Origin: a virus
Lineage: Duplodnaviria; Caudoviricetes
DNA: 60,366 bases
Virus record (IMG/VR): IMGVR_UViG_3300036846_000361
Span: 1 to 60,366 of that record
Reading direction: 5' to 3' (one strand)
In this document: piece after piece, positions 1 through 60,366 of the stretch
How positions within the stretch are numbered: the stretch's first letter is position 1
How the letters are laid out: every line of letters begins with the position of its first letter
Program-made: the position numbers and the translations under genes
The notes under the pieces: model-generated
Databases searched by the model: none
What the model saw: only the letters and a program-made list of their open reading frames with translations
What the model was told of the DNA's origin: nothing

Positions 1-127
1 CTGGCACGCTCAGTTCCTCCTCACGACTCGATGATGGCCGTCAGGCCCTTCTCGACGCCTGCCCTCGGGTCACCATCAGTGGCGACGTTCTCGGCCTGCA
101 GGAGACGATGCGCCAGATCCTTGTCGG
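1..127. repeat. Terminal direct repeat, copy 1 (identical to 60240-60366); assembly overlap of a circular or circularly permuted genome
   Basis: First 127 nt equal the last 127 nt; the repeat overlaps coding sequence; 127 is a common assembler k-mer. Confidence 0.95.
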
Positions 128-548
128 TTCCAGCGAGAGCGACCGTCTCATCGACAGAGAGCTTCTTGCCTTCCGGGTTGCTACCCTGGATGTACTCGGC
201 AAGCTCGTACTCTCCCATCTCTGCCAGGCTGCTTCCGGACGTGAGCTGGAGAGGCTGGTTCGGATCTGCTCCGGATTCCAACGCCTCTCTTTCTGCATCC
301 GTGTAGAACGAGTGCAGACGCTCACCCTTCTCCTGCGCGATCAGGCCCATCTGCTCGACCGAGATTTCCTCACCGCGATAACAGTCCACGGGCTCCAGGA
401 CTGTGATACCGGAAGGATCGGACGAGGCTGCCATGTACGAGAACATGAGATCGCGAACGATTCTCGTGTCACCCTGACCCGAGTAGTCGTCGCCACCAGA
501 GTAGCCCTCATCAACGGCCGTCTTGGGCTTGCCGTAGAGTTCTGCCAT
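21..548 (-). CDS. Hypothetical head-associated protein
   Basis: Between the capsid gene and (across the wrap) the head-tail adaptor; strong RBS GGAGGAGG. Confidence 0.6.
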   Translation of the reverse strand: MAELYGKPKTAVDEGYSGGDDYSGQGDTRIVRDLMFSYMAASSDPSGITVLEPVDCYRGEEISVEQMGLIAQEKGERLHSFYTDAEREALESGADPNQPLQLTSGSSLAEMGEYELAEYIQGSNPEGKKLSVDETVALAGTDKDLAHRLLQAENVATDGDPRAGVEKGLTAIIES

Positions 549-558
549 GTCCTCCTCC

Positions 559-1542
559 CTACCCTGCCAGTCCCTGGAACTTCAGGACGGCGAAGCGGTT
601 GTCTACGAACATGAGCGGGCGAACACTGGACTGTGTCCAGTACCGCTGCGTCTCCTGCTCGTACCATTGCTCCGTCGCGAGCGGCTGCTCGACGCGCATC
701 TGACCTGCCTGACCTTCCTGCAGGACGTATGCCGTGCCGGCGGTAACGCGGTTCGTGACGAAGATGTTGAGACCGAGCGACCCAAGCAGGTCGTTCAGCT
801 GCGGCCCGTAGATCCGAGCCAACTGCAGGTACTCCTGAGGATTCATGATCCACAGGTCGTACACGATGCCCAGTTCCTCGGTCTCTGCGATCGACTGTGC
901 TCGCGCAAAGTCGTACCCAGGCCAGACGTTGGAGTTGGACGCTGTCGAGCCGGCAGTGATGACTGCCGACCAGTTGTTGCCGGTGATTACGCGAGTCGGA
1001 GCCGCCTGAACTGCCGCCTCCAACACGCCGACCGCCCGCTGGTTGATCTTGCGAACGATCGTATTGCCGAGCATCCGGACGTTCCGCACGAACACGGACA
1101 CGTCGTTGCGGTCGCGAGCTTCTGTCGTGACGAAGAACTTGCCACCCCACTTCTCGACCTCGGCCACTGCCGGGAAGCGGCGGCTTGAGGTGATCAGCGG
1201 GAACTCTTCACCAGGAGCGACAAGCTGGATGTCACGGTTGGTGTAGAGGTCGTTGGCAAGCAGCTGGTCGTAGATGACCGCGCCACCCGTCACGCCTCCC
1301 GAGTTCGTGAACACGCGATCGGCAAAGAACCTCTGAAGCGTGAGGTCCATCAACGTTCGGGTGACACGCGTCGGCGCGTTCAGGGCGATATCGACCGTGA
1401 TCAACGTCTGGTTGACGGTCGGAGGCCCAAGCGGGTGAGCGACCGGGTTTGCTACCTGTGCCTCGATCGACTTGCCCGCACGCAGGATCCCATCTTGACC
1501 AGGGATCCAGACGATGTCGGTCTGTACTCTCTTTTTCATCAT
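559..1542 (-). CDS. Major capsid protein
   Basis: 327 aa, follows protease/scaffold and decoration genes; capsid-like segments (VAPGEEFP, EVEKWGGKF, DLWIMNP). Confidence 0.85.
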   Translation of the reverse strand: MMKKRVQTDIVWIPGQDGILRAGKSIEAQVANPVAHPLGPPTVNQTLITVDIALNAPTRVTRTLMDLTLQRFFADRVFTNSGGVTGGAVIYDQLLANDLYTNRDIQLVAPGEEFPLITSSRRFPAVAEVEKWGGKFFVTTEARDRNDVSVFVRNVRMLGNTIVRKINQRAVGVLEAAVQAAPTRVITGNNWSAVITAGSTASNSNVWPGYDFARAQSIAETEELGIVYDLWIMNPQEYLQLARIYGPQLNDLLGSLGLNIFVTNRVTAGTAYVLQEGQAGQMRVEQPLATEQWYEQETQRYWTQSSVRPLMFVDNRFAVLKFQGLAG

Positions 1543-1551
1543 CCCTCCTCT

Positions 1552-1986
1552 CTAAATCTCGTACAGGTCGATCTCAGCGTCGGTGTTGATCAGTGCGTCG
1601 TTGCAGCACAGACCGATCGCCACGCCGGCAGCGTTGGGGATGACACTGCCATCGGCAGCGACCTCCACTTCCGTTCCGGCCTGAACAGCAGCACTGCAGG
1701 TGATCGGGACGATGCCGCCCTTGGCGATACCGACCTTCCCACCGATTACCGCGTCCCACTTGGCGACGCCGAACACACGCTTGCCCGCTCCCAAAGCACG
1801 ACCGCCCGCACTGGGATGGCCGACTTGGTAGAGAGTGCCTGTGTCCGCTGTTGCCGCCAACTGCTCTCCGGGACCTCCTGGCTTGGTGGCCGTGATCTGA
1901 ACGCACTTCTTGCCAGTGATCGCGGCCGTCGCTACGCCGGTGACATCGTCACCAGGGGTTTTGTACGGGATGAGGTCGTTGGCCAT
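1552..1986 (-). CDS. Capsid decoration/cement protein (DUF2190-like)
   Basis: 144 aa Gly/Ala-rich, motif FGVAKWDA..GGKVGI..GGIVPI; directly upstream of capsid gene. Confidence 0.75.
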   Translation of the reverse strand: MANDLIPYKTPGDDVTGVATAAITGKKCVQITATKPGGPGEQLAATADTGTLYQVGHPSAGGRALGAGKRVFGVAKWDAVIGGKVGIAKGGIVPITCSAAVQAGTEVEVAADGSVIPNAAGVAIGLCCNDALINTDAEIDLYEI

Positions 1987-1989
1987 CCC

Positions 1990-3573
1990 CTAACCCTCCT
2001 TTGCCTGAACGACCAGCCGGTTCGCGACGGCATTTCTGCGAATCACGGCGATTTCGGGGAACCAGTCTTCCGGCAGACTTGCAGCGTTGCCGGCCTCCAG
2101 GCCCTCGCCATCTGACCCGCCGGACGAACCACGCTCGGTGACAGGGACAAGTCCCTTCTCCAGTCCGTCCAACAGAGTCTTGCTACCCTGGTAGTCGGCA
2201 GACAACGCCTTCTTCCAGTGCTCACGGCGGGCGGGCGGAATGCGTCCGTCCGACACAGCCACATCGACGGTCTCGGCAACCAGGATCGTCTGCCGCTCGC
2301 GCTCGTGACGCAGAGCCGCTTCGGATCCTGCCTTGAGCGAATCGAATGTCGCTCGATCGAGCGTGACGACGCCATCCGTGACCTCGTTGCCGGTTTTCTT
2401 GTCGTCATCGTCGTCACCGTTGTCGTCGTCGTCGTCACCTGATGGAGTTTCGGTCGTGGCCGTGGCTGTGGCCGTTCCGCCTCCATCACCTTCTTCGCCC
2501 TCCTGTGAAGCCAGGAGGTTCGTCGCCAAAGTGGCGTTGATCTGCTCGGGAGTGGCATCCTCGGGCAGACCAAGCCGGGCGACCAGAGCGGTACGAGTTG
2601 CCTCGTCCATCTGCTGCTCTCCTTCCCTGGTCGGTTGATCAGGGCTCTCTGCCCTGGATGCGTAGATGACCATCTCGCGATCGGCAATGGCCATCCCGGC
2701 GAGCACAGCCGAAGCTGCAACCGCCTTGTCCGGATACTCCTCTGTCACGAGCACAGGATCACCGAACTTCACGTCGTTGCCGTCCACTTCGACAGGAACG
2801 CGTGACAACTCTCCGTCTCCCGTATCAACGATGAGGTTGTACCCCTCCTCGTTGTCGAATCTCTCGCCACGAATCCAGGCCTGCCAGTTCTCCTTGCCAG
2901 GCCCATCGTTGTAGAACTTGCGACGGATCAGGGAGACATCTACCGCCGCCTCGAACTCGGCCTTGTTCTTGTGGGTCATACCTCCTCCTGAAGCGGCGAT
3001 TTCCGCCGTGTCTACTTCGATGCCTTCCGGGATGTCTGCCCCATACCACACTGGCAGATCCGTCAGGACTGAACATCCGGGCCAGCGCACGCCGAGTAGT
3101 GACACGGCAGTGATGACTAGCTCGTAACCCTTACCAGTCACGGTCTCTACGTCTTGTACAGCTTCGATCGAGCGCGACGGGTATGCGTTCGGCAGAACAG
3201 TGGCGAGCCATTCAGGCACCCCGACATAGTCACCGAGGATCGTCTGATTGTTCTCGCCAAGTCTGAGGTTCTCAACTCTGCCGAACGCTTGTTCTGCATC
3301 TCCGATGAGAGCCTCATTGTACGAGGACGAATGACCGAGCTTGATCCTCGGGACGTTGATGGCAACATCGCCGATGGCCTTGACCGCGTCGGCGAGCATG
3401 TCTTCTGTGAAGGTCGCCGGACCAGATGCCAACTTGTACTCGATCCCGGTCGAGCAGATCGGTACTTCATCGACATGCCAAACGCCCTTATCGTCCTTGT
3501 ACGGGTTCACTTCTTCTTCTGCACCTTCTTGGGCAACTTGCCCTTGTTGTCGAAGTGATGTTTCTGCGCCCAC
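1990..3573 (-). CDS. Capsid maturation protease / scaffold fusion
   Basis: N-terminal IKLGH...YPSRSIE...TAVSLLG resembles Mu-type protease; helical acidic C-terminus with VSDGRIPPA is scaffold-like; start uncertain. Confidence 0.75.
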   Translation of the reverse strand: MGAETSLRQQGQVAQEGAEEEVNPYKDDKGVWHVDEVPICSTGIEYKLASGPATFTEDMLADAVKAIGDVAINVPRIKLGHSSSYNEALIGDAEQAFGRVENLRLGENNQTILGDYVGVPEWLATVLPNAYPSRSIEAVQDVETVTGKGYELVITAVSLLGVRWPGCSVLTDLPVWYGADIPEGIEVDTAEIAASGGGMTHKNKAEFEAAVDVSLIRRKFYNDGPGKENWQAWIRGERFDNEEGYNLIVDTGDGELSRVPVEVDGNDVKFGDPVLVTEEYPDKAVAASAVLAGMAIADREMVIYASRAESPDQPTREGEQQMDEATRTALVARLGLPEDATPEQINATLATNLLASQEGEEGDGGGTATATATTETPSGDDDDDNGDDDDDKKTGNEVTDGVVTLDRATFDSLKAGSEAALRHERERQTILVAETVDVAVSDGRIPPARREHWKKALSADYQGSKTLLDGLEKGLVPVTERGSSGGSDGEGLEAGNAASLPEDWFPEIAVIRRNAVANRLVVQAKEG

Positions 3574-3628
3574 TTCTTGCCGAAGTGGGAGTAGATGTAG
3601 CCCCGCTGTGCCTGAGACTTCGCCGGCA

Positions 3629-3820
3629 TTACGGGACTTTCAGACCTGTGCTCTTGTCCTTGAACAACTGCTCTTGGAGCATCTTGCCGCTCGCGTCGGC
3701 GTTCATGCGAGCGCGGTTGGCGGGGATTCCGCCCAGAGGCCCGTTGGTCGGATCGCTGGTATCGACCCGTCCTGAAGGCATACCAGCGACAGTGCTGTTG
3801 CTACGCGAGTTCTTCGCCAT
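3629..3820 (-). CDS. Small hypothetical protein
   Basis: MAKNSRS... with RBS GAGGAGG, between portal and protease genes. Confidence 0.5.
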   Translation of the reverse strand: MAKNSRSNSTVAGMPSGRVDTSDPTNGPLGGIPANRARMNADASGKMLQEQLFKDKSTGLKVP

Positions 3821-5246
3821 CTTCTCCCTCCTCATCAGTTGAGGCAAACAGCGGGTTCAGGCTGGAGGGAGCACCCTGGCCATCCCCCGCTGCTGCCTGG
3901 ACCCCGGTACCATCCTGCGCTGTGGAACCGGGTTCATTGGGATTATCCGGTGGCTCGGTCAGGGCTGGTATTGGCCGAGCCGTTGCCTTGTCCATCTCCG
4001 GCAACCCCATTTCCTTGCGGACGTATGCCTCAAGCTCGTCGTCCATGACGATCCCTCCAGACTTCACCATGTTGGCGAGGTCGAGAGCCACAAACTCCGG
4101 ATCATACTCGTACGAGAGTCGAGGCACCTGGTCCACTTGCTCGCCGTAGTTCCAATCGATGTCATCCTCGATGACATGTTCGTTGAACGTATCGGCGAAC
4201 CAATTGGCGATAGCCGACAGGCCATGCGCCCAAAAGTCGATAAACGTCGCGCCGAGAGCGCGAGAGCCGGTCTGCGTCTGGCCAAGTTGCATGATCATCA
4301 GCATGAATCTGCGAGCCATGGCCTCGTCGTGGTACTTGATCGAGTTGATCACTTGGCTGTTTGTGCCACGAGCTACTTCGAGCTTTGCGCCCGCAGGAAC
4401 GGCTCCGCCCGACGTGTCTCCGATCCTGAAGCCTTTGGCCATCTCGTTCAGAGCCTTGATCTCATCGACGGTCGCTCCGGGGTGCGCCTCGATGTAGGGA
4501 ACACCGCCGGCACGTTCATGGTTGATCGCGTCGATTCTGATCAAGCGATCCTTGACGATCCAGTTCTTGTAGATGTCGCGGAACCAGGACCTGCCAACCC
4601 AGTTCGCGCCTTCCTGATCCCAGACGTATCCGACCAGACGGTCAATCGGGATCTCAGGCAGCTGGCCCCACCCGACTGGGCCTTGCCCGTTGGAGACGTT
4701 CTGGATGATGGAGAGTAGACCGCCATCGTCAGCGAGGCGGAAAGTCGAGATGGTGCGCGGCGGGCGCTCGGCGAGCTTCCGCAGATGCCACAAACGGTCG
4801 TCCGGGTCAATGGTGCCTACCTGCTCGAAGTAGTAGTGCCCATAGATCCCGGCCATCATCGCGAGGCGCATGTGTCTGTCGAACGAGAACCGGCCCTTGG
4901 TGCGAAGCCGATTGTCCACCTTGTCTCCGAGGATCGGCAGGTTGTAGTCCTTGGAGAGCTTGGTGACCATTTCCTCTTCTGCGCCGTTGGGATCGAGCGA
5001 CCATTTGAATCGACGGATGGCCATCGAGGTCGCCTGGAACAACGAGGCAATCTGCGAGTCTGACCGCATCCGCTCGTACGTCCGAACCGAGTTGGGCCAT
5101 ATCAGTTCGGGAACATACTCGTCCAGATCGACAAAACTGACCCATGGCGCCATATCCCCAACGCCCCAAGCGCCATTGACGACCGCACCTAGCTCGTTGG
5201 TGGGAGGACGAGACCCAGTGTTCGTTTTGACGATCGGAGGAGCCAT
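3801..5246 (-). CDS. Portal protein (Mu gp29/DUF935-like)
   Basis: 481 aa; motifs YERMRSDSQI, IKYHDEAMAR, TGSRALG; position between terminase/lysis and protease. Confidence 0.85.
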   Translation of the reverse strand: MAPPIVKTNTGSRPPTNELGAVVNGAWGVGDMAPWVSFVDLDEYVPELIWPNSVRTYERMRSDSQIASLFQATSMAIRRFKWSLDPNGAEEEMVTKLSKDYNLPILGDKVDNRLRTKGRFSFDRHMRLAMMAGIYGHYYFEQVGTIDPDDRLWHLRKLAERPPRTISTFRLADDGGLLSIIQNVSNGQGPVGWGQLPEIPIDRLVGYVWDQEGANWVGRSWFRDIYKNWIVKDRLIRIDAINHERAGGVPYIEAHPGATVDEIKALNEMAKGFRIGDTSGGAVPAGAKLEVARGTNSQVINSIKYHDEAMARRFMLMIMQLGQTQTGSRALGATFIDFWAHGLSAIANWFADTFNEHVIEDDIDWNYGEQVDQVPRLSYEYDPEFVALDLANMVKSGGIVMDDELEAYVRKEMGLPEMDKATARPIPALTEPPDNPNEPGSTAQDGTGVQAAAGDGQGAPSSLNPLFASTDEEGEDGEELA

Positions 5247-5332
5247 TACCAGATGTGAATCAGTCCGATGAGCAGGACGACGAAGACGCCGACCATCGCC
5301 AACTCACCCAGTGTGGCTGTTCTGAAGTTCAT
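5246..5332 (-). CDS. 28-aa single-TM membrane protein (lysis cassette; absent from ORF track)
   Basis: MNFRTATLGELAMVGVFVVLLIGLIHIW; start and stop overlap both neighbours. Confidence 0.55.
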   Translation of the reverse strand: MNFRTATLGELAMVGVFVVLLIGLIHIW

Positions 5333-5511
5333 TTGTCATCATCTCCGTTGTTCGGGAGTGACACGATCGCAATTGCAATTCCCCCTACAATGCCGAGTGC
5401 CGCCAGCAAGTCCGTCGAAGCGTTTTGATGCAGCGCGAGCACGATGATCGCGAGCGTGAGCGCAACGACCGATAGCACAATCAAATACGCTTGACGTCTT
5501 GCTGGCTTCAC
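5329..5511 (-). CDS. Putative holin (2 TM)
   Basis: Two hydrophobic segments and charged tail; near endolysin. Confidence 0.55.
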   Translation of the reverse strand: MKPARRQAYLIVLSVVALTLAIIVLALHQNASTDLLAALGIVGGIAIAIVSLPNNGDDDK

Positions 5512-5526
5512 TCAGCACCCTTCCTC

Positions 5527-6216
5527 CTACTTGACGGTTGTCGTGCCTTCGAGGTAACCGTCCATGCCGTTGACGCGGATCATCACCGAACCGGTGAAGT
5601 CCTGCGGATAGGTCACGGACGACGTGCCGTCGTTCGCAACCGTCCGCACCGTGACCAGATCGTCGGCTGTCGTGCCGGCCTGGATCTTCACGACCGCGCA
5701 CTCGTCGAACGACTTGTCCCAGTTGAACCCCAGCGTCTTGCGCTGGTAGAAGTCGAGACCGCCGACCTCTTCACCGCCACCATCCGGCTGATCTGGCGGA
5801 AGCACGATCGGGTGCGTCGGCTCTCCACCGCCAGGAGCAATGGGATGCGTCGGCTCGCCACCACCGGGAGCGATGGGATGTTCCGGATGCGCATCGCCTG
5901 GGCCACCCGGTGCGATCGGGTGCTCCGGATGAGCATCGGGCGGCCAGACCGTCTCCGGTGGCAGCACGATCGGATGCTCTGGCGTCCCGCCGCCTGGCGC
6001 GATCGGATGCGCAGGGTGCTCGTCACCAGGAAGCACGATCGGGTGCTCCGGATGCGGCTGCGGCCCAGGAAGGCCGATGTCCACGTACGGCGGTGCCTCG
6101 CCACCCCAGATGCCCGGCGGCTCGGACGGCGTGTCCGGCGGAAGCACGATCGGATGCTCCGGGCGCTCACCCCGCTCTGGGGCGACGATCCATACGGGTC
6201 CAGCGATTTTTGCCAT
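5527..6216 (-). CDS. Pro/His-rich repeat protein (P-E/T/A-HPI repeats)
   Basis: Eight PxHPI(V/A) repeats followed by a beta-rich C-terminal domain. Confidence 0.7.
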   Translation of the reverse strand: MAKIAGPVWIVAPERGERPEHPIVLPPDTPSEPPGIWGGEAPPYVDIGLPGPQPHPEHPIVLPGDEHPAHPIAPGGGTPEHPIVLPPETVWPPDAHPEHPIAPGGPGDAHPEHPIAPGGGEPTHPIAPGGGEPTHPIVLPPDQPDGGGEEVGGLDFYQRKTLGFNWDKSFDECAVVKIQAGTTADDLVTVRTVANDGTSSVTYPQDFTGSVMIRVNGMDGYLEGTTTVK

Positions 6217-6244
6217 TCTTACTCCCTCCAAACTTTGTCAAGGG

Positions 6245-7150
6245 TTACTCGGCGACGCGCACAAACACCAGTGCCGCCTCCGAGGATGAACGGGTCCTTC
6301 TCATTACCTCCCCTCCGTTGGAGTTATTGCTGGCTGAGGTATTGCCTTCGATTGCCTTGAACGATCCTGCGTTGCCGGACTCGAAGATCCCGACGTGGTC
6401 GTGCTCGCCGTCCCACGACCAGTCGTAGCAGACAAGATCGCCTGGCTTTGGACTGCTGGTAATGGAGAGGCCGTTCACTCCGAGACGTGCGTCGTTGACT
6501 ATGTATGGAACGTAGGCGTAGCGGCTGCCCTTCTTGAAGCGACCGGACGGATTGTCACCGATGCAGTCGCACCAGCTGACGAATATCGCGCACCAGGGGC
6601 CGACCATCCCGTACCAGGTGCAGTACTTGCATTGGTTTGAATTGGGAGGCGATTCCTTGATGCCAATCTGCGTCGTGGCCATCCGTAGCCGCTCCAACGC
6701 CGAACTCGACTGCGATGGCGGCGGTGGCTCCTTGCCCTTGAAACGTTCCCAGGCGGCATTGATCAGTTCGACCGAGCGCGCGTCCATCGCAGGCTCGCCC
6801 GCGTGAGGCAGGCCGTCCGGAATGCGAACCGAGCGCAGCAGATTGAACGTCTCCTGCCCAACATATCCGGTCACAGGCGAGATGTTCCCTTGCCTTTGTA
6901 CACCGGCGACGCCAGTGTCGATCACGTTGCCACCCTTGAGCCCGTGGCTGAAGCCGTTACTGAACGCCTGATCGAACGCCTGCCATTCCCAGCGGCCTGC
7001 GCGTGAGACGGTGCGCTTGTACGCCTCGACATCGGAGCCATCGACCGACGCTGGGTAGCCTTGCGCGTCGGGCGGGTAGAGCGGACGCGGGAATCCACGA
7101 ACCGCGACCATCGGCCCACCAGGATAACCATGCTCCCACCAGTCAGTCAC
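6245..7150 (-). CDS. Endolysin with C-terminal CHAP domain
   Basis: PWCAIFVSW, PKPGDLVCYDW, DHVGI, AIEGNT are CHAP motifs; GTG start overlaps terminase stop. Confidence 0.85.
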   Translation of the reverse strand: MTDWWEHGYPGGPMVAVRGFPRPLYPPDAQGYPASVDGSDVEAYKRTVSRAGRWEWQAFDQAFSNGFSHGLKGGNVIDTGVAGVQRQGNISPVTGYVGQETFNLLRSVRIPDGLPHAGEPAMDARSVELINAAWERFKGKEPPPPSQSSSALERLRMATTQIGIKESPPNSNQCKYCTWYGMVGPWCAIFVSWCDCIGDNPSGRFKKGSRYAYVPYIVNDARLGVNGLSITSSPKPGDLVCYDWSWDGEHDHVGIFESGNAGSFKAIEGNTSASNNSNGGEVMRRTRSSSEAALVFVRVAE

Positions 7151-8685
7151 TACATCTCCTTGTCGATCAGGTCGGAGGCAATCGAACCTTCCAATTGCAT
7201 GTTCACGAACGGCGGTCGAGCGACGCATGAGTAGACGCAGGCATCCGCGCGATCCGGCGAATCAATACCGCGACCACGCATGTCGTCTTTCGACTCAATC
7301 TGAATGCGACCGAACGAGTCCACGAACCACTTGATCGACTGAAGCTGTTGATGGAGAATATCGTCCTCCGGATCCAAGTCGATCAAGCCTGCCTCCAGAT
7401 CCTGGCGAAACTGCCAATAGACCTCGGCACGACGATTCTTGAACTTGTCCGGGCGGTGAGCACGCTCTCCACCGGCAAAGCCGACGATCGCGTAACCCAT
7501 CTCGCGCAGACGATCATGCGGGCCGGCACCGAGCCCCACGATGTCAATCACAATCGGCGGGCGACGGAGATGGTCATGCCGATCGAGGATGTTCTTGATC
7601 CGGCCGGTCGATTGCATCGTGTCGGTCATTCCCCATGACTCGACGAACCGGATCACGCCACCGCGATTCCGGTACACGACCGACTTGTCGGTGCCCATGC
7701 GAGCTACGTCCACCCCGTAGCGACCCTTCTCAAATCCGGCCTTGTGAGTCTCGATCCCGGTCGTGATCATGCCAGGCGTGATCAGGTACTCGTCCGAAAC
7801 ATCGGGGAACTCGGCCATGACCTTGGAGACCCAAAGCGGGCTGCCCTCGCCCCAGTCACGACGGCGGTCTTCAACCCAACCCAGAGAGACCAGGTTCTCC
7901 GCGACGTCAGGAGGAACCGGCTCGCCGGTGAAGTTGGGCGTGTCATGCGCAGGGATGGTAACGACGTTCCAACCGGATCCAGGCTTGCATACTTGTGCAA
8001 AGCGGGATCCCGGATCATCGGGGTTGCCGATCGCCAGGAAACGGGCATTGTCGTTCGTCATGAGCGTCAAGGCCGCTACCCACAGCTGCTCCGGGATCCC
8101 GCACGCCTCGTCGAAGATGATCAGGATGTGACGCGCATGCAAACCCTGGAATGCGCTCTCGTCGTAGTCTGCTGGTTTGCGTCCCATCGCGATCAGTTCT
8201 TCGTTACTGTGACCCTCACCCATGTACATCTGGCAGTCCAGGGTGATCCTGCCAGGCAATTTGCCCTTCCTGTGCGCTCGGCGCATCTCGCGCCAGAGAA
8301 TTGCCTGAACCTGCGGCCAAGACGGCGCGGTGGTGATCGCGAACGCATCCCCCAGTTCGTGAACGTCGAGCCACCACAGCGCTACCCTGGACGCTATGAA
8401 GGACTTGCCAGGTCCGTGACAAGCCTTCACCGCCGTGTACTTGTTGACCACGACGGATTCTGCGATTTCTTCTTGCTTGCTCCAGATGAACTCACCCAGG
8501 CGTTCCTCGACCCAGGCGACGGGACTGTCCTGATACGGCGCAGGCTCGGGAAACATGTACCTGAGTGCCGCCGCTGCAGCCCCGGAGGGCAAGGGCGGTG
8601 TTGCGAACAGCGGGTCAGCGGGGGAGTCCTTCCGCTGTTGCCGAGGGGGTGCCGTCTTTGCCCTCCGAGCTTTAACGCTTGCCAT
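7150..8685 (-). CDS. Terminase large subunit
   Basis: Walker A ACHGPGKS, Walker B IIFDEA, coupling motif IGNP, nuclease GVDVAR and SPDRADA. Confidence 0.95.
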   Translation of the reverse strand: MASVKARRAKTAPPRQQRKDSPADPLFATPPLPSGAAAAALRYMFPEPAPYQDSPVAWVEERLGEFIWSKQEEIAESVVVNKYTAVKACHGPGKSFIASRVALWWLDVHELGDAFAITTAPSWPQVQAILWREMRRAHRKGKLPGRITLDCQMYMGEGHSNEELIAMGRKPADYDESAFQGLHARHILIIFDEACGIPEQLWVAALTLMTNDNARFLAIGNPDDPGSRFAQVCKPGSGWNVVTIPAHDTPNFTGEPVPPDVAENLVSLGWVEDRRRDWGEGSPLWVSKVMAEFPDVSDEYLITPGMITTGIETHKAGFEKGRYGVDVARMGTDKSVVYRNRGGVIRFVESWGMTDTMQSTGRIKNILDRHDHLRRPPIVIDIVGLGAGPHDRLREMGYAIVGFAGGERAHRPDKFKNRRAEVYWQFRQDLEAGLIDLDPEDDILHQQLQSIKWFVDSFGRIQIESKDDMRGRGIDSPDRADACVYSCVARPPFVNMQLEGSIASDLIDKEM

Positions 8686-9403
8686 TGGTTTCCTCAAGTT
8701 GGGCGACCGGCGTGCCTTCCAGCATGATCAGATGCTTGCGGACAACAACCGGCCAGACCGACCTCTGAGAAGGACTGAGGTCCAGATCCTTCTGAATGCC
8801 TTCCAGGAGCCGCGCGATCGTCGCGCCGAATTGCTCGGCCATGCGGACGGTGCGCTCGGCCAAACCCAGGGCGATCGCATCCTTGGAGTACCGCACAAGC
8901 CGGTCCAGTGCATCGGCCCGCGCTCTCTGGAAGACGTGAAGCTGTTTACCGCTGATCGTGAACTCGATCCAATCCGGCTTGTTGTTGATCTCGGCGATCT
9001 GCGAGGACAACCACTCGACCTCGCCCGCCGTAATCTTGATGGCCCAGACGATCGCGTCCAGGGCACTGATGTCCTTGGGCCGTCCCATGAACGTGATCTG
9101 ACGGTTCCTCTCAGCGCGGGCGCGATGCTGCGGCGAGCTTCCACCGTGGTACTTGCAGCGACCGAAGCCAGGATGGTCCGTTCCCCAGCCTGCCTTCTTC
9201 ATGCAATACAAGTCACCGCCGTTCTCGTCCCGCGTCTTGCGGTGAGCGGCGCAGTAACCGAGCTTCTCCCAATGCTCTTTACCGTTCGTGTTCGTGGAGG
9301 GCTGATCCCAGACATTCTTGCCCTTGCGGACGCGCGGCTTGTCCGTGATCTTCGTTCCGTTGACTGCGCGCTTGCGTCCTTCAGCGTGTGGGTACTTTGC
9401 CAC
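8672..9403 (-). CDS. Terminase small subunit
   Basis: Upstream of and overlapping TerL; C..C..GRCKYHGG motif typical of actinophage TerS-like proteins. Confidence 0.75.
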   Translation of the reverse strand: MAKYPHAEGRKRAVNGTKITDKPRVRKGKNVWDQPSTNTNGKEHWEKLGYCAAHRKTRDENGGDLYCMKKAGWGTDHPGFGRCKYHGGSSPQHRARAERNRQITFMGRPKDISALDAIVWAIKITAGEVEWLSSQIAEINNKPDWIEFTISGKQLHVFQRARADALDRLVRYSKDAIALGLAERTVRMAEQFGATIARLLEGIQKDLDLSPSQRSVWPVVVRKHLIMLEGTPVAQLEETNGKR

Positions 9404-9597
9404 TACAGGGGCGCCACTGGTCGCTTGATAACGACTACAGGCCCCGTGGAGTAGTAGTAGCCATGCACCGGATCAAAGAAGAACTCACGGATCGGCGGCG
9501 GCTGACCATAGCCAAGATCAATAGGCTCGTACTCTGGGGGTCTCCAAGTCGTGCCTTCGACGGCTTGGTCAACAAGGCGAGCGGGATCCGAGGACAC
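9403..9597 (-). CDS. Hypothetical protein
   Basis: 64 aa, stop coupled to TerS start. Confidence 0.5.
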   Translation of the reverse strand: MSSDPARLVDQAVEGTTWRPPEYEPIDLGYGQPPPIREFFFDPVHGYYYSTGPVVVIKRPVAPL

Positions 9598-9709
9598 GGC
9601 GAGACCCTATCGCAGCCGCGCGGCGGGCGCTAGACTGGTGTATCCGGCTCGCGTACGTCGGGCGGGCGCTCGCGTCCGCGCGTACCGGCGCGCGTTATAT
9701 AACAGCGTC

Positions 9710-10237
9710 CTACAGCTTGGTACGATCGAGGAGCTTAGCCGCGTAGAGGTACATATGAGAGAACGCGCTACGTTCGTGCTGCCTGCCTCGCACCCAGCAA
9801 TCGACAGGCTTCAGCATCTCCTGAGTCTTGTAGCGCGCGGCGGCGGCAGGCTCTTGCCACTGGACCTCGCTGAAGTGCTTGTGGCGTCTGTACGTGTCGT
9901 TGCGGCCAGAGCGGTAACCCTCAAAGGCCCACGCCACACGCTCGGGCGCGGTCGTGTCCTTGCCCGGAGTGGCGTTGGGCACGAGCCGGAAGTCCTCCAT
10001 GACCAGATGCACATGGTCGGCCGAGAGCAGGCTGACCGTGACGCACTGAGTCTTGAACCCGAGCCAGTAGCTCCAGATCAGGCGAGCCTGCTGCATGGGG
10101 TCGCCGGTGATGGTGGCCGAGCCCTTGTGCAGGATCAGGCGCATGCAGTCGGCGGCGAGTCGCTGTGTCGGGTCGATCACGCCCCAGGCAATCCCGGTGG
10201 ACTGCCCAGGGTCGATCGCGAACACACCAATGTTCAT
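9710..10237 (-). CDS. RuvC-like Holliday junction resolvase
   Basis: N-terminal AIDPGQSTGIA, LVMEDF, C-terminal HERSAFSH: RNase H-fold pattern. Confidence 0.75.
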   Translation of the reverse strand: MNIGVFAIDPGQSTGIAWGVIDPTQRLAADCMRLILHKGSATITGDPMQQARLIWSYWLGFKTQCVTVSLLSADHVHLVMEDFRLVPNATPGKDTTAPERVAWAFEGYRSGRNDTYRRHKHFSEVQWQEPAAAARYKTQEMLKPVDCWVRGRQHERSAFSHMYLYAAKLLDRTKL

Positions 10238-10485
10238 TTCGTCTCCTGCCGCAGGGACGAAGCCTCCAACGCCGCACGGGCTTTGCGCGCGACGTGGGTG
10301 AAGCCCGGGTGAGCTATGCCGTGAGCGTTCGACTTCTCAGCGAACTCCTTGATCCAGTCCAGGGCTTCGCGTGCAGCAGCAAGCTCGGCCACGAGACGTT
10401 CCAGTTCAGCCTCCGTGATCCAGGCCGCGCCAGTTGCAAGGATTTCTTCAGGTGTGCGTGCGGCGGTTGCGGGATCGTCGCTCAT
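10234..10485 (-). CDS. Hypothetical protein
   Basis: MSDDPAT... with ATGA overlaps at both ends. Confidence 0.55.
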   Translation of the reverse strand: MSDDPATAARTPEEILATGAAWITEAELERLVAELAAAREALDWIKEFAEKSNAHGIAHPGFTHVARKARAALEASSLRQETK

Positions 10486-10901
10486 GGCTTGTCTTCCTGC
10501 TGCGGCCGAAGATGGCGCATCTCTTGCCCCGTCGAGGGAATACCAGCGTCGAGTCCAAGCGGGTCTGCGCTCTCTTTCTGCTGCGGGGACGAAACCTCCA
10601 ACGCGGCCGTGATCCGGCGAAGGGCAATGTCGCGCTCGTAGATCCACTGGTTGATCTCGCCAGCCGTCGTGTGCGGTCCGATCCCCTCGAACTTGAACTT
10701 CGCCGTCCGGACGAACTCCTTGGCGGCTTCCAGGGCTTGCTCCTGCACGAGAAGCAGGCTGATGTTCCTCAATCCTGCGTCGAGAGTCTCTTTGTAGTCG
10801 CGTTCTGCGGATTCGGACCGACGTTTCCAGTAGGTGACTGCTTCGTTCCATTCTTCGAGCGTCTGCGGCTCCCGCTCGTTGCGTGCGGCGTCGTCAGTCA
10901 T
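10482..10901 (-). CDS. Hypothetical coiled-coil protein
   Basis: 139 aa, ATGA coupling; C-terminus similar to neighbour (ALEVSSPQQKE vs ALEASSLRQE). Confidence 0.6.
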   Translation of the reverse strand: MTDDAARNEREPQTLEEWNEAVTYWKRRSESAERDYKETLDAGLRNISLLLVQEQALEAAKEFVRTAKFKFEGIGPHTTAGEINQWIYERDIALRRITAALEVSSPQQKESADPLGLDAGIPSTGQEMRHLRPQQEDKP

Positions 10902-11143
10902 GGCTGTGGCGGGATAATCAGGGTGTCTTCTTCGTGCGCGCGAGCGGAGACTGACGGTGGGTCATGCTTCTCGTCATCTGTCAGGAAGTAGTCGATCGTC
11001 TTGTGCGCTTGGTCGGCCATGGCGCGAGCTTTCTCGTCGCCGTGTATGGCGATGTAGTGCGACAGCATCTCGCTCGCGCTGACCAGCCGGCCAACCATGT
11101 ACTCATAGTTCGGGTCCTGCGAGAGTTCTCTCAACGGTTTCAT
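10898..11143 (-). CDS. Hypothetical protein
   Basis: MKPLREL... after GGGGGAG; ORF may extend to 11287. Confidence 0.5.
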   Translation of the reverse strand: MKPLRELSQDPNYEYMVGRLVSASEMLSHYIAIHGDEKARAMADQAHKTIDYFLTDDEKHDPPSVSARAHEEDTLIIPPQP

Positions 11144-11279
11144 TCTCCCCCAAAATCTCATGGTGTTGTTACTGTTTGTGTGTTTGTACGTGCTGGGCGG
11201 TAGTGTTCGTTGCAGCCGGAGAACACGGCGAAGAAAAGTCCAAACGCGAACACGCAAAATGCTAGCATTGTGGCCCACC

Positions 11280-11471
11280 TCATCCAATGTGTTCCTTGAT
11301 CTGATATTCGAGCCGCTGTAGGATCTTACAGCGCTCGCACTTGGGCGTGGACTTGCGCTCGATGCAATCGGCCGACCACCAGCCGCCGAGGTTCGGTCGC
11401 TGCTGTGTGCAGGGGATCATGGTTGCGATAAAACTTTTTGCCGCGATCAGGTCACTGGTGAGGTCGGCCAT
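11280..11471 (-). CDS. Small Cys-rich hypothetical protein
   Basis: 63 aa, four Cys including CERC. Confidence 0.5.
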   Translation of the reverse strand: MADLTSDLIAAKSFIATMIPCTQQRPNLGGWWSADCIERKSTPKCERCKILQRLEYQIKEHIG

Positions 11472-11652
11472 GGTTCCTGATGGTGTCCTCGTCGGCGTGG
11501 GTCACGATCACGGTGTTCGGCGGCAGCCAAGGTTCGTAGAGAACTTGTGTGTCGGGATTCATCGCCCTGACAGCCTTGAGCTGGAGCTTGAGCTCCCAGA
11601 GCGTGATCTTGCCATGGGCGATCCGTCTGGTTAGTCCTTCACCAGGCTCCAT
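11452..11652 (-). CDS. Hypothetical protein
   Basis: 66 aa, packed in operon. Confidence 0.45.
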   Translation of the reverse strand: MEPGEGLTRRIAHGKITLWELKLQLKAVRAMNPDTQVLYEPWLPPNTVIVTHADEDTIRNHGRPHQ

Positions 11653-11825
11653 ACGATTTCTCTTTCTCCGTTCGGATACTGCACGACCATGTCGAGGCTG
11701 TCCTCACAGTCGAGGATGAAGATCAGGTACTGCTGGCCGTCCTTGGCCTGCCCGATTGTCTGGACGCGCGTCACGCCAACGGCGAGTCCGGTGCGTTTGT
11801 CGCCCGTGAATACGTCGATGTCCAT
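11631..11825 (-). CDS. Hypothetical protein
   Basis: 64 aa, packed in operon. Confidence 0.55.
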   Translation of the reverse strand: MDIDVFTGDKRTGLAVGVTRVQTIGQAKDGQQYLIFILDCEDSLDMVVQYPNGEREIVWSLVKD

Positions 11826-11828
11826 GGG

Positions 11829-12116
11829 TTAGGCCTGCGCCAGGTCTCGGCGCATACGCTTGAGTGCCCGCTTGGCCTCTGCCGCTTGGTCGTCGCCGTC
11901 GTCCTTGCAGATCCCGTCCGCGATCAGTTCTACCGCGTCGAGCAGATGAGCGACGCCATCGCGGATCTTCTCGATGTCGTACTCGTGGTTGATGTCCTCC
12001 TCGGTGATCGTCGTGATCGCCGTCATGGCCAGCTTGAAGTTCTCGATGCTATCACGCAGCACGATCGAGAACGTGGCCATCAGTTCCATCCTGACCAACT
12101 GCTCACTCCTCTTCAT
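11829..12116 (-). CDS. Hypothetical helical protein
   Basis: MKRSEQ... after RBS AAGGAAAGGA. Confidence 0.6.
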   Translation of the reverse strand: MKRSEQLVRMELMATFSIVLRDSIENFKLAMTAITTITEEDINHEYDIEKIRDGVAHLLDAVELIADGICKDDGDDQAAEAKRALKRMRRDLAQA

Positions 12117-12227
12117 GATTGTCCTTTCCTTCTGTGAGAACCGGAGCGGGGTGGCCCCCAAACTCACACCACCCCGCTCCAGCCGGGGAGAAGCGCCTGG
12201 TTGGCCCTCCAAGGCCGCCCGGCGTCT

Positions 12228-12476
12228 CTAGCTCGATTCTATCCGCTCCGGGTACGTGACGCTAATCGAGCCCTTTCCAGGGATTTCCTCGATGGATGAG
12301 ATCGTCTCCGTGGGGACTGCGACAAAGCGTCGTTCGCTTCTGAAGTTGAACATGGTGTCGTCGGTTTCGAGCGCATTGCGTAGGCGGTCGGTCATCTCTT
12401 GGCTGGGCTCGTCCGAGAACCAAGTGCGCGTGTCGGTCGTTAGGAGTGTGAATGGTTGGAGGTTTGGGTTTGTCAT
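12228..12476 (-). CDS. Hypothetical protein
   Basis: 82 aa, ATGA-coupled to upstream gene. Confidence 0.6.
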   Translation of the reverse strand: MTNPNLQPFTLLTTDTRTWFSDEPSQEMTDRLRNALETDDTMFNFRSERRFVAVPTETISSIEEIPGKGSISVTYPERIESS

Positions 12477-12808
12477 GTTCGCTTGGCCCCGCCAAGTTTG
12501 TACTCGATCGTGTAGCGGATGACCGAATCCATGTTCTCAAGTAGACCTTTGGAATCCAGTTCCTTGAACAACTCAAGCTTTCGTTCTTTCGGCACGAACC
12601 ATCCGTACCAAGTTTTGTTTCTTTTGTCCTCGAACGGCCTGACTTCTCCGCCAAACATCTTGGCGAGATACTCCAGGTGTTTTGGGTGTTTGGCTTCGAT
12701 CGTGACCGCTCCAATATCGCTTGGAGTCCGTAGACCAAAACCAATCATGAACGAGCCGACCAAGATCCCGAGTTCGTGGTCGGTGTACTTCTTTGCCCTT
12801 GCAGGCAT
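12473..12808 (-). CDS. LAGLIDADG-fold protein, apparently lacking catalytic acidic residues
   Basis: ELGILVGSF helix and LEYLAKMFGGEVR...WYGWFV match the LAGLIDADG core pattern; RBS AAAGGAGGGAG. Confidence 0.5.
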   Translation of the reverse strand: MPARAKKYTDHELGILVGSFMIGFGLRTPSDIGAVTIEAKHPKHLEYLAKMFGGEVRPFEDKRNKTWYGWFVPKERKLELFKELDSKGLLENMDSVIRYTIEYKLGGAKRT

Positions 12809-12850
12809 GCTCCCTCCTTTTCTTGTGCGATTGAATCCAACCGCCGACCG

Positions 12851-12856
12851 ATTATA
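12851..12856 (-). promoter_or_regulatory. Candidate -10 box (TATAAT) for the leftward operon
   Basis: Perfect TATAAT on minus strand 42 nt upstream of the 12808 start. Confidence 0.45.
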
Positions 12857-13220
12857 TACCTCCCGGCGCGCGCCCGACCCCCTAGCCCGAAGACAACTGC
12901 TGCTATATAAGAGCATCACTCGCGCGGCGAGAGGGAGATGCCTCGGGCGTACGTTTAATAGGATTTTCTTGTGTTTTTGTGTGTTGAATTGGGGATTTTG
13001 TGTGGTTTTTTTGTATGTAGGCGTGTTTTGACATGATCAGGTTTTTTTCGTGTATGCGATTCAGGAAAAGGTGCGTGGATCCAGCTGGTTTACGATTCGA
13101 CGTGTGTGATTGGGGGCAGATACGGGCGTGAATGGTGGGCAGGCGTGGAAAGTGTGTGTACGCAGGGGAAAGTGCTTGAAGGTTACAAAACAACCATCCG
13201 ACTTGACCGGAGTCCCGTCC

Positions 13221-13254
13221 AAAAAAAAAGCGAGACCCCCGAAGGGGTCTCGCT
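13221..13254 (-). terminator. Intrinsic terminator
   Basis: AGCGAGACCCC-TTCG-GGGGTCTCGCT hairpin followed by a T tract on minus strand, just after the 13280 stop. Confidence 0.9.
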
Positions 13255-13279
13255 CGCCGCTCGCGGTAGCGCGCGGTAG

Positions 13280-13765
13280 CTACCCGGTAGCGACCTCCGC
13301 GCCGGTCTCCGCGACTTCGTCCGTCCGGGTCGCGACCGCTCCGGCCCGCGTCCCGCGACCGGTATAGGAGCGATCGAGGCCGATCGAGGCGGGCGCCTTC
13401 GAGTAGAGGGCGCGAAGGCTCGCGACCGGGATCGTCTCGCGACCGTAGGCCGCGAACCGGTAGGAGAGGACTTCCCACCGCGCGAGCCGTCCCCCGGCGT
13501 CCCGCGCCTTCGCGACGGCCGCCGCGAGGCTACCGCGCTTCGCGACGGGGTTCGCGAGGCCGTTCCCGCGATAGTAGATCGCGGCGACTACCGGGACGAG
13601 CCGCGAGGCCGGGATCCCGGACTTCGCGGCGGCGACCTTCGTCGCGTTCGCGGGGGAGAGGCCGACGCGGAGGACTTCCGGCGTCGCCTTCTTCGTCTCC
13701 GCGCGGAAGGTCGCTTCGGCGGACGCCTTCGCGACTTCGATCGGGGTCTTCGTAGTACGGGCCAT
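13280..13765 (-). CDS. Basic, putative tandem-HTH DNA-binding protein; CA/TG-free gene
   Basis: RBS AAGGAG, own -10 box and terminator; similar to 23570-24052. Confidence 0.8.
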   Translation of the reverse strand: MARTTKTPIEVAKASAEATFRAETKKATPEVLRVGLSPANATKVAAAKSGIPASRLVPVVAAIYYRGNGLANPVAKRGSLAAAVAKARDAGGRLARWEVLSYRFAAYGRETIPVASLRALYSKAPASIGLDRSYTGRGTRAGAVATRTDEVAETGAEVATG

Positions 13766-13809
13766 TTCGGCTCCTTCGTTAGGCGACCGGCGAGCCGTTC
13801 CCGCCGGTT

Positions 13810-13837
13810 CTACCGGGATTCTACCGGACGCTACCGG
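13810..13837 (-). promoter_or_regulatory. Promoter region: three CCGGTAG repeats containing -10 TAGAAT (13818-13823)
   Basis: CTACCGG at 13810, 13821 and 13831 (10-11 bp phase). Confidence 0.55.
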
Positions 13838-14405
13838 GTCGCCGCGTTGAGTTCGCGCGATCTTAATATTCGGCCTCGATGGGCCGCGCGGCGCGATTAG
13901 CGATGAGTTGAGCGGCCGGTACGAAGCTTGATGGTGGTTGTGCCCGAGGTTGCGTTGGGTTGCGGCGAAGCGGATGCCGGCGGATGCCGCCCGGAGCCTG
14001 GCGGCTTCTCAACTCAACTCAATTCAAGGCAACCACGGAAACTGAACCGCAAAAATTGTGCCCTGCACAATGAACCGTGAAGGTTGTGCCAGTATGGTTA
14101 CAACTCAACCCTTATCAGTTCAACACTGAAAACGAAGTCTGGTTGGGTTATGCCTGTACAATTCATGTCAAACCACTAGAAAAGCTTGGTTGAGTTTTGC
14201 CTTGAGTTGAAAAACCACGAACCAGAGCGCGTATCCATGTCATATCAACCAAGAATCGAGTCGCGAAGTGTGTATATCGCAACTCAAATCAGTCGTCGCA
14301 TGTTAAATGATGGCAAAAAAAGGCCACCCAAAATCCACACAAACCCACAAATTCACACCCAAATCAACAGATTTCCAGGCAAAAAAAGTTGACCAACGAG
14401 TTCGG

Positions 14406-14433
14406 TAGGACCACCGTATGTTTACGGTAGAAT
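14406..14433 (+). promoter_or_regulatory. Rightward early promoter (TAGGAC-N16-TAGAAT)
   Basis: Same GG-TAGRRT -10 pattern as 23522 and 27888; a hairpin begins at the expected start site. Confidence 0.55.
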
Positions 14434-14438
14434 CGACC

Positions 14439-15082
14439 CGAGGTCTCCTCCGGAGACCTCGAAGTTGAATCCGAATCTTGAAAACTGACTTGTAGGGAGA
14501 GCGAAAGGGGAATCCCCTTCGCTCATGTTCCCGATTCCGGTAGGCAACTCTCGGAGATGAATCCCGGCGCGTAGGTAAGCGCCGCGCGTAGCGTCCGAGC
14601 CGAGCCGACTACCTCCCGCGACGGAGCGAAAGATGACTAGCGCGGCGGGAGGGACGAGACCGACCCGCTACTCAAGTAGCGTTGAAACGCCGGAATGTGA
14701 GGGCCTCAATCCACCGAGGAAGTAACGCCTATGAGTTGGGGTTCGAGAACCGAACCTTGAAAATGAGATCCCAAGTCCGGACGTAGCGCGCTCGACGACA
14801 TCGCAGCCGCGTACCCCGGAAGTTGACGCGGTTAGCCATACCGCACCAAGGGTAGGCTCGAAACTTGAGACTAGAGCCAAGAGAGAGGACAACTTCCGAC
14901 GGATCAAGAAACGCGCAAGCGTATATTGACCGCGCTACGGGCGGGCTTGAGGGGAAATGGTACCCCCCTCCTTACGGCCGAGCGGAGGGCAAAGGAAAGA
15001 CAATTCGAGCCTTTGCCCTCCGTTCATTAAGTACGGGCCAAGTCAGAAAAAGAGCCCGCATTTAATGAACGGATCCCCGTTC
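14439..15082 (+). ncRNA. Large structured non-coding RNA or structured early leader, unassigned family
   Basis: No convincing ORF; more than 10 hairpins plus long-range pairings 14485-14492/15039-15046, 14782-14790/14931-14939, 14817-14825/14890-14898. Confidence 0.65.
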
Positions 15083-15095
15083 AAAAGGAGGGAAA

Positions 15096-15401
15096 ATGGA
15101 CAAAGCGACCCAACGCCTACGGGCGCAGATCAAGTCCGAGCGTACAAAGAGAGGTCAACTCTCCCCGATTCATCCGAAATGGCTCGGGAAGAAAAACGGA
15201 CCATCTCAGAGAGTAACTCCGACAATCTGCGGCCATATCGAAGGCGGCGAGCAAATCCCGATCAAGCGTAAGCGAAAATCGGACAACTCGTACTATACGG
15301 TGATGATTATCGTTGGCGGAACGAGATGTACGAAACCAAGCGATATTCGGCATCCGCGCTACGGTCACCGTTGCCTCGATCATTCCGGGTGCGCCATCTA
15401 G
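15096..15401 (+). CDS. Basic hypothetical protein with C-terminal Cys/His cluster
   Basis: RBS AAAAGGAGGG; first ORF of the early region. Confidence 0.55.
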   Translation: MDKATQRLRAQIKSERTKRGQLSPIHPKWLGKKNGPSQRVTPTICGHIEGGEQIPIKRKRKSDNSYYTVMIIVGGTRCTKPSDIRHPRYGHRCLDHSGCAI

Positions 15402-15460
15402 CGATGGCCATCCCGGAGTGTCATCGACGACATTCCAATACCAACAAGGAGGGTACCGAA

Positions 15461-15610
15461 ATGGCAACTATCGCTGTCATCAAAACGACAAGCGGAAGTT
15501 ACAACGTCTTTGGAACGGAAGACGAGATGTTCGTCATCCAAGGCAACCTGACCTTCGAGCAACTGAAGAAGCTCAAGGTCGAGGTTGACAAGGCGGTGAA
15601 AGCTCGATGA
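15461..15610 (+). CDS. Early hypothetical protein
   Basis: ATG directly after motif 15448. Confidence 0.7.
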   Translation: MATIAVIKTTSGSYNVFGTEDEMFVIQGNLTFEQLKKLKVEVDKAVKAR

Positions 15611-15876
15611 AAACGGTAACGGTCCATTGTGACGCCGTTGACATCGAGGCGTTGATCGGCGCGGCTGATCTGCCGCTCGATCGGCTTCCCGATGTTCTCA
15701 TCGTGACCAATGATGAGAAGTGGGGCGACATCTTCTGGATCATGCCGGACATTCTCATGTTTGCCGGTGTTCCGGATGACCCTGAGTTGATCACGTTTCA
15801 GCGCGCGGTCGGAAGCGACATCGCAGAAGACGTGATCAACCGCGTTCGACGGATGTTCTGGGCAATTCAGCCGTGA
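15607..15876 (+). CDS. Early hypothetical protein
   Basis: ATGA-coupled. Confidence 0.65.
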   Translation: MKTVTVHCDAVDIEALIGAADLPLDRLPDVLIVTNDEKWGDIFWIMPDILMFAGVPDDPELITFQRAVGSDIAEDVINRVRRMFWAIQP

Positions 15877-15947
15877 TTGCGGGTGCCCGTCGAAAGACGG
15901 CATCCCGGAGTCATCGAACGATGCTCCAGTCCAAAAGGAGGGTACCA

Positions 15948-16208
15948 ATGAAGGTCAAGGCGATTTACCATCAGACCGAACCCGATGGAAAGCTTGTTCA
16001 TGTTGTCGATCATGACAACGGCGGCTTTGTGGTCTCATCGGAGAAGGTCGGCATCGCCGTTCAGAACTTCTTGAACGAAGCGACGAGTCTCGATATGCGT
16101 ACACTTCATACGCATCTGCTCTACGCCTTCAAGGATCGCTTCCAAGAAGAAGCAGACGCAGGCAACCATCCCACCCTGGACAATTGGCGAATCGACGAAC
16201 GGTCATGA
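15948..16208 (+). CDS. Early hypothetical protein
   Basis: ATG after motif 15937. Confidence 0.7.
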   Translation: MKVKAIYHQTEPDGKLVHVVDHDNGGFVVSSEKVGIAVQNFLNEATSLDMRTLHTHLLYAFKDRFQEEADAGNHPTLDNWRIDERS

Positions 16209-16285
16209 CACTCTACATCGTCACGACGTTCGCCATCGTCGCTTGGGGCGCTTTTGTCGCGTCGCTCTTGAGGTGGCTCGGATGA
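16205..16285 (+). CDS. 26-aa membrane peptide
   Basis: MTLYIVTTFAIVAWGAFVASLLRWLG, ATGA overlaps at both ends. Confidence 0.5.
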   Translation: MTLYIVTTFAIVAWGAFVASLLRWLG

Positions 16286-16458
16286 CGCAAATCCTGAAGT
16301 TCAGGGATGAACGCTTTCAACGCTGCCCAGAATGCGGAAGACCAACCGCACTTCTGAACAACGGACGGTTGAGACGACATTTCGTCGTTGACGAGAGCGG
16401 ACGGCATCTCTGCGTCGAACGAGCAATCGACCGGAAAGCATTGCGGGTGACCGGCTGA
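16282..16458 (+). CDS. Small Zn-finger-like protein
   Basis: CPECG...RRH...C pattern. Confidence 0.55.
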   Translation: MTQILKFRDERFQRCPECGRPTALLNNGRLRRHFVVDESGRHLCVERAIDRKALRVTG

Positions 16459-16517
16459 AAAGCCGGCATCCCGGAATGTCAGCCGGCATTTCGAACAACC
16501 CTAAAGGAGGGTACCGA

Positions 16518-17312
16518 ATGATCTATCTCGATGCGGAAGGCAATGAGTGGGAGTTCCGCTACATTGTCACGCAGACCGAGGATGAAGGCCCGGAGCGGTT
16601 GGAGTTTCGGGCACATGATCCGGAGCATCTCGACGACGCCTACAACCCTTGGCGTATTTGGAGCGAGAGCCTGCCGATCCTCAACGAAGCCTACAATCAC
16701 TTCCATGGCTTCTTGATCACGGCCGACATGAACCCGGACAACATCCCGACGCTCGCCGAAGCGTTCAGCAACATCCGACTCATCGCAGAGGAGGAGGACA
16801 ACGAGACGCTCAAGCACATCGGGGACATGGACGAGCCGTTGATCGCGCTCATCCGTGGAGCCCTTGAGGGCGACCTGTCTCCGAGCAATCGGGCGTTGCT
16901 GGCCCATCTCTGCGGCAAGACGATCACACTCGACACTGAGCCCGACGAGTACGAGTACAACGTCTCGCTACACGTCAAGGAGAAGGGCCAAGAAGTGTCC
17001 GAGTACCGGATGGTGATTGATTCCTTCCGGTTGTACTCTGAAAGCCCGTTGAACTTCGCCTTCGACCTCGAAGCGAAGATCATGAACATCGTCAACATGG
17101 GCAAGTATACGCGGCATGAAGTGGTCGCGTGGATCTCAACTGCCTCCGGCGATGAGCACTGGCTCATGACCTGGGCCAATGCGTCTGACCTGATCCTGCT
17201 GGAGCAGGCGTCGGCGCGCGGTTACGACGTCACGAGTCACTTCCAGAGCATCCAGGACGCGATGTCGATCGAAGGTCACAAGTTCGTCCGAGCACGAGCC
17301 GAGCGCAACTAG
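16518..17312 (+). CDS. Acidic early hypothetical protein
   Basis: ATG after motif 16506; 264 aa. Confidence 0.75.
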   Translation: MIYLDAEGNEWEFRYIVTQTEDEGPERLEFRAHDPEHLDDAYNPWRIWSESLPILNEAYNHFHGFLITADMNPDNIPTLAEAFSNIRLIAEEEDNETLKHIGDMDEPLIALIRGALEGDLSPSNRALLAHLCGKTITLDTEPDEYEYNVSLHVKEKGQEVSEYRMVIDSFRLYSESPLNFAFDLEAKIMNIVNMGKYTRHEVVAWISTASGDEHWLMTWANASDLILLEQASARGYDVTSHFQSIQDAMSIEGHKFVRARAERN

Positions 17313-17391
17313 CGCGTTCAGCGGCGGGGCAAGAAGAAAAGCTTGCCCGCGCCGGTGTCCAAAAGGCGCCATAACCAAAGGAGGGTACCGA

Positions 17392-17673
17392 ATGTCGTTT
17401 GTTCCCGATGCACAAGGAACAGCCAAGCGTCGCGAGCAGGATAAGGATATGATCCTGAATCCTGATCGTTGGCCTGTCTGGCCCAAGCTGCCGTTGAAAA
17501 GGCACGGCTATGAGCAGAATCATGGCTTCGCCTTCAACGGAAGCTTGAAAGACGACAACACACGTTCTCGCGTCTACCTGGCGACGATCTTCAGCGCCAT
17601 CGACGATGCGACGCTCTACATCGACTACCCCGACATCGATGCTCTACTCGATGACGGCTGGACGGTGGACTAG
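17392..17673 (+). CDS. Early hypothetical protein
   Basis: After motif 17380; WPVWPKLPLKR...LLDDGWTVD. Confidence 0.75.
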   Translation: MSFVPDAQGTAKRREQDKDMILNPDRWPVWPKLPLKRHGYEQNHGFAFNGSLKDDNTRSRVYLATIFSAIDDATLYIDYPDIDALLDDGWTVD

Positions 17674-17742
17674 TCAGCGGCAGGGGTTCACAGAACCCCT
17701 TGCCGGTGTCCATAAGGCCACCAGACCAAAAGGAGGGTACCA

Positions 17743-18030
17743 ATGGACTTTGTCGGACCAGGCTCCCGTAAAATCGGAGTCGGTTTGATGCGGATGTTCA
17801 AGTCCGGACACGAAGCGGCCAAGGTCTACCAGAAGACCAACGAAGGCATCAAGCTTCGCAAGTATCGCGAAGACAACGCCGACGTGGTAGCCGTCATCGA
17901 GATGGAGTCGTCACGTCCCACCGTCACCCGTACATTGATCGGCGCAGCAGTTGCAGGCCCGGTCGGTGCGATCGTTGGTCTCTCAGCACAGAAGAAGGAG
18001 ACCAAAACCGGGAAGGTGAGGGCAAGATGA
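17743..18030 (+). CDS. Early hypothetical protein with glycine-zipper segment
   Basis: After motif 17732; IGAAVAGPVGAIVG. Confidence 0.7.
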   Translation: MDFVGPGSRKIGVGLMRMFKSGHEAAKVYQKTNEGIKLRKYREDNADVVAVIEMESSRPTVTRTLIGAAVAGPVGAIVGLSAQKKETKTGKVRAR

Positions 18031-18302
18031 ACGAGATCATCCGCGCAGACGGCGGCGAGATGAACCCGACCACCGCCAAGGTGGTCGAGATCAGATTCGT
18101 CATCGACGGATCGTTCAAGACCGCCAACCTGATCGATGAAGTCTGTGACAACCTCGATTGGGTGTTCGCAGCCGTCGAACTGAACCCGGATGGATTCGGG
18201 CACACGGTTCCGGACATGAACGTCATGCGCACCGCTGCCTGGATGGACAGCGACGTCATGGCGGAGGTCGAGGAATCGCTGAAAAGCGGTGAGCCAAGGT
18301 GA
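18027..18302 (+). CDS. Early hypothetical protein
   Basis: ATGA-coupled. Confidence 0.6.
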   Translation: MNEIIRADGGEMNPTTAKVVEIRFVIDGSFKTANLIDEVCDNLDWVFAAVELNPDGFGHTVPDMNVMRTAAWMDSDVMAEVEESLKSGEPR

Positions 18303-18502
18303 AAGCTGAGCCTGGCAAGGTCGTACTCGTCTCCAGCATTCCGGGTTGCAACTTCTGCAATGACGGAACGCCAGGGCCGTACGACTTCAAGACGAGGATG
18401 GGCCCGTGGGCGAACGGTTGCGAGATGCACTATCGTCACCTTCGTGCTACCCCAGACCTCGGCGTCGGTATGGCTCAACTCTGGATCACAGAGGAGTCAT
18501 GA
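18299..18502 (+). CDS. Small Cys-containing hypothetical protein
   Basis: CNFC...YDFKT..GPWANGC..H. Confidence 0.65.
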   Translation: MKAEPGKVVLVSSIPGCNFCNDGTPGPYDFKTRMGPWANGCEMHYRHLRATPDLGVGMAQLWITEES

Positions 18503-18720
18503 TGGGAGCACACAGCCTAGCTGAAGCTCCGACACGGACGGTTCATGTCGTCCAGGTCTTGTCGAACGGCCGCATGATCTCTTTATGTGGCCGGGAAGCT
18601 GACGAGAGTTGGAAGCGCATCGCGCAGCACGACCAGGCGATCTTCGGCAAGGGACCGAGGTCAATCAGGGAAATGTTACCTGATCTGCGTCTCTGCGCTC
18701 TGTGTCTACCTCGATCATGA
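18499..18720 (+). CDS. Small Zn-binding hypothetical protein
   Basis: H...SLCG...CALC; RBS GAGGAG. Confidence 0.55.
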   Translation: MMGAHSLAEAPTRTVHVVQVLSNGRMISLCGREADESWKRIAQHDQAIFGKGPRSIREMLPDLRLCALCLPRS

Positions 18721-18875
18721 ACGGCATCGACATCCTCGTGATCGTGATCGTGCTCGCGATCGTGTTCGTCGGAGCGAATATGCTCGACAAGCACGAGACT
18801 GAGCTCGACGATGATGACGACATCGAGGATGAAGTAGCGAAAGCTCGCAAGCGCAAGCGTAACGGCGCAAGCTAG
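18717..18875 (+). CDS. 52-aa membrane protein (absent from ORF track)
   Basis: N-terminal TM, then acidic and basic tail; ATGA-coupled. Confidence 0.6.
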   Translation: MNGIDILVIVIVLAIVFVGANMLDKHETELDDDDDIEDEVAKARKRKRNGAS

Positions 18876-18943
18876 ACGGCACCCCGCGCAAGCGGGGCAC
18901 CGTGTGGCGTTCGCCACAGTACGAAACCAAAAGGAGGGTACCA

Positions 18944-19252
18944 ATGAAGAAGCTCCATCGCGAGAAGCTCGCAGATCTTGGCATCTCATCGAACAAGTAC
19001 GTCGTGCTCGAAGACGGGACGGTCATCTATGACAAGAACGACCGGCCCAACGGCGTACTGATTCCGATCATCTGGGGCATCACGCTCGAACACGATCGCT
19101 GGATGATGTATGTCGAGTACCAGACCGACGAGTTCGGTGGTCGTCCGCGTCATTACCTGCGCTGGTCGCAGGGTGAGAAGAACGACTTGTCGAGGCCATT
19201 CCTCCGGCAGCAGGATGCGATCGCTGCCGCGATCAGTTCGGTGTACGCATGA
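18944..19252 (+). CDS. Early hypothetical protein
   Basis: After motif 18933. Confidence 0.7.
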   Translation: MKKLHREKLADLGISSNKYVVLEDGTVIYDKNDRPNGVLIPIIWGITLEHDRWMMYVEYQTDEFGGRPRHYLRWSQGEKNDLSRPFLRQQDAIAAAISSVYA

Positions 19253-19512
19253 AGCCGAAAGAAGGTGACAAGGTCAAGGTCATCGACAGGCTCTCATCGC
19301 TCGGCGACGAAAGTGCTCCTGAGATCTGGATCGTCATCCAAGCTCACGACAATCTGGACGAATCCTGGGATCCGTTCGGTGAGTCCGCTTGGGCTCAAAA
19401 GGATCACGATACCGAAACCGGGCAAACCGGCGAATGGTACGTGATCTGCAAGACCGGCGAATGGATGGACGGCACGTGTAGCTTCGCCAGCTACGAGGTC
19501 GAGTCGCTATGA
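19249..19512 (+). CDS. Early hypothetical protein
   Basis: ATGA-coupled. Confidence 0.6.
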   Translation: MKPKEGDKVKVIDRLSSLGDESAPEIWIVIQAHDNLDESWDPFGESAWAQKDHDTETGQTGEWYVICKTGEWMDGTCSFASYEVESL

Positions 19513-19637
19513 AGCGAGGCAAGTATCTGCAGATCGGCTCGGGCAGCAGATCCCGCTCGATCGCCAAAGCAGAAGACAAGGCTCGCCGCTCTCGCAAGAA
19601 AGCAGACAAGAAGCAAGCACTCAAGGATCAATCCTGA
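19509..19637 (+). CDS. 42-aa basic peptide
   Basis: ATGA-coupled, K/R rich. Confidence 0.5.
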   Translation: MKRGKYLQIGSGSRSRSIAKAEDKARRSRKKADKKQALKDQS

Positions 19638-19714
19638 GCACTGCGCCTGCCCTCGGCAACGAGGGTTTGGCGGAGACCTCATGAGAGGCTCCAAACCAAA
19701 AGGAGGGTACCGAT

Positions 19715-19930
19715 TTGACGCGAAAGAAGCCGGCATACACACCGCCAAGGCTTCACGACCAATGCTTCATCGCGAAGACGTATGGCCCATGGTCGTCAGG
19801 GACTCGGGTCGAGATCATCAAGCTCGATATGCCTGCTGACTACGTGGTCGTGCGTCATACCTCGACAGGTGAGGAGTTCGAGATTGAACTCGATGTCCTC
19901 GTCAGGAAGCGAGACCGCAATCGTGACTGA
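19715..19930 (+). CDS. Early hypothetical protein (TTG start)
   Basis: After motif 19702. Confidence 0.65.
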   Translation: MTRKKPAYTPPRLHDQCFIAKTYGPWSSGTRVEIIKLDMPADYVVVRHTSTGEEFEIELDVLVRKRDRNRD

Positions 19931-20180
19931 ACTCACCGACGGCACCCGCATCCGCATCACGCAGAAGACCAAGCTATGGTATCCGAGCGTGGAGGCGAAT
20001 GTGGAGGTCGAACCTGGTCGCGAGTTCATCGCGATCGACAGGCCCGACGAGAACAATTACGGTTGGTGCCTGCCGGTGGTCGAGCCGGATGTGTACGCCA
20101 GCGATGTCGTCGAGATACACGACGACAGCATGATCGTAGTCTGCGATCCCGATTCGTTCGTGATTGTCGAGGAGAAATGA
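19923..20180 (+). CDS. Early hypothetical protein
   Basis: GTG start overlapping upstream gene end. Confidence 0.55.
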   Translation: MTELTDGTRIRITQKTKLWYPSVEANVEVEPGREFIAIDRPDENNYGWCLPVVEPDVYASDVVEIHDDSMIVVCDPDSFVIVEEK

Positions 20181-20383
20181 TCATCGACACGCCGGATGGG
20201 ATCGAAGCATACCGCATGCTCGCGATCTACCATCGGCTAAAGCTTGAGATGAAAGGAATCCGGTTCCGCATCTCGACCTTCGCCGTTGCGCGTCGCGAGT
20301 TGGGTATGAGCCCACGTACTCCCAGGGCCAAGGTTCTGGAAGCGTGGGAAGCGAAGATGAAGGAGAAGGGAATCAATGTCTAA
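20177..20383 (+). CDS. Early hypothetical protein
   Basis: RBS GAGGAG, ATGA-coupled. Confidence 0.65.
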   Translation: MIIDTPDGIEAYRMLAIYHRLKLEMKGIRFRISTFAVARRELGMSPRTPRAKVLEAWEAKMKEKGINV

Positions 20384-20564
20384 GCTGACAGTCACGTACG
20401 AGGCTGAGAGCATGGAAGACCTGGCTCAAGGTCTCGAAGCTCGGGCTGAGGAGTTGGAGCAGCAGGTCGGAAGCTCCAACCAGAGAAAAGGTCACCTGCT
20501 CAAGGCTGAGGCAGACGGCTACCGTGCCGCAGCTGAGATCGTCCGCAGAACGACGATCGGCTGA
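20376..20564 (+). CDS. Early hypothetical protein
   Basis: 62 aa, RBS GAAGGGA. Confidence 0.6.
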   Translation: MSKLTVTYEAESMEDLAQGLEARAEELEQQVGSSNQRKGHLLKAEADGYRAAAEIVRRTTIG

Positions 20565-20636
20565 CGATCCGGTGGGGTTGGGAAACCAACCCCTTCCGAA
20601 TCGCCAACTGGCGAGGAAACCAAAAGGAGGGTACCA

Positions 20637-21614
20637 ATGACAAGTGGAAAGCGGGACGATCTGTTCCGCAAGATCCAGGGACTCCTCGCAAAAGCCGAGG
20701 CAACCGAGCACGAAGGTGAACGTCAGGTGTTCATGGCGAAGGCCGATGAACTCATGATGAAGTACCGCATCGAGCTTTGGGAACTTCAGCAGCACGAGGC
20801 CGGTCGAATCTCCGAGCGCGAGCCGGTGGTCAAGGACTTTGACTACAGCTTCGCGTTTGAGTCGGGTCCATTCCCGGAGATCAGCGATGCGCTTTGGTCG
20901 CTGTTCTGCTCGACCGCAAGGCACGTCGGCTGCATCATCGTCTTCCACAAGCAGCACTGGAGCGGTGAGAAGAAGCAGTACATGTCGGCTGTCGTCCCGG
21001 TGATCGGCACCGAGAGCGACCAGGGTTACTTGACGCTGCTGTTCTCGTCACTCATGACGCAGCTGGTAGAGCAGATCCGGCCCAAGTACGATCCGGGCAA
21101 GGACTACTACCAGAACCTGCGCATGTTCAAGGAAGCGGGCTGGAACTGGCTGGAGACAGCCAAGGCCATGCAGGATGCCGGCTTCCATACCGACGTGACG
21201 AACGACAAGGCTCGTCACCTGACCGCTCACGCGTACCGCCGCTGGTGCAAGAAGATGGGCATCGACCAGAACTACTCCAACTGGAAGACGTACCGCCGCA
21301 ACTTCGCGGATGGCTTCGTCCACCGGGTGGCCGCTCGCTTCGTCGAGATGGCCGATGCTCAGAAGAAGGTCAAGAGCGACAGTGGCACCGGCTTCGATCT
21401 GGTCCTGCGCGAGCAGCATCAGATCAACCTGGACTTCCTGAATCAGATGTTCCCTGTGACGGGCACCGGCAGAGCCGTGACCGTCGCTCGCGATTCCCGC
21501 AAGTTCGACTCGTCTGCCTATGGCAGTGGTCGCGCAGCGGGCGATCGAGCGAACATCAGCGGCAACCCTGGCCGGGGAGTTCGGCCAGGTGGAGGTCGGC
21601 AACTGAAAAGTTGA
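20637..21614 (+). CDS. DUF2786-domain protein
   Basis: N-terminal KIQGLLAKAE...FMAKADELMMKYRI and C-terminal AY.SGRAAG.RA pattern. Confidence 0.8.
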   Translation: MTSGKRDDLFRKIQGLLAKAEATEHEGERQVFMAKADELMMKYRIELWELQQHEAGRISEREPVVKDFDYSFAFESGPFPEISDALWSLFCSTARHVGCIIVFHKQHWSGEKKQYMSAVVPVIGTESDQGYLTLLFSSLMTQLVEQIRPKYDPGKDYYQNLRMFKEAGWNWLETAKAMQDAGFHTDVTNDKARHLTAHAYRRWCKKMGIDQNYSNWKTYRRNFADGFVHRVAARFVEMADAQKKVKSDSGTGFDLVLREQHQINLDFLNQMFPVTGTGRAVTVARDSRKFDSSAYGSGRAAGDRANISGNPGRGVRPGGGRQLKS

Positions 21615-21697
21615 CGATCCGGTAGGAGCCTCATTGCGGCGGGGCTCCGTCCGAATCGCCAATAGTTGGCGGTTGAACAAACCCAAAGGAGGGTACC

Positions 21698-22306
21698 ATG
21701 GAACGGACACCGATCCCGCAGGAGTTGCGGGATTCCGGTCCACTCGCCTCGCCAGCGCAGGTCTCATATCTGAAGGCTCTGCGTGACGGCAAAACCCTGA
21801 GCTCACTAACTCAGGAACAAGTCGAGTGGCTCATCTCGACCGACTTCACCACGATCCCGAAGCGGCGCGCAAGCTCCGTCATCGAGACGCTGGTGGGGCT
21901 GCCTTGGAAGCCGAAGAACGAGCAAGAGGCAGCGCAGGTCGAGGCGAGAGGCGCAGGTCTGCCGGTGTCGATGAACGATCTGCCTGACGGCTACTACGCC
22001 GTCAAGGGTGTCGAAGGTCACAAGAACGACATCTCGTTCTTCCGCCTGCGCTCACCCAAGCAGGGCAACTGGGTCGGCTACCAGTTCACCGATCAGGTTG
22101 TGGGTCATGGGAAGCGGTATCCTGTCAAGGAAGCCGCCACCCGCGAGAAGATCCACGGCATGATCAAGGAACAGGGAGTCACCGAGTGCCGGCAGTTGTA
22201 CGGCCAGGAAATCGGTAGTTGCGGCCGTTGCGGTCGCGAACTCACCGACGACACCAGCCGCGCTCGGGGCATCGGCCCCGACTGCTGGGCGATCATGGGA
22301 GGTTGA
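21698..22306 (+). CDS. DUF6011-type Zn-finger protein
   Basis: C-terminal CGRCGRELTDDTSRARGIGPDC. Confidence 0.8.
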   Translation: MERTPIPQELRDSGPLASPAQVSYLKALRDGKTLSSLTQEQVEWLISTDFTTIPKRRASSVIETLVGLPWKPKNEQEAAQVEARGAGLPVSMNDLPDGYYAVKGVEGHKNDISFFRLRSPKQGNWVGYQFTDQVVGHGKRYPVKEAATREKIHGMIKEQGVTECRQLYGQEIGSCGRCGRELTDDTSRARGIGPDCWAIMGG

Positions 22307-22307
22307 C

Positions 22308-22583
22308 ATGGTTCTGCAGAAGGTCGATGGCGTTCAGATCTATGACGACAAGAACAAGCGGGTGTTTCTGAACACCCGAGTCGTCTCGTCAACGAACGTC
22401 GAGTGGGTCGGTTGGCCCGAGTCGGGTGAACCGATCATGTTCGTGCGGTACAGTTCCGGCAAGCTCTATGGATACCTCGGCGTCAGCCGCCAGCGCGCGG
22501 TCGCCGCTGCGTACTCATCGAGCGTCGGCGGCTACATCGCCCAGCGCGTCAAGCCGAAGTTCCAAGTTGTACAGATCAGCTAG
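22308..22583 (+). CDS. KTSC-domain protein
   Basis: VSSTNVEWVGW...VRYSSGKLYGYLGV...SSVGGY fits the KTSC pattern. Confidence 0.65.
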   Translation: MVLQKVDGVQIYDDKNKRVFLNTRVVSSTNVEWVGWPESGEPIMFVRYSSGKLYGYLGVSRQRAVAAAYSSSVGGYIAQRVKPKFQVVQIS

Positions 22584-22647
22584 TTGCGGCGGACCAATCG
22601 AGAGATTGGCCGCCCGGAGCTAACTGCTCCAGAAAGGAGGGTACCAA

Positions 22648-23238
22648 TTGGACATCGAGAAGGAATGGCGGCGTGATCCGCCGATCGAGCCAATGACTTC
22701 GATGCCGGCACTTTGGCACGACTTCAAACGGCGTCGAGCGGATCCGCAGTCTCCCATCCATCGGTTCAGGGACAACATCCCTGACGCCTGCGCTCTGGAC
22801 GGGTCGGCACATGCAGCTTTGCGCCGAGCCGTCCGCAGTATCAGGCCGAACGGAAAGATGCACAATCATCAGTCGAAAGTCTCACCGGCTCTGCCGCAGT
22901 ACGAGGCGACGCTGATTGAGCATATGAACGTGATCATTCAGATGGACACCTTCAATCGGCTGTACACGATGCTCGGTCTTCTGAAGACTCCGGGCATCGG
23001 TCCGATGACCATCTACGACGTAGCGGTGCGCTTCGGTGCCTGGCTTGGGTTGAAGCCCGAGAAAATCTATGTCCATGCTGGTACGTCGGCTGGACTGAAG
23101 GCGCTCGGCATTAAGCCTGACGGACACAGTGTCCCGATGGAGTTGCTGCCGAGGATTCTGAGACGCAAGGATCCGGATGAGGTCGAAGACTTCCTCTGTA
23201 CATACCGAGTCGCATTTGAAAGGATGAGGGATGCCTGA
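22648..23238 (+). CDS. HhH-motif protein, DNA glycosylase / amino acid:DNA transferase-like fold
   Basis: LLKTPGIGPMTIYDVAVRFG...IYVHAGT...EDFLC. Confidence 0.5.
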   Translation: MDIEKEWRRDPPIEPMTSMPALWHDFKRRRADPQSPIHRFRDNIPDACALDGSAHAALRRAVRSIRPNGKMHNHQSKVSPALPQYEATLIEHMNVIIQMDTFNRLYTMLGLLKTPGIGPMTIYDVAVRFGAWLGLKPEKIYVHAGTSAGLKALGIKPDGHSVPMELLPRILRRKDPDEVEDFLCTYRVAFERMRDA

Positions 23239-23425
23239 CTTCCGTATCACGATCGAACTGGTAGATGTCAGCGGCGATCAAACCGACGAACTGGCCAAGG
23301 AAATCGAAGATGACTATGGTCAGGACTTCGGCATCAACGACGGTGACTTCATAGTACGCATCTCGCAGAAGGTCGGCCAGAACTACTTTGGCCGCGACCC
23401 TGGCGACGACGTCATCCAGACGTAG
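23231..23425 (+). CDS. Acidic hypothetical protein
   Basis: 64 aa, RBS GAGGG. Confidence 0.6.
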   Translation: MPDFRITIELVDVSGDQTDELAKEIEDDYGQDFGINDGDFIVRISQKVGQNYFGRDPGDDVIQT

Positions 23426-23498
23426 TTGCGGGCAGGGCGGGTAGCGCCGCCCCACCCGGAATCTCGTATGGATTCCCGTTTGCCCTGGAAAATTGGGG

Positions 23499-23527
23499 TA
23501 GACGTATGGGTGAGTCTTAGGTAGGCT
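23499..23527 (+). promoter_or_regulatory. Promoter TAGACG-N17-TAGGCT
   Basis: Matches the 27865-27893 pattern; upstream of the 23570 gene. Confidence 0.5.
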
Positions 23528-23569
23528 TACTCAGGTTGGCCGTAATCTATCTCCAAGGAGGGAGCACCC

Positions 23570-24052
23570 ATGGCCAGTAGTGTGAATTTCGCCCAGCTTG
23601 TCAAGCTGGCGAAGCAGGGAATGGGCCACAGCGCGGCAGCCGCCGAGTTGGGCGTCACCGTCGGGCAGATCAGTTCGCTGGTCTTCTCGAAGGCTCTGGT
23701 CGAAGCAGGTCAGTACGACGAAGTGACCAAGGTCACTCCGGCCGTCATCGTCCGTCTCAAGGATGACGAGGGCAACCGCTGGGAACTGATCGCGGCCCGC
23801 ACCGGCAAGACGGTGGGCGAGGTCAAGGACCTGTACGTCGAGGGTGGCGGCGATCTGAACGGTGGATCGCGAACGTCATCGCCGGGAACGAACCGTGCGT
23901 CTGGTCGCAAGACCAAGTCGGCTCCGGCTGCCAAGTCGGGCGCCAAGAAGAAGACGGCAGGCCGCAAGGCCAAGGCGTCTTCGGCACGGCCGGTTGGTCG
24001 CGCTCGCACGCTCGCTGAGCGGCGTCGGTCGCGGTCGTCCAACCCCTCGTAG
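23570..24052 (+). CDS. Tandem-HTH DNA-binding protein with histone-like basic tail
   Basis: GMGHSAAAAELGVTVGQI and RWELIAARTGKTVGEVKDLY HTH-like segments; K/R/A-rich C-terminus. Confidence 0.7.
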   Translation: MASSVNFAQLVKLAKQGMGHSAAAAELGVTVGQISSLVFSKALVEAGQYDEVTKVTPAVIVRLKDDEGNRWELIAARTGKTVGEVKDLYVEGGGDLNGGSRTSSPGTNRASGRKTKSAPAAKSGAKKKTAGRKAKASSARPVGRARTLAERRRSRSSNPS

Positions 24053-24093
24053 CGGCGGCCATCGAGGCTACCAGATCCGGTGACTCGGGTGAA

Positions 24094-24354
24094 TTGGAGG
24101 AACTTCTCCACCCCGGTCGCCGGGTCTGGGTCGTTGCGAAGGCTGAAGAGAGAGACGGATGGATCATACCGGCGTCTGTTTACTCGTGTGACATCCGTAG
24201 CTTCAAGCAGTTCCTCCCGCGCGGTATTTTCAACTCTGAGCGTGGCACAGTTGAGCGAAAGCAGTCGCTCGTACAACTGTACACTGATCCCGGCGGGTAT
24301 CGCACGATTGCCGTCGCGAACATCAGGATGAAAGATCCCACGAAGGCTAGGTGA
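24094..24354 (+). CDS. Hypothetical protein
   Basis: 86 aa ORF ending just before element 24357; start uncertain. Confidence 0.45.
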   Translation: MEELLHPGRRVWVVAKAEERDGWIIPASVYSCDIRSFKQFLPRGIFNSERGTVERKQSLVQLYTDPGGYRTIAVANIRMKDPTKAR

Positions 24355-24423
24355 GACTGCGGGCGGGCTGGTAGCAGCCTTGCCCGGAGCTTCATCACGA
24401 AGTTCCATACAGAAGGGGTACCT

Positions 24424-24681
24424 ATGGACGAGTATGTTGATACACTACCCGTCTACACAGCGAAGCGAAGTGAGTCATTCCCTTCGTTTCTCGTTGTGAT
24501 GTGCGGGCGCGAGGACTGTCCAGGTACCAAGGCTGACAGGCCGTTCCTCGTGAGTCAACGCGAATGGATGCGCCCGATTCATAGAGAATCGCGGAGCGGC
24601 AAGCCATTCGTCATCACCGGAAGATCCTGCCCATATTGCTTCAGGGCGGGACGGCTTCCGAAGCGCAGCGCGATCCGGTAG
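24424..24681 (+). CDS. Zn-finger hypothetical protein
   Basis: CGREDC...CPYC; variant motif GAAGGGGTACC upstream. Confidence 0.65.
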   Translation: MDEYVDTLPVYTAKRSESFPSFLVVMCGREDCPGTKADRPFLVSQREWMRPIHRESRSGKPFVITGRSCPYCFRAGRLPKRSAIR

Positions 24682-24748
24682 GATTCCGGTAGCGCGCGCA
24701 AAAGTTCGCGACGACAAAAGGTAGCCGTTCTACCCGGCGTTGGCGCGA

Positions 24749-24810
24749 TGGAGGGGAGGGAAGTCCAGGTCGAGCGTTGGTACCCTCCACCTGGCTTCCC
24801 TCCCACTCTA
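24749..24810 (+). promoter_or_regulatory. Long hairpin whose loop carries the antisense of the early RBS motif (candidate sRNA or leader)
   Basis: About 21-bp stem; loop 24771-24788 ends in TTGGTACCCTCC. Confidence 0.6.
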
Positions 24811-24845
24811 CACAAGCTTGGCCGTATTACAACAAAGGAGGAGGT

Positions 24846-25175
24846 ATGCCAAGGAAAAGAAGGGAGGCTGCATCGACCCACGTTACCTTTGTGGGTCCTG
24901 ACAAGCCTCCCCGGAATAGCCCCGGTGTAAGTTGGGGCATCCGACTCCAACCGCTCGTTCAGAATCCTGGGCAATGGGCTGAGGTCGCGGTGTTCGACAC
25001 CCCGATGCAAGCTCAGCAGGCTCAGGCGAACCTGGTCAAGCGGGAACGAGTTGGGATCAATATTCCGATGAGTGGCGGCGAATGGGAGTTCGCAGCACGC
25101 GATTGTACCCTGTTCGCCGTCTATCGAGGAGGTCAAAAGCGCCGTGGCTCACGTAGCGTTCGCCGAGCTAGCTGA
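24846..25175 (+). CDS. Hypothetical protein
   Basis: RBS AAAGGAGGAGG; NPGQWAEVA...WEFAAR. Confidence 0.7.
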   Translation: MPRKRREAASTHVTFVGPDKPPRNSPGVSWGIRLQPLVQNPGQWAEVAVFDTPMQAQQAQANLVKRERVGINIPMSGGEWEFAARDCTLFAVYRGGQKRRGSRSVRRAS

Positions 25176-26943
25176 ACGCGGTGACCGCTGTGTTGTGATC
25201 TTCCGGTACAGCCAAGAGGCTGTCTACGCAATCAAGCGCGTTCCCGGCGCTCGGTTTGTCCCTCACGACAAGGCCGGATCCGTCGGGCAGGCTCACTGGA
25301 CTCTGCCTCTCGACCTTGACGTCATGCGTACCCTGCGCTCGGAGTTCGGTGACGGACTTCAGCTGGGGGATGCGATCAAGGCGTGGGGTCGAGGGCAGGT
25401 CCAGAAGGAGCGCAACCTAACTTCACTCGCCGTGAGCGATGATATCGCGATCGACAAGTTGAAGATAGCGAAGCTCCTGCCGGACCTGACCGAATGGTTC
25501 CGACCGTACCAGCGGGCGGACGTCAAGTTCATGGCGACGACGAACTGTCTGAACCTGAACGAGCCGCGCTTGGGCAAGACGACTGAGGTGATCGGTTCCG
25601 TCTTTGAGGCGGGACTACAGAAGATGCCTCAACTAGCGATCGTGCCCAAGTCTACGATCGACTCCATTTGGAGAATGGAGATCGAGCGGTGGACGAAGAT
25701 CCCGGTGGTAGCGTATCACGGCGATCTCAATGCCCGCGAGAAAGCGGACTGCGAGCGAGTTGTTGAACGCTGCCTCGATAAGGGCAAGCCGTTCTGGTTC
25801 GTGACGACGGCGGACATGATCCGTCGCGGATCGTACCCAGGCGTCGATCAGGTTCCGGTCTGGGGCTCGGTCACCATTGACGAGTTCCACAAGACCGGGT
25901 TGCCTGAGATCAGGAACGTGTTTCCGAAGGCGGTAGGCAAGATCGCGGCTGAACGGAAGTACGCACTCAGCGGCACCCCGATGGGCGGCAAGCCGATCAA
26001 GTTGTGGGGCGCTCTGCACTTCATCGAACCTAACCAGCATACGTCGAAGTGGACGTGGGCTGCGCAATGGCTCGTGATCAATACGGTGTGGGGCAATCAC
26101 AAGGAGATAGGCGGCATCAAGCGAGGTCGTGAAGACGACTTCTACCGGATGCTGTCCAAGCATGCCATCCGTCGGCTCCGGAGCGAGGTATTGCCCGAGC
26201 TACCGGAGAAACAGTGGGTGGATGTCTGGTGCAAGATGACTGCCGGCCAGGCGGCTCAGTACAACGAGTTCGCCAAGCAGGCAGAAATCCGCATCGACGA
26301 GTTCCACCTATCTGCTACGAGCGTGCTCGCGGAGTATGTCCGGCTCAAGCAGTTCGCCAATCATAAGAACAAGGTCGAAGTGCTGGGCATGGATAAGGAG
26401 ACGGGAAAGCTTGACTTGAAAGTCAGAGCCACCGAGGAATCAGGGAAGCTGCCAGAGCTACTCGAACGGTTGTACGAGTGCGGCATCGATCCTGAGGAGC
26501 CGGAAGGTGATGAACAAGCGATCGTGGCTTCTCAGTTCCGCGAGACCGCCGAGATGGTTCACCGCCATCTTACCTCTCAGGGTATCGGATGTGCGATCAT
26601 CAGCGGTAGGGTGCCGCAGAAGGAACGCAATCGGCTTCAGGCCGAGTTCCAGAGCGGCAAGCTCCGCGTTATGATCGTCGTCACCGCTGCTGCCGGCGTT
26701 GGCATTACGCTGAACAAGGCGGCTTCGGTCCATGTTCTCGATGAGACCTGGAACCCCGACGATCAGGAGCAGCTGACCGATCGCGCAGTCGATACGAATG
26801 AGTACCATCAGGTCACGGTGTTCGTGTACCGGAGCCGTGGCACTGTGGAGCAGTACATTAAGGAAGTGAACGACGAGAAGTGGGACGTGAACAAGGACAT
26901 CCTCGATCTGCGGAGGCAAGGCTTCCGCGCCATGAAAGGGTAA
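25144..26943 (+). CDS. SNF2-family helicase
   Basis: EPRLGKT, TIDEFH, LSGTP, ESGK, GVGITL, WNP..EQ..DR motifs. Confidence 0.9.
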   Translation: MAHVAFAELAERGDRCVVIFRYSQEAVYAIKRVPGARFVPHDKAGSVGQAHWTLPLDLDVMRTLRSEFGDGLQLGDAIKAWGRGQVQKERNLTSLAVSDDIAIDKLKIAKLLPDLTEWFRPYQRADVKFMATTNCLNLNEPRLGKTTEVIGSVFEAGLQKMPQLAIVPKSTIDSIWRMEIERWTKIPVVAYHGDLNAREKADCERVVERCLDKGKPFWFVTTADMIRRGSYPGVDQVPVWGSVTIDEFHKTGLPEIRNVFPKAVGKIAAERKYALSGTPMGGKPIKLWGALHFIEPNQHTSKWTWAAQWLVINTVWGNHKEIGGIKRGREDDFYRMLSKHAIRRLRSEVLPELPEKQWVDVWCKMTAGQAAQYNEFAKQAEIRIDEFHLSATSVLAEYVRLKQFANHKNKVEVLGMDKETGKLDLKVRATEESGKLPELLERLYECGIDPEEPEGDEQAIVASQFRETAEMVHRHLTSQGIGCAIISGRVPQKERNRLQAEFQSGKLRVMIVVTAAAGVGITLNKAASVHVLDETWNPDDQEQLTDRAVDTNEYHQVTVFVYRSRGTVEQYIKEVNDEKWDVNKDILDLRRQGFRAMKG

Positions 26944-26945
26944 AG

Positions 26946-27200
26946 ATGATTCACTTCATCGTGCTCTTGGTGGCTTTTGGTTGGGCGATTATGACCGCGA
27001 TTCCCAAGGCTGCGGAGCTTCGTAGCCAAGGGGAGCGGAAGAACGGCCCAGCTAAGGCTCGCCAGGGCGGGAAACAGGCTCCTACAAGCTCTCCGAGGGT
27101 GCGTAGGACGGTCTCCGCGCCGCGCGTCCTGTCGAGCGCGGACTACAAGGAGATGGACGAGTGGTTTTCGGAAGGTAGCAAGCCCGAAGACTACAAGTGA
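26946..27200 (+). CDS. Membrane-anchored hypothetical protein
   Basis: N-terminal hydrophobic helix, RBS AAAGGG. Confidence 0.55.
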   Translation: MIHFIVLLVAFGWAIMTAIPKAAELRSQGERKNGPAKARQGGKQAPTSSPRVRRTVSAPRVLSSADYKEMDEWFSEGSKPEDYK

Positions 27201-27279
27201 GCGGGTAGCGGGTGAGGCCGACAATTGAGCGGCCCACCCCGGTGCTCGTGTCGAGTACCAGAACCGAAAGGAGGGTACC

Positions 27280-27423
27280 ATACTCAAAAAGCTGTCACAG
27301 AGTAGGACGGCCAGATGGGAACGTGCTGCTACCTCTCTGCGCGAGGCAGCCGACAAGGTGGAAGCTCTATTCTCTGAGTTGGATGAACCGCTCAACGAGT
27401 TGCGTGACCTGCAGGCGGAGTAA
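27280..27423 (+). pseudogene. ATA-initiated or decayed helical ORF after motif 27270
   Basis: ILKKLSQSRTARWERAATSLREAADKVEALFSELDEPLNELRDLQAE*; ATA sits where ATG sits at 21698. Confidence 0.45.
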
Positions 27424-27453
27424 ATCAATGACGCTTGGAAGGAGGTAATCGGT

Positions 27454-27672
27454 ATGGCATCCCTTGCCAAGCCGAGGCCAGACGGCTCCGTCCATTTTGT
27501 CTCGCAGTCAGTAGACAACGGGAAGTGGACGACGCTGTGTGGCAAGCAGGTGAAGGCGAGTACGTGGGTGTTCACACACGCGTACGACGATCGGATTGTT
27601 GAACTGAAGCAATCCGGTCGTGCCCGGAGCGAATTGCGCTCTCTGGGCTACGTCTGTCACCGCTGTTTCTGA
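27454..27672 (+). CDS. Small Zn-binding protein
   Basis: H...TLCG...CHRC; RBS AAGGAGG. Confidence 0.65.
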   Translation: MASLAKPRPDGSVHFVSQSVDNGKWTTLCGKQVKASTWVFTHAYDDRIVELKQSGRARSELRSLGYVCHRCF

Positions 27673-27715
27673 GCCTGTAACGGGTGTACCATTCCCCTCA
27701 AGTCAACCCGACAAC

Positions 27716-27836
27716 CTAAATAACGTACGCGAGGCGAGAGAACAGACTAACCGCTGATCTGGCTCTCGGGCGCGTATACGCGCGGAGGACCGGCTTTCAT
27801 TTCAAAACAGTTCGGAGCCTCGCGTACGTTATTTAG
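27716..27836. repeat. 20-bp perfect inverted repeat with central 14-bp palindrome (candidate origin)
   Basis: CTAAATAACGTACGCGAGGC (27716-27735) / GCCTCGCGTACGTTATTTAG (27817-27836); GCGCGTATACGCGC at 27770-27783. Confidence 0.85.
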
Positions 27837-27864
27837 ATGGGAAAGCCCCGGAAACCGAGCCGAT

Positions 27865-27893
27865 TAGACTTCCATCCGCCCGTCCGGTAGAGT
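27865..27893 (+). promoter_or_regulatory. Promoter TAGACT-N17-TAGAGT for the replication operon
   Basis: Sigma-A-like spacing, same pattern as 23499. Confidence 0.5.
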
Positions 27894-27980
27894 CTCCCGG
27901 TCGGTCGAGACTGGCTTTCCTCCGCTTTGTTTTGACCCCCTAACTTGAACTTGAACCCTAGCCCCAGAGGGAGCAGGCAC

Positions 27981-29138
27981 ATGTCTTCTATTCAGCGAAA
28001 TCGTACACGTGCGGAACGAACGAAGCATCGGGAGACCCGTAGCGATTTGAGGAGGCCCGCGCCCAGCTCACTGCGCGGTGGCGTTGCGGGTCTCCCAATG
28101 TTGCGTACGTCCGAGCGTAGTACGTTCAAGCGGTGCCATTGGAAGTGGTACTGGGAGTTCGAGGAAGTGCTCAAGCCCAATACCGACGTTCCGCCCCTAC
28201 GCTTCGGATCGCTCGTTCATAAGGCACTCGCGGACTACTACAAACCAGGGATCAAGCGAGGCCCGAAACCTGCCGCGAGCTTCCGCAAATACTACGACGC
28301 GGAACTGAAGCTACAAGAGCAGTTCGGCTTCCGTGTACCGGACGTTGAGGCCGACGAGATATGGGTCGAGGCAGGCGAGCTAGGCGAGGCGATGCTGACT
28401 CATTACGTCGAGCACTACGGTCACGACGATGAGTGGGAGATCATCGTAACCGAGCAGCCGTTCGAGCAAGTCGTCTACCACGAGCGCCGAACCGACAGGT
28501 GGCCATACTCGAAACGCGAGCCCTTGTTCATCTACGTCGGCATCCTCGACGGGATCTGGCGCAACCGGCGAACGAAGAAACTCAGCATCGTAGACCACAA
28601 GACGGCGAAGGCAATCAACGTCATGTACCTCGCGCTCGATTTACAGGCGACCGGCTATTGGACGTGGGGGCTTGACTGGATCTACGAGAAGGGATTGCTG
28701 AAGCCGAACGAGAAGCCAGCTGGCATGATGTATAACCACCTGCGCAAGGCTCTCCCCGACTCGCGACCGTACGAGCTAGTGAACAACCGGAGAATCTACC
28801 TCAACAAGGACGGCGCGTACAGCAAGCAGCAACCGCCCGCCTACTTCAGCCGCACTCCGATCTACCGCGATTGGAATGAGCGCGAGGTAGCGCGATCACA
28901 AGTGCTCGCAGAATTTGCCGATATAGCGCGGATCCGCGCGGAAGGGAAACAGCCAGACGGATCACCGCCGGTCGCCGCATATAAGAACCAAGGACAGTTT
29001 ACATGTCCAGGGTGCTGGCTATTCGATTCCTGCGAGCTTCATGAAATCGGTGCCGACTGGAAGGAGATGCTAGAGCATAGTACAAAGAAGTGGGATCCGT
29101 ACACGGAGCACGAAGTGTACGCTGGAGAGACGAAATGA
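27981..29138 (+). CDS. Cas4/RecB-like PD-(D/E)XK exonuclease
   Basis: RTSERSTFKRC, FGSLVHKAL, GILDG...IVDHKT, LQATGY, C-terminal Cys cluster. Confidence 0.85.
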   Translation: MSSIQRNRTRAERTKHRETRSDLRRPAPSSLRGGVAGLPMLRTSERSTFKRCHWKWYWEFEEVLKPNTDVPPLRFGSLVHKALADYYKPGIKRGPKPAASFRKYYDAELKLQEQFGFRVPDVEADEIWVEAGELGEAMLTHYVEHYGHDDEWEIIVTEQPFEQVVYHERRTDRWPYSKREPLFIYVGILDGIWRNRRTKKLSIVDHKTAKAINVMYLALDLQATGYWTWGLDWIYEKGLLKPNEKPAGMMYNHLRKALPDSRPYELVNNRRIYLNKDGAYSKQQPPAYFSRTPIYRDWNEREVARSQVLAEFADIARIRAEGKQPDGSPPVAAYKNQGQFTCPGCWLFDSCELHEIGADWKEMLEHSTKKWDPYTEHEVYAGETK

Positions 29139-29147
29139 GGAGGGAGC

Positions 29148-29849
29148 ATGGAAGCAAGCGTTGAGCTAGACGCCCGAGAGTTCGGGCTCCACACGAGGCA
29201 AGGCGGTTGGCGTCTCGGTCTGCTTGTTGCCCGCAACGTCGAGCCAGGCAAAGGTCAGAACGAACGTGGATCTCGTCGTTCTAATCGAAACGACGAGAAG
29301 ATCAGCGCCAAGAAGTTTGCTGATCTGGCAGGGACCACTGCCGCGCGGGTAATGCGCTACTGGCGGGCATGGGAGGAGGCAGCCGACAAAGATATCGTGC
29401 CATCGTCGGCCGGACTCACTCCGGGCGAGGAGGTCGATCTGGACGTGGATGAACTTCCAGATTGGTCCGACTACTACGATGCCTCCACATCGAGCGGGAG
29501 TAGCTCGGGCGGTAGCGGTAGCTCGGGGGATGATGATGAAGACGACGAAGACGACAGCGATGACGATGGGGACGACGATGAAGATGAAGGTGGCGAGGAA
29601 ACTCTCGATGATGTCTTCATTAATCCTATGACTACCGTCTGTATTAAAACCCGGACGATGAAACTTGATCTCCGAGAGTTCAATCTGACGGAATCACAGC
29701 GCAAGACGGTACTGAACTATCTGAATGAACTAGAGGAGCACATCACTACGATCCGCGAGGACATCGAGGTACGAAACAGGCGGCGTATCAAAGGCAAGAC
29801 CGTCTACGTCTACGAAGTCAGCAACGAACGGGAGGGAGCAGAATCATGA
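29148..29849 (+). CDS. Hypothetical protein with HTH-like N-terminus and acidic linker
   Basis: ISAKKFADLAGTTAARVMRY; Ser/Gly then Asp/Glu run. Confidence 0.7.
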   Translation: MEASVELDAREFGLHTRQGGWRLGLLVARNVEPGKGQNERGSRRSNRNDEKISAKKFADLAGTTAARVMRYWRAWEEAADKDIVPSSAGLTPGEEVDLDVDELPDWSDYYDASTSSGSSSGGSGSSGDDDEDDEDDSDDDGDDDEDEGGEETLDDVFINPMTTVCIKTRTMKLDLREFNLTESQRKTVLNYLNELEEHITTIREDIEVRNRRRIKGKTVYVYEVSNEREGAES

Positions 29850-30292
29850 TTGCCAGCCATATCCGTCTCTTTAAGCACTTCAAGGTCGAGCACCAGTTCA
29901 CTATGCAAGAAGCCATGCAGTTCTTGAACTGCACCGAAGGCTACTTTGCCCGCGTCGTGCGCACCGATGCTCGCAAGCACGCTCGGCGAGACTGCGAAGG
30001 GTATTACCTCTGCTGTTGCGACAACAGTAAAGACAGGTTCATGTTCTCTAAGAATCCTTCAGTCTTGACGCAACAGTTCAAACGAGGCAGAGGGATCCAT
30101 ATGGGCCAAAGAACTACTCTACTCGAACTGATGGAGGTCATGTTCGTAGAAGGATGCGCTGACGACGCTATCGACGTCAAGGTATGGAGCCTTCGATGGC
30201 AGGCCAATCACTGGGAGGATCTGAAGAATCTCGATATCGAGAAGCGTGAACGTCGTCTCATGAAAGCCGAGCGACTCATCAAAGCAAGCTAA
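29846..30292 (+). CDS. Hypothetical protein
   Basis: ATGA-coupled, RBS GGAGGGAG. Confidence 0.65.
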   Translation: MIASHIRLFKHFKVEHQFTMQEAMQFLNCTEGYFARVVRTDARKHARRDCEGYYLCCCDNSKDRFMFSKNPSVLTQQFKRGRGIHMGQRTTLLELMEVMFVEGCADDAIDVKVWSLRWQANHWEDLKNLDIEKRERRLMKAERLIKAS

Positions 30293-30309
30293 CAAGATTA
30301 GGAGGATCG

Positions 30310-30495
30310 ATGGCAAGGCCACGCCTAGAGGTCGCCACCGAGTTCCTTGAAGCCATTGCACAGGCCAGCAGACTCGGATCGTTAGCCGAGCAGCACGCCA
30401 TGATGGATGAAGAGGACAAGATCAAGCTCGCGGACGCGATCATCGACTGCCAGAAGGACATAGACCGTCTGTTTGAGGAGTACCAAGATGCCTGA
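30310..30495 (+). CDS. Hypothetical protein
   Basis: RBS AGGAGG. Confidence 0.6.
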   Translation: MARPRLEVATEFLEAIAQASRLGSLAEQHAMMDEEDKIKLADAIIDCQKDIDRLFEEYQDA

Positions 30496-31333
30496 CATCA
30501 AACCCGTCGGCGCGTCGAGCAAGATCAATATGCTCCTACACGCGGATATCGGAACCGGCAAAACGAGCTTCATCGGTACGGGCGGCAGCGACTACAAGAT
30601 CCTGATCATGCGACCGCCGATCGACCACACCGACCCGATCATTGGGAGCGGTGTGCAGGAGATGATCGTCAAGAACTGGGAGGAGATTTTCGACGGGCTT
30701 GAGTACGTCCGTCATGAAGGTGCCGCCTGGGATTGGTTTTGGATCGACTCGATCAGTCTCCTCCAGGACATCGGACTCGATGACGTCTATGAAGGCGTCC
30801 TCGACAAGAAAGGGCCGGTCGGCTCACAAGCTCGCAAGGAGCGTGAGCAGTTCGGCCCGGATCGCGGCGAGTACCGCGTCAATATGTGGCGCTTGGCGCA
30901 ATGGGTCCGACATTGCGTAGGAGACGGATCTGTCAACCTCGGGATCACGGCTCACTCTTTTTGGTGGGAGCCGAATAACGTCCTCGACGAGTTGACGCCA
31001 TCCTGCCTCTGGCCATGGATCCAGGGCAAGAACATGCCGTCGAAGATCTGCGGCATGATGAACATCGTCGGCTACATGGAGGTAGAGACGCGAGAGAGAG
31101 GAAACAGGAAGCGCCAAGTACGTGTCCTCCATACCAACAAGACAGAGCGGTACTACGCGAAGTGTCAGTTCAAGCTTCGCGACGGTAGCTCGGTCTTTGG
31201 TGACGGGGACATAGTCAACCCGACCCTGCCAGGCATCACGGAAGCGATCATGGCTAGCAGACCGTCGGTTAATGGGGCTGGTCCAAGAAGACGAAGAAGG
31301 GAGCAAAGTGGCGTCAATCAAGTACGACGTTAG
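30488..31333 (+). CDS. AAA ATPase (Sak4/AAA_24-like recombination protein)
   Basis: ADIGTGKTS Walker A, WIDSIS Walker B, ITAH; between exonuclease and SSB. Confidence 0.8.
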   Translation: MPDIKPVGASSKINMLLHADIGTGKTSFIGTGGSDYKILIMRPPIDHTDPIIGSGVQEMIVKNWEEIFDGLEYVRHEGAAWDWFWIDSISLLQDIGLDDVYEGVLDKKGPVGSQARKEREQFGPDRGEYRVNMWRLAQWVRHCVGDGSVNLGITAHSFWWEPNNVLDELTPSCLWPWIQGKNMPSKICGMMNIVGYMEVETRERGNRKRQVRVLHTNKTERYYAKCQFKLRDGSSVFGDGDIVNPTLPGITEAIMASRPSVNGAGPRRRRREQSGVNQVRR

Positions 31334-32303
31334 TGATGTCGAGTCCGGCGGCGGAGCGGAACAGCCGCAGCCTGCGCTCTACAAAGGCAAGATCGTCACC
31401 GTCACGCATCGCACGAAGAACGTACGTGGCGAAGCCGTGAACGATCTGGAAGTCGTCGTTGATGTGGGAGACGATTTCGCTCGTCTCTGGACGTACATTC
31501 AACTCGACAACCCTGCGACGAAGTGGAAGCTCCGCGAGTTCACCGACGCGATGGGACTGCCGGCTCGCGGCGCCATCGACCCGACGAAGCTCAAGAACAA
31601 GCCGGTGACGGTCAAGGTCTCGGCTGACACCGACCTCGACGGCAACTATCGCGGACGGGTCAAGAACCTGTTCAAGCCCGGCGAGGAGCCGTCCGAGAAC
31701 GGAGCATCCGCCACGGCATCGGCGGAGGGCGACGATGAGCCGCTGAGCGAGGAGGAGTTGGCCGACTGGGACAACGACGACCTCAAGGAGGAGTTGGAGG
31801 CTCGCGGGATCAAGCTCGCCGGTCGCTTCAGTTCCGCCAAGGCGATCGAGGCCATCCTGGAAGCGCAGGGCACCAACGGCGAGCCTGAGGAGGAGGATGA
31901 AGACGAAAGCGAAGACGAGGATGAGGCGAAGGCGTCGTCTGACATCGATCCGGAGCTTCTGGAGGATCTCAAGACGGATCCGGAGCACTACGCCGATTGG
32001 GCAGATGATGACCTCAAGACGTACATCGAAGAACTCGGCATCTCCGGCAACCTGACCGGACGCAAGACTCGATCGAAGATGATCGAGCACATCACCCAAT
32101 ACGCCGAACAAGCCGGGGGCGGTGGCGAGGAGGGTGATGGCGCACCAGAGGATGACTACGAGGAATGGCCCGATCAGGACCTCAAGGATGAGGTTGCTAC
32201 GCGGATCGAACAGGGCGCAGCGGTCAAGATCGTCGGTCGCCAGACCAAGGCGAAGCTGATCGAGGCGCTCCGCAAGGACGACCGCGCTGGCGAGCCGTTC
32301 TAA
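31308..32303 (+). CDS. ssDNA-binding protein (DUF669-like) with acidic C-terminal repeats
   Basis: N-terminal PALYKGKI...WKLREF..AMG OB-fold pattern; three W..DDLK helical repeats. Confidence 0.7.
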   Translation: MASIKYDVSDVESGGGAEQPQPALYKGKIVTVTHRTKNVRGEAVNDLEVVVDVGDDFARLWTYIQLDNPATKWKLREFTDAMGLPARGAIDPTKLKNKPVTVKVSADTDLDGNYRGRVKNLFKPGEEPSENGASATASAEGDDEPLSEEELADWDNDDLKEELEARGIKLAGRFSSAKAIEAILEAQGTNGEPEEEDEDESEDEDEAKASSDIDPELLEDLKTDPEHYADWADDDLKTYIEELGISGNLTGRKTRSKMIEHITQYAEQAGGGGEEGDGAPEDDYEEWPDQDLKDEVATRIEQGAAVKIVGRQTKAKLIEALRKDDRAGEPF

Positions 32304-32309
32304 GCAGTC

Positions 32310-35087
32310 ATGCCTCAGGTCAGTAATCGACACATCCGGCTACTCAAGCCGTACCTGATAGGCAAGCCACGTGCCAACGGCGAGTGGGATATGTACTGCC
32401 CGCTGCATGGCGACGAGAGGCGGTCTGCCTCTCTGAATCGGATCACCGGTACGTGGTATTGCTTCGCGGGCTGCGGTGGTGGCGGCGTGCTCGATCTGAT
32501 CAAAGCTCAGTCGCGTTGGGTCGAGCCGGGAGCGGCCAAGATGAACGGTCACTCTCGGCCCGACTCGACGCCAGACGAGCGGGTCAACGAAGGCATGATC
32601 AAAGGGTGGGCGTCCGCGCTCCTGTCGAACGAGTATGCGCTTGACTACCTCGTTACGGAGCGCGGCATCCATACCAAGACACTCATGGACTTCGATATCG
32701 GTTGGGACGCCGCACGAGACGTGTACACGATCCCCGTACGCGGCGAGGACGGAGCCATCTGGAACGTCCGCCGCTACACACCAAACCCGAAGGGCGATAC
32801 CAAGATCTGGAGCGTCAAGGGGATGAGAGTGACCGAGCTATACCCGGTCAAGATCCTCGACGACGCCGAGCGCGTCATCATCTGCGAAGGTGAGTGGGAC
32901 ACGCTCCTGACAATACAGATGGGCTTCCCGGCCGTCACCCGTACATCGGGAGCCGGTACTTGGTACCATCGCTGGAACGAAGCCTTCAAGGACAAGCTTG
33001 TCTACATCTGCCAAGACCGCGATGTCGAAGGCGTCTCGGGGTCCAGGAAGATCGCTCGTGCCTTGTCTCGCATCGGGATCGATGTCCGCATCGCCGAGCT
33101 TCCTTACTCGGTCATCCCCAAACACGGCAAGGATCTATCCGACTTCTGGATGGAGCATGACCGAGCAGATTTTGAATCGCTTCTCGCCGATGCTTTGAGT
33201 TGGAGAAGGCAGGAGAAGGAGTTACGCGAGCCGGAGATAATCACCGTCTTGGAAACGTTCGACTCGCGCAAGGTGGCCGAGCCGGTCAAGGTCCAGGTCA
33301 CGATCAAGGGCCGAAAGGAACCAGGCTACATCCTGCCCAAGAAGGCGCACCTGGAATGTACCCGAGACGCAGGACCGACCAAGTGTCCCTACTGTCCCTT
33401 GTTCACTGCGGACGGAGAGGCCGATGTAGAGATCAGCCCATCATCGCCGGTCGTCTTGCAAATGATCGACGCTCCCAAGGAGAAGCTCTTTGACATCCTG
33501 CGAGCAGAATACGGTGCCGTCAAATGCTCCAAGCTGGAGATAGAGACGAGAGAGCATCAATCGGTCGAAGTCCTGATTGCGCGACCCAGCGTCGATCACG
33601 CCGACGGGACGCAGACCAGCGAGTACAAGAACCTCAAGATCACAAGCGTCGGCCGACACGATACCGCTAACAACAGCACGATCGTCGCGACCGGCGCGCT
33701 CTACCCCAACCCGCGCTCACAGCACAACGAGTTCCTCGCTTGGGACATAGTCAGGCAAGAGACGAGCGTGGACCACTTCGATGTTACTCCCGAAGCGGTC
33801 AAGCTCATGTCTCGGTTCTCTCCGCGTCGCGGGCAGAGACCGTTGCGAAAGCTCGGCGAGATCAACCGGCAGCTGGCGGAACACGTGACCCACATCATCG
33901 GTCGGCCGGAGATGCACGCCATGATGGACCTGACATTTCACAGCGTCCTCTCGTTCAAGTTCGACGGGAAGCTGGAGCATCGCGGTTGGCTAGAGACGCT
34001 GATCGCAGGCGACACCCGTACGGGCAAGTCCGAGGCGGCGGAGCGGCTTGTAAGGCACTTTGGAGCAGGCGAGATAGTCGGAGGCGAGGGCGCGACGATC
34101 GCGGGATTGGTCGGTGGCCTACAACAGGTAGGCGGGAAGGAGTGGGTCATTACCTGGGGTGTCATCCCGATTAACGACAAGCGGATCGTCGTGATCGATG
34201 AGCTATCCGGGCTCCAGCCGGAAGACATCTCCAAGATGAGCGACATCCGCGCGTCCGGAGTAGCGAAGCTGACGAAGATCGAGCAGGATATGACGCACGC
34301 TCGGACGCGGTTACTTTGGATGGGGAATCCGAGAGATGGCGGTATGAACCAGTACACGTACGGGATCGACTGCCTCAAACCGTTGATCGGGAATCCGGAG
34401 GACATCGCCCGCTTCGACCTCGCGATGATCGTGACGATGACCGACGTATCGAAGGAGATCATCAACCGGCCGCTTCAGGCGAGAGGCAGTCTACGCTTCA
34501 CGAGCGAAGCTTGCCATACACTCCTGATGTGGGCATGGACCCGCCAGCCAGATCAGATCGTCTGGGCTCGCGGCGCTGAGGATGCCGTCTTTCGATCGGC
34601 GCTCGATATGGGCTCGCGCTACATCGAGGATCCGCCGCTTGTACAGGGTGCGAACATCCGAATCAAGATCGCCCGAGTAGCCTGCGCGCTCGCGGCGAGA
34701 ACATTCAGCACAGATGCGTCGTGCGAGAAGGTCGTTGTCACCAAGGCGCACGTCGAGGACGCGGTGACGTTCATGAACATGATCTACGAAATGCCAGCGA
34801 TCGGGTACGAGGAGCATTCACGCGAGCGGCTACACGAGATAGAGACAGCTGAGGAACACAAGGATGAGATCCGCCGCTTCTTGATTGAGCATCGCGGTCT
34901 CGCCAAACTCATGCGCTCCAACGGGAGCTTTCGACGGCAAGACGTAGAGGAGGTCCTGGGCGTTGAACGAGGACAGGCGAACGCTATTATCAACAAGCTC
35001 TGGAACGCGAGAATGATCAGCAAGGAGGGAGCAGACTCTATGGTACAGCCGACTCTTCATCAGCTACTCCGTGAGGTCTCATGGTGA
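32310..35087 (+). CDS. Primase-helicase fusion (CHC2 Zn finger + TOPRIM + MCM-like AAA+)
   Basis: CPLH..WYCFAGC; ICEGEWD, DRD; GDTRTGKS, VIDEL, GNP, ARFDL. Confidence 0.85.
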   Translation: MPQVSNRHIRLLKPYLIGKPRANGEWDMYCPLHGDERRSASLNRITGTWYCFAGCGGGGVLDLIKAQSRWVEPGAAKMNGHSRPDSTPDERVNEGMIKGWASALLSNEYALDYLVTERGIHTKTLMDFDIGWDAARDVYTIPVRGEDGAIWNVRRYTPNPKGDTKIWSVKGMRVTELYPVKILDDAERVIICEGEWDTLLTIQMGFPAVTRTSGAGTWYHRWNEAFKDKLVYICQDRDVEGVSGSRKIARALSRIGIDVRIAELPYSVIPKHGKDLSDFWMEHDRADFESLLADALSWRRQEKELREPEIITVLETFDSRKVAEPVKVQVTIKGRKEPGYILPKKAHLECTRDAGPTKCPYCPLFTADGEADVEISPSSPVVLQMIDAPKEKLFDILRAEYGAVKCSKLEIETREHQSVEVLIARPSVDHADGTQTSEYKNLKITSVGRHDTANNSTIVATGALYPNPRSQHNEFLAWDIVRQETSVDHFDVTPEAVKLMSRFSPRRGQRPLRKLGEINRQLAEHVTHIIGRPEMHAMMDLTFHSVLSFKFDGKLEHRGWLETLIAGDTRTGKSEAAERLVRHFGAGEIVGGEGATIAGLVGGLQQVGGKEWVITWGVIPINDKRIVVIDELSGLQPEDISKMSDIRASGVAKLTKIEQDMTHARTRLLWMGNPRDGGMNQYTYGIDCLKPLIGNPEDIARFDLAMIVTMTDVSKEIINRPLQARGSLRFTSEACHTLLMWAWTRQPDQIVWARGAEDAVFRSALDMGSRYIEDPPLVQGANIRIKIARVACALAARTFSTDASCEKVVVTKAHVEDAVTFMNMIYEMPAIGYEEHSRERLHEIETAEEHKDEIRRFLIEHRGLAKLMRSNGSFRRQDVEEVLGVERGQANAIINKLWNARMISKEGADSMVQPTLHQLLREVSW

Positions 35088-35833
35088 ACATCGCGATCCT
35101 CGGCTGCGGCCCGTCCGGTCTACTCGCGATGCACGCCTGCGTCCGAGCCGGATACGACCCAGACATTTACTCACACAAGTTCAAGTCGCGAATCTACGCC
35201 GCGATGTTCTTGCACAAGTCGATCCCCGAGGTTTGTCCCGATCGGCCGGAACTGAAGATTCGCATTCTCAAGACCGGGACACGCGAGGGCTACGCGCAGA
35301 ATGTCTACGGCGACCCGCAACACGAAGTATCCTGGGACAAGTTCCAGACCGGGTTCATCGATGCCTGGAGTCTCCCGAACGCCTACGACAAATTGTGGGC
35401 GCTCTATTCTCACCGCATCACCGATATGGATGCGAAGGATCTTCTGAGGACGGAACTCAAAGCGTACGATCTTGTCATCTCGACGATCCCTCGACCGATC
35501 CTCTGCTATCGAGACCATGTCTTCCATTCGCAGAGGGTCTGGGTCCGCCATGAGCAGACGGAAATGAGGCACAACCTCATGGTGTACAATGGCTCAACTG
35601 TCCATACCTTCTACCGCTACTCAGTGATCGGCGGGCATCGCTCGTATGAGTACAGCTTCGATCCCGGCCCGAGGAATGGATTTGAGGTTGCCGTCGGATA
35701 CAAGCCGCTCTGGACTACCTGTGACTGCCGCCCGAAGATCGTCAAGTTGGGACGCTTTGGAGCCTGGGAGAAGCAGATCCTCTGTCATCAAGTCTACGAG
35801 GAGACGTTCGGTGTTCTGCAGTCGTTGCGGTGA
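35081..35833 (+). CDS. FAD-dependent oxidoreductase (UDP-galactopyranose mutase-like)
   Basis: IAILGCGPSGL Rossmann motif, DLVISTIP, C-terminal LGRFGAW. Confidence 0.75.
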   Translation: MVNIAILGCGPSGLLAMHACVRAGYDPDIYSHKFKSRIYAAMFLHKSIPEVCPDRPELKIRILKTGTREGYAQNVYGDPQHEVSWDKFQTGFIDAWSLPNAYDKLWALYSHRITDMDAKDLLRTELKAYDLVISTIPRPILCYRDHVFHSQRVWVRHEQTEMRHNLMVYNGSTVHTFYRYSVIGGHRSYEYSFDPGPRNGFEVAVGYKPLWTTCDCRPKIVKLGRFGAWEKQILCHQVYEETFGVLQSLR

Positions 35834-36464
35834 TAAGATCATGCCGGTCGTCGCTATCGACATCGATGGGACGCTCGGAGACTATCACACTCACTTCCTG
35901 AGCTTCACCGAGGACTGGCTTGGATACGACGCGCATCCGGATATGCCGACGTACGACGGATCAGAGTCCTTCAGCGCCTGGTGCGAGGATGCCTTCGCTA
36001 TCTCGATCGACACCTTCCGGCAGATCAAGCTTGCCTACCGGCAGGGCGGTATGAAACGAACCATGCCGATCCTCGATGGCGCCCAGAAGCTCTGCTGGGA
36101 TATACAGGATGCCGGCGCGGAGCTATGGATGACTACGACACGACCGTACCTCTCACTCGACAACATCGTGCCGGATACGGTCGAGTGGCTCCGTCGCTAC
36201 CACATCGAGTACGACGGCATGTTGTTTGATGAGGACAAGTATGCCCAGCTAGCCGGTCGCATCAATCCGGAGAGAGTTGTCCTCGTCCTCGATGATCTGA
36301 GCGAGATGTGTGAGGCCGCGAACGTCCTATTCCCCGGTCGGGTAATGCAGGTTGCCAACCACTACAACGCGGGAGCCCTGTACAGCGTCTCGACCGATCT
36401 CAAGTCTGCGCATGAGATCGCGCTGGATAGGATCGCCGCCTGGAGGGAGCAGAATGACGAATAA
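35811..36464 (+). CDS. HAD-superfamily nucleotidase/phosphatase
   Basis: AIDIDGTL motif I, TTRP, VLDD. Confidence 0.8.
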   Translation: MFCSRCGDKIMPVVAIDIDGTLGDYHTHFLSFTEDWLGYDAHPDMPTYDGSESFSAWCEDAFAISIDTFRQIKLAYRQGGMKRTMPILDGAQKLCWDIQDAGAELWMTTTRPYLSLDNIVPDTVEWLRRYHIEYDGMLFDEDKYAQLAGRINPERVVLVLDDLSEMCEAANVLFPGRVMQVANHYNAGALYSVSTDLKSAHEIALDRIAAWREQNDE

Positions 36465-36744
36465 CTTTGAGAAGGAGCATAGCGACATTCTCGATCGAGC
36501 GAACAGGTTGTTCAAGATGAGGTCGCAGGTCCGAGGACAGATGTGGCTGGAGTGGCCGCCGTCCGACAAGATCCGCGAGCTACGCGAGCGTGTCATGCGG
36601 ATCGAAGCTGCCTACTCTCACCGTGAGCGAGTGCTCGATATGACGCACGACGCACTCGACTCGGCGATCGTCGAGGACGCGATTGACGTCATCAACTACG
36701 CGGCTTTCCTCGTCAAGCAGATCGAGCGAGGCATGAGCGGATGA
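36454..36744 (+). CDS. Small all-alpha nucleotide-modification-associated / dNTP pyrophosphatase-like protein
   Basis: DKIRE..R...EDAIDVINYAAF pattern. Confidence 0.55.
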   Translation: MTNNFEKEHSDILDRANRLFKMRSQVRGQMWLEWPPSDKIRELRERVMRIEAAYSHRERVLDMTHDALDSAIVEDAIDVINYAAFLVKQIERGMSG

Positions 36745-39700
36745 TACAACGGGGAGAATCCCCTGGCCATGCGAAGCTCGGCGTCACTGGACGCATCGAG
36801 CGCGGCGAGTCTCCCGACCATGCCAAGCTCGGAGCGTTCGGTCACAAGCACGACGACCCTGCCCTCATCCGGAAGGAGCAGAGGACGTTCCGCAACCCGC
36901 GCCTCACCAAGCCGATGCGGTTCGTCTCGCTCCATCATCACTCGACCTATTCGTTCCTGGACGGATACGCTCTGCCCGAGGCACATTGCCGGCGTATTGG
37001 CGAACTTAATGGCTCCGCGCTAGCTCTTACTGAGCATGGAAACATTATGAGTCATGTGAAGTTTGAGCAGGCCGCGAACGAGACTGGGATCAAACCGATC
37101 TTCGGCATCGAGCTTTACTGTGGCGAGATTGACCCTGACCGCAGATCGCAACTGAAGAACCACCTGACCGTACTCGCCAACGACCAGGAGGGATATCAAA
37201 ATGTGCTCCGACTTGTCTCCCGTAGTCATACAGAAGGATTCTACTACGCACCAACTGTCTCTGGACAAATGCTACGTGAACATCGAGACGGGCTTGTTGT
37301 TCTCAGCGGATGCCAAGGCAGTCTGCTCTTCACTTCGCTGGTGGGCGGAAAACACATTCCTGATTCGGAGGCTGGATACAAGAGAGGTCTTGCTGTCGCA
37401 GCCCGATTCAAACGAGCCTTGGGCGACGCCTACGTGCTTGAGGTGCAAGGGTTCCCGGCTCTAGACAAGACCAACGAAGCTAACCCAATGATCGCAAGGA
37501 TCGCCCGCGAGCTAGACATCCCGCTGGCGGTCACTCTCGACTGTCACTATACCATGCCGACCGAGAAGGAGATGCAGCAGATCCTCCACTCGATCCGGGG
37601 TGGCGCCAAACAGACGCTCGAAGAACAAGCGCAGAACTGGGGCTATGCCGCCGAGCTTTGTCCGCCGTTGAATGACCGTCATCTCCTCAAGCTACTGACC
37701 GAGACCGGGATCCCTCGCGATCAGGCGATCCGAGCAATCAACCTCACCGCCGAACTCGCCGAGGATATGAACGTCAAGCTCCCGCATCTGCCCATGGTAC
37801 GGTTCCCGCTTCCGTCCGGGTTCACAGACGGATGGGAGTTGTTCGAGGACTGGCTTCGCAAGGGATGGAAGTTTCGGGGCTTCGACCGACTCTCTCCGCG
37901 CGACGCTCGCGCGTACAAAGCGAGGCTGCGCTACGAGATGTCAATCATCAGGGGGAAAGACTATGCGGATTACTTCCTTGTCGTGTCGGACCTTGTACAG
38001 TTCGCCAAAAATGCGGACATTGGAGTTGGCCCGGCAAGAGGGTCAGCTGCTGCGAGTCTGGTCTGTTATATTCTGCGCATCACAGAAGTCAACCCGATGC
38101 TCTTTCCCTTTCTCGTGTTCGAGAGATTCATTGACATCACCCGAGAGGATCTGCCGGATATTGACCTTGACTTTGAGTCCACTCGGCGCGGGGAAATTGT
38201 GGACTATCTCGTTACAAAGTATGGTCGAGAGTACGTCTCCAACATTGGTACTTTTTCCACCTTCAAATCGAAGATCGCGCTGGATGACATCGCTCGTGTC
38301 TACCGGATCCCGAAGTTTGAGGTGGATCAGATCAAGGATGTCCTTCTCGAAAGATCATCCGGAGACCTCCGAGCCAGCGCCACCATCGAAGATACAATCG
38401 ACCAGTTCGAGCAAGCGCAGAATGTAATCGAGCGGCAGCCGAACCTACTCAAGGCGACGCGACTTGAAGGCAACGTTCGAGGCTTCGGCATTCACGCGGC
38501 CGGTGTCGCGGTGTCGAACCGGCCCATCACCGAGGTAACCTCGATCTTGGAGCGCGAAGTCAGGAAGCGAACCGTTCAGGTAGTTGCCATCGACAAGTAC
38601 GACGCCGAGCAGCTAGGCATCCTCAAGATCGACCTGCTGGGGCTCTCCGCTATCGACGCACTCGTCGGTATGTGCAAGATGCTCGGTAAGCCGTCGTCCT
38701 TCTTGTATGACATTCCGATCGAGGACGCTGTCGTGATCGAGGGATTCAAGGATAATGACGTCATCGGAGTCTTCCAGTTTGAGGGCCGGGCGATGCGCAT
38801 GGTGAACGGATCTGTCAAGCCGGACGACTTCCAAGAAGTGTGCCACGTTACTGCGCTCGCCCGTCCTGGCCCGCTCCACAACGGCGCGGTCTCCGACTAC
38901 GTTGACATCAAGCGCGGGATCAAGAAGCCTGCCCTTGTCCATCCGGCGCTCGACGAGATCACCGCCTTCACCCAATGGCAGGTCGTCTACCAGGAGCAGA
39001 TCTTGCGCATCGTCCGCGAGGTTGGGAACTTCGACTGGACGCACGCCGCCTACATCCGCAAGATCATCAGCCGTAAACTCGGCGACCAGGAGTTCAACCG
39101 GCAATGGGAGCGGTTCTGGGCAGGCTGTCAGATCCGTCACCCCGATATGGACGAGCAGACGGCTCGCGGGATCTGGGGTCTTTGTACAACGGCAGGCTCC
39201 TACGCCTTCAACTTTGCTCATTCGGTCTCGTATGGATACCTGGCCTGGTGGACGATGTGGTTCAAGCGACACCACCCGGATATGTTCTACGCGGCGATGC
39301 TCGATCGCGCGGACAAGAAGGGCACCGGACGGAGCGGCGACACCGTGAAGGCAACCGGCGTATCACGCGCGAAGCTCGACGGGCAGGTCATTATGCTGCG
39401 CGACGCGATCGGTCACGGCTTCAAGATCCTGCCCTACGACCTCCGCCACTCTGACTTGACTTGGAAGAGAGTGGGTCGCCGCAAGCTGCGTCCTGGCTTC
39501 GATCAGATCGAGGGTGTCGGGCCGAAGATGGCCGCGAAGATCGTGGACTGGCGCGACGGAGTCAAGGACTGGCGCGGAGTCGATTGGTCATCCCTGATCG
39601 AGGTTCACGGCATCGGCGAGAAGACGATCGTGAACCTAGTCGAGCATGCAACGGCTGAGGATCCGTTCGGCGTCGAGCGGCTGGAGAAGATGATACAAGC

Positions 39701-40106
39701 CGTCAAGAAGGATCTTCCCCGCTTAGGGCTACCTTCACCCACTCATACCGCGATCGAGGTACCCTACGAAAGAGGCGAGGACGAAGAAGTCGTGTGGGTC
39801 GGAGTTGCTGTTCACAAGAACCTTCGTGACCTCTTTGAAGTGAACCGAGCACGGACGGGCGAGGAGCTTGATCCAGCCACGGTGAGAGACCCGCACTTGA
39901 ACGAATGGATGCTTGTCGTAGGTTATGACGGCACGGATCTGCTGTCCTTGCGAGTGACTCGCTGGCGCTATCCGCATCTGAAGAAACTGCTCTGGAAGAT
40001 TGACCTACACGAGGACGTATTGGTCGTGCGCGGAGTGAAGCGCGGGTGGCGCGCGGCGAGAGAGATTCAGGTCAGCGATATCTGGGTATGTGATGCCCAG
40101 ATCTAA
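36741..40106 (+). CDS. dnaE: DNA polymerase III alpha subunit
   Basis: PHP SLHHHSTYSFLDG, GPARGSAAAS, LPDIDLDF, GIHAAG, KIDLLGL, YAFNFAHSVSY. Confidence 0.95.
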   Translation: MIQRGESPGHAKLGVTGRIERGESPDHAKLGAFGHKHDDPALIRKEQRTFRNPRLTKPMRFVSLHHHSTYSFLDGYALPEAHCRRIGELNGSALALTEHGNIMSHVKFEQAANETGIKPIFGIELYCGEIDPDRRSQLKNHLTVLANDQEGYQNVLRLVSRSHTEGFYYAPTVSGQMLREHRDGLVVLSGCQGSLLFTSLVGGKHIPDSEAGYKRGLAVAARFKRALGDAYVLEVQGFPALDKTNEANPMIARIARELDIPLAVTLDCHYTMPTEKEMQQILHSIRGGAKQTLEEQAQNWGYAAELCPPLNDRHLLKLLTETGIPRDQAIRAINLTAELAEDMNVKLPHLPMVRFPLPSGFTDGWELFEDWLRKGWKFRGFDRLSPRDARAYKARLRYEMSIIRGKDYADYFLVVSDLVQFAKNADIGVGPARGSAAASLVCYILRITEVNPMLFPFLVFERFIDITREDLPDIDLDFESTRRGEIVDYLVTKYGREYVSNIGTFSTFKSKIALDDIARVYRIPKFEVDQIKDVLLERSSGDLRASATIEDTIDQFEQAQNVIERQPNLLKATRLEGNVRGFGIHAAGVAVSNRPITEVTSILEREVRKRTVQVVAIDKYDAEQLGILKIDLLGLSAIDALVGMCKMLGKPSSFLYDIPIEDAVVIEGFKDNDVIGVFQFEGRAMRMVNGSVKPDDFQEVCHVTALARPGPLHNGAVSDYVDIKRGIKKPALVHPALDEITAFTQWQVVYQEQILRIVREVGNFDWTHAAYIRKIISRKLGDQEFNRQWERFWAGCQIRHPDMDEQTARGIWGLCTTAGSYAFNFAHSVSYGYLAWWTMWFKRHHPDMFYAAMLDRADKKGTGRSGDTVKATGVSRAKLDGQVIMLRDAIGHGFKILPYDLRHSDLTWKRVGRRKLRPGFDQIEGVGPKMAAKIVDWRDGVKDWRGVDWSSLIEVHGIGEKTIVNLVEHATAEDPFGVERLEKMIQAVKKDLPRLGLPSPTHTAIEVPYERGEDEEVVWVGVAVHKNLRDLFEVNRARTGEELDPATVRDPHLNEWMLVVGYDGTDLLSLRVTRWRYPHLKKLLWKIDLHEDVLVVRGVKRGWRAAREIQVSDIWVCDAQI

Positions 40107-40189
40107 GGAGGTCGTATGGTGTGAGCCGATAGTCGGCCAAGCCGCTGGGCCGGAAAACAGCGAGGCCTGTCAACAATCCTGGAGCCATA

Positions 40190-40699
40190 GTGAAATACGT
40201 CATCGCTACCACGTGTGCTGTCTTCGTCCTGGCTGGGACGACGGACGCAAAAGCATACCTTGTCGCGAAGCCTCTCTGCAAGTCGCTGGCCTGCAGGATG
40301 CATTCGCAACTGACGAACTTGAAACATGCTCGGTACGTCTGCCAGCAAGGCAGACACTACGCGAAGAAATGGTCATGTACGGCAGTCAAGTGGCTGAAGC
40401 GCGAGTATCACCAGACCATGGCGGCGCTGCACCCGAGGGTGACGGTGTCGTCCCACTATGCAGGCTGGGAGTGCATTCACGGAGGGGAAGGCAACGGAGA
40501 CGATCCTACGGGCACGTACCACGGTCCACTCCAGATGACCTGGGGCTGGGCCGGACACAACGTGAACTGGGACTCTGCTCCGATGTCCGAAGTGTTCGCG
40601 ATAGCGGATGCGGAGGCAGCCGCGCACGGCTACTCGTACTCCTGGATGCAGGGGCAGTGGCCCAATACCTTCCCGCCCTGCGCCGGGTACTTCAACTAA
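40190..40699 (+). CDS. Secreted Rpf-like / transglycosylase-like protein
   Basis: Signal peptide; WECIHGGEG...YHGPLQM...QWPNTFPPC. Confidence 0.65.
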   Translation: MKYVIATTCAVFVLAGTTDAKAYLVAKPLCKSLACRMHSQLTNLKHARYVCQQGRHYAKKWSCTAVKWLKREYHQTMAALHPRVTVSSHYAGWECIHGGEGNGDDPTGTYHGPLQMTWGWAGHNVNWDSAPMSEVFAIADAEAAAHGYSYSWMQGQWPNTFPPCAGYFN

Positions 40700-40718
40700 C
40701 ACATCGAATGGAGGGAGC

Positions 40719-41069
40719 ATGGCAGCAACGTTGGCACAGATCGTAGGCGATGTCGCGGACGAGTTGGAGGCACCACGTGCCGACATCAAGGCCGTGATTG
40801 ACACGTTCTTCGAGACGATCGCTGAGCGACTCTCGGAGGGTGAAGAGGTCACTTTGTCCGGGTACATCTCGCTCAAGTACGGCTATCGCCCAGGCAAGAA
40901 GAAGGGCGCAATCGTACGCAACCCGTTCGACGGAACCACTCGCAAGCTCGACGCAGCGACCCCTGCGAAGATCACGATCAAGGCTCGACCGCTCGCGAAG
41001 CTCAAGGCAGCAGTTCCGAGCGCAACGAGCAGAGAAGGCAGAGCGATCAAGTCTGCGGCGGGTAAGTAG
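40719..41069 (+). CDS. HU/IHF-like DNA-binding protein
   Basis: VIDTFFETI..RLSEGEEVTLSG...VRNP...KARPLAKLK. Confidence 0.85.
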   Translation: MAATLAQIVGDVADELEAPRADIKAVIDTFFETIAERLSEGEEVTLSGYISLKYGYRPGKKKGAIVRNPFDGTTRKLDAATPAKITIKARPLAKLKAAVPSATSREGRAIKSAAGK

Positions 41070-41978
41070 ATGGAGCGGAGGGATCTCAAAGAGTATGCGG
41101 CGTCTCGGGACTGGAGAGACAGGACTGAGACGCCGCTCCTCCGCGACGTGGCGTTTAACCGTCACTCGATGAACGACGGGCATCACGTCTCGCCGAGCGA
41201 TAACGGAGAACTCCAGGTTGGAGACGACCGGATCATCGTCAATCTCGTACAGGGACTCAATCCCAACTTCGAGAAGGTCATGTCCAAGGCTACGCGGGCG
41301 ACCATCGGTATCGACCTCAACGAGCCGGACAGAGACGACCGTGATTGGGAGGAGATGCTGAAGGGCGGTTTGCAGACTGCCTTGGAATCTCAGGTCGTCG
41401 TCTTTGAGGTGAGCGGAGTCTCGCGAGCCTGTACGCACCAGATCGTCCGCAGCCGACGCGCAGCGTTCCATCAGCAATCGATGCGGGCGAGCTTCTATGG
41501 CCGGCAGCCTGAGTTCCGGATCCCGGAGTCAGTCTGGAACGGTTCAGAGCAGCTACGTGAGTTCTGGACCTCGACCATAATGATGGTACACAAGGCGTAC
41601 GAGATGGCCTGTGACGAGGACATCAGCTACCAGGACGCTCGCTACGTCCTCCCGGAGGGCACGACCAACTACATCCTCTGCGAGTACAGCCTACGGGAGT
41701 TCATGAACGTCTACGCCTACCGGGGCTGCTCACTTTTCCAGTGGGAGATCACGTCGGTCATGAGGGCCATGCGGGATATCTTGGTGGCAAGGTACGACTA
41801 CCTCGAACCGTACATCAAAATCTCCTGTGAAAAAACTCATGGCCCTGAGGAGTACGGAGGACACAAGTGCACCTTCCAGGGCTGGGAGAATGTCGAGGGA
41901 CAGTGCGACTTCCCTTGGGCTCGGGAAGACAATAGGGTGTTCCGATCGGAGCGTCACAGGATCGAACGAAAGGACTAG
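41070..41978 (+). CDS. thyX: ThyX-like FAD-dependent thymidylate synthase (divergent)
   Basis: VSRACTHQIVRSR...QQSMR, QDARYVLP, QWEI; RHR motif reads RSR. Confidence 0.8.
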   Translation: MERRDLKEYAASRDWRDRTETPLLRDVAFNRHSMNDGHHVSPSDNGELQVGDDRIIVNLVQGLNPNFEKVMSKATRATIGIDLNEPDRDDRDWEEMLKGGLQTALESQVVVFEVSGVSRACTHQIVRSRRAAFHQQSMRASFYGRQPEFRIPESVWNGSEQLREFWTSTIMMVHKAYEMACDEDISYQDARYVLPEGTTNYILCEYSLREFMNVYAYRGCSLFQWEITSVMRAMRDILVARYDYLEPYIKISCEKTHGPEEYGGHKCTFQGWENVEGQCDFPWAREDNRVFRSERHRIERKD

Positions 41979-42272
41979 ATGACGTACGTGCCGAAGAACA
42001 TCGACTGCAAAAAGATCAAGCCGCATATGGCTGAACTTATCCTCAGATGCGGCAGTCCGGAGATTGCAGCCGACTATGCTGGCATCGGCACGTCTACCAT
42101 GTACCGCATCATTCACGACCACCATTGCACCGTCCAGTTGAGGACGGCTCAGCTTATCCTCGACGGGCTTCAGAGAAAGCGTGTCGAGGATAGGCGCAAT
42201 GGTGTTGTCCATCCAAGCATGGTCAAACAAGCCCACCTGGTGGCTCGACGGGAGCGCGAGTTCGATGAATAA
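41979..42272 (+). CDS. HTH DNA-binding protein
   Basis: SPEIAADYAGIGTSTMYRI. Confidence 0.65.
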   Translation: MTYVPKNIDCKKIKPHMAELILRCGSPEIAADYAGIGTSTMYRIIHDHHCTVQLRTAQLILDGLQRKRVEDRRNGVVHPSMVKQAHLVARREREFDE

Positions 42273-42537
42273 ATCTTCAGACAGTTTCTTGTACGCTTGT
42301 ACGGCGTTCGGCTGTCGCGTGGTCACGTTCATGAACGGGGATACCTGTCCGGCCTGTTTTGCTACCGGCGTCGTCGTCCGTCCGCCCGTCGAGATCACCG
42401 ACTTCCGAGAGCGCCGGACGACCTTGTACGCTGTTGTAAGAGGCGACGATACAAGGGAAGGCGACGGTCGGCCGGGTCCCCCTTGGAAAGACGAGAAACA
42501 GGCTCCTACATGGCGAGAGGAGGATCCCGATGGTTAG
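42265..42537 (+). CDS. Zn-ribbon hypothetical protein
   Basis: C...C...CPAC. Confidence 0.55.
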   Translation: MNKSSDSFLYACTAFGCRVVTFMNGDTCPACFATGVVVRPPVEITDFRERRTTLYAVVRGDDTREGDGRPGPPWKDEKQAPTWREEDPDG

Positions 42538-43006
42538 GGCCGGGGACAGCGGTAAGGGATACCTCGAAAACTGGTATGACTCGGGGATCGCCTTGCCAAG
42601 CTACCTTGATCGGAAGATCATCACTGATCATGAGATCGAGCGCCTGACCCGCGTCTTCTCGATCGTCCGGATCACCGGTAGTATTGTTGGGCGCTTAGGC
42701 CCGGATGCCGGAGCCGAGGAACTTGCCTTGGACAAGAGGCGTTCGCGGCGAGTTTCTCATGCTCTGGAACAGAGCCTACGCGGGTGGCAGGTCCGGAAGC
42801 CAAAGGTTCAGATGACTGAGGAGATACGGCTAACCGCAATACATCTGAACTGGGAGGCTTTCGGGCCTGCCCATCTCACGTCAATCGAGGGCCGTCTGCG
42901 CCTCGTCGCTACCTGGGCAATGCGGACAGACGATACAAGGTGGGGCCGGACGGCGGTCGTCAAACTGGAGAATGAGTACAAGTGGTGCGAGTACGCTCTA
43001 CGATGA
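42530..43006 (+). CDS. Hypothetical protein
   Basis: RBS GAGGAGG, 158 aa. Confidence 0.6.
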   Translation: MVRAGDSGKGYLENWYDSGIALPSYLDRKIITDHEIERLTRVFSIVRITGSIVGRLGPDAGAEELALDKRRSRRVSHALEQSLRGWQVRKPKVQMTEEIRLTAIHLNWEAFGPAHLTSIEGRLRLVATWAMRTDDTRWGRTAVVKLENEYKWCEYALR

Positions 43007-43086
43007 AGCCTTGCGCACTCTGGCTATGGCTGGTCGTCTTCTGGATGGTCGTCGTACTCGCGGTCATATTCACTTTTCGCGGCTGA
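43003..43086 (+). CDS. 27-aa membrane peptide
   Basis: MKPCALWLWLVVFWMVVVLAVIFTFRG, ATGA-coupled. Confidence 0.4.
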   Translation: MKPCALWLWLVVFWMVVVLAVIFTFRG

Positions 43087-43087
43087 C

Positions 43088-44149
43088 CTATACCACGCCA
43101 TAGAGATAGAACGCTGATCCAGCGAGGAACTGTCCGCCACCAGGAGACGCCACAATCCTGGTAATCGGTCCAGAGTTGCGCCAGAATCCGCCGATTGTCT
43201 CGGCGCGCATGTTGCCTGTCGCTATTCCGCCTTTACCGACTAGCGCACCCTGGACAGTCTTATTGAATACAGACTGTGCATATAGAGGGAAGTCCAAGAT
43301 CGCTGATGATACAACGCCAGCAGGAGCCGATGCACCAGCCAAAGGATATTGACCAAAGTTTGTGCCACCAAATAGTTCGGCTGATTGCGCTGTAGCTCCA
43401 ACTCCCCAATATTTCTGATAGTCGTAGTTAGCTCCAGCATCGCCATTCAACTGCCAGTTCAAAACATCAAACTGGACAGCGTTGGTATCACGACCGACGA
43501 GCATAGCCTTCAGATGGTTGTAGGTCTGCGGGATTGCTCCACCGATCAGAGCCTGCGTGTCAAAGTTGTTCGCGTTGGCAGCAAGGATACTTGAGCAGAG
43601 TAGCACCTGCCCGCCAGCAGGACCTGGTGGACCTTGTGGGCCGGATGCCATGTTCGCTTGTGATATGCGAATGAAGCCCGGCACATACTGACCAGTTCCA
43701 CCCGGATCGCCGAGGACTGCACCTGTTCCTGCATCAACTGACGCACGAACTGAATAGGTATGTGAACCAGCCGAAGGTGTTTGACGACGCCCGGTAAAGA
43801 TGGGTACGTAAACTACTCCCGTTACCGGAACAACAACAACTCCGAAGCGACCGATAGAAACACCATCTAGATAGAGCCACAGATTGAGTGTGCGGTTTGC
43901 TGCACCAGCATCAGGTCGCGCACCTGGAGAAAAGAATTCAATTAAGACTGGCCTACCATCGAATGTGATTGCTGGAGCCGAGACTACAACAGCGGCACTC
44001 GCTTCAGTGGTAGCAGTCACAGTGACGTCAGTGATGTATTCGGTGTATGACAGCTCACTTTGGCCAACAGGCGGCGGGTTGCCCATGTTCCAGATTGGTA
44101 CCCAATCTGTAGTGGCGGGCGGTGGAGTAGTGCGAGGATCAACACTCAT
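43088..44149 (-). CDS. Minor tail / receptor-binding protein
   Basis: Last gene of tail operon; short collagen segment; beta-rich domains. Confidence 0.7.
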   Translation of the reverse strand: MSVDPRTTPPPATTDWVPIWNMGNPPPVGQSELSYTEYITDVTVTATTEASAAVVVSAPAITFDGRPVLIEFFSPGARPDAGAANRTLNLWLYLDGVSIGRFGVVVVPVTGVVYVPIFTGRRQTPSAGSHTYSVRASVDAGTGAVLGDPGGTGQYVPGFIRISQANMASGPQGPPGPAGGQVLLCSSILAANANNFDTQALIGGAIPQTYNHLKAMLVGRDTNAVQFDVLNWQLNGDAGANYDYQKYWGVGATAQSAELFGGTNFGQYPLAGASAPAGVVSSAILDFPLYAQSVFNKTVQGALVGKGGIATGNMRAETIGGFWRNSGPITRIVASPGGGQFLAGSAFYLYGVV

Positions 44150-45483
44150 GTTAGCAGCACCGGCTTGATCGACAGCCAACGATTCTGCGCGTTCACGTTC
44201 GAGGCGGTATTGACGCGGTACTGCAGCTTCACCGTATCACCAGCCGCAAGCGTACGACGGATCGTGCGTGCCATAGAAGCACCATTCACTGTAGCTGAGG
44301 GACTCGCCCAGAGAATCCCGTCATTGTCCTGCGCAGCGGCAGCGCCAAGCTTTGGCGAAATGAACATATAATTGACGATGCTCGCGGTGACGAGCGTGCC
44401 AAACGAAATCTCATAAGAGCCGGCACGAGGAACAACGATCGACGGGCCGACGGTCGTGAGATCGACATACGCAACGCTAGTCGTGCCTTCTTGCGTAATG
44501 ATCTCAGCCTGTGCCGCCGAACCGGGTAGACCGATCCATCGAGCAGCAGTGGCGCTCCATTGTAGCAACCACGAGAACGTAGGAGCGGCAGTGTTATCAA
44601 CAAGAATTGCTTGCTGACCATCCTGAGGAGTAACCGGTAATGTCGTTGCCGGAACAGGAGCGGAAAGCGCCGGTGGTACGATAGCTGGCAATGTGCCGAG
44701 CATCCCGTACAACGTCACGCGTGACCCGGCAACGAAGTTGCTGCCCAGGCCTGGCGTGATAGTGATGCGGTTAATCGCCGCCGAGCTACGCCAATGTCCG
44801 CCAGCGGTGCGAGTGCGCTCGTTGCCGCTGGACACGCCGATCTTTGAGGTTGTGACCCCGAGCATCGACTTATTGGCTACGACTCCAGCATAGCTCGGGA
44901 TCGAGAACTCACCCTCACAGAACAGCCCGGCTGGGTTGCCATTCGTCGCTTCCAGCGGCAATCCCAGGGACGTATTCGCGTAGCTCTCTCCTGCACCTGC
45001 AGTTGAACCTTGCCCTTCCAAATACTGGACGTCATAGTTCGCACCGGCGTCACCGTTGAAGCGAACGGACGCGGCGGTCAGACCAGCGCCTGCGCTGTCA
45101 TCACGAAGCACCGTGTAGAGTAACAGACTGGCGTAGTTCTGCGGGATGTTCTGAATGTCGATATTGACCTGCGGGCTGGCGAGCAGGATATCTGCAATCG
45201 GGACGAGTCCGGATGGGGCATACGGAGTTCCCTGCTGCGTCCACGGAACGGGAGCGTTCGACGTTGGCTTGTCTGCGACGTACGCTATGCCGTTGTAGAC
45301 GACGATGTCGCCGTCGTTGTAACTACCGGGAACGTAGTCGCCCTTGTAGGTCAGACCGCCACCGGCCGCTATCGCCTGCCACAGAGTGTCGTAGTCTGAA
45401 GCAGTCCTCTTGGCCAGGACTGTACCGGTCGCTCCGCCAGCCGGGATGCTAGGTGGAACCGAGAATGCCGAGTGCGATGACAT
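44146..45483 (-). CDS. Minor tail / tail fibre protein
   Basis: PAGGATGTVLAK..DYDT.W and Y..GDIVVYNG fibre motifs. Confidence 0.75.
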   Translation of the reverse strand: MSSHSAFSVPPSIPAGGATGTVLAKRTASDYDTLWQAIAAGGGLTYKGDYVPGSYNDGDIVVYNGIAYVADKPTSNAPVPWTQQGTPYAPSGLVPIADILLASPQVNIDIQNIPQNYASLLLYTVLRDDSAGAGLTAASVRFNGDAGANYDVQYLEGQGSTAGAGESYANTSLGLPLEATNGNPAGLFCEGEFSIPSYAGVVANKSMLGVTTSKIGVSSGNERTRTAGGHWRSSAAINRITITPGLGSNFVAGSRVTLYGMLGTLPAIVPPALSAPVPATTLPVTPQDGQQAILVDNTAAPTFSWLLQWSATAARWIGLPGSAAQAEIITQEGTTSVAYVDLTTVGPSIVVPRAGSYEISFGTLVTASIVNYMFISPKLGAAAAQDNDGILWASPSATVNGASMARTIRRTLAAGDTVKLQYRVNTASNVNAQNRWLSIKPVLLT

Positions 45484-47264
45484 TAGCCGTCCAGTTTCAC
45501 GATGTAGGGGACGAACACGGTCGGCGGCAGGTTCTCGTGTACACCATCGCCGCCCGCGTTCTGAATGAGTCCAGCGTATCCAGTTGTTGAGCCATCACTG
45601 GTCGTACGGATCAACGAGCCACCGCCTGTGACTCCGCCGCCGCCGAGAACGCCGTGACCGTGCGCGGGCATCTCGGCAGTGACGAGCTTATGAGTCTCCT
45701 CGCCGGTGAATGCGGCAAGCACCGCTGCGGCCGCGCGAGTGATCCGGTTCGCGCGTGCGCCGCCTGGCATCTGGTCGAGGCCGGTCGGAACGACGCCGCG
45801 CAGATCGGGTACGCGGAAGTTGCCAGCGCCAGGATCGGCGGCGCCATAAGCAGTCTTCCAGGCAACAGCGATGTTTCCGGCTGCGATCGGATATGTGGTC
45901 GCACTGTAGGCTGCCCCATCCGCCCAGACCCAGAGACCGTAGTTGGCTTGTACCGGTAATGCCGATCCGGGCCACATCTTGACTTCCCCAGGGATCGCGG
46001 AGCCACCGCCTCCACCGCTGCTACTGCCGCCCGCTCCTTGTACCTCGCCGCGCCAGTTGAAGAAGTAGCCGGATGTCGCCGAGTCAGCAACAATCAGCGG
46101 CTTGGAGATCTGCCCTGCAGTGGAAGGCTCGGTCAGAGTCAACGCGCCAGCCGTCGTTGGTGACAAGAAGTAGACGCCGCCAGCCGTTAGTCCAGACAGG
46201 CCGGTCATGTGTCCCGATACTCTGAGAGAGAACGTATTGGCATCAGTGACTGAATCTACGATTCCGACAACCTCGGCATGGGCCGCAGTATCGGCCTGCG
46301 CCTTCACGTAGCTCGTGCCGTTGAATATCACGATGTCGCCGACAGCGAGCCCATGAGCAGTCTGTGTAACGGTGTTGACGCCTCCTGGACCGGGCGGACC
46401 AGCCGGACCAGTCGCACCAGGGACGCCCTGTGGTCCTTGAGCACCGGTCGCACCTGTAGGCCCAGCGACTCCTTGCGGACCAGTAGCACCTGTAGCTCCG
46501 GGTGGGCCTGGAACCGTACTGTCCGCGCCCTTTGGCCCAGTTGCGCCGGTTGGTCCTTGAGCGCCGGTCGCGCCCGTAGTTCCTTGCGGGCCTTGAGGAC
46601 CTGTAGCGCCTGCGGCACCGGCGGCGCCAGTAGCTCCCGTCGGGCCAATCGGGCCTTGAGCACCGGGTGGACCTTGAATCGAACCACCACTGACCCATTT
46701 TGTCCCGTCCCAGATCCAGAGCGAGTCGTCGGCCGAGACGAGGTAGGCATCACCTTGCGTGTTGCCGGTCGGCGGCAGAGCGCCCGAGGTCGGGACTGTA
46801 CCCTTCATTGTGATCCCGGTGCCGGCCGCGCCCTGTGGTCCTACTGGACCTTGCGGGCCGGTTGAACCAGTATCCCCCTTGACTCCCTGCGTGCCCTGCG
46901 GTCCAGTAGCTCCAATCGGGCCTTGAGATCCTGTTGCTCCCGTCGCGCCCGTCGCGCCGGTTGATCCCGGAGGACCAGCTACTCCTTGATCGCCTTTGGG
47001 TCCTTGTGAACCCGTAGCGCCGGTTGGCCCGGCTGGGCCTGTTGCTCCTGTTGGCCCTGCTGGTCCGGTTGGGCCCTCTGGACCTGGAGGGCCTGCCGTT
47101 CCGCCGCCGCCTCCAGGCAAAGCTACATATACACCATTTTGACGCTCATACCAGATACCAGTAGCATCATCGATGAATAGGTCAGTATCCTCGCCAAGCA
47201 GGTCTGACGGAGCACCGCTGTCTACGCGGACGACGGTCGCCGGATCGACAACCAGGTGTCTCAA
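45483..47264 (-). CDS. Collagen-like tail fibre with C-terminal collar domain
   Basis: Long Gly-X-Y tracts; [22 protein letters not shown]...EMPAHGH, HENLPP. Confidence 0.9.
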
Positions 47265-48262
47265 GTCATCCTGACAGGCTGAATGCGGATGTAGCGGCGA
47301 GTCGCGACGATCGCGCCACTGGTGTTAGACGAGCCGTCGGACACCGTCAGCACCTGCCCGGTCGTCAGCCCGACCATCTTGCCCTTGTCGAACGGCGACG
47401 AGTAGTCGTTGTTGTTCTGGCCGCCTAGCTGACCTGCAAGTGCCGCGAGTGAAACTCCGCCAGCCGTGATGTTGAGCGAGTACACCGAATAGGATGAGCC
47501 TGCCCCAGCGACCAACCCTTGCGCACCAATCTCGCACATGTAGTCGCCTGCGCGCGGAACGGTCACGGTCAGGCCGCCTTCGAGCCATCCACCCGGTCCG
47601 ATGCAGATCCAGCACCCTGCAGACTGGAAGTATTGCATCAGCCACGAGTATTTCGGAGCGGTCAAACTGTCAACGAGAATCGCCTGCTGCGTATCGCCCG
47701 GCGAGGCGGGCAGAGTCGTTGCTGGAGAGGGACTGACCTGGAGAGGATCGGCACCGGTGCGAAGATGCTGAGGGGCATGCACTCCGGCGGCGGCCATGCC
47801 GGGAGCGGTGCCAAGTGCTCTCAGCGTTTCAGTCCCCGCACCGGCACCGGCCGAGGGCTTCAGCGCGTCCGCGATGTCTACTGAAGCGATCGAACCGTCA
47901 ACGATCTCAGCCGAGCCGACCGAGCCATCGGCCATCTTGGAGAGCGTGACGGAGTTATCAGCGAGTTGTGTCGTACCGACCGAGCCATCGGCCGGACCAG
48001 CATAGGTACTCGTGACTTGAATCCAGTTGGTCCCGGTGTCGTAGTACAAGAGTCCGTTATCAGTCGCGAAGTAGATGCGGCCGATCTTGCCAGGGGTGGA
48101 CGGAGTGCTGACCGGACGAGAAGCGAGCGTCCCTTGCCCATATATGGTGCCGAGGGCTTCGAGCGCCTGAGTAACGTTGCGAACGTACAGCGGGACATCA
48201 GCAGGATCAGAGCGATCAGCGGATGGCTCGACGATGCCCCAACGCGTGGTAGTGTCTGCCAT
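47261..48262 (-). CDS. Minor tail protein
   Basis: GTLASRP...GRIYFATD; ADGSV repeats. Confidence 0.7.
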
Positions 48263-48269
48263 GATCCTC

Positions 48270-48953
48270 CTATGTCCCAGGCTGGTTCATATAGACACCC
48301 TGGAAGGTTGCGAAGGTCGAATACACCGTGCTGAACAGATGGTAGTTATCGAGTAGCTCTTGGAAGTCCTGACCGGCCATAGTCGAGTAATGGAGAACGA
48401 TCCCGGCAGGCTTTTGCGCCAGGATCGCATTCTCGACTTGCGTCGGATCCGGCGTCTCGCTCGTGATGGTGAAGATCTGTAGGTGGTAGGCATCTGCGCC
48501 AACTCCCGGATTGAATCGCTCGCGCATGACTACACGCTTCGTCCCGGTCAGGTACTGAGCGGCAGCGGCGGCAATAGCCTTTGGAGTCCCACGGTTCCAT
48601 CCGTCCGTGGTTGCGACTCGCATCCTCTGCGTGTCGGAGTCGAGGTCGGGCAGAATACTGACTCCAACCAACTGAGCGAGCCAAGCAATACCGTCGTCCG
48701 ACGTACGTGTGATATCAAGGATCACCGACCATCCATCTTCACCATTTGGCCCGGTCTCGGCGAGACCAGCGACCTGCTCCGCTTGCAAAGCGAGCCCTGA
48801 CACATACGCGAGTAGCTGGTATCCGGTAGCCGGATCATACTGGATGATCGGCTCTATCGCTTCGTAGGAGCGTGTGCCTACAACTCCAACCGGATAGGGG
48901 TAGTCGATCGGCGGCTCTTCAAATGGCTCGATCGGAGTCAGCGGCTGGGTCAT
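48270..48953 (-). CDS. Baseplate wedge protein (P2 gpI-like)
   Basis: WLAQLVGV, RGTPKAI, QKPAGI; follows baseplate J. Confidence 0.75.
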   Translation of the reverse strand: MTQPLTPIEPFEEPPIDYPYPVGVVGTRSYEAIEPIIQYDPATGYQLLAYVSGLALQAEQVAGLAETGPNGEDGWSVILDITRTSDDGIAWLAQLVGVSILPDLDSDTQRMRVATTDGWNRGTPKAIAAAAAQYLTGTKRVVMRERFNPGVGADAYHLQIFTITSETPDPTQVENAILAQKPAGIVLHYSTMAGQDFQELLDNYHLFSTVYSTFATFQGVYMNQPGT

Positions 48954-50131
48954 GTAACCGATCCGTTGATCGTGCCCGCCGAAGCGAGCGTTGCCGGAGT
49001 CGCGAGAGTTACATCGGCGGACGCGAGTGTACCACCGTGTACAGCCATTTCCAGAGTGATGAGCCGATCAACACCCTCGACGTTCGATATGGTCTGAGCC
49101 ATCTCGAAGTAGTAGACCTTGTCAACCTGTACCCAGGTCTGCGGATTATCGACGAACGGAGCCTGGCCCCAGGTGGCAGGGTTGAGGTAGTTCTGAACCG
49201 CAGCAATTGCGTTCGTCGTAACCTGAGCGGGATCGTAAGTGGAGACGACGGCCGCCGTAAAGGTGACATCAACCGATGTTCGGTTCGGATCGATGACATT
49301 GACGATGAAGGTGACTTCTCGATTCACTTGCAGCATCGCATCGAGAGCGGACTTGGTTGCCCCGTCGAGGTTGTTCCCGTTGATGTCGATCGCAGAGACT
49401 GCGACCATACGCGCATTGCCGGTCGAGGAATCGGCAGGGTTGAATCCGTCGATCGCGATGGCACGGTAGACACCGACGGTCTCCAAAGCGAGATTGGCAA
49501 AGTCGTCCGGCAAGATCGGCCGAGTGGAGAGCAGACGCAGATGATGCGCGAGACGGTTGTTGTAGTCGGTCGAGGTCTCCGCATCGATGCCGCCGGTCGT
49601 GATATCCGTCTGAACAATCCCGGTGACAAAGGCGAGAGTATCCAGTAGCAATACTGGCCCGCCAATCGAGCCGAGACCGGAGCCATCCAGTCCCTCATTG
49701 ACGGCGATCAGGTAGACCTCGCCGTCAGCCGTCGCGGTATTGCCCGGAGGAACTATGACATCCCCGTCCGTCTGGAACGGGACATCAATGCCCTCGATGT
49801 TACGGATGGTCACGTACGTGCCGCCGGGGATCGTGTAGCCAGCATTGTCCTGAACCGTCCAGGTCGATTGGGCGCGAGCCGGGGTAGCGTCAATTGGCGG
49901 GATGTTCAGGAGCGTGCTACCGAACCACTGGAAGATCGTATCAGGGACATCGAGCGCCAGCGTCCGCAGATCGGCTACCTGCGATGTCATGACCTGAACG
50001 ATCCAGGTATCGAGGGCTCCATCGTTGGGAACCCAAGCTGGTACCTTGTTCTGGATGTAGGAGATGACCTCATCGAGCAGATCTTGCGGATTCGTCACGA
50101 TGGGGTACTGGATGTAATCGGGAGTGCTCAC
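48950..50131 (-). CDS. Baseplate J-like protein
   Basis: GGIDAETSTDY..RL, DDFANLA...GVYRA, ISNVEGV. Confidence 0.85.
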   Translation of the reverse strand: MSTPDYIQYPIVTNPQDLLDEVISYIQNKVPAWVPNDGALDTWIVQVMTSQVADLRTLALDVPDTIFQWFGSTLLNIPPIDATPARAQSTWTVQDNAGYTIPGGTYVTIRNIEGIDVPFQTDGDVIVPPGNTATADGEVYLIAVNEGLDGSGLGSIGGPVLLLDTLAFVTGIVQTDITTGGIDAETSTDYNNRLAHHLRLLSTRPILPDDFANLALETVGVYRAIAIDGFNPADSSTGNARMVAVSAIDINGNNLDGATKSALDAMLQVNREVTFIVNVIDPNRTSVDVTFTAAVVSTYDPAQVTTNAIAAVQNYLNPATWGQAPFVDNPQTWVQVDKVYYFEMAQTISNVEGVDRLITLEMAVHGGTLASADVTLATPATLASAGTINGSVT

Positions 50132-50461
50132 TCATCCCTCCCTCACTGACGAGACGCCGATGTTGACAAGGTCGATCATTTCGTCGTACAGATCAGGCTT
50201 TTCACTCGCCAAGACACTGGCACGAGGTTCCTGAGCCTGAATCACTGCTCCTAGCTCCTCGGCTCCGATCGGTTGCTTCAGCAGAGTCAGATCCTCGATG
50301 CCAAACGTCGGCACCTCATCGCGCCAGCCGAGTGGCGTCGCAACGATCATGAGGACACTGTTACGAATGTCCTCGATCGAATCCTGCTCCACCACGTCTG
50401 CTCCGGACGGCCCGAGCTTGAAGGGAATATTGAAATGTGGAGTATCTACAGAACTCATCAT
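50132..50461 (-). CDS. Baseplate wedge gp25/gpW-like protein
   Basis: TPLGWR...PTFG...QEPR. Confidence 0.8.
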   Translation of the reverse strand: MMSSVDTPHFNIPFKLGPSGADVVEQDSIEDIRNSVLMIVATPLGWRDEVPTFGIEDLTLLKQPIGAEELGAVIQAQEPRASVLASEKPDLYDEMIDLVNIGVSSVREG

Positions 50462-50727
50462 GCTCCAGGGTTATCGAAGGGCCACCAGGCAATCACCCAA
50501 GGTTCTCGATCATTGTCGAACAGAACGAGACAAGAGTCTCCAGGCGCAGGAAGTGTTGTACTATCTCTCGACATCCATCTCAAATCAGGGAAGACGAGAG
50601 TGTCAGTCATTTCGGGGATCTGTATGGTAACGCGATCCGCGAAGTCTACTGGAGCCGAGCTAATGACGCCGCGCCAGATATTGGCAAGCAGCGAAGTGAC
50701 CGGGCGATCTTCAAACAGGTAGCTCAC
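50458..50727 (-). CDS. Baseplate spike (gpV-like OB fold)
   Basis: RVTIQIP...LPAPGDSCLVLF...PWVIAW. Confidence 0.7.
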   Translation of the reverse strand: MSYLFEDRPVTSLLANIWRGVISSAPVDFADRVTIQIPEMTDTLVFPDLRWMSRDSTTLPAPGDSCLVLFDNDREPWVIAWWPFDNPGA

Positions 50728-52931
50728 AGAGGGAACCCTGAGGCGTAAGCGATCAGATCGCTGCGGTAGTTCATATCGTCGATCGTGATACCCTGGCTCG
50801 ATCCCATCTCACATACCTTGTTCTGCCCAATGTAGACGGCGACATGTCCGGGGTAACCGATGTCGCCCTTGCCGCTGTAGAACACCAGATCGCCAGGGCT
50901 TGGGAAGGACACCCGCCGACAATGAGCGATCAAGGTGCTAGTGTTCCCGGATCCGTTGTAGTTGTTCCCGTTCGGATCCGGGCAACCTGCCTCCTTGTAA
51001 CAGAGAGTCGCGAACGCTGAGCAGTCGATCCCCGCATGCGCATCGGCGCTCCAGAGCGAGTCCGGGATCGGACGAGCAGGCCGCGTACCATCGCCACGCT
51101 CATCGGGCGGGTAGCAATAGTGATTACCGCTGTGCTCAATTCCCCAAGCCTGATCAGCGACGGCGACAACTGCCGTCCGCGAACCATCGGCTCCAGCACC
51201 GCCGCCAAACTGCGCCGCGTCCGCCGACTGAGAAGCTCCCTTGCCAGACTTCTTGCCGGAGCCTACTGCCCATGTCGGGATGGAAGACACATCCGAGACG
51301 ATCGGCTCAGGCAGAACCGGCATGGGCTTCTTCAGGTTCACTTGGGCATTTTCGTTGAACACGGATCGACTGTAGTCGCTGACGATCCATCGACCCGAGA
51401 CCGGGCCCATATGCTGAAGGGCTACGACGCCACCTGGCGGAGCCGTCCAGAGTCCGACGCGCATCGGGATATTGACTGTGGCGAACTTCTTGCCAATGTC
51501 ATAGTCGAATCCGATCCCATCAACTCCAGGACTGGTCTCGTCGAGTATCATGATCGGCTGAGTCTTGAGCAGGTCGTCTTCCGACATGAGATAGAAGACG
51601 CCCGACACAAAGAACGCTCTCCACTGGACTTCACCTGCGAGTCTCGTGATGCACGTCCAGTTGTCTTCGCGCTTCCAGATCTTGCCAGCGAACTCAGGTG
51701 TCCCACGAAAGAACACATAGTCGCTTGCCGTCTTGGTTCCGTCCGTTCCGCCACCCCAGGTAGAGCGGTCCATGAGGTTTGCATTAGCAGTGTTTGTCTC
51801 TGTGTCGCCACCGGTGATCCCGAACGCCGCTACCCAGGCATTCGCTTCCAGGTACCATTGCTTGTACAACTCGCGATTCTTGGCGGCGGGGTTCTGCGTG
51901 TCGGCGCAGATCTTCCAGTAAGGATCGTTGGGCTCATATTTGTACTGCTGTATGCAGGCGTTGTAGAACAACCGGCTGGAGGTTGCCGGATCAGTTCGAT
52001 CACGGTAGCTACCCCATTTGTAATATTGCTGGAAGAGACCGGCGCTATCCTGTTTGCCTCCACCGTGGGCCGCGTCGCCGCCCGAGAGGTTGCGGAGCGT
52101 CGATTCCTGGGTCGCCGTCATGATCGCGCAGACGATCACCTTGCGCGGCATATTCATCTGCTTGCCGACACCTATGATGATGTTCGCGTTCTGAATCTGC
52201 TCCTTGTCGGCCAAAACGTTCTTGCACATCAATCCGGCACCGGCCCCGGCATGAGGGGCCAATCCTGCGGCCGCGCCTCCAGCTGCGCCTCCAGTTGGCG
52301 GATTCGCATAGCGTCCGGGATTCCGATTGATGCTGTTATTGATCCCGCTCGTACCGGAGACTGGCGGAGTGGCAGCGACCGTCGGCAGATCGGTTGATCG
52401 CTCGATCGGTTGAACCTTATGAAGCTCCGGGATCACGACCGGGATCTTGAACTCCTTGACCTCGCGGATCAGGTTGAGAATGAACTCGGCCCGAGTCGTG
52501 TTCTTGCGGTGGACGAACTTCACACCATGATGAGGAGCATCTTTCGGCGGGTAGGTTCGCAGAATGGCAATCTCGCGATCCTCGAATGTCAGATCGAGTT
52601 GCGAGCTACCAGGCGAACGAGAGACCGAGACGAGCCGGAACCATAGCCCATCGACCTGAATGTCGAGTCGAGAGTTGAGCAGACCGCTGTTGAGAACTGT
52701 ACGATCGTAGTCGAGCAAAGATACAACAACCGTCGAAGCTCCCTCGATCGTCCGAGTAACATTGACATCGACTACCTGCCCGGCGGCATTGAACTTGATC
52801 TGGCTTCGGAGATAGACGACCAGTTTCTCCAGGTCCAGATCCTTCCCCATCAGTTCCTGCTGAAGCTGACGAGGGTCGATCTTGCTGAGCTCTAGCTTGT
52901 GAACAGCGGTGACGGCGGACTTCTTGGTCAT
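50724..52931 (-). CDS. Baseplate hub with peptidoglycan hydrolase domains (lysozyme-like and NlpC/P60)
   Basis: TATQESTL...DSAGLFQQ; C-terminal IDCSAF, PGDLVFY, GHVAVYIG. Confidence 0.8.
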   Translation of the reverse strand: MTKKSAVTAVHKLELSKIDPRQLQQELMGKDLDLEKLVVYLRSQIKFNAAGQVVDVNVTRTIEGASTVVVSLLDYDRTVLNSGLLNSRLDIQVDGLWFRLVSVSRSPGSSQLDLTFEDREIAILRTYPPKDAPHHGVKFVHRKNTTRAEFILNLIREVKEFKIPVVIPELHKVQPIERSTDLPTVAATPPVSGTSGINNSINRNPGRYANPPTGGAAGGAAAGLAPHAGAGAGLMCKNVLADKEQIQNANIIIGVGKQMNMPRKVIVCAIMTATQESTLRNLSGGDAAHGGGKQDSAGLFQQYYKWGSYRDRTDPATSSRLFYNACIQQYKYEPNDPYWKICADTQNPAAKNRELYKQWYLEANAWVAAFGITGGDTETNTANANLMDRSTWGGGTDGTKTASDYVFFRGTPEFAGKIWKREDNWTCITRLAGEVQWRAFFVSGVFYLMSEDDLLKTQPIMILDETSPGVDGIGFDYDIGKKFATVNIPMRVGLWTAPPGGVVALQHMGPVSGRWIVSDYSRSVFNENAQVNLKKPMPVLPEPIVSDVSSIPTWAVGSGKKSGKGASQSADAAQFGGGAGADGSRTAVVAVADQAWGIEHSGNHYCYPPDERGDGTRPARPIPDSLWSADAHAGIDCSAFATLCYKEAGCPDPNGNNYNGSGNTSTLIAHCRRVSFPSPGDLVFYSGKGDIGYPGHVAVYIGQNKVCEMGSSQGITIDDMNYRSDLIAYASGFPL

Positions 52932-53557
52932 GGGATCCTCAACACCGTTTTGATCTTGAGATGGTTCGGGTCTCGCTGCTTGGGGTTGGCCTTCTTGATG
53001 TCAGTCCAGCGCCTCGCGTCACCGTACATAGCCTTCGCGATTGTCCTCATCGTCTCGCCCTTGGAATGAACCGTGTAAATGTTCGGCAGAGCCTTGGTAG
53101 TCAGGATCTTGACTAGATCCTGCGGATTGTACTGAAGGAGATGGACGACTGCATCCTGTCGGTAACGGAATGGCTTGCCTTTGGCGGAGATATCATAGAG
53201 ACAATCATCGCCCCAGTCGATCCCATTGATGACCCAGGTCGCGCCTTTGATCGGAAGTCCACCGTCGATATGTATTGTGGGCGGCGGATCGAAGGCTGCG
53301 CCCATTGCCATCTGGAAGAGCAGAGCAACATCACTCTCGACCGAACTCTTGTCCAGATGGTCAAACATAACCGGTACGTCCATCGCAAATGGGTTACGTC
53401 CGTCCCACTGAGTGAACGCGGTACGACGTGGACGAGCGACGACTGACCAACCGCCAAGGCCATCGGTCGCCTTTGGGATCCCGTCACCCCTCAACATCTT
53501 GACGGTATGACCGTTCGAGGATCGGAACGTGTAGTAGTATTTGGCCGCGACGCTCAT
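52928..53557 (-). CDS. Tail tube initiator with LysM domain
   Basis: C-terminal YTV..GETMRTIA..YGD..RWTDI..AN...LRIP. Confidence 0.8.
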   Translation of the reverse strand: MSVAAKYYYTFRSSNGHTVKMLRGDGIPKATDGLGGWSVVARPRRTAFTQWDGRNPFAMDVPVMFDHLDKSSVESDVALLFQMAMGAAFDPPPTIHIDGGLPIKGATWVINGIDWGDDCLYDISAKGKPFRYRQDAVVHLLQYNPQDLVKILTTKALPNIYTVHSKGETMRTIAKAMYGDARRWTDIKKANPKQRDPNHLKIKTVLRIP

Positions 53558-55746
53558 GCCCTGGCCTGCGCATCGAGGCGATACTTGCTGGTGACTTCCG
53601 CGAGCTTCCGGCCGTCAACTTGAATAACGCTCGTCAAGTTGAGGAACCCCATCCCCAGCGGCGAAGCCATACCCGGAGTCACCGTAGCTCCTACGGGCAG
53701 GGAGACAACTTCCGGGCCACGCTCGCCGACCATGAATGATCCTGGACTAGTTACAGAACCTCCGCCGGCAAGATGTTGCAAGATATTGCCGGCAAGTTTA
53801 TTAGGCCCAAGAGGTCCGAGGTACGTGAAAATGTTTGCGGCCCAACTCGCTGCGCTCTTGGCACTCGGACCATGGATGCCGGTGACCTTACCAAGCCAGT
53901 GCGCCGCTTCCTTGGCGTAGTGAGCAATCTGTTGTAATGCCTTCGCCAAAAGCATCTGTTGATTTACGAATGGGATCACGAACGGCATCGCATCTTTGAA
54001 GAGCTTGATGTATGGTTTGAACTCCTTGATCAAGTCCTTGATGAAGTAGTTGACGAAGTCGTGGAACCATTTCCACTTGAAGTAGAGAAGCGTCAGACCG
54101 GCAATCGCAATCGCGATCCATCCCACCGGCCCTAGCTCGACCAAGAAGGTCCACATTGAGGCACCGAGAACACGAATCAAAGCGACAAACCCTTTGATCC
54201 CTCCTCCTGCTCCAAGGAAAGCGGCGCGCAGTTCAAGCACATAGAGTTGGAGCTTGTTGTAGGCAAAGGTCGCGTTGCCAATACCAGCACGACTTTGAAC
54301 AAGTCCAGTCCGGAAAAGAGATAGAGCATCTCGCGCTTCGCGATAGACAGGTCCTAGCTTGCTGACGATGAATAGCGAAGCGGCCATGGCTTTGTTCATG
54401 TTGCCAGCCTCCGCCCCTGCCATTAGCTCTGCGTAGCCGAACCGAGTCGTCCAGGCGGTCACAATCATGAGCCTGGCCCACATGACGGCCCACATCGCGT
54501 TCTGCAACAACCCGATCGTCCACATCGCAAACATGAGGGTGCGCGCGAGGATCCATTGGGCAATCAACGCAGCGAAGACGGTCTCCAGAATCCATCCATG
54601 GTGTCCAAGAATGATAAGGATGTCACCAACAAGCTTCATAACGAGGTAGAGCGGGATCAGAGCGAAAGATGCATCCTTGATCGCAGGGAGCAACGAGTTC
54701 TTGAGGATCAGGAAGAAGGCATTGGCATACTTCCAGAGTAGGTTGAGCGCCTTGAAGACGCCACTCAGCCATGGATAACTCTTAACGAAGATATCCTGAA
54801 CCTGTTTCCAGCTGATTGCCATACCCTTGCCTTGCTCCGCGTTTCTCTGGATGATCTTGCCAACCTGATCGAACGTCTTGTTCAGATTGCCGATGAAGCT
54901 GGGGCCTTTGTTGTAGCCGCCGAGCGTCAGGGCTCCCATCACCTGAGAGATGTTATCCCTCAAAGTCGTTAGCATTCCGCCGAACGTCATTGCCTGCCGC
55001 CGCGCCGCGTCCATGTAGCCGGGAGTCGAAGCCATGTAGGCATTGAGGGCAGCGATGACTTTGTTCGTCGGAATCCCGAGCGCGCCGACCCGATGAATCT
55101 CGTCGCCAGTCAGACCGAGCTTCTTCCGCAAGACATCGTAGATCGGCAGACCGTCGCGCGCAAGCTGAATGACCGTCTGTCCAGTCAGATGGCCCATGTA
55201 GGCCATATGCTGCAGAGCGACCGCGACTCTGTTCAGGGCTCCAGGAGTCGTCCTGCCCGCGTAGGCCAGAGCGTTGACGAGAGAGAACAGAGTCTTGTTG
55301 GTATCTTGGACCGAGATACCGAGCGGGTGGAACGCTGCGAACATCTGACGGAACGCGATCGTCATATCCTTGAACTGGAACGGAGTGTACTTAGTGAAGT
55401 TGTACAACTGTTCCAGTTCTGCGTTTACGTTTTTCGCGCCGCCCATTACCGGCTCAAGAGCGGCGCGGGATCCTGCCATCGTCTGGTTGAACTGGTATCC
55501 CCACTTGAGCATAGTGCCCACGAGAGCAGTCAAAGCCAAGGTGCCGGCGAACGCATATCGACGCAGAGTGAACAGAGCTTGGTTATGAAGCCAAGTCTTC
55601 TCCGACGCTGACAGCGCCGCAAGTCCCTGTTTCTTCTCAGCACCGGCTACTGCATCAATGCCGCCAACAAGCTCACCTAGTCCCGCCATGGTCTGACGGA
55701 GACCGATTAGCTGCAGCCTGAGAGTTGATGATGAGCTCGCCGACAC
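53554..55746 (-). CDS. Tape measure protein
   Basis: TPFQF, QLARDGLPIY, TFGGMLTTLRDN, VGERGPEVV. Confidence 0.9.
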   Translation of the reverse strand: MSASSSSTLRLQLIGLRQTMAGLGELVGGIDAVAGAEKKQGLAALSASEKTWLHNQALFTLRRYAFAGTLALTALVGTMLKWGYQFNQTMAGSRAALEPVMGGAKNVNAELEQLYNFTKYTPFQFKDMTIAFRQMFAAFHPLGISVQDTNKTLFSLVNALAYAGRTTPGALNRVAVALQHMAYMGHLTGQTVIQLARDGLPIYDVLRKKLGLTGDEIHRVGALGIPTNKVIAALNAYMASTPGYMDAARRQAMTFGGMLTTLRDNISQVMGALTLGGYNKGPSFIGNLNKTFDQVGKIIQRNAEQGKGMAISWKQVQDIFVKSYPWLSGVFKALNLLWKYANAFFLILKNSLLPAIKDASFALIPLYLVMKLVGDILIILGHHGWILETVFAALIAQWILARTLMFAMWTIGLLQNAMWAVMWARLMIVTAWTTRFGYAELMAGAEAGNMNKAMAASLFIVSKLGPVYREARDALSLFRTGLVQSRAGIGNATFAYNKLQLYVLELRAAFLGAGGGIKGFVALIRVLGASMWTFLVELGPVGWIAIAIAGLTLLYFKWKWFHDFVNYFIKDLIKEFKPYIKLFKDAMPFVIPFVNQQMLLAKALQQIAHYAKEAAHWLGKVTGIHGPSAKSAASWAANIFTYLGPLGPNKLAGNILQHLAGGGSVTSPGSFMVGERGPEVVSLPVGATVTPGMASPLGMGFLNLTSVIQVDGRKLAEVTSKYRLDAQARA

Positions 55747-55752
55747 CTTGTC

Positions 55753-56525
55753 CTATTTCTTGTTCAACGCTTGCGCCAGTCGGTTGATTGTCCGCACCGC
55801 GAGGTCTTCACGTTCGTCGGCACGCAACTTCGCTGCGTGGTTCGCGATTGCGAGCATGAGAGCGCGTTCTGTCGAATCTTCCGTGTTAAGGTAGGTGAAT
55901 GGACTCTGCCCGGAGATGGCAACAAAAGCAGCGCTCTCAACCTCATTGGGTAGACCTATACCCCTTCCCCCAAGAACTCCTGGTCAACATCGAAGGCTGT
56001 GTTCCCCATCCATCGGTTGAGAGTGATGCCATACTGCCCAATCGCGAACTCGTTGTCTCCGAAGACAAAGTACAACGCTGTTCGGACGACGGACGGATTG
56101 CCTGGTGTCGGCCCTTCCCAACCAAGGTACAAGGCCAGGTGATCCCAGCCTTGAACCGTCGCTCCGGAATCGTCCTGCAACTGCAGAGGCTCCTGATCAT
56201 CGACTCTCTGATAGTAGAACCCAACGGTCGAGTCGATGATCTGATCGACCAGGATCCGCATGTTACGCTCGCCGCGATCCTTGGTCTCACGATTGACACG
56301 ACGGCCAATCGCTTCGATATCACGGCGGTCCATCAGCTTGTGCTTCGTACTCAGAACGACCGGATCGCCGTAACCGATGATTGGGATGAGTGTTTCTCGC
56401 GTGTCGGCGATTTCGGTGCGCTTAGCCCGCAGCTGGTCAGCCAGACTCTGCGGGCCTTGCGCGTCGCCGCTCACCACTTCGTGGATCAGCGGCTCTTGAG
56501 GCTCTTCCATTTCTGCTCCCTCCAT
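55753..56525 (-). CDS. Tail assembly chaperone, -1 frameshifted long form
   Basis: Slippery GGGGGAA at 55965-55971; -1 frame open to TAG at 55753, just before the tape measure start. Confidence 0.75.
55956..56525 (-). CDS. Tail assembly chaperone
   Basis: Between tube and tape measure genes. Confidence 0.8.
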   Translation of the reverse strand: MEGAEMEEPQEPLIHEVVSGDAQGPQSLADQLRAKRTEIADTRETLIPIIGYGDPVVLSTKHKLMDRRDIEAIGRRVNRETKDRGERNMRILVDQIIDSTVGFYYQRVDDQEPLQLQDDSGATVQGWDHLALYLGWEGPTPGNPSVVRTALYFVFGDNEFAIGQYGITLNRWMGNTAFDVDQEFLGEGV

Positions 56526-56533
56526 GACTCAGC

Positions 56534-57019
56534 CTACGTCTTCGTCGGCGGAGCCGCGATTGAACACACGACCTCGACGAGGGCAGGATCACTGGCCTCT
56601 GAGTCATGCGTCGGAATGTTGACCGTCTTCAACGTGCCGAGGTAGACGATCGGAGTGACGCCAGTCGTGATCTTGTGGCTGTGGATGTCCATCGGCGTCT
56701 GACTGATCTTGACATCACTTCCACCGACGGCGGCAATCAGCATCGAGATGCCGCCTTCTTTGCCGGCGGGATAGCCGGTGTGATCGCGCTGTAGACGGTA
56801 GAGCCGGGACAACGTGACCTGCGTGACGGTGACGCGACCTCCGAGGCTGATCGGCGGCCCCATCGCTCCAGGATAGTAGATGCGCTCCTCGGAGTCCACA
56901 TCGCCGCCCGCCTTCTTGTCCCAGATGCCGAAGTCAACCATCACTCCTGGTTGGGTCGGATTCTCGACCTCCAGAGTGACGGTCCAGGAATCGACGCGAG
57001 TCGGATGAATCGTGCTCAT
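56534..57019 (-). CDS. Tail tube protein
   Basis: 161 aa following sheath; GGDVDSE...VTLSR. Confidence 0.75.
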   Translation of the reverse strand: MSTIHPTRVDSWTVTLEVENPTQPGVMVDFGIWDKKAGGDVDSEERIYYPGAMGPPISLGGRVTVTQVTLSRLYRLQRDHTGYPAGKEGGISMLIAAVGGSDVKISQTPMDIHSHKITTGVTPIVYLGTLKTVNIPTHDSEASDPALVEVVCSIAAPPTKT

Positions 57020-57020
57020 G

Positions 57021-58463
57021 TTACGGTGTCACCCCCTCGGTGAGGCTTGTCTTGTAGATTTCGATTTCTACCCACTCTGCGAACGGGCTCATCTTGACGT
57101 AGAGCACCGCGTGTAGCTCGTTGTTTGCGAGCGTCTCCGGAGTGTTGACGGAATCGCCAGTGTCAACGAAGAACGCTTCTACAGGCGTTGAGCCGTAGAG
57201 GTCTCCGTTGTTGTAGTAGGCCGCGAGCATGCCGGCCAGGGATCCGTTGAACTTCGTGATCGTGATACCTGCTCCATCGATCTTGTCGAACAGGAACTGT
57301 TCTGCGATCGCCCGACCTTCTCCCGCGATCCCCATGTAGAGACGAGAGTTGCCGAGGCTGACCCAGTTCGGGTCTGCGATCGCATCGACCAGAGTCCGCC
57401 ATCCGTAGACACGGACAGATCCGAACATCGAGCGGATGACGTCCACACCGCCGTTGTTCAGAGCCTCTCGGTCGAGCTTGTTGGGATCTTGCGTCAGGCC
57501 GGTGGCGTAGTTGCTGATCCCGTTCACGCCTGCGGCAGGCGTATCCGGCCCGAGTCCCGAGTTGTCGTTGATCGAGACCTTGCCGCAAACGAGAGAACTG
57601 GGCGGCACGACTCTCGTTGTCCCGCTGACTACTCCCGGAACAACCAACCATGGCCAGAACATCGCGCCGAACTTCTGGTTTCCGGTTCGTGCGGCAGCCG
57701 CTGATGCGAGAAGCGTTCCCTGGGTGGCGGTGTCCGGCGCATCCAGGATTGCGGTGCGGAAGTTTGCCTCCGCGTGCTCCAGCAACTGCTGATGCCCGAT
57801 GTCCGACGATCGGCCAGGCGCAGAAATCTGCCCCACTCCGAAGTCCTCGGAAATGACATCGAGCGCAGCCTGCCATTCGGCATCGGTGATGGCAGCACGA
57901 TCGTCGTCGCCTCCTGCCAAAGGAGCCGCTGCTGCAACGGCCGGAACCGATGTACTTGCGCCGAGCGTCAGAAGGATGTACGAGCTTCCCTGCGCCCAGT
58001 TGACAGCTGAGTTCTGATCCGCCAGGTCGGGACTGGTCTCGATTTCGTTGTTGTTGACATCCTCGATGTAGACAACGAACGTACCGACACCGATTCCTGC
58101 TCTGACTCCGACCTTGAGGTTGTTCCCACTCGCACCCGGCCCGAGAGCCGTAGCAACAAGCGAGGTCGCGGCGGTTGCATCCTCCAGGTTGAGAGATGCA
58201 GTTTTGGCGGCAGGACCGACAACCCTGGAAACGTATGCGATGCCGCCACCTTCGCGGTAGTACACGTCGAGGGCATCATACAAGATGCTGTACGAGACCC
58301 TCGCGCCGAACACGCGCTCGTAATCCGCCATGCTCCGAAGTGCTGTCGGAGTCGTCGGCCCTGCATCCGTCAAACCGACAACAAACCATACGCCGGTGTC
58401 GGTGGGGGCTGAACGAACTGGCGGAGTGGAGCGCTGAATGATGCTGACACCAGGACGGGTCAT
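57021..58463 (-). CDS. Tail sheath protein
   Basis: MTRPGV, GPT.P, AILDAP, FWPW, VPPS, RVYGWRTL, SPFAEWVEI. Confidence 0.9.
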   Translation of the reverse strand: MTRPGVSIIQRSTPPVRSAPTDTGVWFVVGLTDAGPTTPTALRSMADYERVFGARVSYSILYDALDVYYREGGGIAYVSRVVGPAAKTASLNLEDATAATSLVATALGPGASGNNLKVGVRAGIGVGTFVVYIEDVNNNEIETSPDLADQNSAVNWAQGSSYILLTLGASTSVPAVAAAAPLAGGDDDRAAITDAEWQAALDVISEDFGVGQISAPGRSSDIGHQQLLEHAEANFRTAILDAPDTATQGTLLASAAAARTGNQKFGAMFWPWLVVPGVVSGTTRVVPPSSLVCGKVSINDNSGLGPDTPAAGVNGISNYATGLTQDPNKLDREALNNGGVDVIRSMFGSVRVYGWRTLVDAIADPNWVSLGNSRLYMGIAGEGRAIAEQFLFDKIDGAGITITKFNGSLAGMLAAYYNNGDLYGSTPVEAFFVDTGDSVNTPETLANNELHAVLYVKMSPFAEWVEIEIYKTSLTEGVTP

Positions 58464-58466
58464 CAG

Positions 58467-58673
58467 CTACTCCTCTCCTTCTTTGGACTGGCTCTTTCCG
58501 GACGACGACCTGCTGTAAGACTTTTTGGAAGTCTCGATGAGCACACCGCCGTCGATCAGAGTCTGATTGTCCTTGGTTTCCTCATCCGACAGCTTGACAA
58601 CCTCACCCGGTTCGACCGGACGGCCGTTGGCAAGCGCATCGGCATGAGAACCAACGAACCTGTACTCTGTCAA
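58467..58673 (-). CDS. Small hypothetical virion-region protein
   Basis: TTG start with RBS AAGGAGG; VEPGEVVKL...LIDGGVL. Confidence 0.6.
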   Translation of the reverse strand: MTEYRFVGSHADALANGRPVEPGEVVKLSDEETKDNQTLIDGGVLIETSKKSYSRSSSGKSQSKEGEE

Positions 58674-59309
58674 CTAATCCTCCTTCATTTCGACCGTGAC
58701 ATCGGCCGTCTCGACTTCCGGCCAAACCGAACCAGGTTGGTTAACTGGATCGGGCTGCGTCGGGTATGCTGGCCCGGCGAGTCTGTTGACGAGGTCATCA
58801 ACCCAGACGCGGAAGATAACCTGAACACTGCGCATCGAAAGCTCACGCTCTGGAGTGGGAATGTCGATGAAGGTTTCGTCCACCCATTCCACCCCGGCGA
58901 ACTCCCATGAGTTATCGAACATGGGCTTCTGCAACATGATGGCTCGAAGCGCAGCGCCGTAAATCTTCACAACCTTGTTCGTGTCCTCATCGGTTGATGC
59001 GCGAGCGACGATCCCTACGCCCAACGCCCACCAGCCAGTGTAGTTTCCGTCGCCTTCGGCCCTCGGAGGCGATGCGATCCCAGGAGACACCACTACGCAA
59101 AGCGGCATACGCTCCTGCGGGAAGCCGGTGAACTCGTTTCTGTTGGTATAGACCTTCGGAGCTTCAATCCTGCCCAAGGGCAAATTGCGCTGGTACTCAA
59201 TCTCGCGCAGGTACGTCGGCATCCAAAGACGCAGAGTTGCGACCACCGCGTCCTCTAGAACGTCGGCGCTGAAGATTGGCTGAAAGATCGTGTCAGTCGG
59301 AAAGGTCAT
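58674..59309 (-). CDS. Tail terminator / completion protein
   Basis: Position between neck gene and sheath. Confidence 0.6.
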   Translation of the reverse strand: MTFPTDTIFQPIFSADVLEDAVVATLRLWMPTYLREIEYQRNLPLGRIEAPKVYTNRNEFTGFPQERMPLCVVVSPGIASPPRAEGDGNYTGWWALGVGIVARASTDEDTNKVVKIYGAALRAIMLQKPMFDNSWEFAGVEWVDETFIDIPTPERELSMRSVQVIFRVWVDDLVNRLAGPAYPTQPDPVNQPGSVWPEVETADVTVEMKED

Positions 59310-59773
59310 AGGTTCATCGCCGCCGTGAGGTACTCTCCGACCATGGCTGCCCAGCGCTGCCTATCTTGAGGGTAGAAGTCTATGAACGGGCGAGCAGGCA
59401 TCTTGCGAGTACCGTGCTGGATGAACTCCGGATACTCCAGGTCTGTGTCTAGGATGATCGTGCTAGGCCCGACCTTCAAACGCTGATGCGGAGAATCGCG
59501 GACTGTGTACCCCTCCAGCATTCTGCCTGTGTCAATCAGCATGCGAGGATCAGGCGAGCCCTTTCGCGCCTTCTGTTGAATCGTGCTGGGAGCGAGCGCA
59601 TGCCAGCTACCACCGAAGCGCCGACCTTGCCCGGTGATAGTAGTTCGGATGACTCTCATCATGTCGTCCGCGATCAAGTTGAGAACCGGCTTCATGTTCG
59701 CTACGGCGCTCATCCCTCGCTCCAGCTTGAGCTTCGCGACCTCTTCACCAAAGAGGATGATCCTGACAGACAT
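59306..59773 (-). CDS. Virion morphogenesis (neck) protein
   Basis: W.ALAPST...LIDTG.M...QHGTRKMPARPF. Confidence 0.8.
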   Translation of the reverse strand: MSVRIILFGEEVAKLKLERGMSAVANMKPVLNLIADDMMRVIRTTITGQGRRFGGSWHALAPSTIQQKARKGSPDPRMLIDTGRMLEGYTVRDSPHQRLKVGPSTIILDTDLEYPEFIQHGTRKMPARPFIDFYPQDRQRWAAMVGEYLTAAMNL

Positions 59774-60246
59774 CAGAAGGGACGCTCCAGCAGATCGATG
59801 TCATCAGGGAACGAGTAGAACGGCATATTGGCGTTGAGCGAGTCTGACGGATCGAGCCCCGCTTCCTCAGCCTGAATGGCTCCGGTCAGGTTAATGAGTC
59901 CTTCATCGAACAGCACCTTGTACTCCGGATAAGGCGATCTGTCCAACGCTACCTCGGCAGCGTAGTAGGTCAATTCAACCCACATCGCTGTCCGGAGGGA
60001 GACGAGATACTTGCCGTCATCGAACAGATCCGTCGGGATGTCAGTCCCGAGCCTCGGAGCTACTTCTTGGAGTGACCGATTGATCAGCAGAGTCACTTGT
60101 GTCGCCGTCGGGCGCGTCGCACCCGCGCCCGTAACCGCATCAGGATCGCTGAACGTGCCAGTCTCCTTGCCGACATCATCGACCGTGCGAGCCATATCGA
60201 TGGCACCCACGTCCGTCAGATCCGGTGTGTAGTCAGAGACTGGCAC
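59773..60246 (-). CDS. Head-to-tail adaptor
   Basis: Helical 157 aa, position after capsid-region genes. Confidence 0.6.
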   Translation of the reverse strand: MPVSDYTPDLTDVGAIDMARTVDDVGKETGTFSDPDAVTGAGATRPTATQVTLLINRSLQEVAPRLGTDIPTDLFDDGKYLVSLRTAMWVELTYYAAEVALDRSPYPEYKVLFDEGLINLTGAIQAEEAGLDPSDSLNANMPFYSFPDDIDLLERPF

Positions 60247-60366
60247 GCTCAGTTCCTCCTCACGACTCGATGATGGCCGTCAGGCCCTTCTCGACGCCTG
60301 CCCTCGGGTCACCATCAGTGGCGACGTTCTCGGCCTGCAGGAGACGATGCGCCAGATCCTTGTCGG
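60240..60366. repeat. Terminal direct repeat, copy 2
   Basis: Identical to 1-127. Confidence 0.95.

Follow-up and report, generated by a model that had tools for sequence, protein, structure and literature searches.

The window analysed here is the whole of an IMG/VR phage record, a complete genome of 60,366 bp with direct terminal repeats, in which a gap of 1.33 kb separates two divergent operons, and the question raised by this locus is what kind of element fills the gap. An earlier note had placed in it a candidate for a new large structured phage RNA, either of the ROOL/GOLLD size class or an antitermination leader of the early operon. We favour, with a probability of roughly 0.6, an untranslated leader of the early operon, about 650 nt long, that combines boxA antitermination with the masking of a start site and that belongs to a new family. 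The features of the locus are listed in Table 1.

A conserved non-coding stretch between divergent operons

The nearest cultured terminases are those of Arthrobacter phages (42% identity), which together with DUF6011, DUF2786 and the CHAP lysin suggests an actinobacterial host; the phages carrying this locus appear to form a small, uncultivated, actinobacteriophage-like group. The leftward gene that borders the gap is kept in all four loci compared. A cluster of CAACTCAA repeats adjoins the leader but, being located upstream of the promoter, does not belong to the RNA. The coordinates first proposed for the RNA (14439 to 15082) proved correct, and the region is real and non-coding. Its description as an ORF-poor stretch agrees with the 7-13 stops that we count per reading frame in the leader of the window, and a protein-coding reading is rejected by the presence of 2-13 stops in each frame across nine leaders.

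Table 1. Position, strand and main attributes of the features discussed for the leader locus (coordinates of the window).
Feature	Position	Strand	Remarks
Structural genes	1-13765 and 43088-60366	-	protease, portal, terminase, CHAP endolysin, sheath, tape measure, baseplate
Leftward gene	13280-13765	-	left edge of gap
Intergenic gap, 1.33 kb	13766-15095		between divergent operons; holds candidate RNA 14439-15082
Promoter-like box TAGGAC-N16-TAGAAT	14406-14433	+	extended -10 CGGTAGAAT at 14425-14433
Whole leader RNA	14439-15095	+	putative start to base before ATG of first early gene
5′-terminal hairpin HP1	14439-14461	+	in 9/9 leaders, sequences differ
boxA-like motif 1 GAATCTTGAAAAC	14473-14485	+	resembles B. 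subtilis rrn boxA-like consensus AUGAUCUUUGAAA
Hairpin 2, GAGCGAA...TTCGCTC	14492-14526	+	consensus helices 3 and 4, with 3 and 5 double-changed pairs
Domain I	14536-14694	+	closed by UCCGGU/GCCGGA (14536-41 with 14689-94); holds helices 6-11
boxA-like motif 2 GAACCTTGAAAAT	14752-14764	+	first 12 bases = cyanobacterial boxA GAACCTTGAAAA
Domain II	14772-14949	+	long-range closing helix 14772-14795 with 14926-14949 (CAAGUCCGGACGUA.../...UACGGGCGGGCUUG)
Invariant block TGGTACCCCCCTCCTTACGG	14958-14977	+	complement of Shine-Dalgarno and start-site motif
Three hairpins between block and ribosome-binding site	14980-15082	+	H1 14980-15025, H2 15026-15066, H3 15067-15082
Shine-Dalgarno AAGGAGGG	15085-15092	+	ahead of first early gene
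First early gene, 101 aa	15096-15401	+	conserved downstream of 9/9 leaders
Early/replication genes	15096 to about 43006	+	SNF2 helicase, PD-(D/E)XK nuclease, primase with MCM-type ATPase domain, DnaE-type polymerase, ThyX
Ten start-site motif copies aaCCaAAAGGAGGGTACC(r)A(A)TG	15448-22644	+	each followed after 4-6 nt by the start codon of an early gene

Homologues of the leader were found at the same genomic place in eight other IMG/VR phage contigs, with one additional cut copy (L003), so that the family as defined here comprises nine full members, including the window, and one fragment. Measured between promoter box and ATG, the nine leaders are 571-931 nt long. Among 79 loci around terminase relatives that were examined for upstream homologues, the three whose terminases are about 70-80% identical and whose upstream DNA is long enough (L008, L009 and L011, the last two being identical) carry a homologue at the same distance, and L003 carries a diverged one, cut by the contig end. 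Two more members (L092 and L096) were found via the alignment of the conserved leftward gene, and four (L099, L101, L105 and L106) by using the most conserved block of 20 nt as a pattern. One further locus matching this block pattern (L102) is unrelated, as is L121, which was added by a relaxed version of it; the pattern CTACGGGCGGNCTTGNGGG gave seven viral loci, three of them copies already known and the other four (L083-L086) unrelated.

The other searches added no further member. A pattern scan of metagenomes gave four loci, in none of which nhmmer (E up to 10) detected similarity to the leader, and a pattern scan of genomes gave three loci that were judged unrelated by eye, so that no prophage copy was seen. 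A DNA search of positions 13700-15400 in 50,697 phage records, tblastn of cultured phages with both flanking proteins and scans with each of the two flanking genes as a single protein gave no match, and a scan with an alignment of five protein sequences recovered known members only.

The earlier note had proposed a cmscan search and had reported no match to RNase P, tmRNA or group I/II cores. The scan of the whole window with Rfam 15 (4227 models) gave no match at the gathering score. A lenient scan (E up to 10) of positions 13700-15400 gave four hits, which scored 13.6-18.1 bits where the thresholds are 40-153, and in the eight relatives the lenient scan gave nine weak hits to nine different families, none recurring between relatives. 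Membership in any Rfam family (ROOL, GOLLD, RNase P, tmRNA, group I/II introns, riboswitches) is rejected, since none reaches its threshold. ROOL and GOLLD RNAs fall in a similar size class, occur in phage genomes and have many conserved helices, as does the RNA described here, which differs from them in being joined to a downstream gene with whose ribosome-binding site it is predicted to pair. It is not a member of the ROOL or GOLLD families, although a free-standing RNA of a similar kind is conceivable; of the two readings in the earlier note, the antitermination leader fits better because of the promoter-like box upstream, the lack of a terminator-like site, the boxA motifs and the predicted pairing with the ribosome-binding site.

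Conserved pairing in the leader RNA

The folding z-score alone is weak evidence for structure, because an adjacent coding stretch of equal length, used as a control, gives z = -5.6. The single-sequence fold of the leader has -277 kcal/mol versus -223 in shuffles (z = -8.8; plus strand, 20 shuffles), and the minus strand gives z = -7.5 (20 shuffles); the 5′ region of the leftward gene has a folding z of +0.6. It is the comparative data, not the folding energy, that carry the case for structure.

The pairing covaries in two sub-families of three and five sequences, which, together with the Rfam result, supports the earlier note's proposal of a new large structured phage RNA. The consensus fold of the window sub-family (window, L008 and L009) has 148 pairs in 23 helices, with 86.4% of cells paired versus 75.5% in shuffles and 53 pairs changed on both sides versus 23.5, while the fold of the sister sub-family (L092, L096, L099, L105 and L106) has 112 pairs, with 86.6% of cells paired versus 76.1% and 45 double-changed pairs versus 19.3; in both cases none of 500 shuffles reached as high a count, which is to be taken as a strong indication and not as a probability, since the alignments used for counting had also served to predict the structures, and the sequences are related and small in number. 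Controls in which the column of the 3′ partner was shifted by 1-3 positions gave 5-16 double-changed pairs in the window sub-family, and the shifted-partner controls of the sister sub-family gave 7-15. The G-U cells outnumber the A-C cells (43 versus 17) and therefore favour the plus strand, on which pairing reaches 86.4%, versus 80.4% with the structure mirrored onto the minus strand.

Four hairpins (HP1, H1, H2 and H3) occupy the same places in all nine leaders. As MAFFT alignments of the 3′ module were out of register, these hairpins were analysed helix by helix with a strand-swap test, in which every 5′ strand was paired with every 3′ strand of the nine leaders (5000 permutations). Cognate strands pair far better than non-cognate strands for HP1 (-15.2 versus -8.2 kcal/mol), H1 (-23.9 versus -15.2), H2 (-18.3 versus -9.4) and H3 (-11.2 versus -7.0), and none of the 5000 permutations was as good for any of them. 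The layout of three hairpins between the block and the ribosome-binding site recurs in independent folds: it is resolved in four of the nine leaders, and in the others the parser joined the hairpins into larger stem-loops.

The central domains differ between the two sub-families. In the window sub-family, the closing helix of domain I is 100% paired in all three sequences, with one compensated pair, and its helices 8, 9 and 11 contain four, four and three compensated pairs, respectively. The long-range closing helix of domain II comprises 21 pairs, of which 90.5% are paired and five double-changed, and L008 and L009 retain it, with energies of -14 to -16 kcal/mol. Given their conserved pairing, both large domains may serve as a sensor or as a scaffold for proteins.

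Most of the stems listed in the earlier note are kept or compensated in the relatives, i.e., those of the 5′ hairpin (14439-14461), GAGCGAA/TTCGCTC, CGGCGC/GCGCCG, CCTCCCGC/GCGGGAGG and GGTTCG/CGAACC, the 16-bp stem at 14980-15025 and the enclosing CCGG helix (14536-41/14689-94). The CGCTAC/GTAGCG hairpin is present in the single-sequence fold but absent from the consensus fold. Two further proposals are rejected as conserved features, as they exist in the window and are lost in L008 and L009: a 9-bp pseudoknot (14817/14890), which has -14.8 kcal/mol in the window and in L008/L009 has -7.3 kcal/mol or lacks the segment, and a 5′-3′ pairing (14484/15040), which drops from -11.9 kcal/mol in the window to only -2.3 and -5.4 in L008/L009.

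A promoter-like box, boxA-like motifs and a probably masked start site

The -10 box noted upstream of the RNA is real: TAGAAT (14428-14433) forms part of a conserved TAGRNN-N16-17-TAnnnT box, which a regular expression detects directly before the 5′ hairpin in eight of the nine full leaders (all except L101) and which is visible by eye in the cut copy L003 too. The 60 kb hold just three copies of its extended -10, CGGTAGRAT, at 13818(-), 14425(+) and 24676(+), and the first of these copies precedes the leftward gene. A generic sigma-70 scan gave no promoter in the leader region, and a terminator scan of the plus strand, from the RNA to the first early gene, gave no terminator-like site. The conservation of the box suggests that the host RNA polymerase would start there, with a putative transcription start near 14439.

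The resemblance to boxA reported near position 14476 is confirmed, as the motif YTTGAAAAY matches published boxA sequences of rRNA operons. This motif has two copies in the 60-kb genome, both inside the leader, and 12 of its 16 copies in the eight related records also lie inside leaders. YTTGAAAA follows HP1 in all nine leaders and in L003, and the order of promoter box, hairpin and boxA is observed in eight of the nine leaders, L101 having no promoter match. The second motif of the window, partly buried in the predicted helix 13, is identical over 12 of 12 bases (14752-14763) to GAACCTTGAAAA, a cyanobacterial boxA. A PCR primer for Mycoplasma is positioned in the rRNA spacer. Its sequence is a related conserved one (PMC3019172), and the boxA GAACCTTGAAAA is carried by cyanobacterial 16S-23S spacers (PMC8461337). 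The rrn operons of B. subtilis present a 5′ hairpin followed by the boxA-like consensus AUGAUCUUUGAAA, which is bound by NusB (mBio 2026, PMC13753749); the boxA motifs of the relatives, like motif 1 of the window, resemble this consensus. The phage leader thus shares with the leader and spacer signals of rRNA operons a 5′ hairpin followed by boxA, a second boxA downstream and a long untranslated structured transcript, but it precedes protein-coding genes and has no rRNA, and no boxC was identified.

A polymerase modified via boxA resists Rho-dependent terminators (PMC2724277), and such resistance would be needed here to cross hundreds of untranslated bases. We propose that the nascent RNA would form the 5′ hairpin and then expose the rRNA-type boxA, with the second boxA following further on. 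Judging from the sequence match, boxA may recruit NusB and S10 and turn the polymerase into a termination-resistant form that Rho would not stop on its way through the untranslated bases and the early operon. The two multi-helix domains, whose pairing is conserved, would then fold.

Downstream of these domains, the block UGGUACCCCCUCCUU(U)ACGG is invariant in the nine leaders, with one extra C in the window; all nine match the pattern TGGTACCCCC-(0-1 nt)-TCCTT-(0-1 nt)-ACGG, and CCCCTCCTT has one copy in the genome. Full-length partition functions predict pairing between the block and the first gene's Shine-Dalgarno bases, at a probability of 0.6-1.0, in all nine leaders. The same pairing is present in the minimum-energy folds of the 3′ module, again in nine of nine, where it encloses the three hairpins, and forcing the Shine-Dalgarno site open costs 4.5-17.7 kcal/mol. 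These folds suggest that GGUACC(C)nCUCCUU, reaching across the three-hairpin junction, would mask the start site of the first early gene. When the site is forced open, the partners of the block differ in all nine leaders and no alternative partner is conserved; helix 12, an alternative partner of the block, was seen only in the sub-family of three sequences. With no conserved alternative partner found to release the ribosome-binding site, the folds offer no switch mechanism. An upstream CCUCC-containing stretch that pairs with the Shine-Dalgarno sequence is also found in riboswitch expression platforms and RNA thermometers. Compared with these, the phage leader is far larger, has no recognisable ligand-binding domain and showed no alternative pairing that is conserved, and its masking stretch matches the start sites of many other genes.

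The start-site motif of the early genes and rival readings

Ten consecutive early genes, with start codons between 15461 and 22648, carry the start-site motif. Its core GGAGGGTAC has 11 copies on the plus strand and one on the minus strand of the window (3.8 expected for the wider pattern GGAGGKWMC), and 10 of the 11 plus-strand copies have a start codon 4-6 nt downstream. In the eight relatives, GGAGGGTAC has 6-15 copies on the strand of the early genes and 0-1 on the other, the bias ranging between 6:0 and 15:1. The invariant block is the complement of the AAGGAGGGUACC motif, with two or three extra C. Both the anti-Shine-Dalgarno block and its match to this motif had been overlooked in the earlier note.

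The motif fits the description of start-associated sequences, which calls for a Shine-Dalgarno core, a position 3-8 nt before non-structural starts and a single orientation. The start-associated sequences of cluster K mycobacteriophages are likewise asymmetric repeats with a Shine-Dalgarno core located a few bases before start codons, restricted to non-structural genes and to one orientation with a single opposite copy (PMC3203893). The motif AAGGAGGGTACC is an analogue of their consensus GGGATAGGAGCCC, not the same element (PMC3203893). In contrast to cluster K, the present phages have a conserved block complementary to the motif, located in their structured leader RNA.

In the preferred reading, the block, being complementary to the AAGGAGGGUACC motif of the early genes, may also act, as a last and speculative step, on some ten of their starts. 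In a rival reading, the body of the leader, processed or longer-lived, would act in trans, its block pairing with AAGGAGGGUACC at about 10-15 early genes and shutting off or timing their translation. The distribution of the motif in the window and in the relatives argues for such an action, as does the invariance of the block, which keeps GGUACC in nine of nine leaders although its cis partner lacks GUACC in four of them (window, L096, L099 and L101). The predicted duplexes of the block with the motif start sites reach -19 to -26 kcal/mol, compared with a mean of -12.4 (sd 5.0) kcal/mol for 48 other genes, but several ordinary strong Shine-Dalgarno sites reach similar energies, to -24.0 kcal/mol. 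For cluster K, the authors of the start-associated sequences leave their binding partner open, phage RNA or protein (PMC3203893), which is compatible with an RNA acting in trans. Against it, the folds predict that the block is already taken up by its cis partner, the processing site and the free RNA are putative elements, covariation between block and motif is not scorable because both are invariant in all members, and in the more distant terminase relatives no comparable start-site motif was seen with which such co-variation could be followed. On balance, we consider an action in trans rather unlikely.

The first early protein was considered as a possible partner of the leader. Across the members, it is basic, of 89-128 aa, with the invariant residues M1, D2, T5, R9 and K13 and three Cys. 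Pfam, PHROGs and PDB searches with this protein gave no match, and the ESM Atlas returned only unnamed viral clusters (scores 0.79-0.80). In phage lambda, the N protein regulates its own synthesis, the N leader is processed by RNase III and the N start site is buried in the structure of this leader. With lambda pL-nutL-N, the present locus shares the position as first stretch of an early operon, a boxA, and a small basic first gene, which like N comes first after the boxA-bearing leader and whose product has an N-like arginine-rich N-terminus (MDxxTRxxRARxK), aligning over 13 residues with lambda N MDAQTRRRERRAE; in both, the start of this gene lies within leader structure, here by prediction. 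If it worked as an N/nut system, the protein would use this N-terminus to bind a hairpin of its own leader beside boxA; besides modifying the polymerase, it would also regulate its own translation by feedback. The likeness to N is, however, not significant (hhalign probability 2.9%, pairwise P-value 0.016, 13 columns only), the conserved part with three Cys is lacking in N, and no boxB-like hairpin with a conserved loop was found, neither HP1 nor the hairpin that follows boxA having a loop conserved among the nine leaders. The lambda leader is also about three times shorter (by lambda coordinates); the present one contains a pair of large multi-helix domains that covary, and a boxB is not recognisable in it. 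An N-like function of the first early protein is thus improbable.

Finally, conservation at the DNA level (a replication origin, an operator field or a packaging signal), with the stems as by-products of inverted repeats, would suit a region that lies between divergent promoters beside the CAACTCAA repeat cluster, folds well on the minus strand too and has a modest strand preference in pairing, but it is very improbable given the excess of G-U over A-C cells, the covariation of long-range nested helices up to 280 nt apart, the presence of boxA and of the anti-Shine-Dalgarno block on the strand of the downstream genes, and the position of the repeat cluster upstream of the promoter, outside the RNA.

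The untranslated early-operon leader with boxA and a masked start site therefore remains our preferred reading. Its functional modules are of kinds already known, namely boxA leaders and leaders that sequester a Shine-Dalgarno sequence, and lambda and rRNA operons already provide examples of long structured leaders that carry boxA and mask start sites. What is new is the RNA family (as to Rfam), its size, its multi-domain architecture and the match of an invariant block to a motif common to the early-gene set as a whole. Multi-domain, covarying phage leaders of 570-930 nt constitute a family absent from Rfam. If the boxA reading is true, phages of Gram-positive-type hosts would borrow the rRNA antitermination of their host without a recognisable N/boxB pair. 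It is conceivable, if doubtful, that one folded regulatory RNA, whose synthesis boxA would ensure, times or shuts off the translation of 10-15 genes, in cis and in trans, by covering their ribosome-binding sites. The complementarity of block and motif offers a concrete, testable partner for start-associated sequences (PMC3203893), and, if such an action were true, an RNA partner would be named for sequences whose function has been open since 2011.

Start-site motif of the early genes and its opposite-strand copy

Ten consecutive early genes carry the sequence aaCCaAAAGGAGGGTACC(r)A(A)TG, which contains a Shine-Dalgarno core, immediately upstream of their start codons (Table). In all eight related phage records (G001-G008), this start-site motif, which resembles start-associated sequences, is conserved in count, strand and location. 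Its exact complement, UUGGUACCCUCC, lies within a hairpin (-46 kcal/mol, z = -5.45) that follows the third -10-like box of the window (CGGTAGRAT, at 24676 on the + strand), and is the sole opposite-strand copy of the motif in the window. Exactly one such copy is also present in seven of the eight related records, the remaining one (G007, a 28%-complete fragment) having none.

Table. Coordinates of motifs and promoter-like elements in the phage record
Feature	Position	Strand	Remark
Start-site motif aaCCaAAAGGAGGGTACC(r)A(A)TG	15448-22644, also 27270	+	
Third CGGTAGRAT -10-like box, then hairpin	24676-24810	+	
CGGTAGAAT	13818-13826	-	Precedes the leftward gene (13280-13765) by ~50 nt

Gap between the divergent operons

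The sequence CGGTAGAAT is probably the promoter of the leftward gene, whose short 5′ region shows no folding excess (z = +0.6). Between the two divergent promoters, at 14010-14287, cluster five of the seven exact copies of CAACTCAA found in the genome, and similar repeats occur upstream of the leader RNAs of four related IMG/VR loci (L003, L092, L096 and L106). This cluster may represent an operator or an iteron field.

First early protein and contig starts

The first early gene (15096-15401, + strand) and its homologues in the related loci L008 to L106 encode a family of small basic proteins without a match in Pfam, PHROGs or the PDB. The arginine-rich N-terminus of this family resembles that of lambda N, and the family exhibits three invariant cysteines that might be involved in metal binding.

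Several related contigs (L007, L012, L016 and also L002) begin with ~3.2 kb of sequence ahead of the terminase gene, and this starting point may correspond to a genome end in those phages.

Follow-up and report, generated by a model that had tools for sequence, protein, structure and literature searches.

The T7 early-gene RNase III sites and the SP82 early-RNA sites are structured intercistronic elements at which a polycistronic message is cut into stable units; in T7 each site is one hairpin with an internal loop, and the sites share no ribosome-site tag. Other described elements include the two-hairpin antitermination RNAs of HK022 (put) and the stoperators of cluster A mycobacteriophages, which are DNA sites for a phage DNA-binding protein. 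Among regulatory RNAs, c4 is processed by RNase P, and RNAIII of Staphylococcus is, beside 6C of Mycobacterium, a regulator whose C-rich loops pair with Shine-Dalgarno regions. Among the systems closest to the locus described here are the start-associated sequences (SAS) of cluster K mycobacteriophages, described by Pope et al. 2011 (PMC3203893), whose function is called unknown in the available text of PMC11373665 and PMC12699233. The associated ESAS are now thought to contain promoters (PMC11373665, available text), and cluster A stoperators, the basis for a DNA-site alternative weighed below, are mentioned in the available text of PMC3203893.

Tagged starts and hairpin pairs of the early region

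The window analyzed, the whole 60,366-bp stretch, is the complete genome of an uncultured phage and has terminal repeats. Across it the 12-mer AAGGAGGGTACC, hereafter the tag, occurs in 11 exact copies, only on the + strand and spanning 15446-27279. At two or fewer mismatches there are 15 matches, against a shuffle mean of 2.84 (max 8), and 15 was reached in 0/100 shuffles. Each forward copy is a Shine-Dalgarno sequence 0-4 nt from a start. A second common motif, GGAGGGAGC, is found on nine later genes. Each tag copy is preceded by a hairpin H1 (8-14 bp), a second hairpin H2 (4-9 bp, 0-2 nt from H1) and an A/C-rich linker. The features are as follows; E values are those of the iterated covariance model R3 described below.

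15446, 15935, 16504, 17378, 17730, 18931, 19700, 20624, 21686, 22634, 27268, + strand: starts of the exact AAGGAGGGTACC copies
14977-15094, + strand: 14th element-like unit before the first early gene, tag-less (no TACC); two hairpins, AAAAGGAGGGAAA, ATG 15096; E 0.02
15375-15457, + strand: element 1; H1 15387-15413 (stop TAG 15399 in loop), H2 15415-15436, linker, tag 15446-15457, ATG 15461; E 0.0022
15874-15946, + strand: element 2; stop TGA 15874, H1 15881-15905, H2 15907-15927, tag 15935-15946, ATG 15948; E 8.8e-5
16435-16515, + strand: element 3; H1 16445-16471 (stop TGA 16456 in 5' arm), H2 16472-16493, tag 16504-16515, ATG 16518; E 5.8e-4
17310-17389, + strand: element 4; stop TAG 17310, H1 17323-17353, H2 17354-17370, tag 17378-17389, ATG 17392; E 3.2e-9
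17671-17741, + strand: element 5; stop TAG 17671, H1 17679-17704, H2 17705-17722, tag 17730-17741, ATG 17743; E 8.4e-11
18873-18942, + strand: element 6; stop TAG 18873, H1 18876-18903, H2 18904-18917, tag 18931-18942, ATG 18944; E 1.2e-4
19635-19711, + strand: element 7; stop TGA 19635, H1 19645-19671, H2 19672-19692, tag 19700-19711, TTG 19715; E 4e-8
20562-20635, + strand: element 8; stop TGA 20562, H1 20570-20598, H2 20601-20614, tag 20624-20635, ATG 20637; E 1.5e-4
21612-21697, + strand: element 9; stop TGA 21612, H1 21620-21653, H2 21654-21674, tag 21686-21697, ATG 21698; E 0.0035
22581-22645, + strand: element 10; stop TAG 22581, H1 22588-22614, H2 22616-22630, tag 22634-22645, TTG 22648; E 8.5e-6
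23423-23476, + strand: element 11, tag-less; stop TAG 23423, H1, H2, then about 90 nt, GGAGGGAGC and ATG 23570; weak in the model, E 0.29
24350-24422, + strand: element 12; variant tag GAAGGGGTACC 24412-24422, ATG 24424; E 7.9e-7
27198-27279, + strand: element 13; stop TGA 27198, H1 27210-27239, H2 27241-27259, tag 27268-27279, ATA, 47 open codons; E 2.5e-9

A covariance model seeded on three copies from another lineage gave 104 hits from 14 related sources, 103/104 of them on the + strand. In the alignment of these 104 copies, which was fitted to the model, all 17 of the 17 model pairs show compensatory change on both sides, paired cells reach 96.1% vs 60.7% in shuffles, and the covariation score is 0.779 vs 0.202 shuffled (equalled in 0/500; slid controls 0.06-0.08). 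Model R3 recovers 12 of 13 elements at E <= 0.0035, and a scan of the window gave no comparable R3 match beyond 14.98-27.28 kb. The fold of 14900-15100, around the tag-less unit at the head of the region, has a z of -6.0. The mean energy of H1 is -17.9 kcal/mol and that of its shuffles -7.7, while H2 contributes -9.0 kcal/mol vs -3.1 with swapped partners (105/107 copies). Among the 107 clade copies, the linker is 45% A, 28% C, 17% G, and 10% T, and 15 of the 38 tetraloops in the 107 loops surveyed are GNRA. In one sub-family, unrelated inner stems sit within fixed flanks (21/21 copies), and between sub-families the junction and loops hold nearly no conserved nucleotides. No conserved core suggesting self-cleavage was found in the hairpin pair, and no Rfam family matched it at E <= 1.

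These results bear out an earlier note on this DNA as to the eleven exact tags, the covarying hairpin pairs before them, the variant at element 12 and the missing tag at element 11. Of its thirteen elements, the model scores twelve well and element 11 weakly, and the unit at 14977-15094 resembles a fourteenth. A start codon does follow the other tags as claimed (ATG or TTG), while at 27268 the next triplet is ATA, a non-standard start. Closure of H1 by CG...CG, described as invariable, is true for one sub-family only, and the frequent GNRA-type loops amount to the fraction given above. The supposedly ordinary ribosome-binding sites of the structural genes must be revised in view of the GGAGGGAGC shared by nine later genes, and so must the layout of two elements, in which the upstream stop codon lies within H1 (15399 and 16456).

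The upstream stop codon ends 0-8 nt ahead of H1 in 73/107 copies, and the flank holding it is an alternative partner for the H2 5' arm. This alternative contributes -9.9 kcal/mol vs -4.9 with swapped flanks (99/107 copies, 11/11 in the window) and yields a bulged helix of 20-26 bp. The minimum-energy folds of elements 1 and 10 have the H2 3' arm paired to GGAG of the tag. No T-tract was found at the element hairpins, and none of the 10 terminator-like sites lies on the + strand. Action at the RNA level, as proposed, is supported by the covariation, the strand bias (103/104) and the absence of + strand T-tract terminators. In the distant relative L119, the element slot is occupied by nine type II hammerhead ribozymes (RF02276, 39.5-49.7 bits, threshold 37), each adjoining L119's own start tag, AAGGAGCGAA; no hammerhead core was found in the window. 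By analogy, these Rfam-scored ribozymes in the equivalent slot lend indirect support to the suggestion of mRNA processing.

Relatives have gained or lost cassettes between tag copies and also show cassettes in other orders, and a 948-nt cassette with a tag copy at each end differs relative to L053. Elements 8 and 9 share a sub-family, so the gene at 20637-21614 is flanked by both. The tag-bounded cassette and the reordering are consistent with recombination points, although homology beginning at a gene start is expected in any case.

A hairpin loop complementary to the tag

A long hairpin in the 164-nt non-coding gap 24682-24845 has a loop complementary to the tag (the anti-tag), and a small hairpin in the leader carries an imperfect version:

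24749-24810, + strand: anti-tag hairpin; stem of about 21 bp, apical loop 24771-24789 with GGTACCCTCC (24779-24788); based on model R1, pair counts and duplex energies
14949-14971, + strand: small leader hairpin with imperfect anti-tag (GGTACC, two extra C, CCTCC); minus-strand tag match with 2 mismatches

GGTACCCTCC is the reverse complement of GGAGGGTACC on the same strand as the tags. Since the protein homology of the downstream gene begins after the hairpin, the hairpin is taken as non-coding. The tag has exactly one same-strand reverse complement in the window and in each of nine relatives' loci (exact in 10/10 loci), always upstream of the helicase gene; whole records contain tags and anti-tags in the numbers 11+1, 15+1, 11+1, and 13+1. 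In every case the anti-tag sits in an apical loop, on a long hairpin with a stem that varies by genome, and 8/11 pairs are compensatory (score 0.391 vs 0.180, equalled in 0/500 shuffles). The loop follows the tag by lineage: GGAGGGTACA accompanies TGTACCCTCC in 3/3 loci, GGAGGGTCA accompanies TGACCCTCC in L063, and in L104 and L106 CAGGGAGG accompanies CCTCCCTG at a hairpin apex, a short 8-mer match expected about 0.2-0.3 times by chance per locus strand. When the loop was paired with 74 start regions, the 11 tagged ones gave duplex energies of -24.6 to -30.1, the next best reached -23.2, and the others were at -20.1 or weaker; complementarity in many cases runs 2-3 bases past GGAGGGTACC toward the start codon.

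The gene following the anti-tag in the window has a different ribosome site, AAAGGAGGAGGT, so that pairing in cis would involve just about 5 bp. In L086, L084 and L063 it is the element immediately ahead of a tagged gene that carries the anti-tag, as its H1 loop, so in the GGAGGGTACA lineage and L063 it could be limited to cis action. Some tag-bearing records deviate: the L065/L066 record, with 20 tags, contains 0 reverse copies, and its loci yielded no convincing copy at 1 mismatch; the L108 record has 15 tags and no exact anti-tag, with a 9/10 copy in a hairpin loop; and the L119 record (75% complete) has 8 tags and 0 anti-tags. In relatives L054-L061 a tRNA-like mini-helix, absent from the window and L053, directly follows the anti-tag hairpin and could invite RNase P. 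The deviating records, the short 8-mer match and the H1-loop positions count against an anti-tag reading, as do two further points: the stoichiometry would be 1 anti-tag to 11 tags if one transcript yields both, and a DNA-binding protein would predict equal lineage-wise change in both orientations.

A proposed mechanism and its alternatives

We lean toward a reading, drawn from sequence, in which a single long early transcript (about 15.0-27.3 kb, + strand) carries the elements as intercistronic RNA modules with two probable jobs: punctuation, and display of a class tag to an antisense loop. The upstream cassette would end with its stop codon in or just before the stable H1, with H2 adjoining; pairing of the H2 5' arm with the stop-codon flank would lengthen H1 to the 20-26 bp helix. 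We infer that the hairpin pair marks where the message is cut or where its stability changes. If a nuclease, for example RNase III, attacked the long form, H1 would remain to protect the upstream end and H2 would head the downstream message, an end topology that would match the product of the type II hammerhead in the distant relative. The invariant 12-mer combines a strong Shine-Dalgarno with the spacer GTACC; the A/C-rich linker may keep it single-stranded, and GTACC would be an address for one phage-encoded hairpin rather than for the ribosome. Together, the tag and single anti-tag loop suggest a private RNA switch that would govern the early genes as a class, and the loop is a candidate reader for the translation control proposed previously. 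Loop-tag pairing in the cell would mask the ribosome sites of all tagged cassettes together, and the duplex could attract an RNase specific for double strands. Given its position about 9.7 kb into the operon, the anti-tag would presumably shut off or tune the early class with a delay. New relative to the earlier note are the alternative pairing of H2 with the stop flank, the lack of T-tracts, the L119 hammerheads, the cassette turnover and the anti-tag hairpin.

The module could instead be a portable optimized translation start, with hairpins that insulate the ribosome site from adjacent coding sequence and stabilize the message, a 12-mer kept identical by recombination or gene conversion among cassettes, and an anti-tag that acts locally in cis, masking the site of no gene but that of the helicase block. 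The A/C-rich linker with its local hairpins, the cassettes gained and lost between tag copies, the records with tags and no anti-tag, and the loci of L086, L084 and L063 all fit this explanation; however, the tag is constant among relatives whose helicases are merely 64-69% identical while the adjacent stems have turned over, the anti-tag is exact in 10/10 loci, and cis pairing with AAAGGAGGAGGT in the window is short, so we regard it as rather unlikely. It is improbable that a phage protein binds the 12-mer as DNA, as in cluster A stoperators, with many copies one way and one reversed and with the hairpins incidental or serving as DNA recombination sites. Sites in short intergenic spaces in one orientation would suit such a protein, and an altered specificity would predict the joint lineage-wise change of both orientations, but every forward copy is a Shine-Dalgarno placed 0-4 nt from a start, the reversed copy always occupies the apical loop of a covarying stem that duplex DNA would not need, and the flanking hairpins covary as RNA on the transcribed strand only.

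Two abutting nascent-RNA hairpins repeated along an operon could also act on transcription, as factor-dependent terminators or pause sites or as put-like antitermination RNAs. We consider this very unlikely given that none has a T-tract, that 13-14 copies per genome tied to a stop and a start fit translation units better than promoter-proximal sites, and that the L119 slot is filled by hammerheads and not terminators. An equally slim chance attaches to a translational coupling switch, in which a ribosome at the upstream stop would free the H2 5' arm and alter masking of the next site: the stop codon does lie within the alternative-pairing flank, and the folds of elements 1 and 10 do engage the tag, yet a thermodynamic model of 84 elements gave no such shift, with GGAGG unpaired at a mean probability of 0.47 free vs 0.45 with the stop region blocked, and an increase in 41/84 (p 0.62). 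Least credible is that the hairpin pair is an undescribed self-cleaving ribozyme; its slot and two-abutting-hairpin topology are those of the L119 hammerheads, but junction and loop nucleotides are almost unconserved across sub-families, and Rfam offers no match at E <= 1.

Comparison with known systems

In the L119 hammerheads too, a pair of adjoining hairpins separates an upstream gene from a tagged ribosome site, and the arrangement recurs through the early operon. The window lacks the hammerhead core, and cleavage, if any, would here need a protein nuclease. The T7 and SP82 RNase III sites resemble the long form, a predicted 20-26 bp bulged helix, whereas the window elements differ from the T7 sites in being paired hairpins with a common tag.

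As far as the available text of PMC3203893 describes them, cluster K SAS are likewise 12-13 nt asymmetric motifs with a Shine-Dalgarno core plus conserved bases unexplained by the ribosome; like the tags, they lie a few nt from the start in 11-19 copies per genome, in one orientation and on non-structural genes only. K1 phages also have a single opposite-orientation SAS copy, which in Anaya (1 mismatch) sits in a hairpin loop within a 385-nt gap. However, the SAS sequence differs, and there is no DNA similarity between the window phage and cluster K phages. Ekdilam, also of cluster K, has an unchanged SAS and a different loop, so the anti-tag idea is without covariation support there. An analogy with ESAS breaks down, since the upstream partner here is a covarying hairpin pair and in ESAS, a conserved inverted repeat of 17 bp, changes do not preserve pairing (PMC3203893, available text).

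T4 RegB and RegA also inactivate early messages class-wide, through a signal that overlaps the Shine-Dalgarno and extends 3' (PMC3014915, available text), but the T4 readers are proteins, whereas the candidate reader here is an RNA loop; a search of the early proteins gave no homologue of RegB or RegA. The c4 RNA of P1/P7 is a phage structured RNA with loops complementary to a ribosome-binding region in the same transcription unit; its two target sites guard one gene (ant) (PMC12197685, available text), whereas here one loop would face at least 11 ribosome sites across an entire class of genes. In 6C of Mycobacterium, a stable hairpin with a C-rich loop pairs with the G-rich Shine-Dalgarno of several messages (PMC6486639, available text). 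The loops of 6C and RNAIII match generic ribosome sites over about 4-6 nt; the anti-tag loop matches a private 10-13 nt extension, which would confer class specificity.

Hairpin elements of the early region

The 60,366-bp sequence spans an entire IMG/VR virus record, carries direct terminal repeats, and is rated 100% complete. Its structural genes lie on the minus strand, and ~25 small genes, mostly without matches, start a plus-strand block (~15.0–43.0 kb):

43.1–60.3 kb and 0–14 kb, minus strand: structural genes (major head protein, protease, portal, large terminase, sheath, tube, tape measure, baseplate, CHAP endolysin)
25144–26943, plus strand: SNF2-type helicase, after the small genes
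after the small genes, plus strand: PD-(D/E)XK exonuclease, Sak4-like protein, primase-helicase, DNA polymerase, HU-like protein, thymidylate synthase

A blastn search of 50,697 GenBank phage records returned no DNA-level similarity past one 87-nt match (22198–22285, inside a DUF6011 gene; 75.9–84.2% identity), which falls in hypothetical genes of 18 Mycobacterium and Mycolicibacterium phage records (cluster B-type phages). The host search found no relatives of the helicase among 185,579 species genomes, and the endolysin matched only CHAP domains in Clostridia and Verrucomicrobiia MAGs at 26–33% identity. No tRNA was detected by ARAGORN in the window or in 12 relatives.

The early genes share a 12-mer tag, AAGGAGGGTACC, composed of a Shine-Dalgarno sequence and a GTACC spacer, of which there are 11 exact copies between 15446 and 27279, all on the plus strand. 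With up to two mismatches there are 15 matches, compared with a shuffle mean of 2.84 (0/100 shuffles reach 15). On its 5' side each copy has a strong hairpin (H1), an abutting second hairpin (H2), and a short linker, and a start codon (ATG, TTG, or once ATA) follows 0–4 nt on. The ATA follows the last tag and opens a 47-codon frame (27280–27423) with a helical-looking product and a 44%-identical match in the related locus L054; it could be a gene that uses a non-standard start codon. Three other units are distinguished by their tag or position:

24350–24422, plus strand: element with a variant tag, both hairpins present
23423–23476, plus strand: element without a tag, both hairpins present
14977–15094: extra unit before the first early gene (iterated element model, E 0.02)

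The thirteen twin-hairpin elements described in the earlier note are real, eleven with exact tags plus the variant-tag and tag-less units, and covariance-model searches, a kind of check it had proposed, recover most of them. An iterated element model (trained on 104 hits, 6 of them window copies), run unfiltered on both strands of the whole window, recovers 12 of the 13 with E values of at most 0.0035; the tag-less one scores E 0.29, and nothing comparable appears outside these and the 14977–15094 unit. A model seeded only with three copies of another lineage finds 6 of the 13 at E < 0.05; across 14 sources it yields 104 matches (E <= 1), of which 103 are on the plus strand.

We identified 40 related loci in IMG/VR by helicase search and 35 more by profile search. 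The same 12-mer, at 1–11 copies per stretch, and the same architecture occur in nine loci with helicases 64–83% identical to that of the window; one of the nine close loci, L056, is a short stretch with no copy. The architecture recurs with other tags: GGAGGGTCA in loci L063, L065, and L066, GGAGGGTACA in L082, L084, and L086, and CAGGGAGG in L104 and L106, while L108 bears the window's own tag. L065 and L066 lie on one 129,757-bp contig; their early regions are near-identical and ~65 kb apart, suggesting that the record is a ~65-kb genome in head-to-tail dimer form.

No RNAalifold structure emerged when the 13 elements were aligned with MAFFT, so our own parsing and a model-based alignment were used instead. 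Of 124 tag-bearing sites from 15 sources, 110 could be parsed into two hairpins, 107 of them distinct. In these 107, H1 has a mean energy of -17.9 kcal/mol, compared with -7.7 in shuffles, and the 5' arm of H2 pairs at -9.0 kcal/mol with its own partner and at -3.1 with the partners of other elements (105/107). H1 and H2 abut with a gap of 0 nt in 77 copies; 20 others have a 1-nt gap and 10 a gap of 2 nt, the most that the parser allowed. In a sub-family with fixed flanks, the inner stems are perfect hairpins of unrelated sequence in 21/21 cases. In the 104-match alignment, all 17 pairs carry changes on both sides, 96.1% of cells pair (60.7% in shuffles), and the covariation score is 0.779 compared with 0.202 (0/500 shuffles reach it); with the partners slid it falls to 0.06–0.08, the fairer control because the alignment was fitted to the model. 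The covariation of the twin hairpins, as previously claimed, is confirmed, and the finding of twin hairpins and tag is real, clade-wide, and selected as RNA.

The stop codon of the preceding gene ends 0–8 nt 5' of H1 in 73/107 copies, and lies inside H1 in two window copies. The 12-nt stretch 5' of H1, in which that stop codon lies, can pair with the 5' arm of H2, and extending H1 by this flank gains -9.9 kcal/mol, compared with -4.9 with swapped flanks (99/107; window 11/11). Thus, an element can be drawn either as two hairpins or as one long helix with a free tail; the helix, 20–26 bp with bulges, is available in most copies at an energy similar to that of the competing twin form. In many copies across the clade the flank is TGAGTAGC or TGATCAGC, both of which hold stop codons in two frames, as in a universal stop for any upstream cassette. 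A further motif, TGGCCGT(A/C)A, lies 10–20 nt upstream of ribosome sites without a hairpin pair:

23533–23545 and 24818–24830, window: TGGCCGT(A/C)A
~15 nt 5' of the gene that precedes the helicase, relatives: TGGCCGT(A/C)A

A reverse copy of the tag in a hairpin loop

The window contains a single same-strand reverse complement of the tag (the anti-tag), GGTACCCTCC, at 24779–24788, and each of the nine close loci has one, always a few hundred bases upstream of the helicase gene. Counted over whole records, tags and reverse copies number 11 + 1, 15 + 1, 11 + 1, and 13 + 1. In the window and the nine loci, the reverse copy is found in the apical loop (14–20 nt) of a long hairpin, immediately next to the 3' arm:

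24749–24810, plus strand: anti-tag hairpin, within a 164-nt gap without a credible gene

The protein similarity of the next gene begins only past this hairpin. Its stems vary in sequence among genomes and keep their pairing: with 12 distinct copies aligned by model, both sides have changed in 8 of the 11 pairs, and the covariation score is 0.391 compared with 0.180 (0/500 shuffles), with lower values when partners are slid. Where the tag differs, so does the loop. The GGAGGGTACA lineage has TGTACCCTCC in the loop (3/3 loci, two distinct), L063 (tag GGAGGGTCA) has TGACCCTCC in an H1 loop, and in L104 and L106 (tag CAGGGAGG) a long hairpin carries CCTCCCTG at its apex.

Predicted duplexes between the window loop and 74 start regions separate the tagged starts cleanly: the 11 tagged starts range from -24.6 to -30.1 kcal/mol. 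Below them come the DNA polymerase at -23.2 and the variant tag at -20.1, with no other start region stronger than -19.8. The predicted complementarity of loop and tag spans 10–13 nt and in many cases extends to the start codon. Like an antisense RNA of the c4, 6C, or RNAIII type, the structure is a stable hairpin with a loop complementary, by predicted pairing, to the ribosome-binding region of its targets.

A DNA-binding protein that recognizes both orientations would explain the joint change of tag and reverse copy equally well. Two things speak against such a protein: the loop's place within a covarying stem, and the use of each forward copy as a predicted working ribosome site. Against the anti-tag reading itself counts the stoichiometry of 11 tags per one anti-tag. 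Several records count against it too. The L065/L066 record has 20 tags and no reverse copy, nor any convincing near-copy in its loci; the L108 record has 15 tags and a reverse copy matching only 9/10, which is nevertheless in a hairpin loop; and the incomplete record of the more distant locus L119 has no reverse copy of its tag. The anti-tag hairpin model detects none in the other 27 loci. On the plus strand, no promoter-like or terminator-like sites flank the window hairpin.

Two further structures were observed. In L054 (9650–9700), and likewise in L055–L061, a tRNA-like mini-helix lies just 3' of the anti-tag hairpin, consisting of a 7-bp acceptor-like stem and a T-arm-like hairpin with a GGTTCGAnTCC-type loop region; it is not called as a tRNA by ARAGORN, is absent in the window and its relative L053, and, judged from sequence, could be an RNase P handle. 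In the window, the leader of the early operon (14949–14971) contains a small hairpin that bears an imperfect anti-tag, reading GGTACC followed by two additional C and CCTCC, within a very structured 200-nt stretch (z -6.0).

Roles of the hairpin pairs and exchange of cassettes

Several functions for the hairpin pairs were considered. A translational coupling switch that would expose the next ribosome site was rejected because blocking the stop region left the predicted accessibility of GGAGG unchanged (0.47 to 0.45, rising in 41 of 84 elements). Nor are they intrinsic terminators: none of 10 terminator-like sites (13700–28000) is on the plus strand, and the linkers are A/C-rich without a T-run. 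The earlier note had likened them to the cassette boundaries of T4-type phages (PeSL), in which an early promoter accompanies a stem-loop; for promoters of the sigma-70 type this analogy does not hold, as only 2 such sites occur in 14.3 kb (shuffle mean 4.1), none of them at an element or around the anti-tag hairpin. The HK022 put and lambda nut sites, which modify RNA polymerase, number one or two per operon and are promoter-proximal, whereas the elements run to 13–14 copies, every one associated with both a stop codon and a start. No known RNA family matches the window at the gathering score in Rfam, and none, the hammerhead included, matches at E <= 1 within 14800–27600.

A hint comes from L119, a locus with a 37% identical helicase and its own common start tag, AAGGAGCGAA:

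L119 3497–9984, one strand: nine type II hammerhead ribozymes above the Rfam threshold, upstream of the helicase gene, each a few bases before tag AAGGAGCGAA

These hammerheads occupy the same slot as the elements. A type II hammerhead consists of two abutting hairpins with cleavage between them, so that after the cut one hairpin ends the upstream message (3') and the other heads the downstream message (5'). The window elements share the slot and the two abutting hairpins and differ in having no Rfam hammerhead match. Mainly because of this positional equivalence, we infer that the hairpin pairs are cut-and-stability boundaries, probably served by a protein nuclease. T7 RNase III sites, which place about two turns of double-stranded RNA between cistrons, offer a functional near-model. 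An end-healing kinase had seemed a hint of the cleavage chemistry; the argument was dropped because the gene at 35811–36464, a 'polynucleotide kinase' in PHROGs, has only a weak, sub-threshold nucleotidase match in Pfam. In another related locus, L130, CTGATGAGA motifs occur in the same slot, with no Rfam match at the gathering score.

The elements had also been proposed as recombination points for accessory genes. Relative to L053, the window has 948 extra bases (21698–22645), which hold one element and two genes. A tag copy marks either boundary, and both of these copies align to L053's one tag. Many blastn blocks shared with relatives start within 7 nt of a tag. At the protein level, a core (the genes at 20637, 21698, 22308, 23570, 24424, and 24846, and the helicase) is conserved with varying order, surrounded by many genes present in few or no relatives, and elements of the same sub-family lie on both sides of gene 20637–21614. 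Based on these sequence comparisons, cassette gain and reordering at tags would fit exchange at the elements; the mechanism is unproven by the pattern, because homology starting at a gene start is expected anyway.

A second common ribosome-site motif, GGAGGGAGC(A), stands before genes of the replication module and, in some cases, late genes; it occurs on both strands and may be a second class tag:

23557, 29139, 29831, 35024, 36442, and 40710, plus strand: GGAGGGAGC(A)
56523 and 12817, minus strand: GGAGGGAGC(A)

A plus-strand copy at 3864 presents its complement on the minus-strand late transcript.

A putative regulon and comparison with known systems

We lean toward a reading in which the elements punctuate the early transcript and also carry a class tag, for which the phage encodes an antisense loop as reader. 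Whether the phage runs a private, RNA-only translational regulon, with early tags, shut-off by the anti-tag hairpin, and an operon cut into units, is more doubtful, and we propose it tentatively. In such a regulon, all early cassettes would bear the extended ribosome-site tag and one stable phage hairpin would hold the anti-tag in its loop. Transcribed late within the early operon, and in relatives possibly released beside the tRNA-like mini-helix, this hairpin would pair with every tagged start and so time the shut-off of the early class, while the hairpin pairs, or hammerheads in relatives, would cut the operon into units.

That phage early genes can share ribosome-site tags has been known since 2011, with neither a reader nor a purpose assigned to the tags. 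This clade supplies a candidate reader, a tag-complementary loop that changes with the tag across lineages, which is testable by mutation. The presence of protein-free hairpin pairs and self-cleaving hammerheads in the same intercistronic slot of related phages suggests that early operons follow a general 'cut and tag' design. Should the system be confirmed, it would be a compact RNA-only switch-off of a whole gene class, a source of portable parts for engineering gene expression (insulating hairpins, a standard start region, and a matching antisense loop), and a rule for locating early genes and their regulators in uncultured phage genomes.

The literature covered describes neither a tag-plus-anti-tag system nor such a hairpin pair. 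Other functional near-models are the c4 antisense RNA of P1/P7 (PMC12197685), the C-rich-loop RNAs of Gram-positive bacteria (PMC6486639), and T4 RegB and RegA (PMC3014915).

The closest described feature is the start-associated sequence (SAS) of cluster K mycobacteriophages (Pope et al. 2011, PMC3203893), the role of which was still called unknown in reports from 2024 and 2025 (PMC11373665, PMC12699233). Both are asymmetric 12–13 nt motifs with a Shine-Dalgarno core, present in many copies of one orientation at non-structural genes; here, the 11 exact plus-strand copies lie 0–4 nt from ATG/TTG/ATA, all within 15.4–27.3 kb. The window tag is a different motif: it does not fit the SAS consensus of cluster K genomes, GGGATAGGAGCCC, with up to 2 mismatches allowed. 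The likeness proposed earlier does not extend to the hairpins: the upstream partner of the SAS (ESAS) is a 17-bp imperfect inverted repeat of conserved sequence in which departures break the pairing, whereas the window stems vary in sequence with pairing kept.

K1 phages are described as having one reversed SAS (Pope et al. 2011, PMC3203893). In Mycobacterium phage Anaya (L093) we find it, with 1 mismatch, in a hairpin loop within a 385-nt non-coding gap near the right end:

L093 34850–34905 (record 59849–59904): Anaya reversed SAS hairpin

The region is conserved in 138 Mycobacterium phage records, several of which annotate a hypothetical protein over it. In phage Ekdilam the loop has changed with the SAS unchanged, and there is no covariation support in cluster K; the parallel, suggestive in Anaya, is a lead rather than a result. 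Were the putative regulon real, the same logic of tag and anti-tag loop would account for the cluster K SAS, unexplained since 2011, whose single reverse copy is also in a hairpin loop.

Follow-up and report, generated by a model that had tools for sequence, protein, structure and literature searches.

A hairpin lying between the early genes and the replication genes of a soil phage presents in its loop the exact complement of the ribosome-binding site (RBS) motif carried by the early genes, and in related phages the loop and the motif were found to change together. From these sequence comparisons, it was concluded with fair confidence that the complementarity between loop and RBS is a selected feature, which would act at the RNA level and on the coding strand. 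Since related phages keep a matching loop/motif pair, the loop probably controls the translation of the gene set marked by the motif. The sequence-only reading followed up here had proposed an sRNA or leader, made at the early-to-middle transition, that pairs with about 11 early RBSs and forms one system with the twin-hairpin elements and a large RNA. The part of this interpretation that stood is the selected complementarity, on the evidence of loop/motif co-variation, covariation in the stems, the strand bias due to G-U pairs and a parallel in cluster K mycobacteriophages; from it, we infer transcription of the hairpin, its timing, an action in trans and a repressive effect.

The hairpin and the early RBS motif

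The DNA stretch analyzed (the window) is a complete virus record (60,366 bp) and has direct terminal repeats. The terminase, portal, protease, sheath, baseplate, tape-measure and tail-fibre genes lie on the minus strand. On the plus strand, between ~15.1 kb and 43 kb, small early genes come first and replication genes after, the latter in the order SNF2 helicase, PD-(D/E)XK exonuclease, primase-helicase and DNA polymerase. Between the divergent gene blocks, a region of ~1.2 kb (13766-14956) contains no ORF of at least 100 aa and has a pronounced AT skew (0.23-0.33); the early promoters or a non-coding RNA may be located here. A megablast search gave no match to a close cultured relative, and among cultured phages the best match of the helicase, at 30% identity, was to actinophages. 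The region 23500-26500 was contained in three soil DNA metagenome runs, one of which may be its source, and in no RNA run. No tRNA or tmRNA gene was found in the window or adjoining the hairpin of the relative L040.

The hairpin (24749-24810) consists of a 5' arm (24749..24770, +) in which T 24764 is bulged, an 18-nt loop CGAGCGTTGGTACCCTCC (24771..24788, +) and a 3' arm (24789..24810, +) in which A 24805 is unpaired and which is not followed by a U-run. In the stem, GGGAGGGAAG (24754-24763) pairs with CTTCCCTCCC (24795-24804) and CCAGGT (24765-24770) with ACCTGG (24789-24794), giving a core of 16 bp with one bulged T that five outer pairs extend to 21 bp. Checking of the fold thus agreed with the earlier description of a stem extendable to ~21 bp around an 18-nt loop. 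The plus-strand fold of 24735-24830 reached -53.3 kcal/mol (z = -5.16), and none of 200 shuffles was as good. The last 12 nucleotides of the loop (24777-24788), adjoining the 3' arm, are TTGGTACCCTCC, the exact complement of GGAGGGTACCAA. The loop had been called weakly self-pairing, and indeed five weak internal pairs appear in its minimum free energy (MFE) fold, the 12 anti-motif bases having a mean unpaired probability of 0.51. This partial self-pairing counts against the reading in which the loop pairs with RBSs.

All the genes flanking the hairpin are on the plus strand. The last gene on its 5' side (24424..24681, +) encodes an 85-aa Cys-rich product and has a degenerate motif, AAGGGGTACCTATG. 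On the 3' side, gpX (109 aa; 24846..25175, +) has the RBS GGAGGAGGT, which does not belong to the motif class. Orthologues of gpX are found 3' of the element in the relatives L009, L040, L042 and L043; the protein could be assigned to no Pfam or PHROG family, and the atlas clusters nearest to it are without names. The ORF of the SNF2-family helicase, whose start codon is tentative (25072..26943, +), then opens the replication block. The 20-nt stretch 3' of the hairpin is unique in the window. A sequence of the form TTGGCCGTAWT occurs at 23536-23546 and, as TTGGCCGTATT, at 24818..24828 (+), the latter being kept in L009; each copy is located ~20 nt 5' of an SD outside the early motif class, and the sequence may function as a promoter or in processing. 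GYYGTATAC-like sequences were seen 5' of the helicase RBS in L019.

The short loop and U-run of an intrinsic terminator were not found at the hairpin, whose loop is 18 nt and whose 3' flank is ACTCTACACAAGC, and a plus-strand terminator scan of 13500-28500 gave no site there. In the same interval, two sigma-70-like promoters were predicted, fewer than in shuffles and none near the hairpin. A search for a T7-type RNA polymerase gave no match in the window; as the control genomes were also without a match, this blank is uninformative. With Rfam, no family, C4 included, reached the gathering score in the whole window. At E values up to 1, the region 24600-24900 gave only miRNA-precursor matches (17.7-22.9 bits, against gathering scores of 58-100), and no match was obtained in L040 or in the locus of the mycobacteriophage Adephagia discussed below.

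A motif scan of both strands of the whole record found exact GGAGGGTACCAA five times in forward orientation and once in reverse, the latter at 24777-24788. In addition, it found four copies of a variant ending in CCGA (GGAGGGTACCGA) and two of a variant ending in CCAT (GGAGGGTACCAT). For the core GGAGGGTACC, there are 11 forward sites and one reverse site, whereas the control pattern, read backwards, was absent in both orientations. For an exact 12-mer, 0.0037 copies are expected by chance on one strand. With up to two mismatches, 18 matches were obtained against 2.87 ± 1.93 in shuffles, none of 100 shuffles reaching 18. The sequence-only reading had counted five sites complementary to the loop, four others tolerated through a G-U wobble and a single exact reverse copy, and each count was recovered; in the four wobble sites, the variable A/G base of the motif faces a loop U.

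The forward copies are more than plain SD sequences: the consensus is ACCAAAAGGAGGGTACC[A/G]A, also written GGAGGGTACC[A/G]A, with the start codon immediately after. In 10 of the 11 forward copies an ATG, TTG or TG follows within 0-2 nt, and all 11 lie in the plus-strand early/replication block. Taken as putative targets and given with the predicted energy of their duplex with the loop, the exact copies are located at 15937..15948, 18933..18944 and 20626..20637 (each followed by TG; -26.6 kcal/mol), 17732..17743 (TG; -26.9 kcal/mol) and 22636..22647 (TTG; -24.0 kcal/mol). The GGAGGGTACCGA copies are at 15448..15459 (aATG; -22.6 kcal/mol), 16506..16517 (ATG; -24.1 kcal/mol), 17380..17391 (ATG; -26.1 kcal/mol) and 19702..19713 (tTTG; -24.9 kcal/mol), and the GGAGGGTACCAT copies at 21688..21699 (G; -24.7 kcal/mol) and 27270..27281 (-24.6 kcal/mol), all on the plus strand. 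The copy at 27270, which has a twin hairpin upstream, is followed by ACTC and not by a canonical start: in 27270-27421, ATA stands in place of the start codon and the frame stays open for 47 codons of coiled-coil-like sequence. The start may be non-canonical here, or the gene may have been disabled recently.

The predicted duplexes thus range from -22.6 to -26.9 kcal/mol over the 11 motif sites, versus -14.0 to -16.8 kcal/mol at seven non-motif RBSs of the window, among them that of gpX just downstream (-15.6 kcal/mol), and a background of -11.2 ± 3.1 kcal/mol over 8,620 windows. In the early gaps (15350-22640), every motif RBS is preceded by a twin hairpin, made of a GC-rich short-loop stem and then a small stem that starts with CCGGWG and contains G-U pairs; the same design was found in L010-L012 and L019. 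Middle and late genes of both strands use another conserved RBS, GGAGGGAGCA, which forms a second class with sites at 23557, 29139, 29831, 35024, 36442 and 40710 (+) and at 56523, 12817, 6229 and 3831 (-).

Loop and motif in related phages

Relatives were gathered by means of the helicase, which gave 31 IMG/VR loci and 44 metagenome loci, several of the latter duplicating viral ones. Among them, 12 distinct genomes carry a repeated RBS motif of the GGAGGGT type, and 10 of these 12 hold the complement of their own variant: the phage of the window, L009, L040 (L041 has the same element), L042, L043, L019, L020, L048, L010 and L045. The loop follows the motif in three variants, TACCAA occurring with TTGGTA, TACA with TGTA and TCA with TGA. 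In the co-variation check that the sequence-only reading had called for, loop and motif thus change together in these three variants. The complement was exposed in a hairpin loop in eight of the ten genomes and in a single-stranded linker between two hairpins in the other two. In the eight looped cases it lies on the 3' side of the loop, adjoining the 3' arm in seven; in L045, its last base falls inside this arm.

In the clade of the window, the motif is GGAGGGTACCAA or GGAGGGTACCAT. At 82% helicase identity, L009 carries TGGTACCCTCC looped on a 14-bp stem, and at 66%, L040 and L041 carry CATGGTACCCTCC looped on a 12-bp stem. The two linker cases are L042 (65%), with TGGTACCCTCC in the linker and ATGGTACCC in the second loop, and L043 (60%), with ATGGTGCCCTCC in the linker and ATTGGTACC in the second loop. 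L019, L020 and L048 (42-44% helicase identity) present TTGTACCCTCC for the motif GGAGGGTACA, in a 14-nt loop on a stem of 23-24 bp directly 5' of the helicase. For the motif GGAGGGTCA, L010 (46%) has TTGACCCTCC in its loop, and L045 (45%) has TGACCCTTC. The distance from the element to the helicase is 4.4 kb in L010 and ~60-110 nt in L019, L020 and L045.

When all loops were paired with all sites, every loop paired longest with the sites of its own clade. The pairing lengths were 10.5-12.8 nt with own sites versus 7-10.4 nt with others in the clade of the window, 9.1-9.7 versus 7.0-7.2 for L010 and 9.4-10.7 versus 7.1-9.0 in the L019 clade. Furthermore, in three whole records the sense and antisense copies numbered 15/1, 13/1 and 5/1, and each time the antisense copy was the hairpin.

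Two relatives, L011 and L012, are on one record of 129,757 bp in which 20 sense copies and no antisense copy were found; a plain tetraloop hairpin stands there 5' of the homologous gene whose product starts with MPR. This record contains two diverged genome copies of ~65 kb on one contig, both with the GGAGGGTCA motif. As some relatives have the motif without its complement, the element is dispensable and accessory.

Several other candidates were set aside. In a group with the motif GGAGGTTCA, the L035 record has five forward copies and one reverse copy, the latter in apparently coding sequence, and the L016 record has five forward and none in reverse. For GGAGGTCAC, no reverse 9-mer was found within the loci L057-L060. 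L013 and L017 were left out: CCTCC occurs in the loop, yet there is no repeated motif. In L040, a segment resembling a tRNA T-arm, GGGTTCGACTCCC, closed by GCGC/GCGC, lies 3' of the hairpin (9725-9765); ARAGORN and Rfam found nothing in it.

A second element was found before the first early gene of the window. A small hairpin in the leader (14949..14971, +), with the stem GAGGGG / CCCCTC, has a loop and 3' arm that together read ATGGTACCCCCCTCC (14957-14971, +), a near anti-motif with an insertion of three C. Homologous leader elements are TTGGTACCCCCTCC in the L009 record and TTGACCCTCC in the L010 record, each with the spacer of its own clade, and a shared flank, CCTCCTTACGG, joins them to that of the window; the homologues were located in L099 (reverse strand) and L101. 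A second reverse copy of the L010 record, at 64146, is without a clear hairpin and was later read as a homologue of the leader element. Because of these leader copies, complements of the phage's own RBS are present at both ends of the early block in this phage family.

The leader copies and the genes next to the elements bear on the possibility that the complement acts only in cis, pairing through a long-range helix or pseudoknot with one RBS of the same transcript and gating that gene. Its partner would then be the next gene downstream or, for the leader copy, the first early gene, and the other motif sites would not be targets. Several relatives fit such an arrangement. In the MFE folds, the leader element of the L009 record pairs with the canonical RBS, ~130 nt away, that serves the first early gene, and the single-stranded TGGTACCCTCC of L042 pairs with GGAGGGAACCA, the RBS downstream; in L010, L019 and L020, the next RBS, ~50-90 nt downstream, is canonical; and in L040 it is GGAGGGTACT, with which pairing would include one G-U. 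The window itself has a cis anti-SD, CTCCCTCC, on the minus strand, where it precedes the RBS at 3831 by 32 nt. As the next RBS is complementary in L010, L019, L020, L040 and partly in L042, cis action is equally possible for the element. However, the downstream RBS is a poor partner in the window (GGAGGAGGT, at the energy given above) and in L009 (GGAGTGGGGT), and 11 loop bases are identical between these two phages although their stems have diverged. The gpX RBS has thus diverged while the loop was conserved, which favours targets elsewhere, and we consider an exclusively cis role to be unlikely.

Structure, strand and the cluster K parallel

Alignment of the hairpins of the window, L009 and L040 left 23 of the 43 positions of the window invariant (44 alignment columns), and 11 of these 23 are the contiguous anti-motif. 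Despite the divergence, each of the three sequences forms a stem of 12-21 bp. As the MAFFT alignment of these stems is out of structural register, no count of pairs is given for this clade. In the L019 group, two-sided compensatory changes were observed in 4 of 24 pairs, and 98.6% of the cells are paired.

These data can be set against a purely structural role, in which the hairpin would be a stem protecting a 3' end, an RNase III site or a terminator without U, its loop having no pairing function. Strong hairpins do occur in every early intergenic gap, the homologous MPR-starting gene of L011/L012 is preceded by the plain tetraloop hairpin, and the stems, at 21-24 bp, have the length that RNase III requires. 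Nevertheless, such a role leaves unexplained why the loop should contain 10-13 nt complementary to an RBS, why this complement is the most conserved part while the stems drift, and why it follows the motif variant in three clades and recurs, in the same arrangement, in cluster K1. Nor is there a U-run after the stem. A signal of structure only therefore seems to us to have little chance of being correct.

In five of the eight hairpins, the gene-sense strand folds 6-15 kcal/mol more stably than the opposite strand, because of G-U pairs. Both strands of L009 fold equally well, and in the window and in L040 the opposite strand is slightly more stable, by ~3 kcal/mol, so that the strand argument rests on the relatives. 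An antisense transcript would show GGAGGGUACCAA in its loop and could serve as a decoy titrating the 30S subunit or a RegA-/CsrA-like repressor. Decoys with GGA in loops are known (CsrB, RsmZ), and the folds of the window and L040 would agree with one. Against it stand the less stable minus-strand folds of the five relatives, the plus-strand orientation of all flanking genes, the location of the copy of L042 and L043 in a linker and not in a loop, and a search for an antisense promoter at the hairpin of the window that found none. A minus-strand decoy is thus highly improbable.

The anti-motif itself showed only two substitutions: in L043 an A facing U has become G, in L045 a C facing G has become U, and in both cases the pairing with the RBS is retained as a G-U wobble. 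These changes argue for RNA pairing and against a double-stranded DNA operator, bound by a protein in either orientation, whose reverse copy might, for example, act as a roadblock where the early region ends: in a DNA site, the two substitutions would be mismatches. The G-U pairs of the stems likewise point to RNA, and the forward motif sits on RBSs, away from promoters. In favour of an operator, GGTACC is palindromic in the window, and part of what has been published on cluster K mycobacteriophages is compatible with it.

In these phages, the passages of Pope et al. 2011 (PMC3203893) that deal with the start-associated sequences (SAS) record a single site in opposite orientation without explanation and do not decide between a protein and an RNA as the partner that binds SAS. 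The ESAS inverted repeats are regarded there, and in the corresponding passages of PMC11373665, as promoters and as sites for proteins. In papers of 2024 and 2025, the role of SAS is still termed unknown where it is mentioned, and a 2025 survey of 188 cluster K genomes calls, in its remarks on the subject, for functional tests (PMC12699233). In a full-text search, no paper came up that connects SAS with an antisense partner, a search on phage sRNA and anti-SD gave nothing relevant, and no description in print of an element like the hairpin of the window was found.

The genome of Anaya was found to contain 16 forward SAS sites and one reverse copy, GGCCTCCTATCCC, in the gap between gp96 and gp97. 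The core of this copy, CCTCCTATCC, forms a 10-nt loop on a GCGCGG/CCGCGC stem within a longer stem. The gene 3' of this hairpin has no SAS and the last forward site lies upstream, which also speaks against an exclusively cis role. The hairpin region is conserved in 178 phage records. Among 11 cluster K phages examined, the anti-SAS loop was present in five: Anaya (L085 39850-39902), Adephagia (L086 391-443), Peanam, LilPharaoh and Curiosium (loci L087, L089 and L095). The five loops are unchanged except for one extra C in LilPharaoh, and compensatory changes were seen in 2 of the 17 stem pairs. The loop was absent from Cain, Amohnition, Shandong1, Keshu, SirPhilip and Pixie; in Cain, ~15 SAS copies and no reverse copy were found. 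The Adephagia hairpin is located in the gap between genes 92 and 93, 3' of a canonical terminator, and late transcription of this phage is described as starting between the same two genes in the relevant passage of PMC11373665. Between the gene-92 terminator and the hairpins, four tandem GA(C/T/A)GCCCGCC units were noticed (L086 230-275).

The reverse copy would thus be exposed as a loop by an inverted repeat in eight of the ten genomes of the helicase set and in five cluster K phages, an arrangement that a duplex operator does not need. Together with the wobbles, this makes an operator quite improbable in our opinion.

The SAS and the motif of the window are alike in being conserved, 12-13 nt long, inclusive of the SD, in one orientation and often located behind an inverted repeat, 0-9 nt before the starts of a subset of non-structural genes. 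The K1 phages also resemble the phage of the window in having a single copy of opposite orientation in a hairpin loop. In contrast, the cluster K consensus is GGGATAGGAGCCC and its phages are unrelated temperate siphoviruses; moreover, the published description of ESAS is of repeats at the DNA level that carry SigA-like promoters, whereas the upstream hairpins of the window contain G-U pairs and look RNA-like. The window therefore shows what typifies SAS, an asymmetric SD motif before non-structural starts and in one orientation, and shows neither the cluster K consensus nor descent from these phages. Judged by its sequence, its motif system is an analogue of SAS and not a member.

Proposed mechanism and known systems

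The conserved single-stranded complement and the co-variation of seed and target are those expected of a trans-acting base-pairing sRNA. We propose, with an about even chance of being right, that a plus-strand RNA pairs with the RBSs of the class and represses the translation of the motif-bearing early genes. On the gene-sense transcript, the hairpin would hold the RBS complement in its single-stranded loop. The complemented site comprises the SD with a fixed spacer and reaches into the first bases of the start codon, and the loop could pair with the motif RBSs of the early genes over 11-12 bp. As an RBS pairs with 16S rRNA over roughly 8 bp (an estimate), the loop might outcompete this pairing. 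Binding of the 30S subunit would then be blocked, and the mRNA may be exposed to decay or to Rho polarity.

Being located at the end of the motif block and 5' of the gpX and helicase genes, the hairpin could accumulate during expression of the next gene class, either in the form of a leader or as a stem-loop that is processed and stable, and the early class would be shut off as a set. The position at the end of the early block, together with the start of the late transcript in Adephagia, suggests a role in timing. With one loop for at least 11 targets, trans action would need such accumulation. Occlusion of the class RBS by the loop nevertheless appears to be the most economical mechanism.

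More tentatively, and with some doubt, an anti-tag loop of this kind may switch a whole privately tagged gene class, may have arisen independently in the soil myovirus group and in cluster K1, and may be the missing partner of SAS. If this is true, it would answer for a role of SAS that has been open since 2011. It also offers a testable hypothesis in phages that grow in culture, are open to engineering in Mycobacterium smegmatis and find use in phage therapy work. For individual phage genes, antisense control is classical; a loop that matches the RBS shared by an entire gene class would, if true, represent a new way of timing phage genes after transcription. In addition, RBS/anti-RBS pairs that differ between relatives by one or two spacer bases are possible orthogonal translational switches.

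Among known systems, the c4 antisense RNA of P1/P7 (immI) and the CI RNA of P4 are structured phage RNAs that pair with an RBS region of the same operon, and in c4-type RNAs the loop and the target co-vary between related phages, which sets the specificity. The element of the window similarly exposes a segment complementary to an RBS and co-varying with it among relatives. It differs in that c4 has two pairing segments for one target (icd/ant) and is excised by RNase P, whereas the element has one loop and 11 potential targets and gave no Rfam C4 match. In cis anti-SD or loop-RBS pseudoknots, such as that of IncI-alpha repZ, an upstream pyrimidine-rich segment pairs with its own SD; here, in contrast, the adjoining RBS is not the best partner in the window or in L009, and the complement includes the class-specific spacer. 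Finally, the RegA protein of T4 occupies the initiation regions of many early mRNAs and thereby lowers their translation. The proposed effect of the hairpin resembles that of RegA, with an RNA loop as the putative agent in place of a protein.
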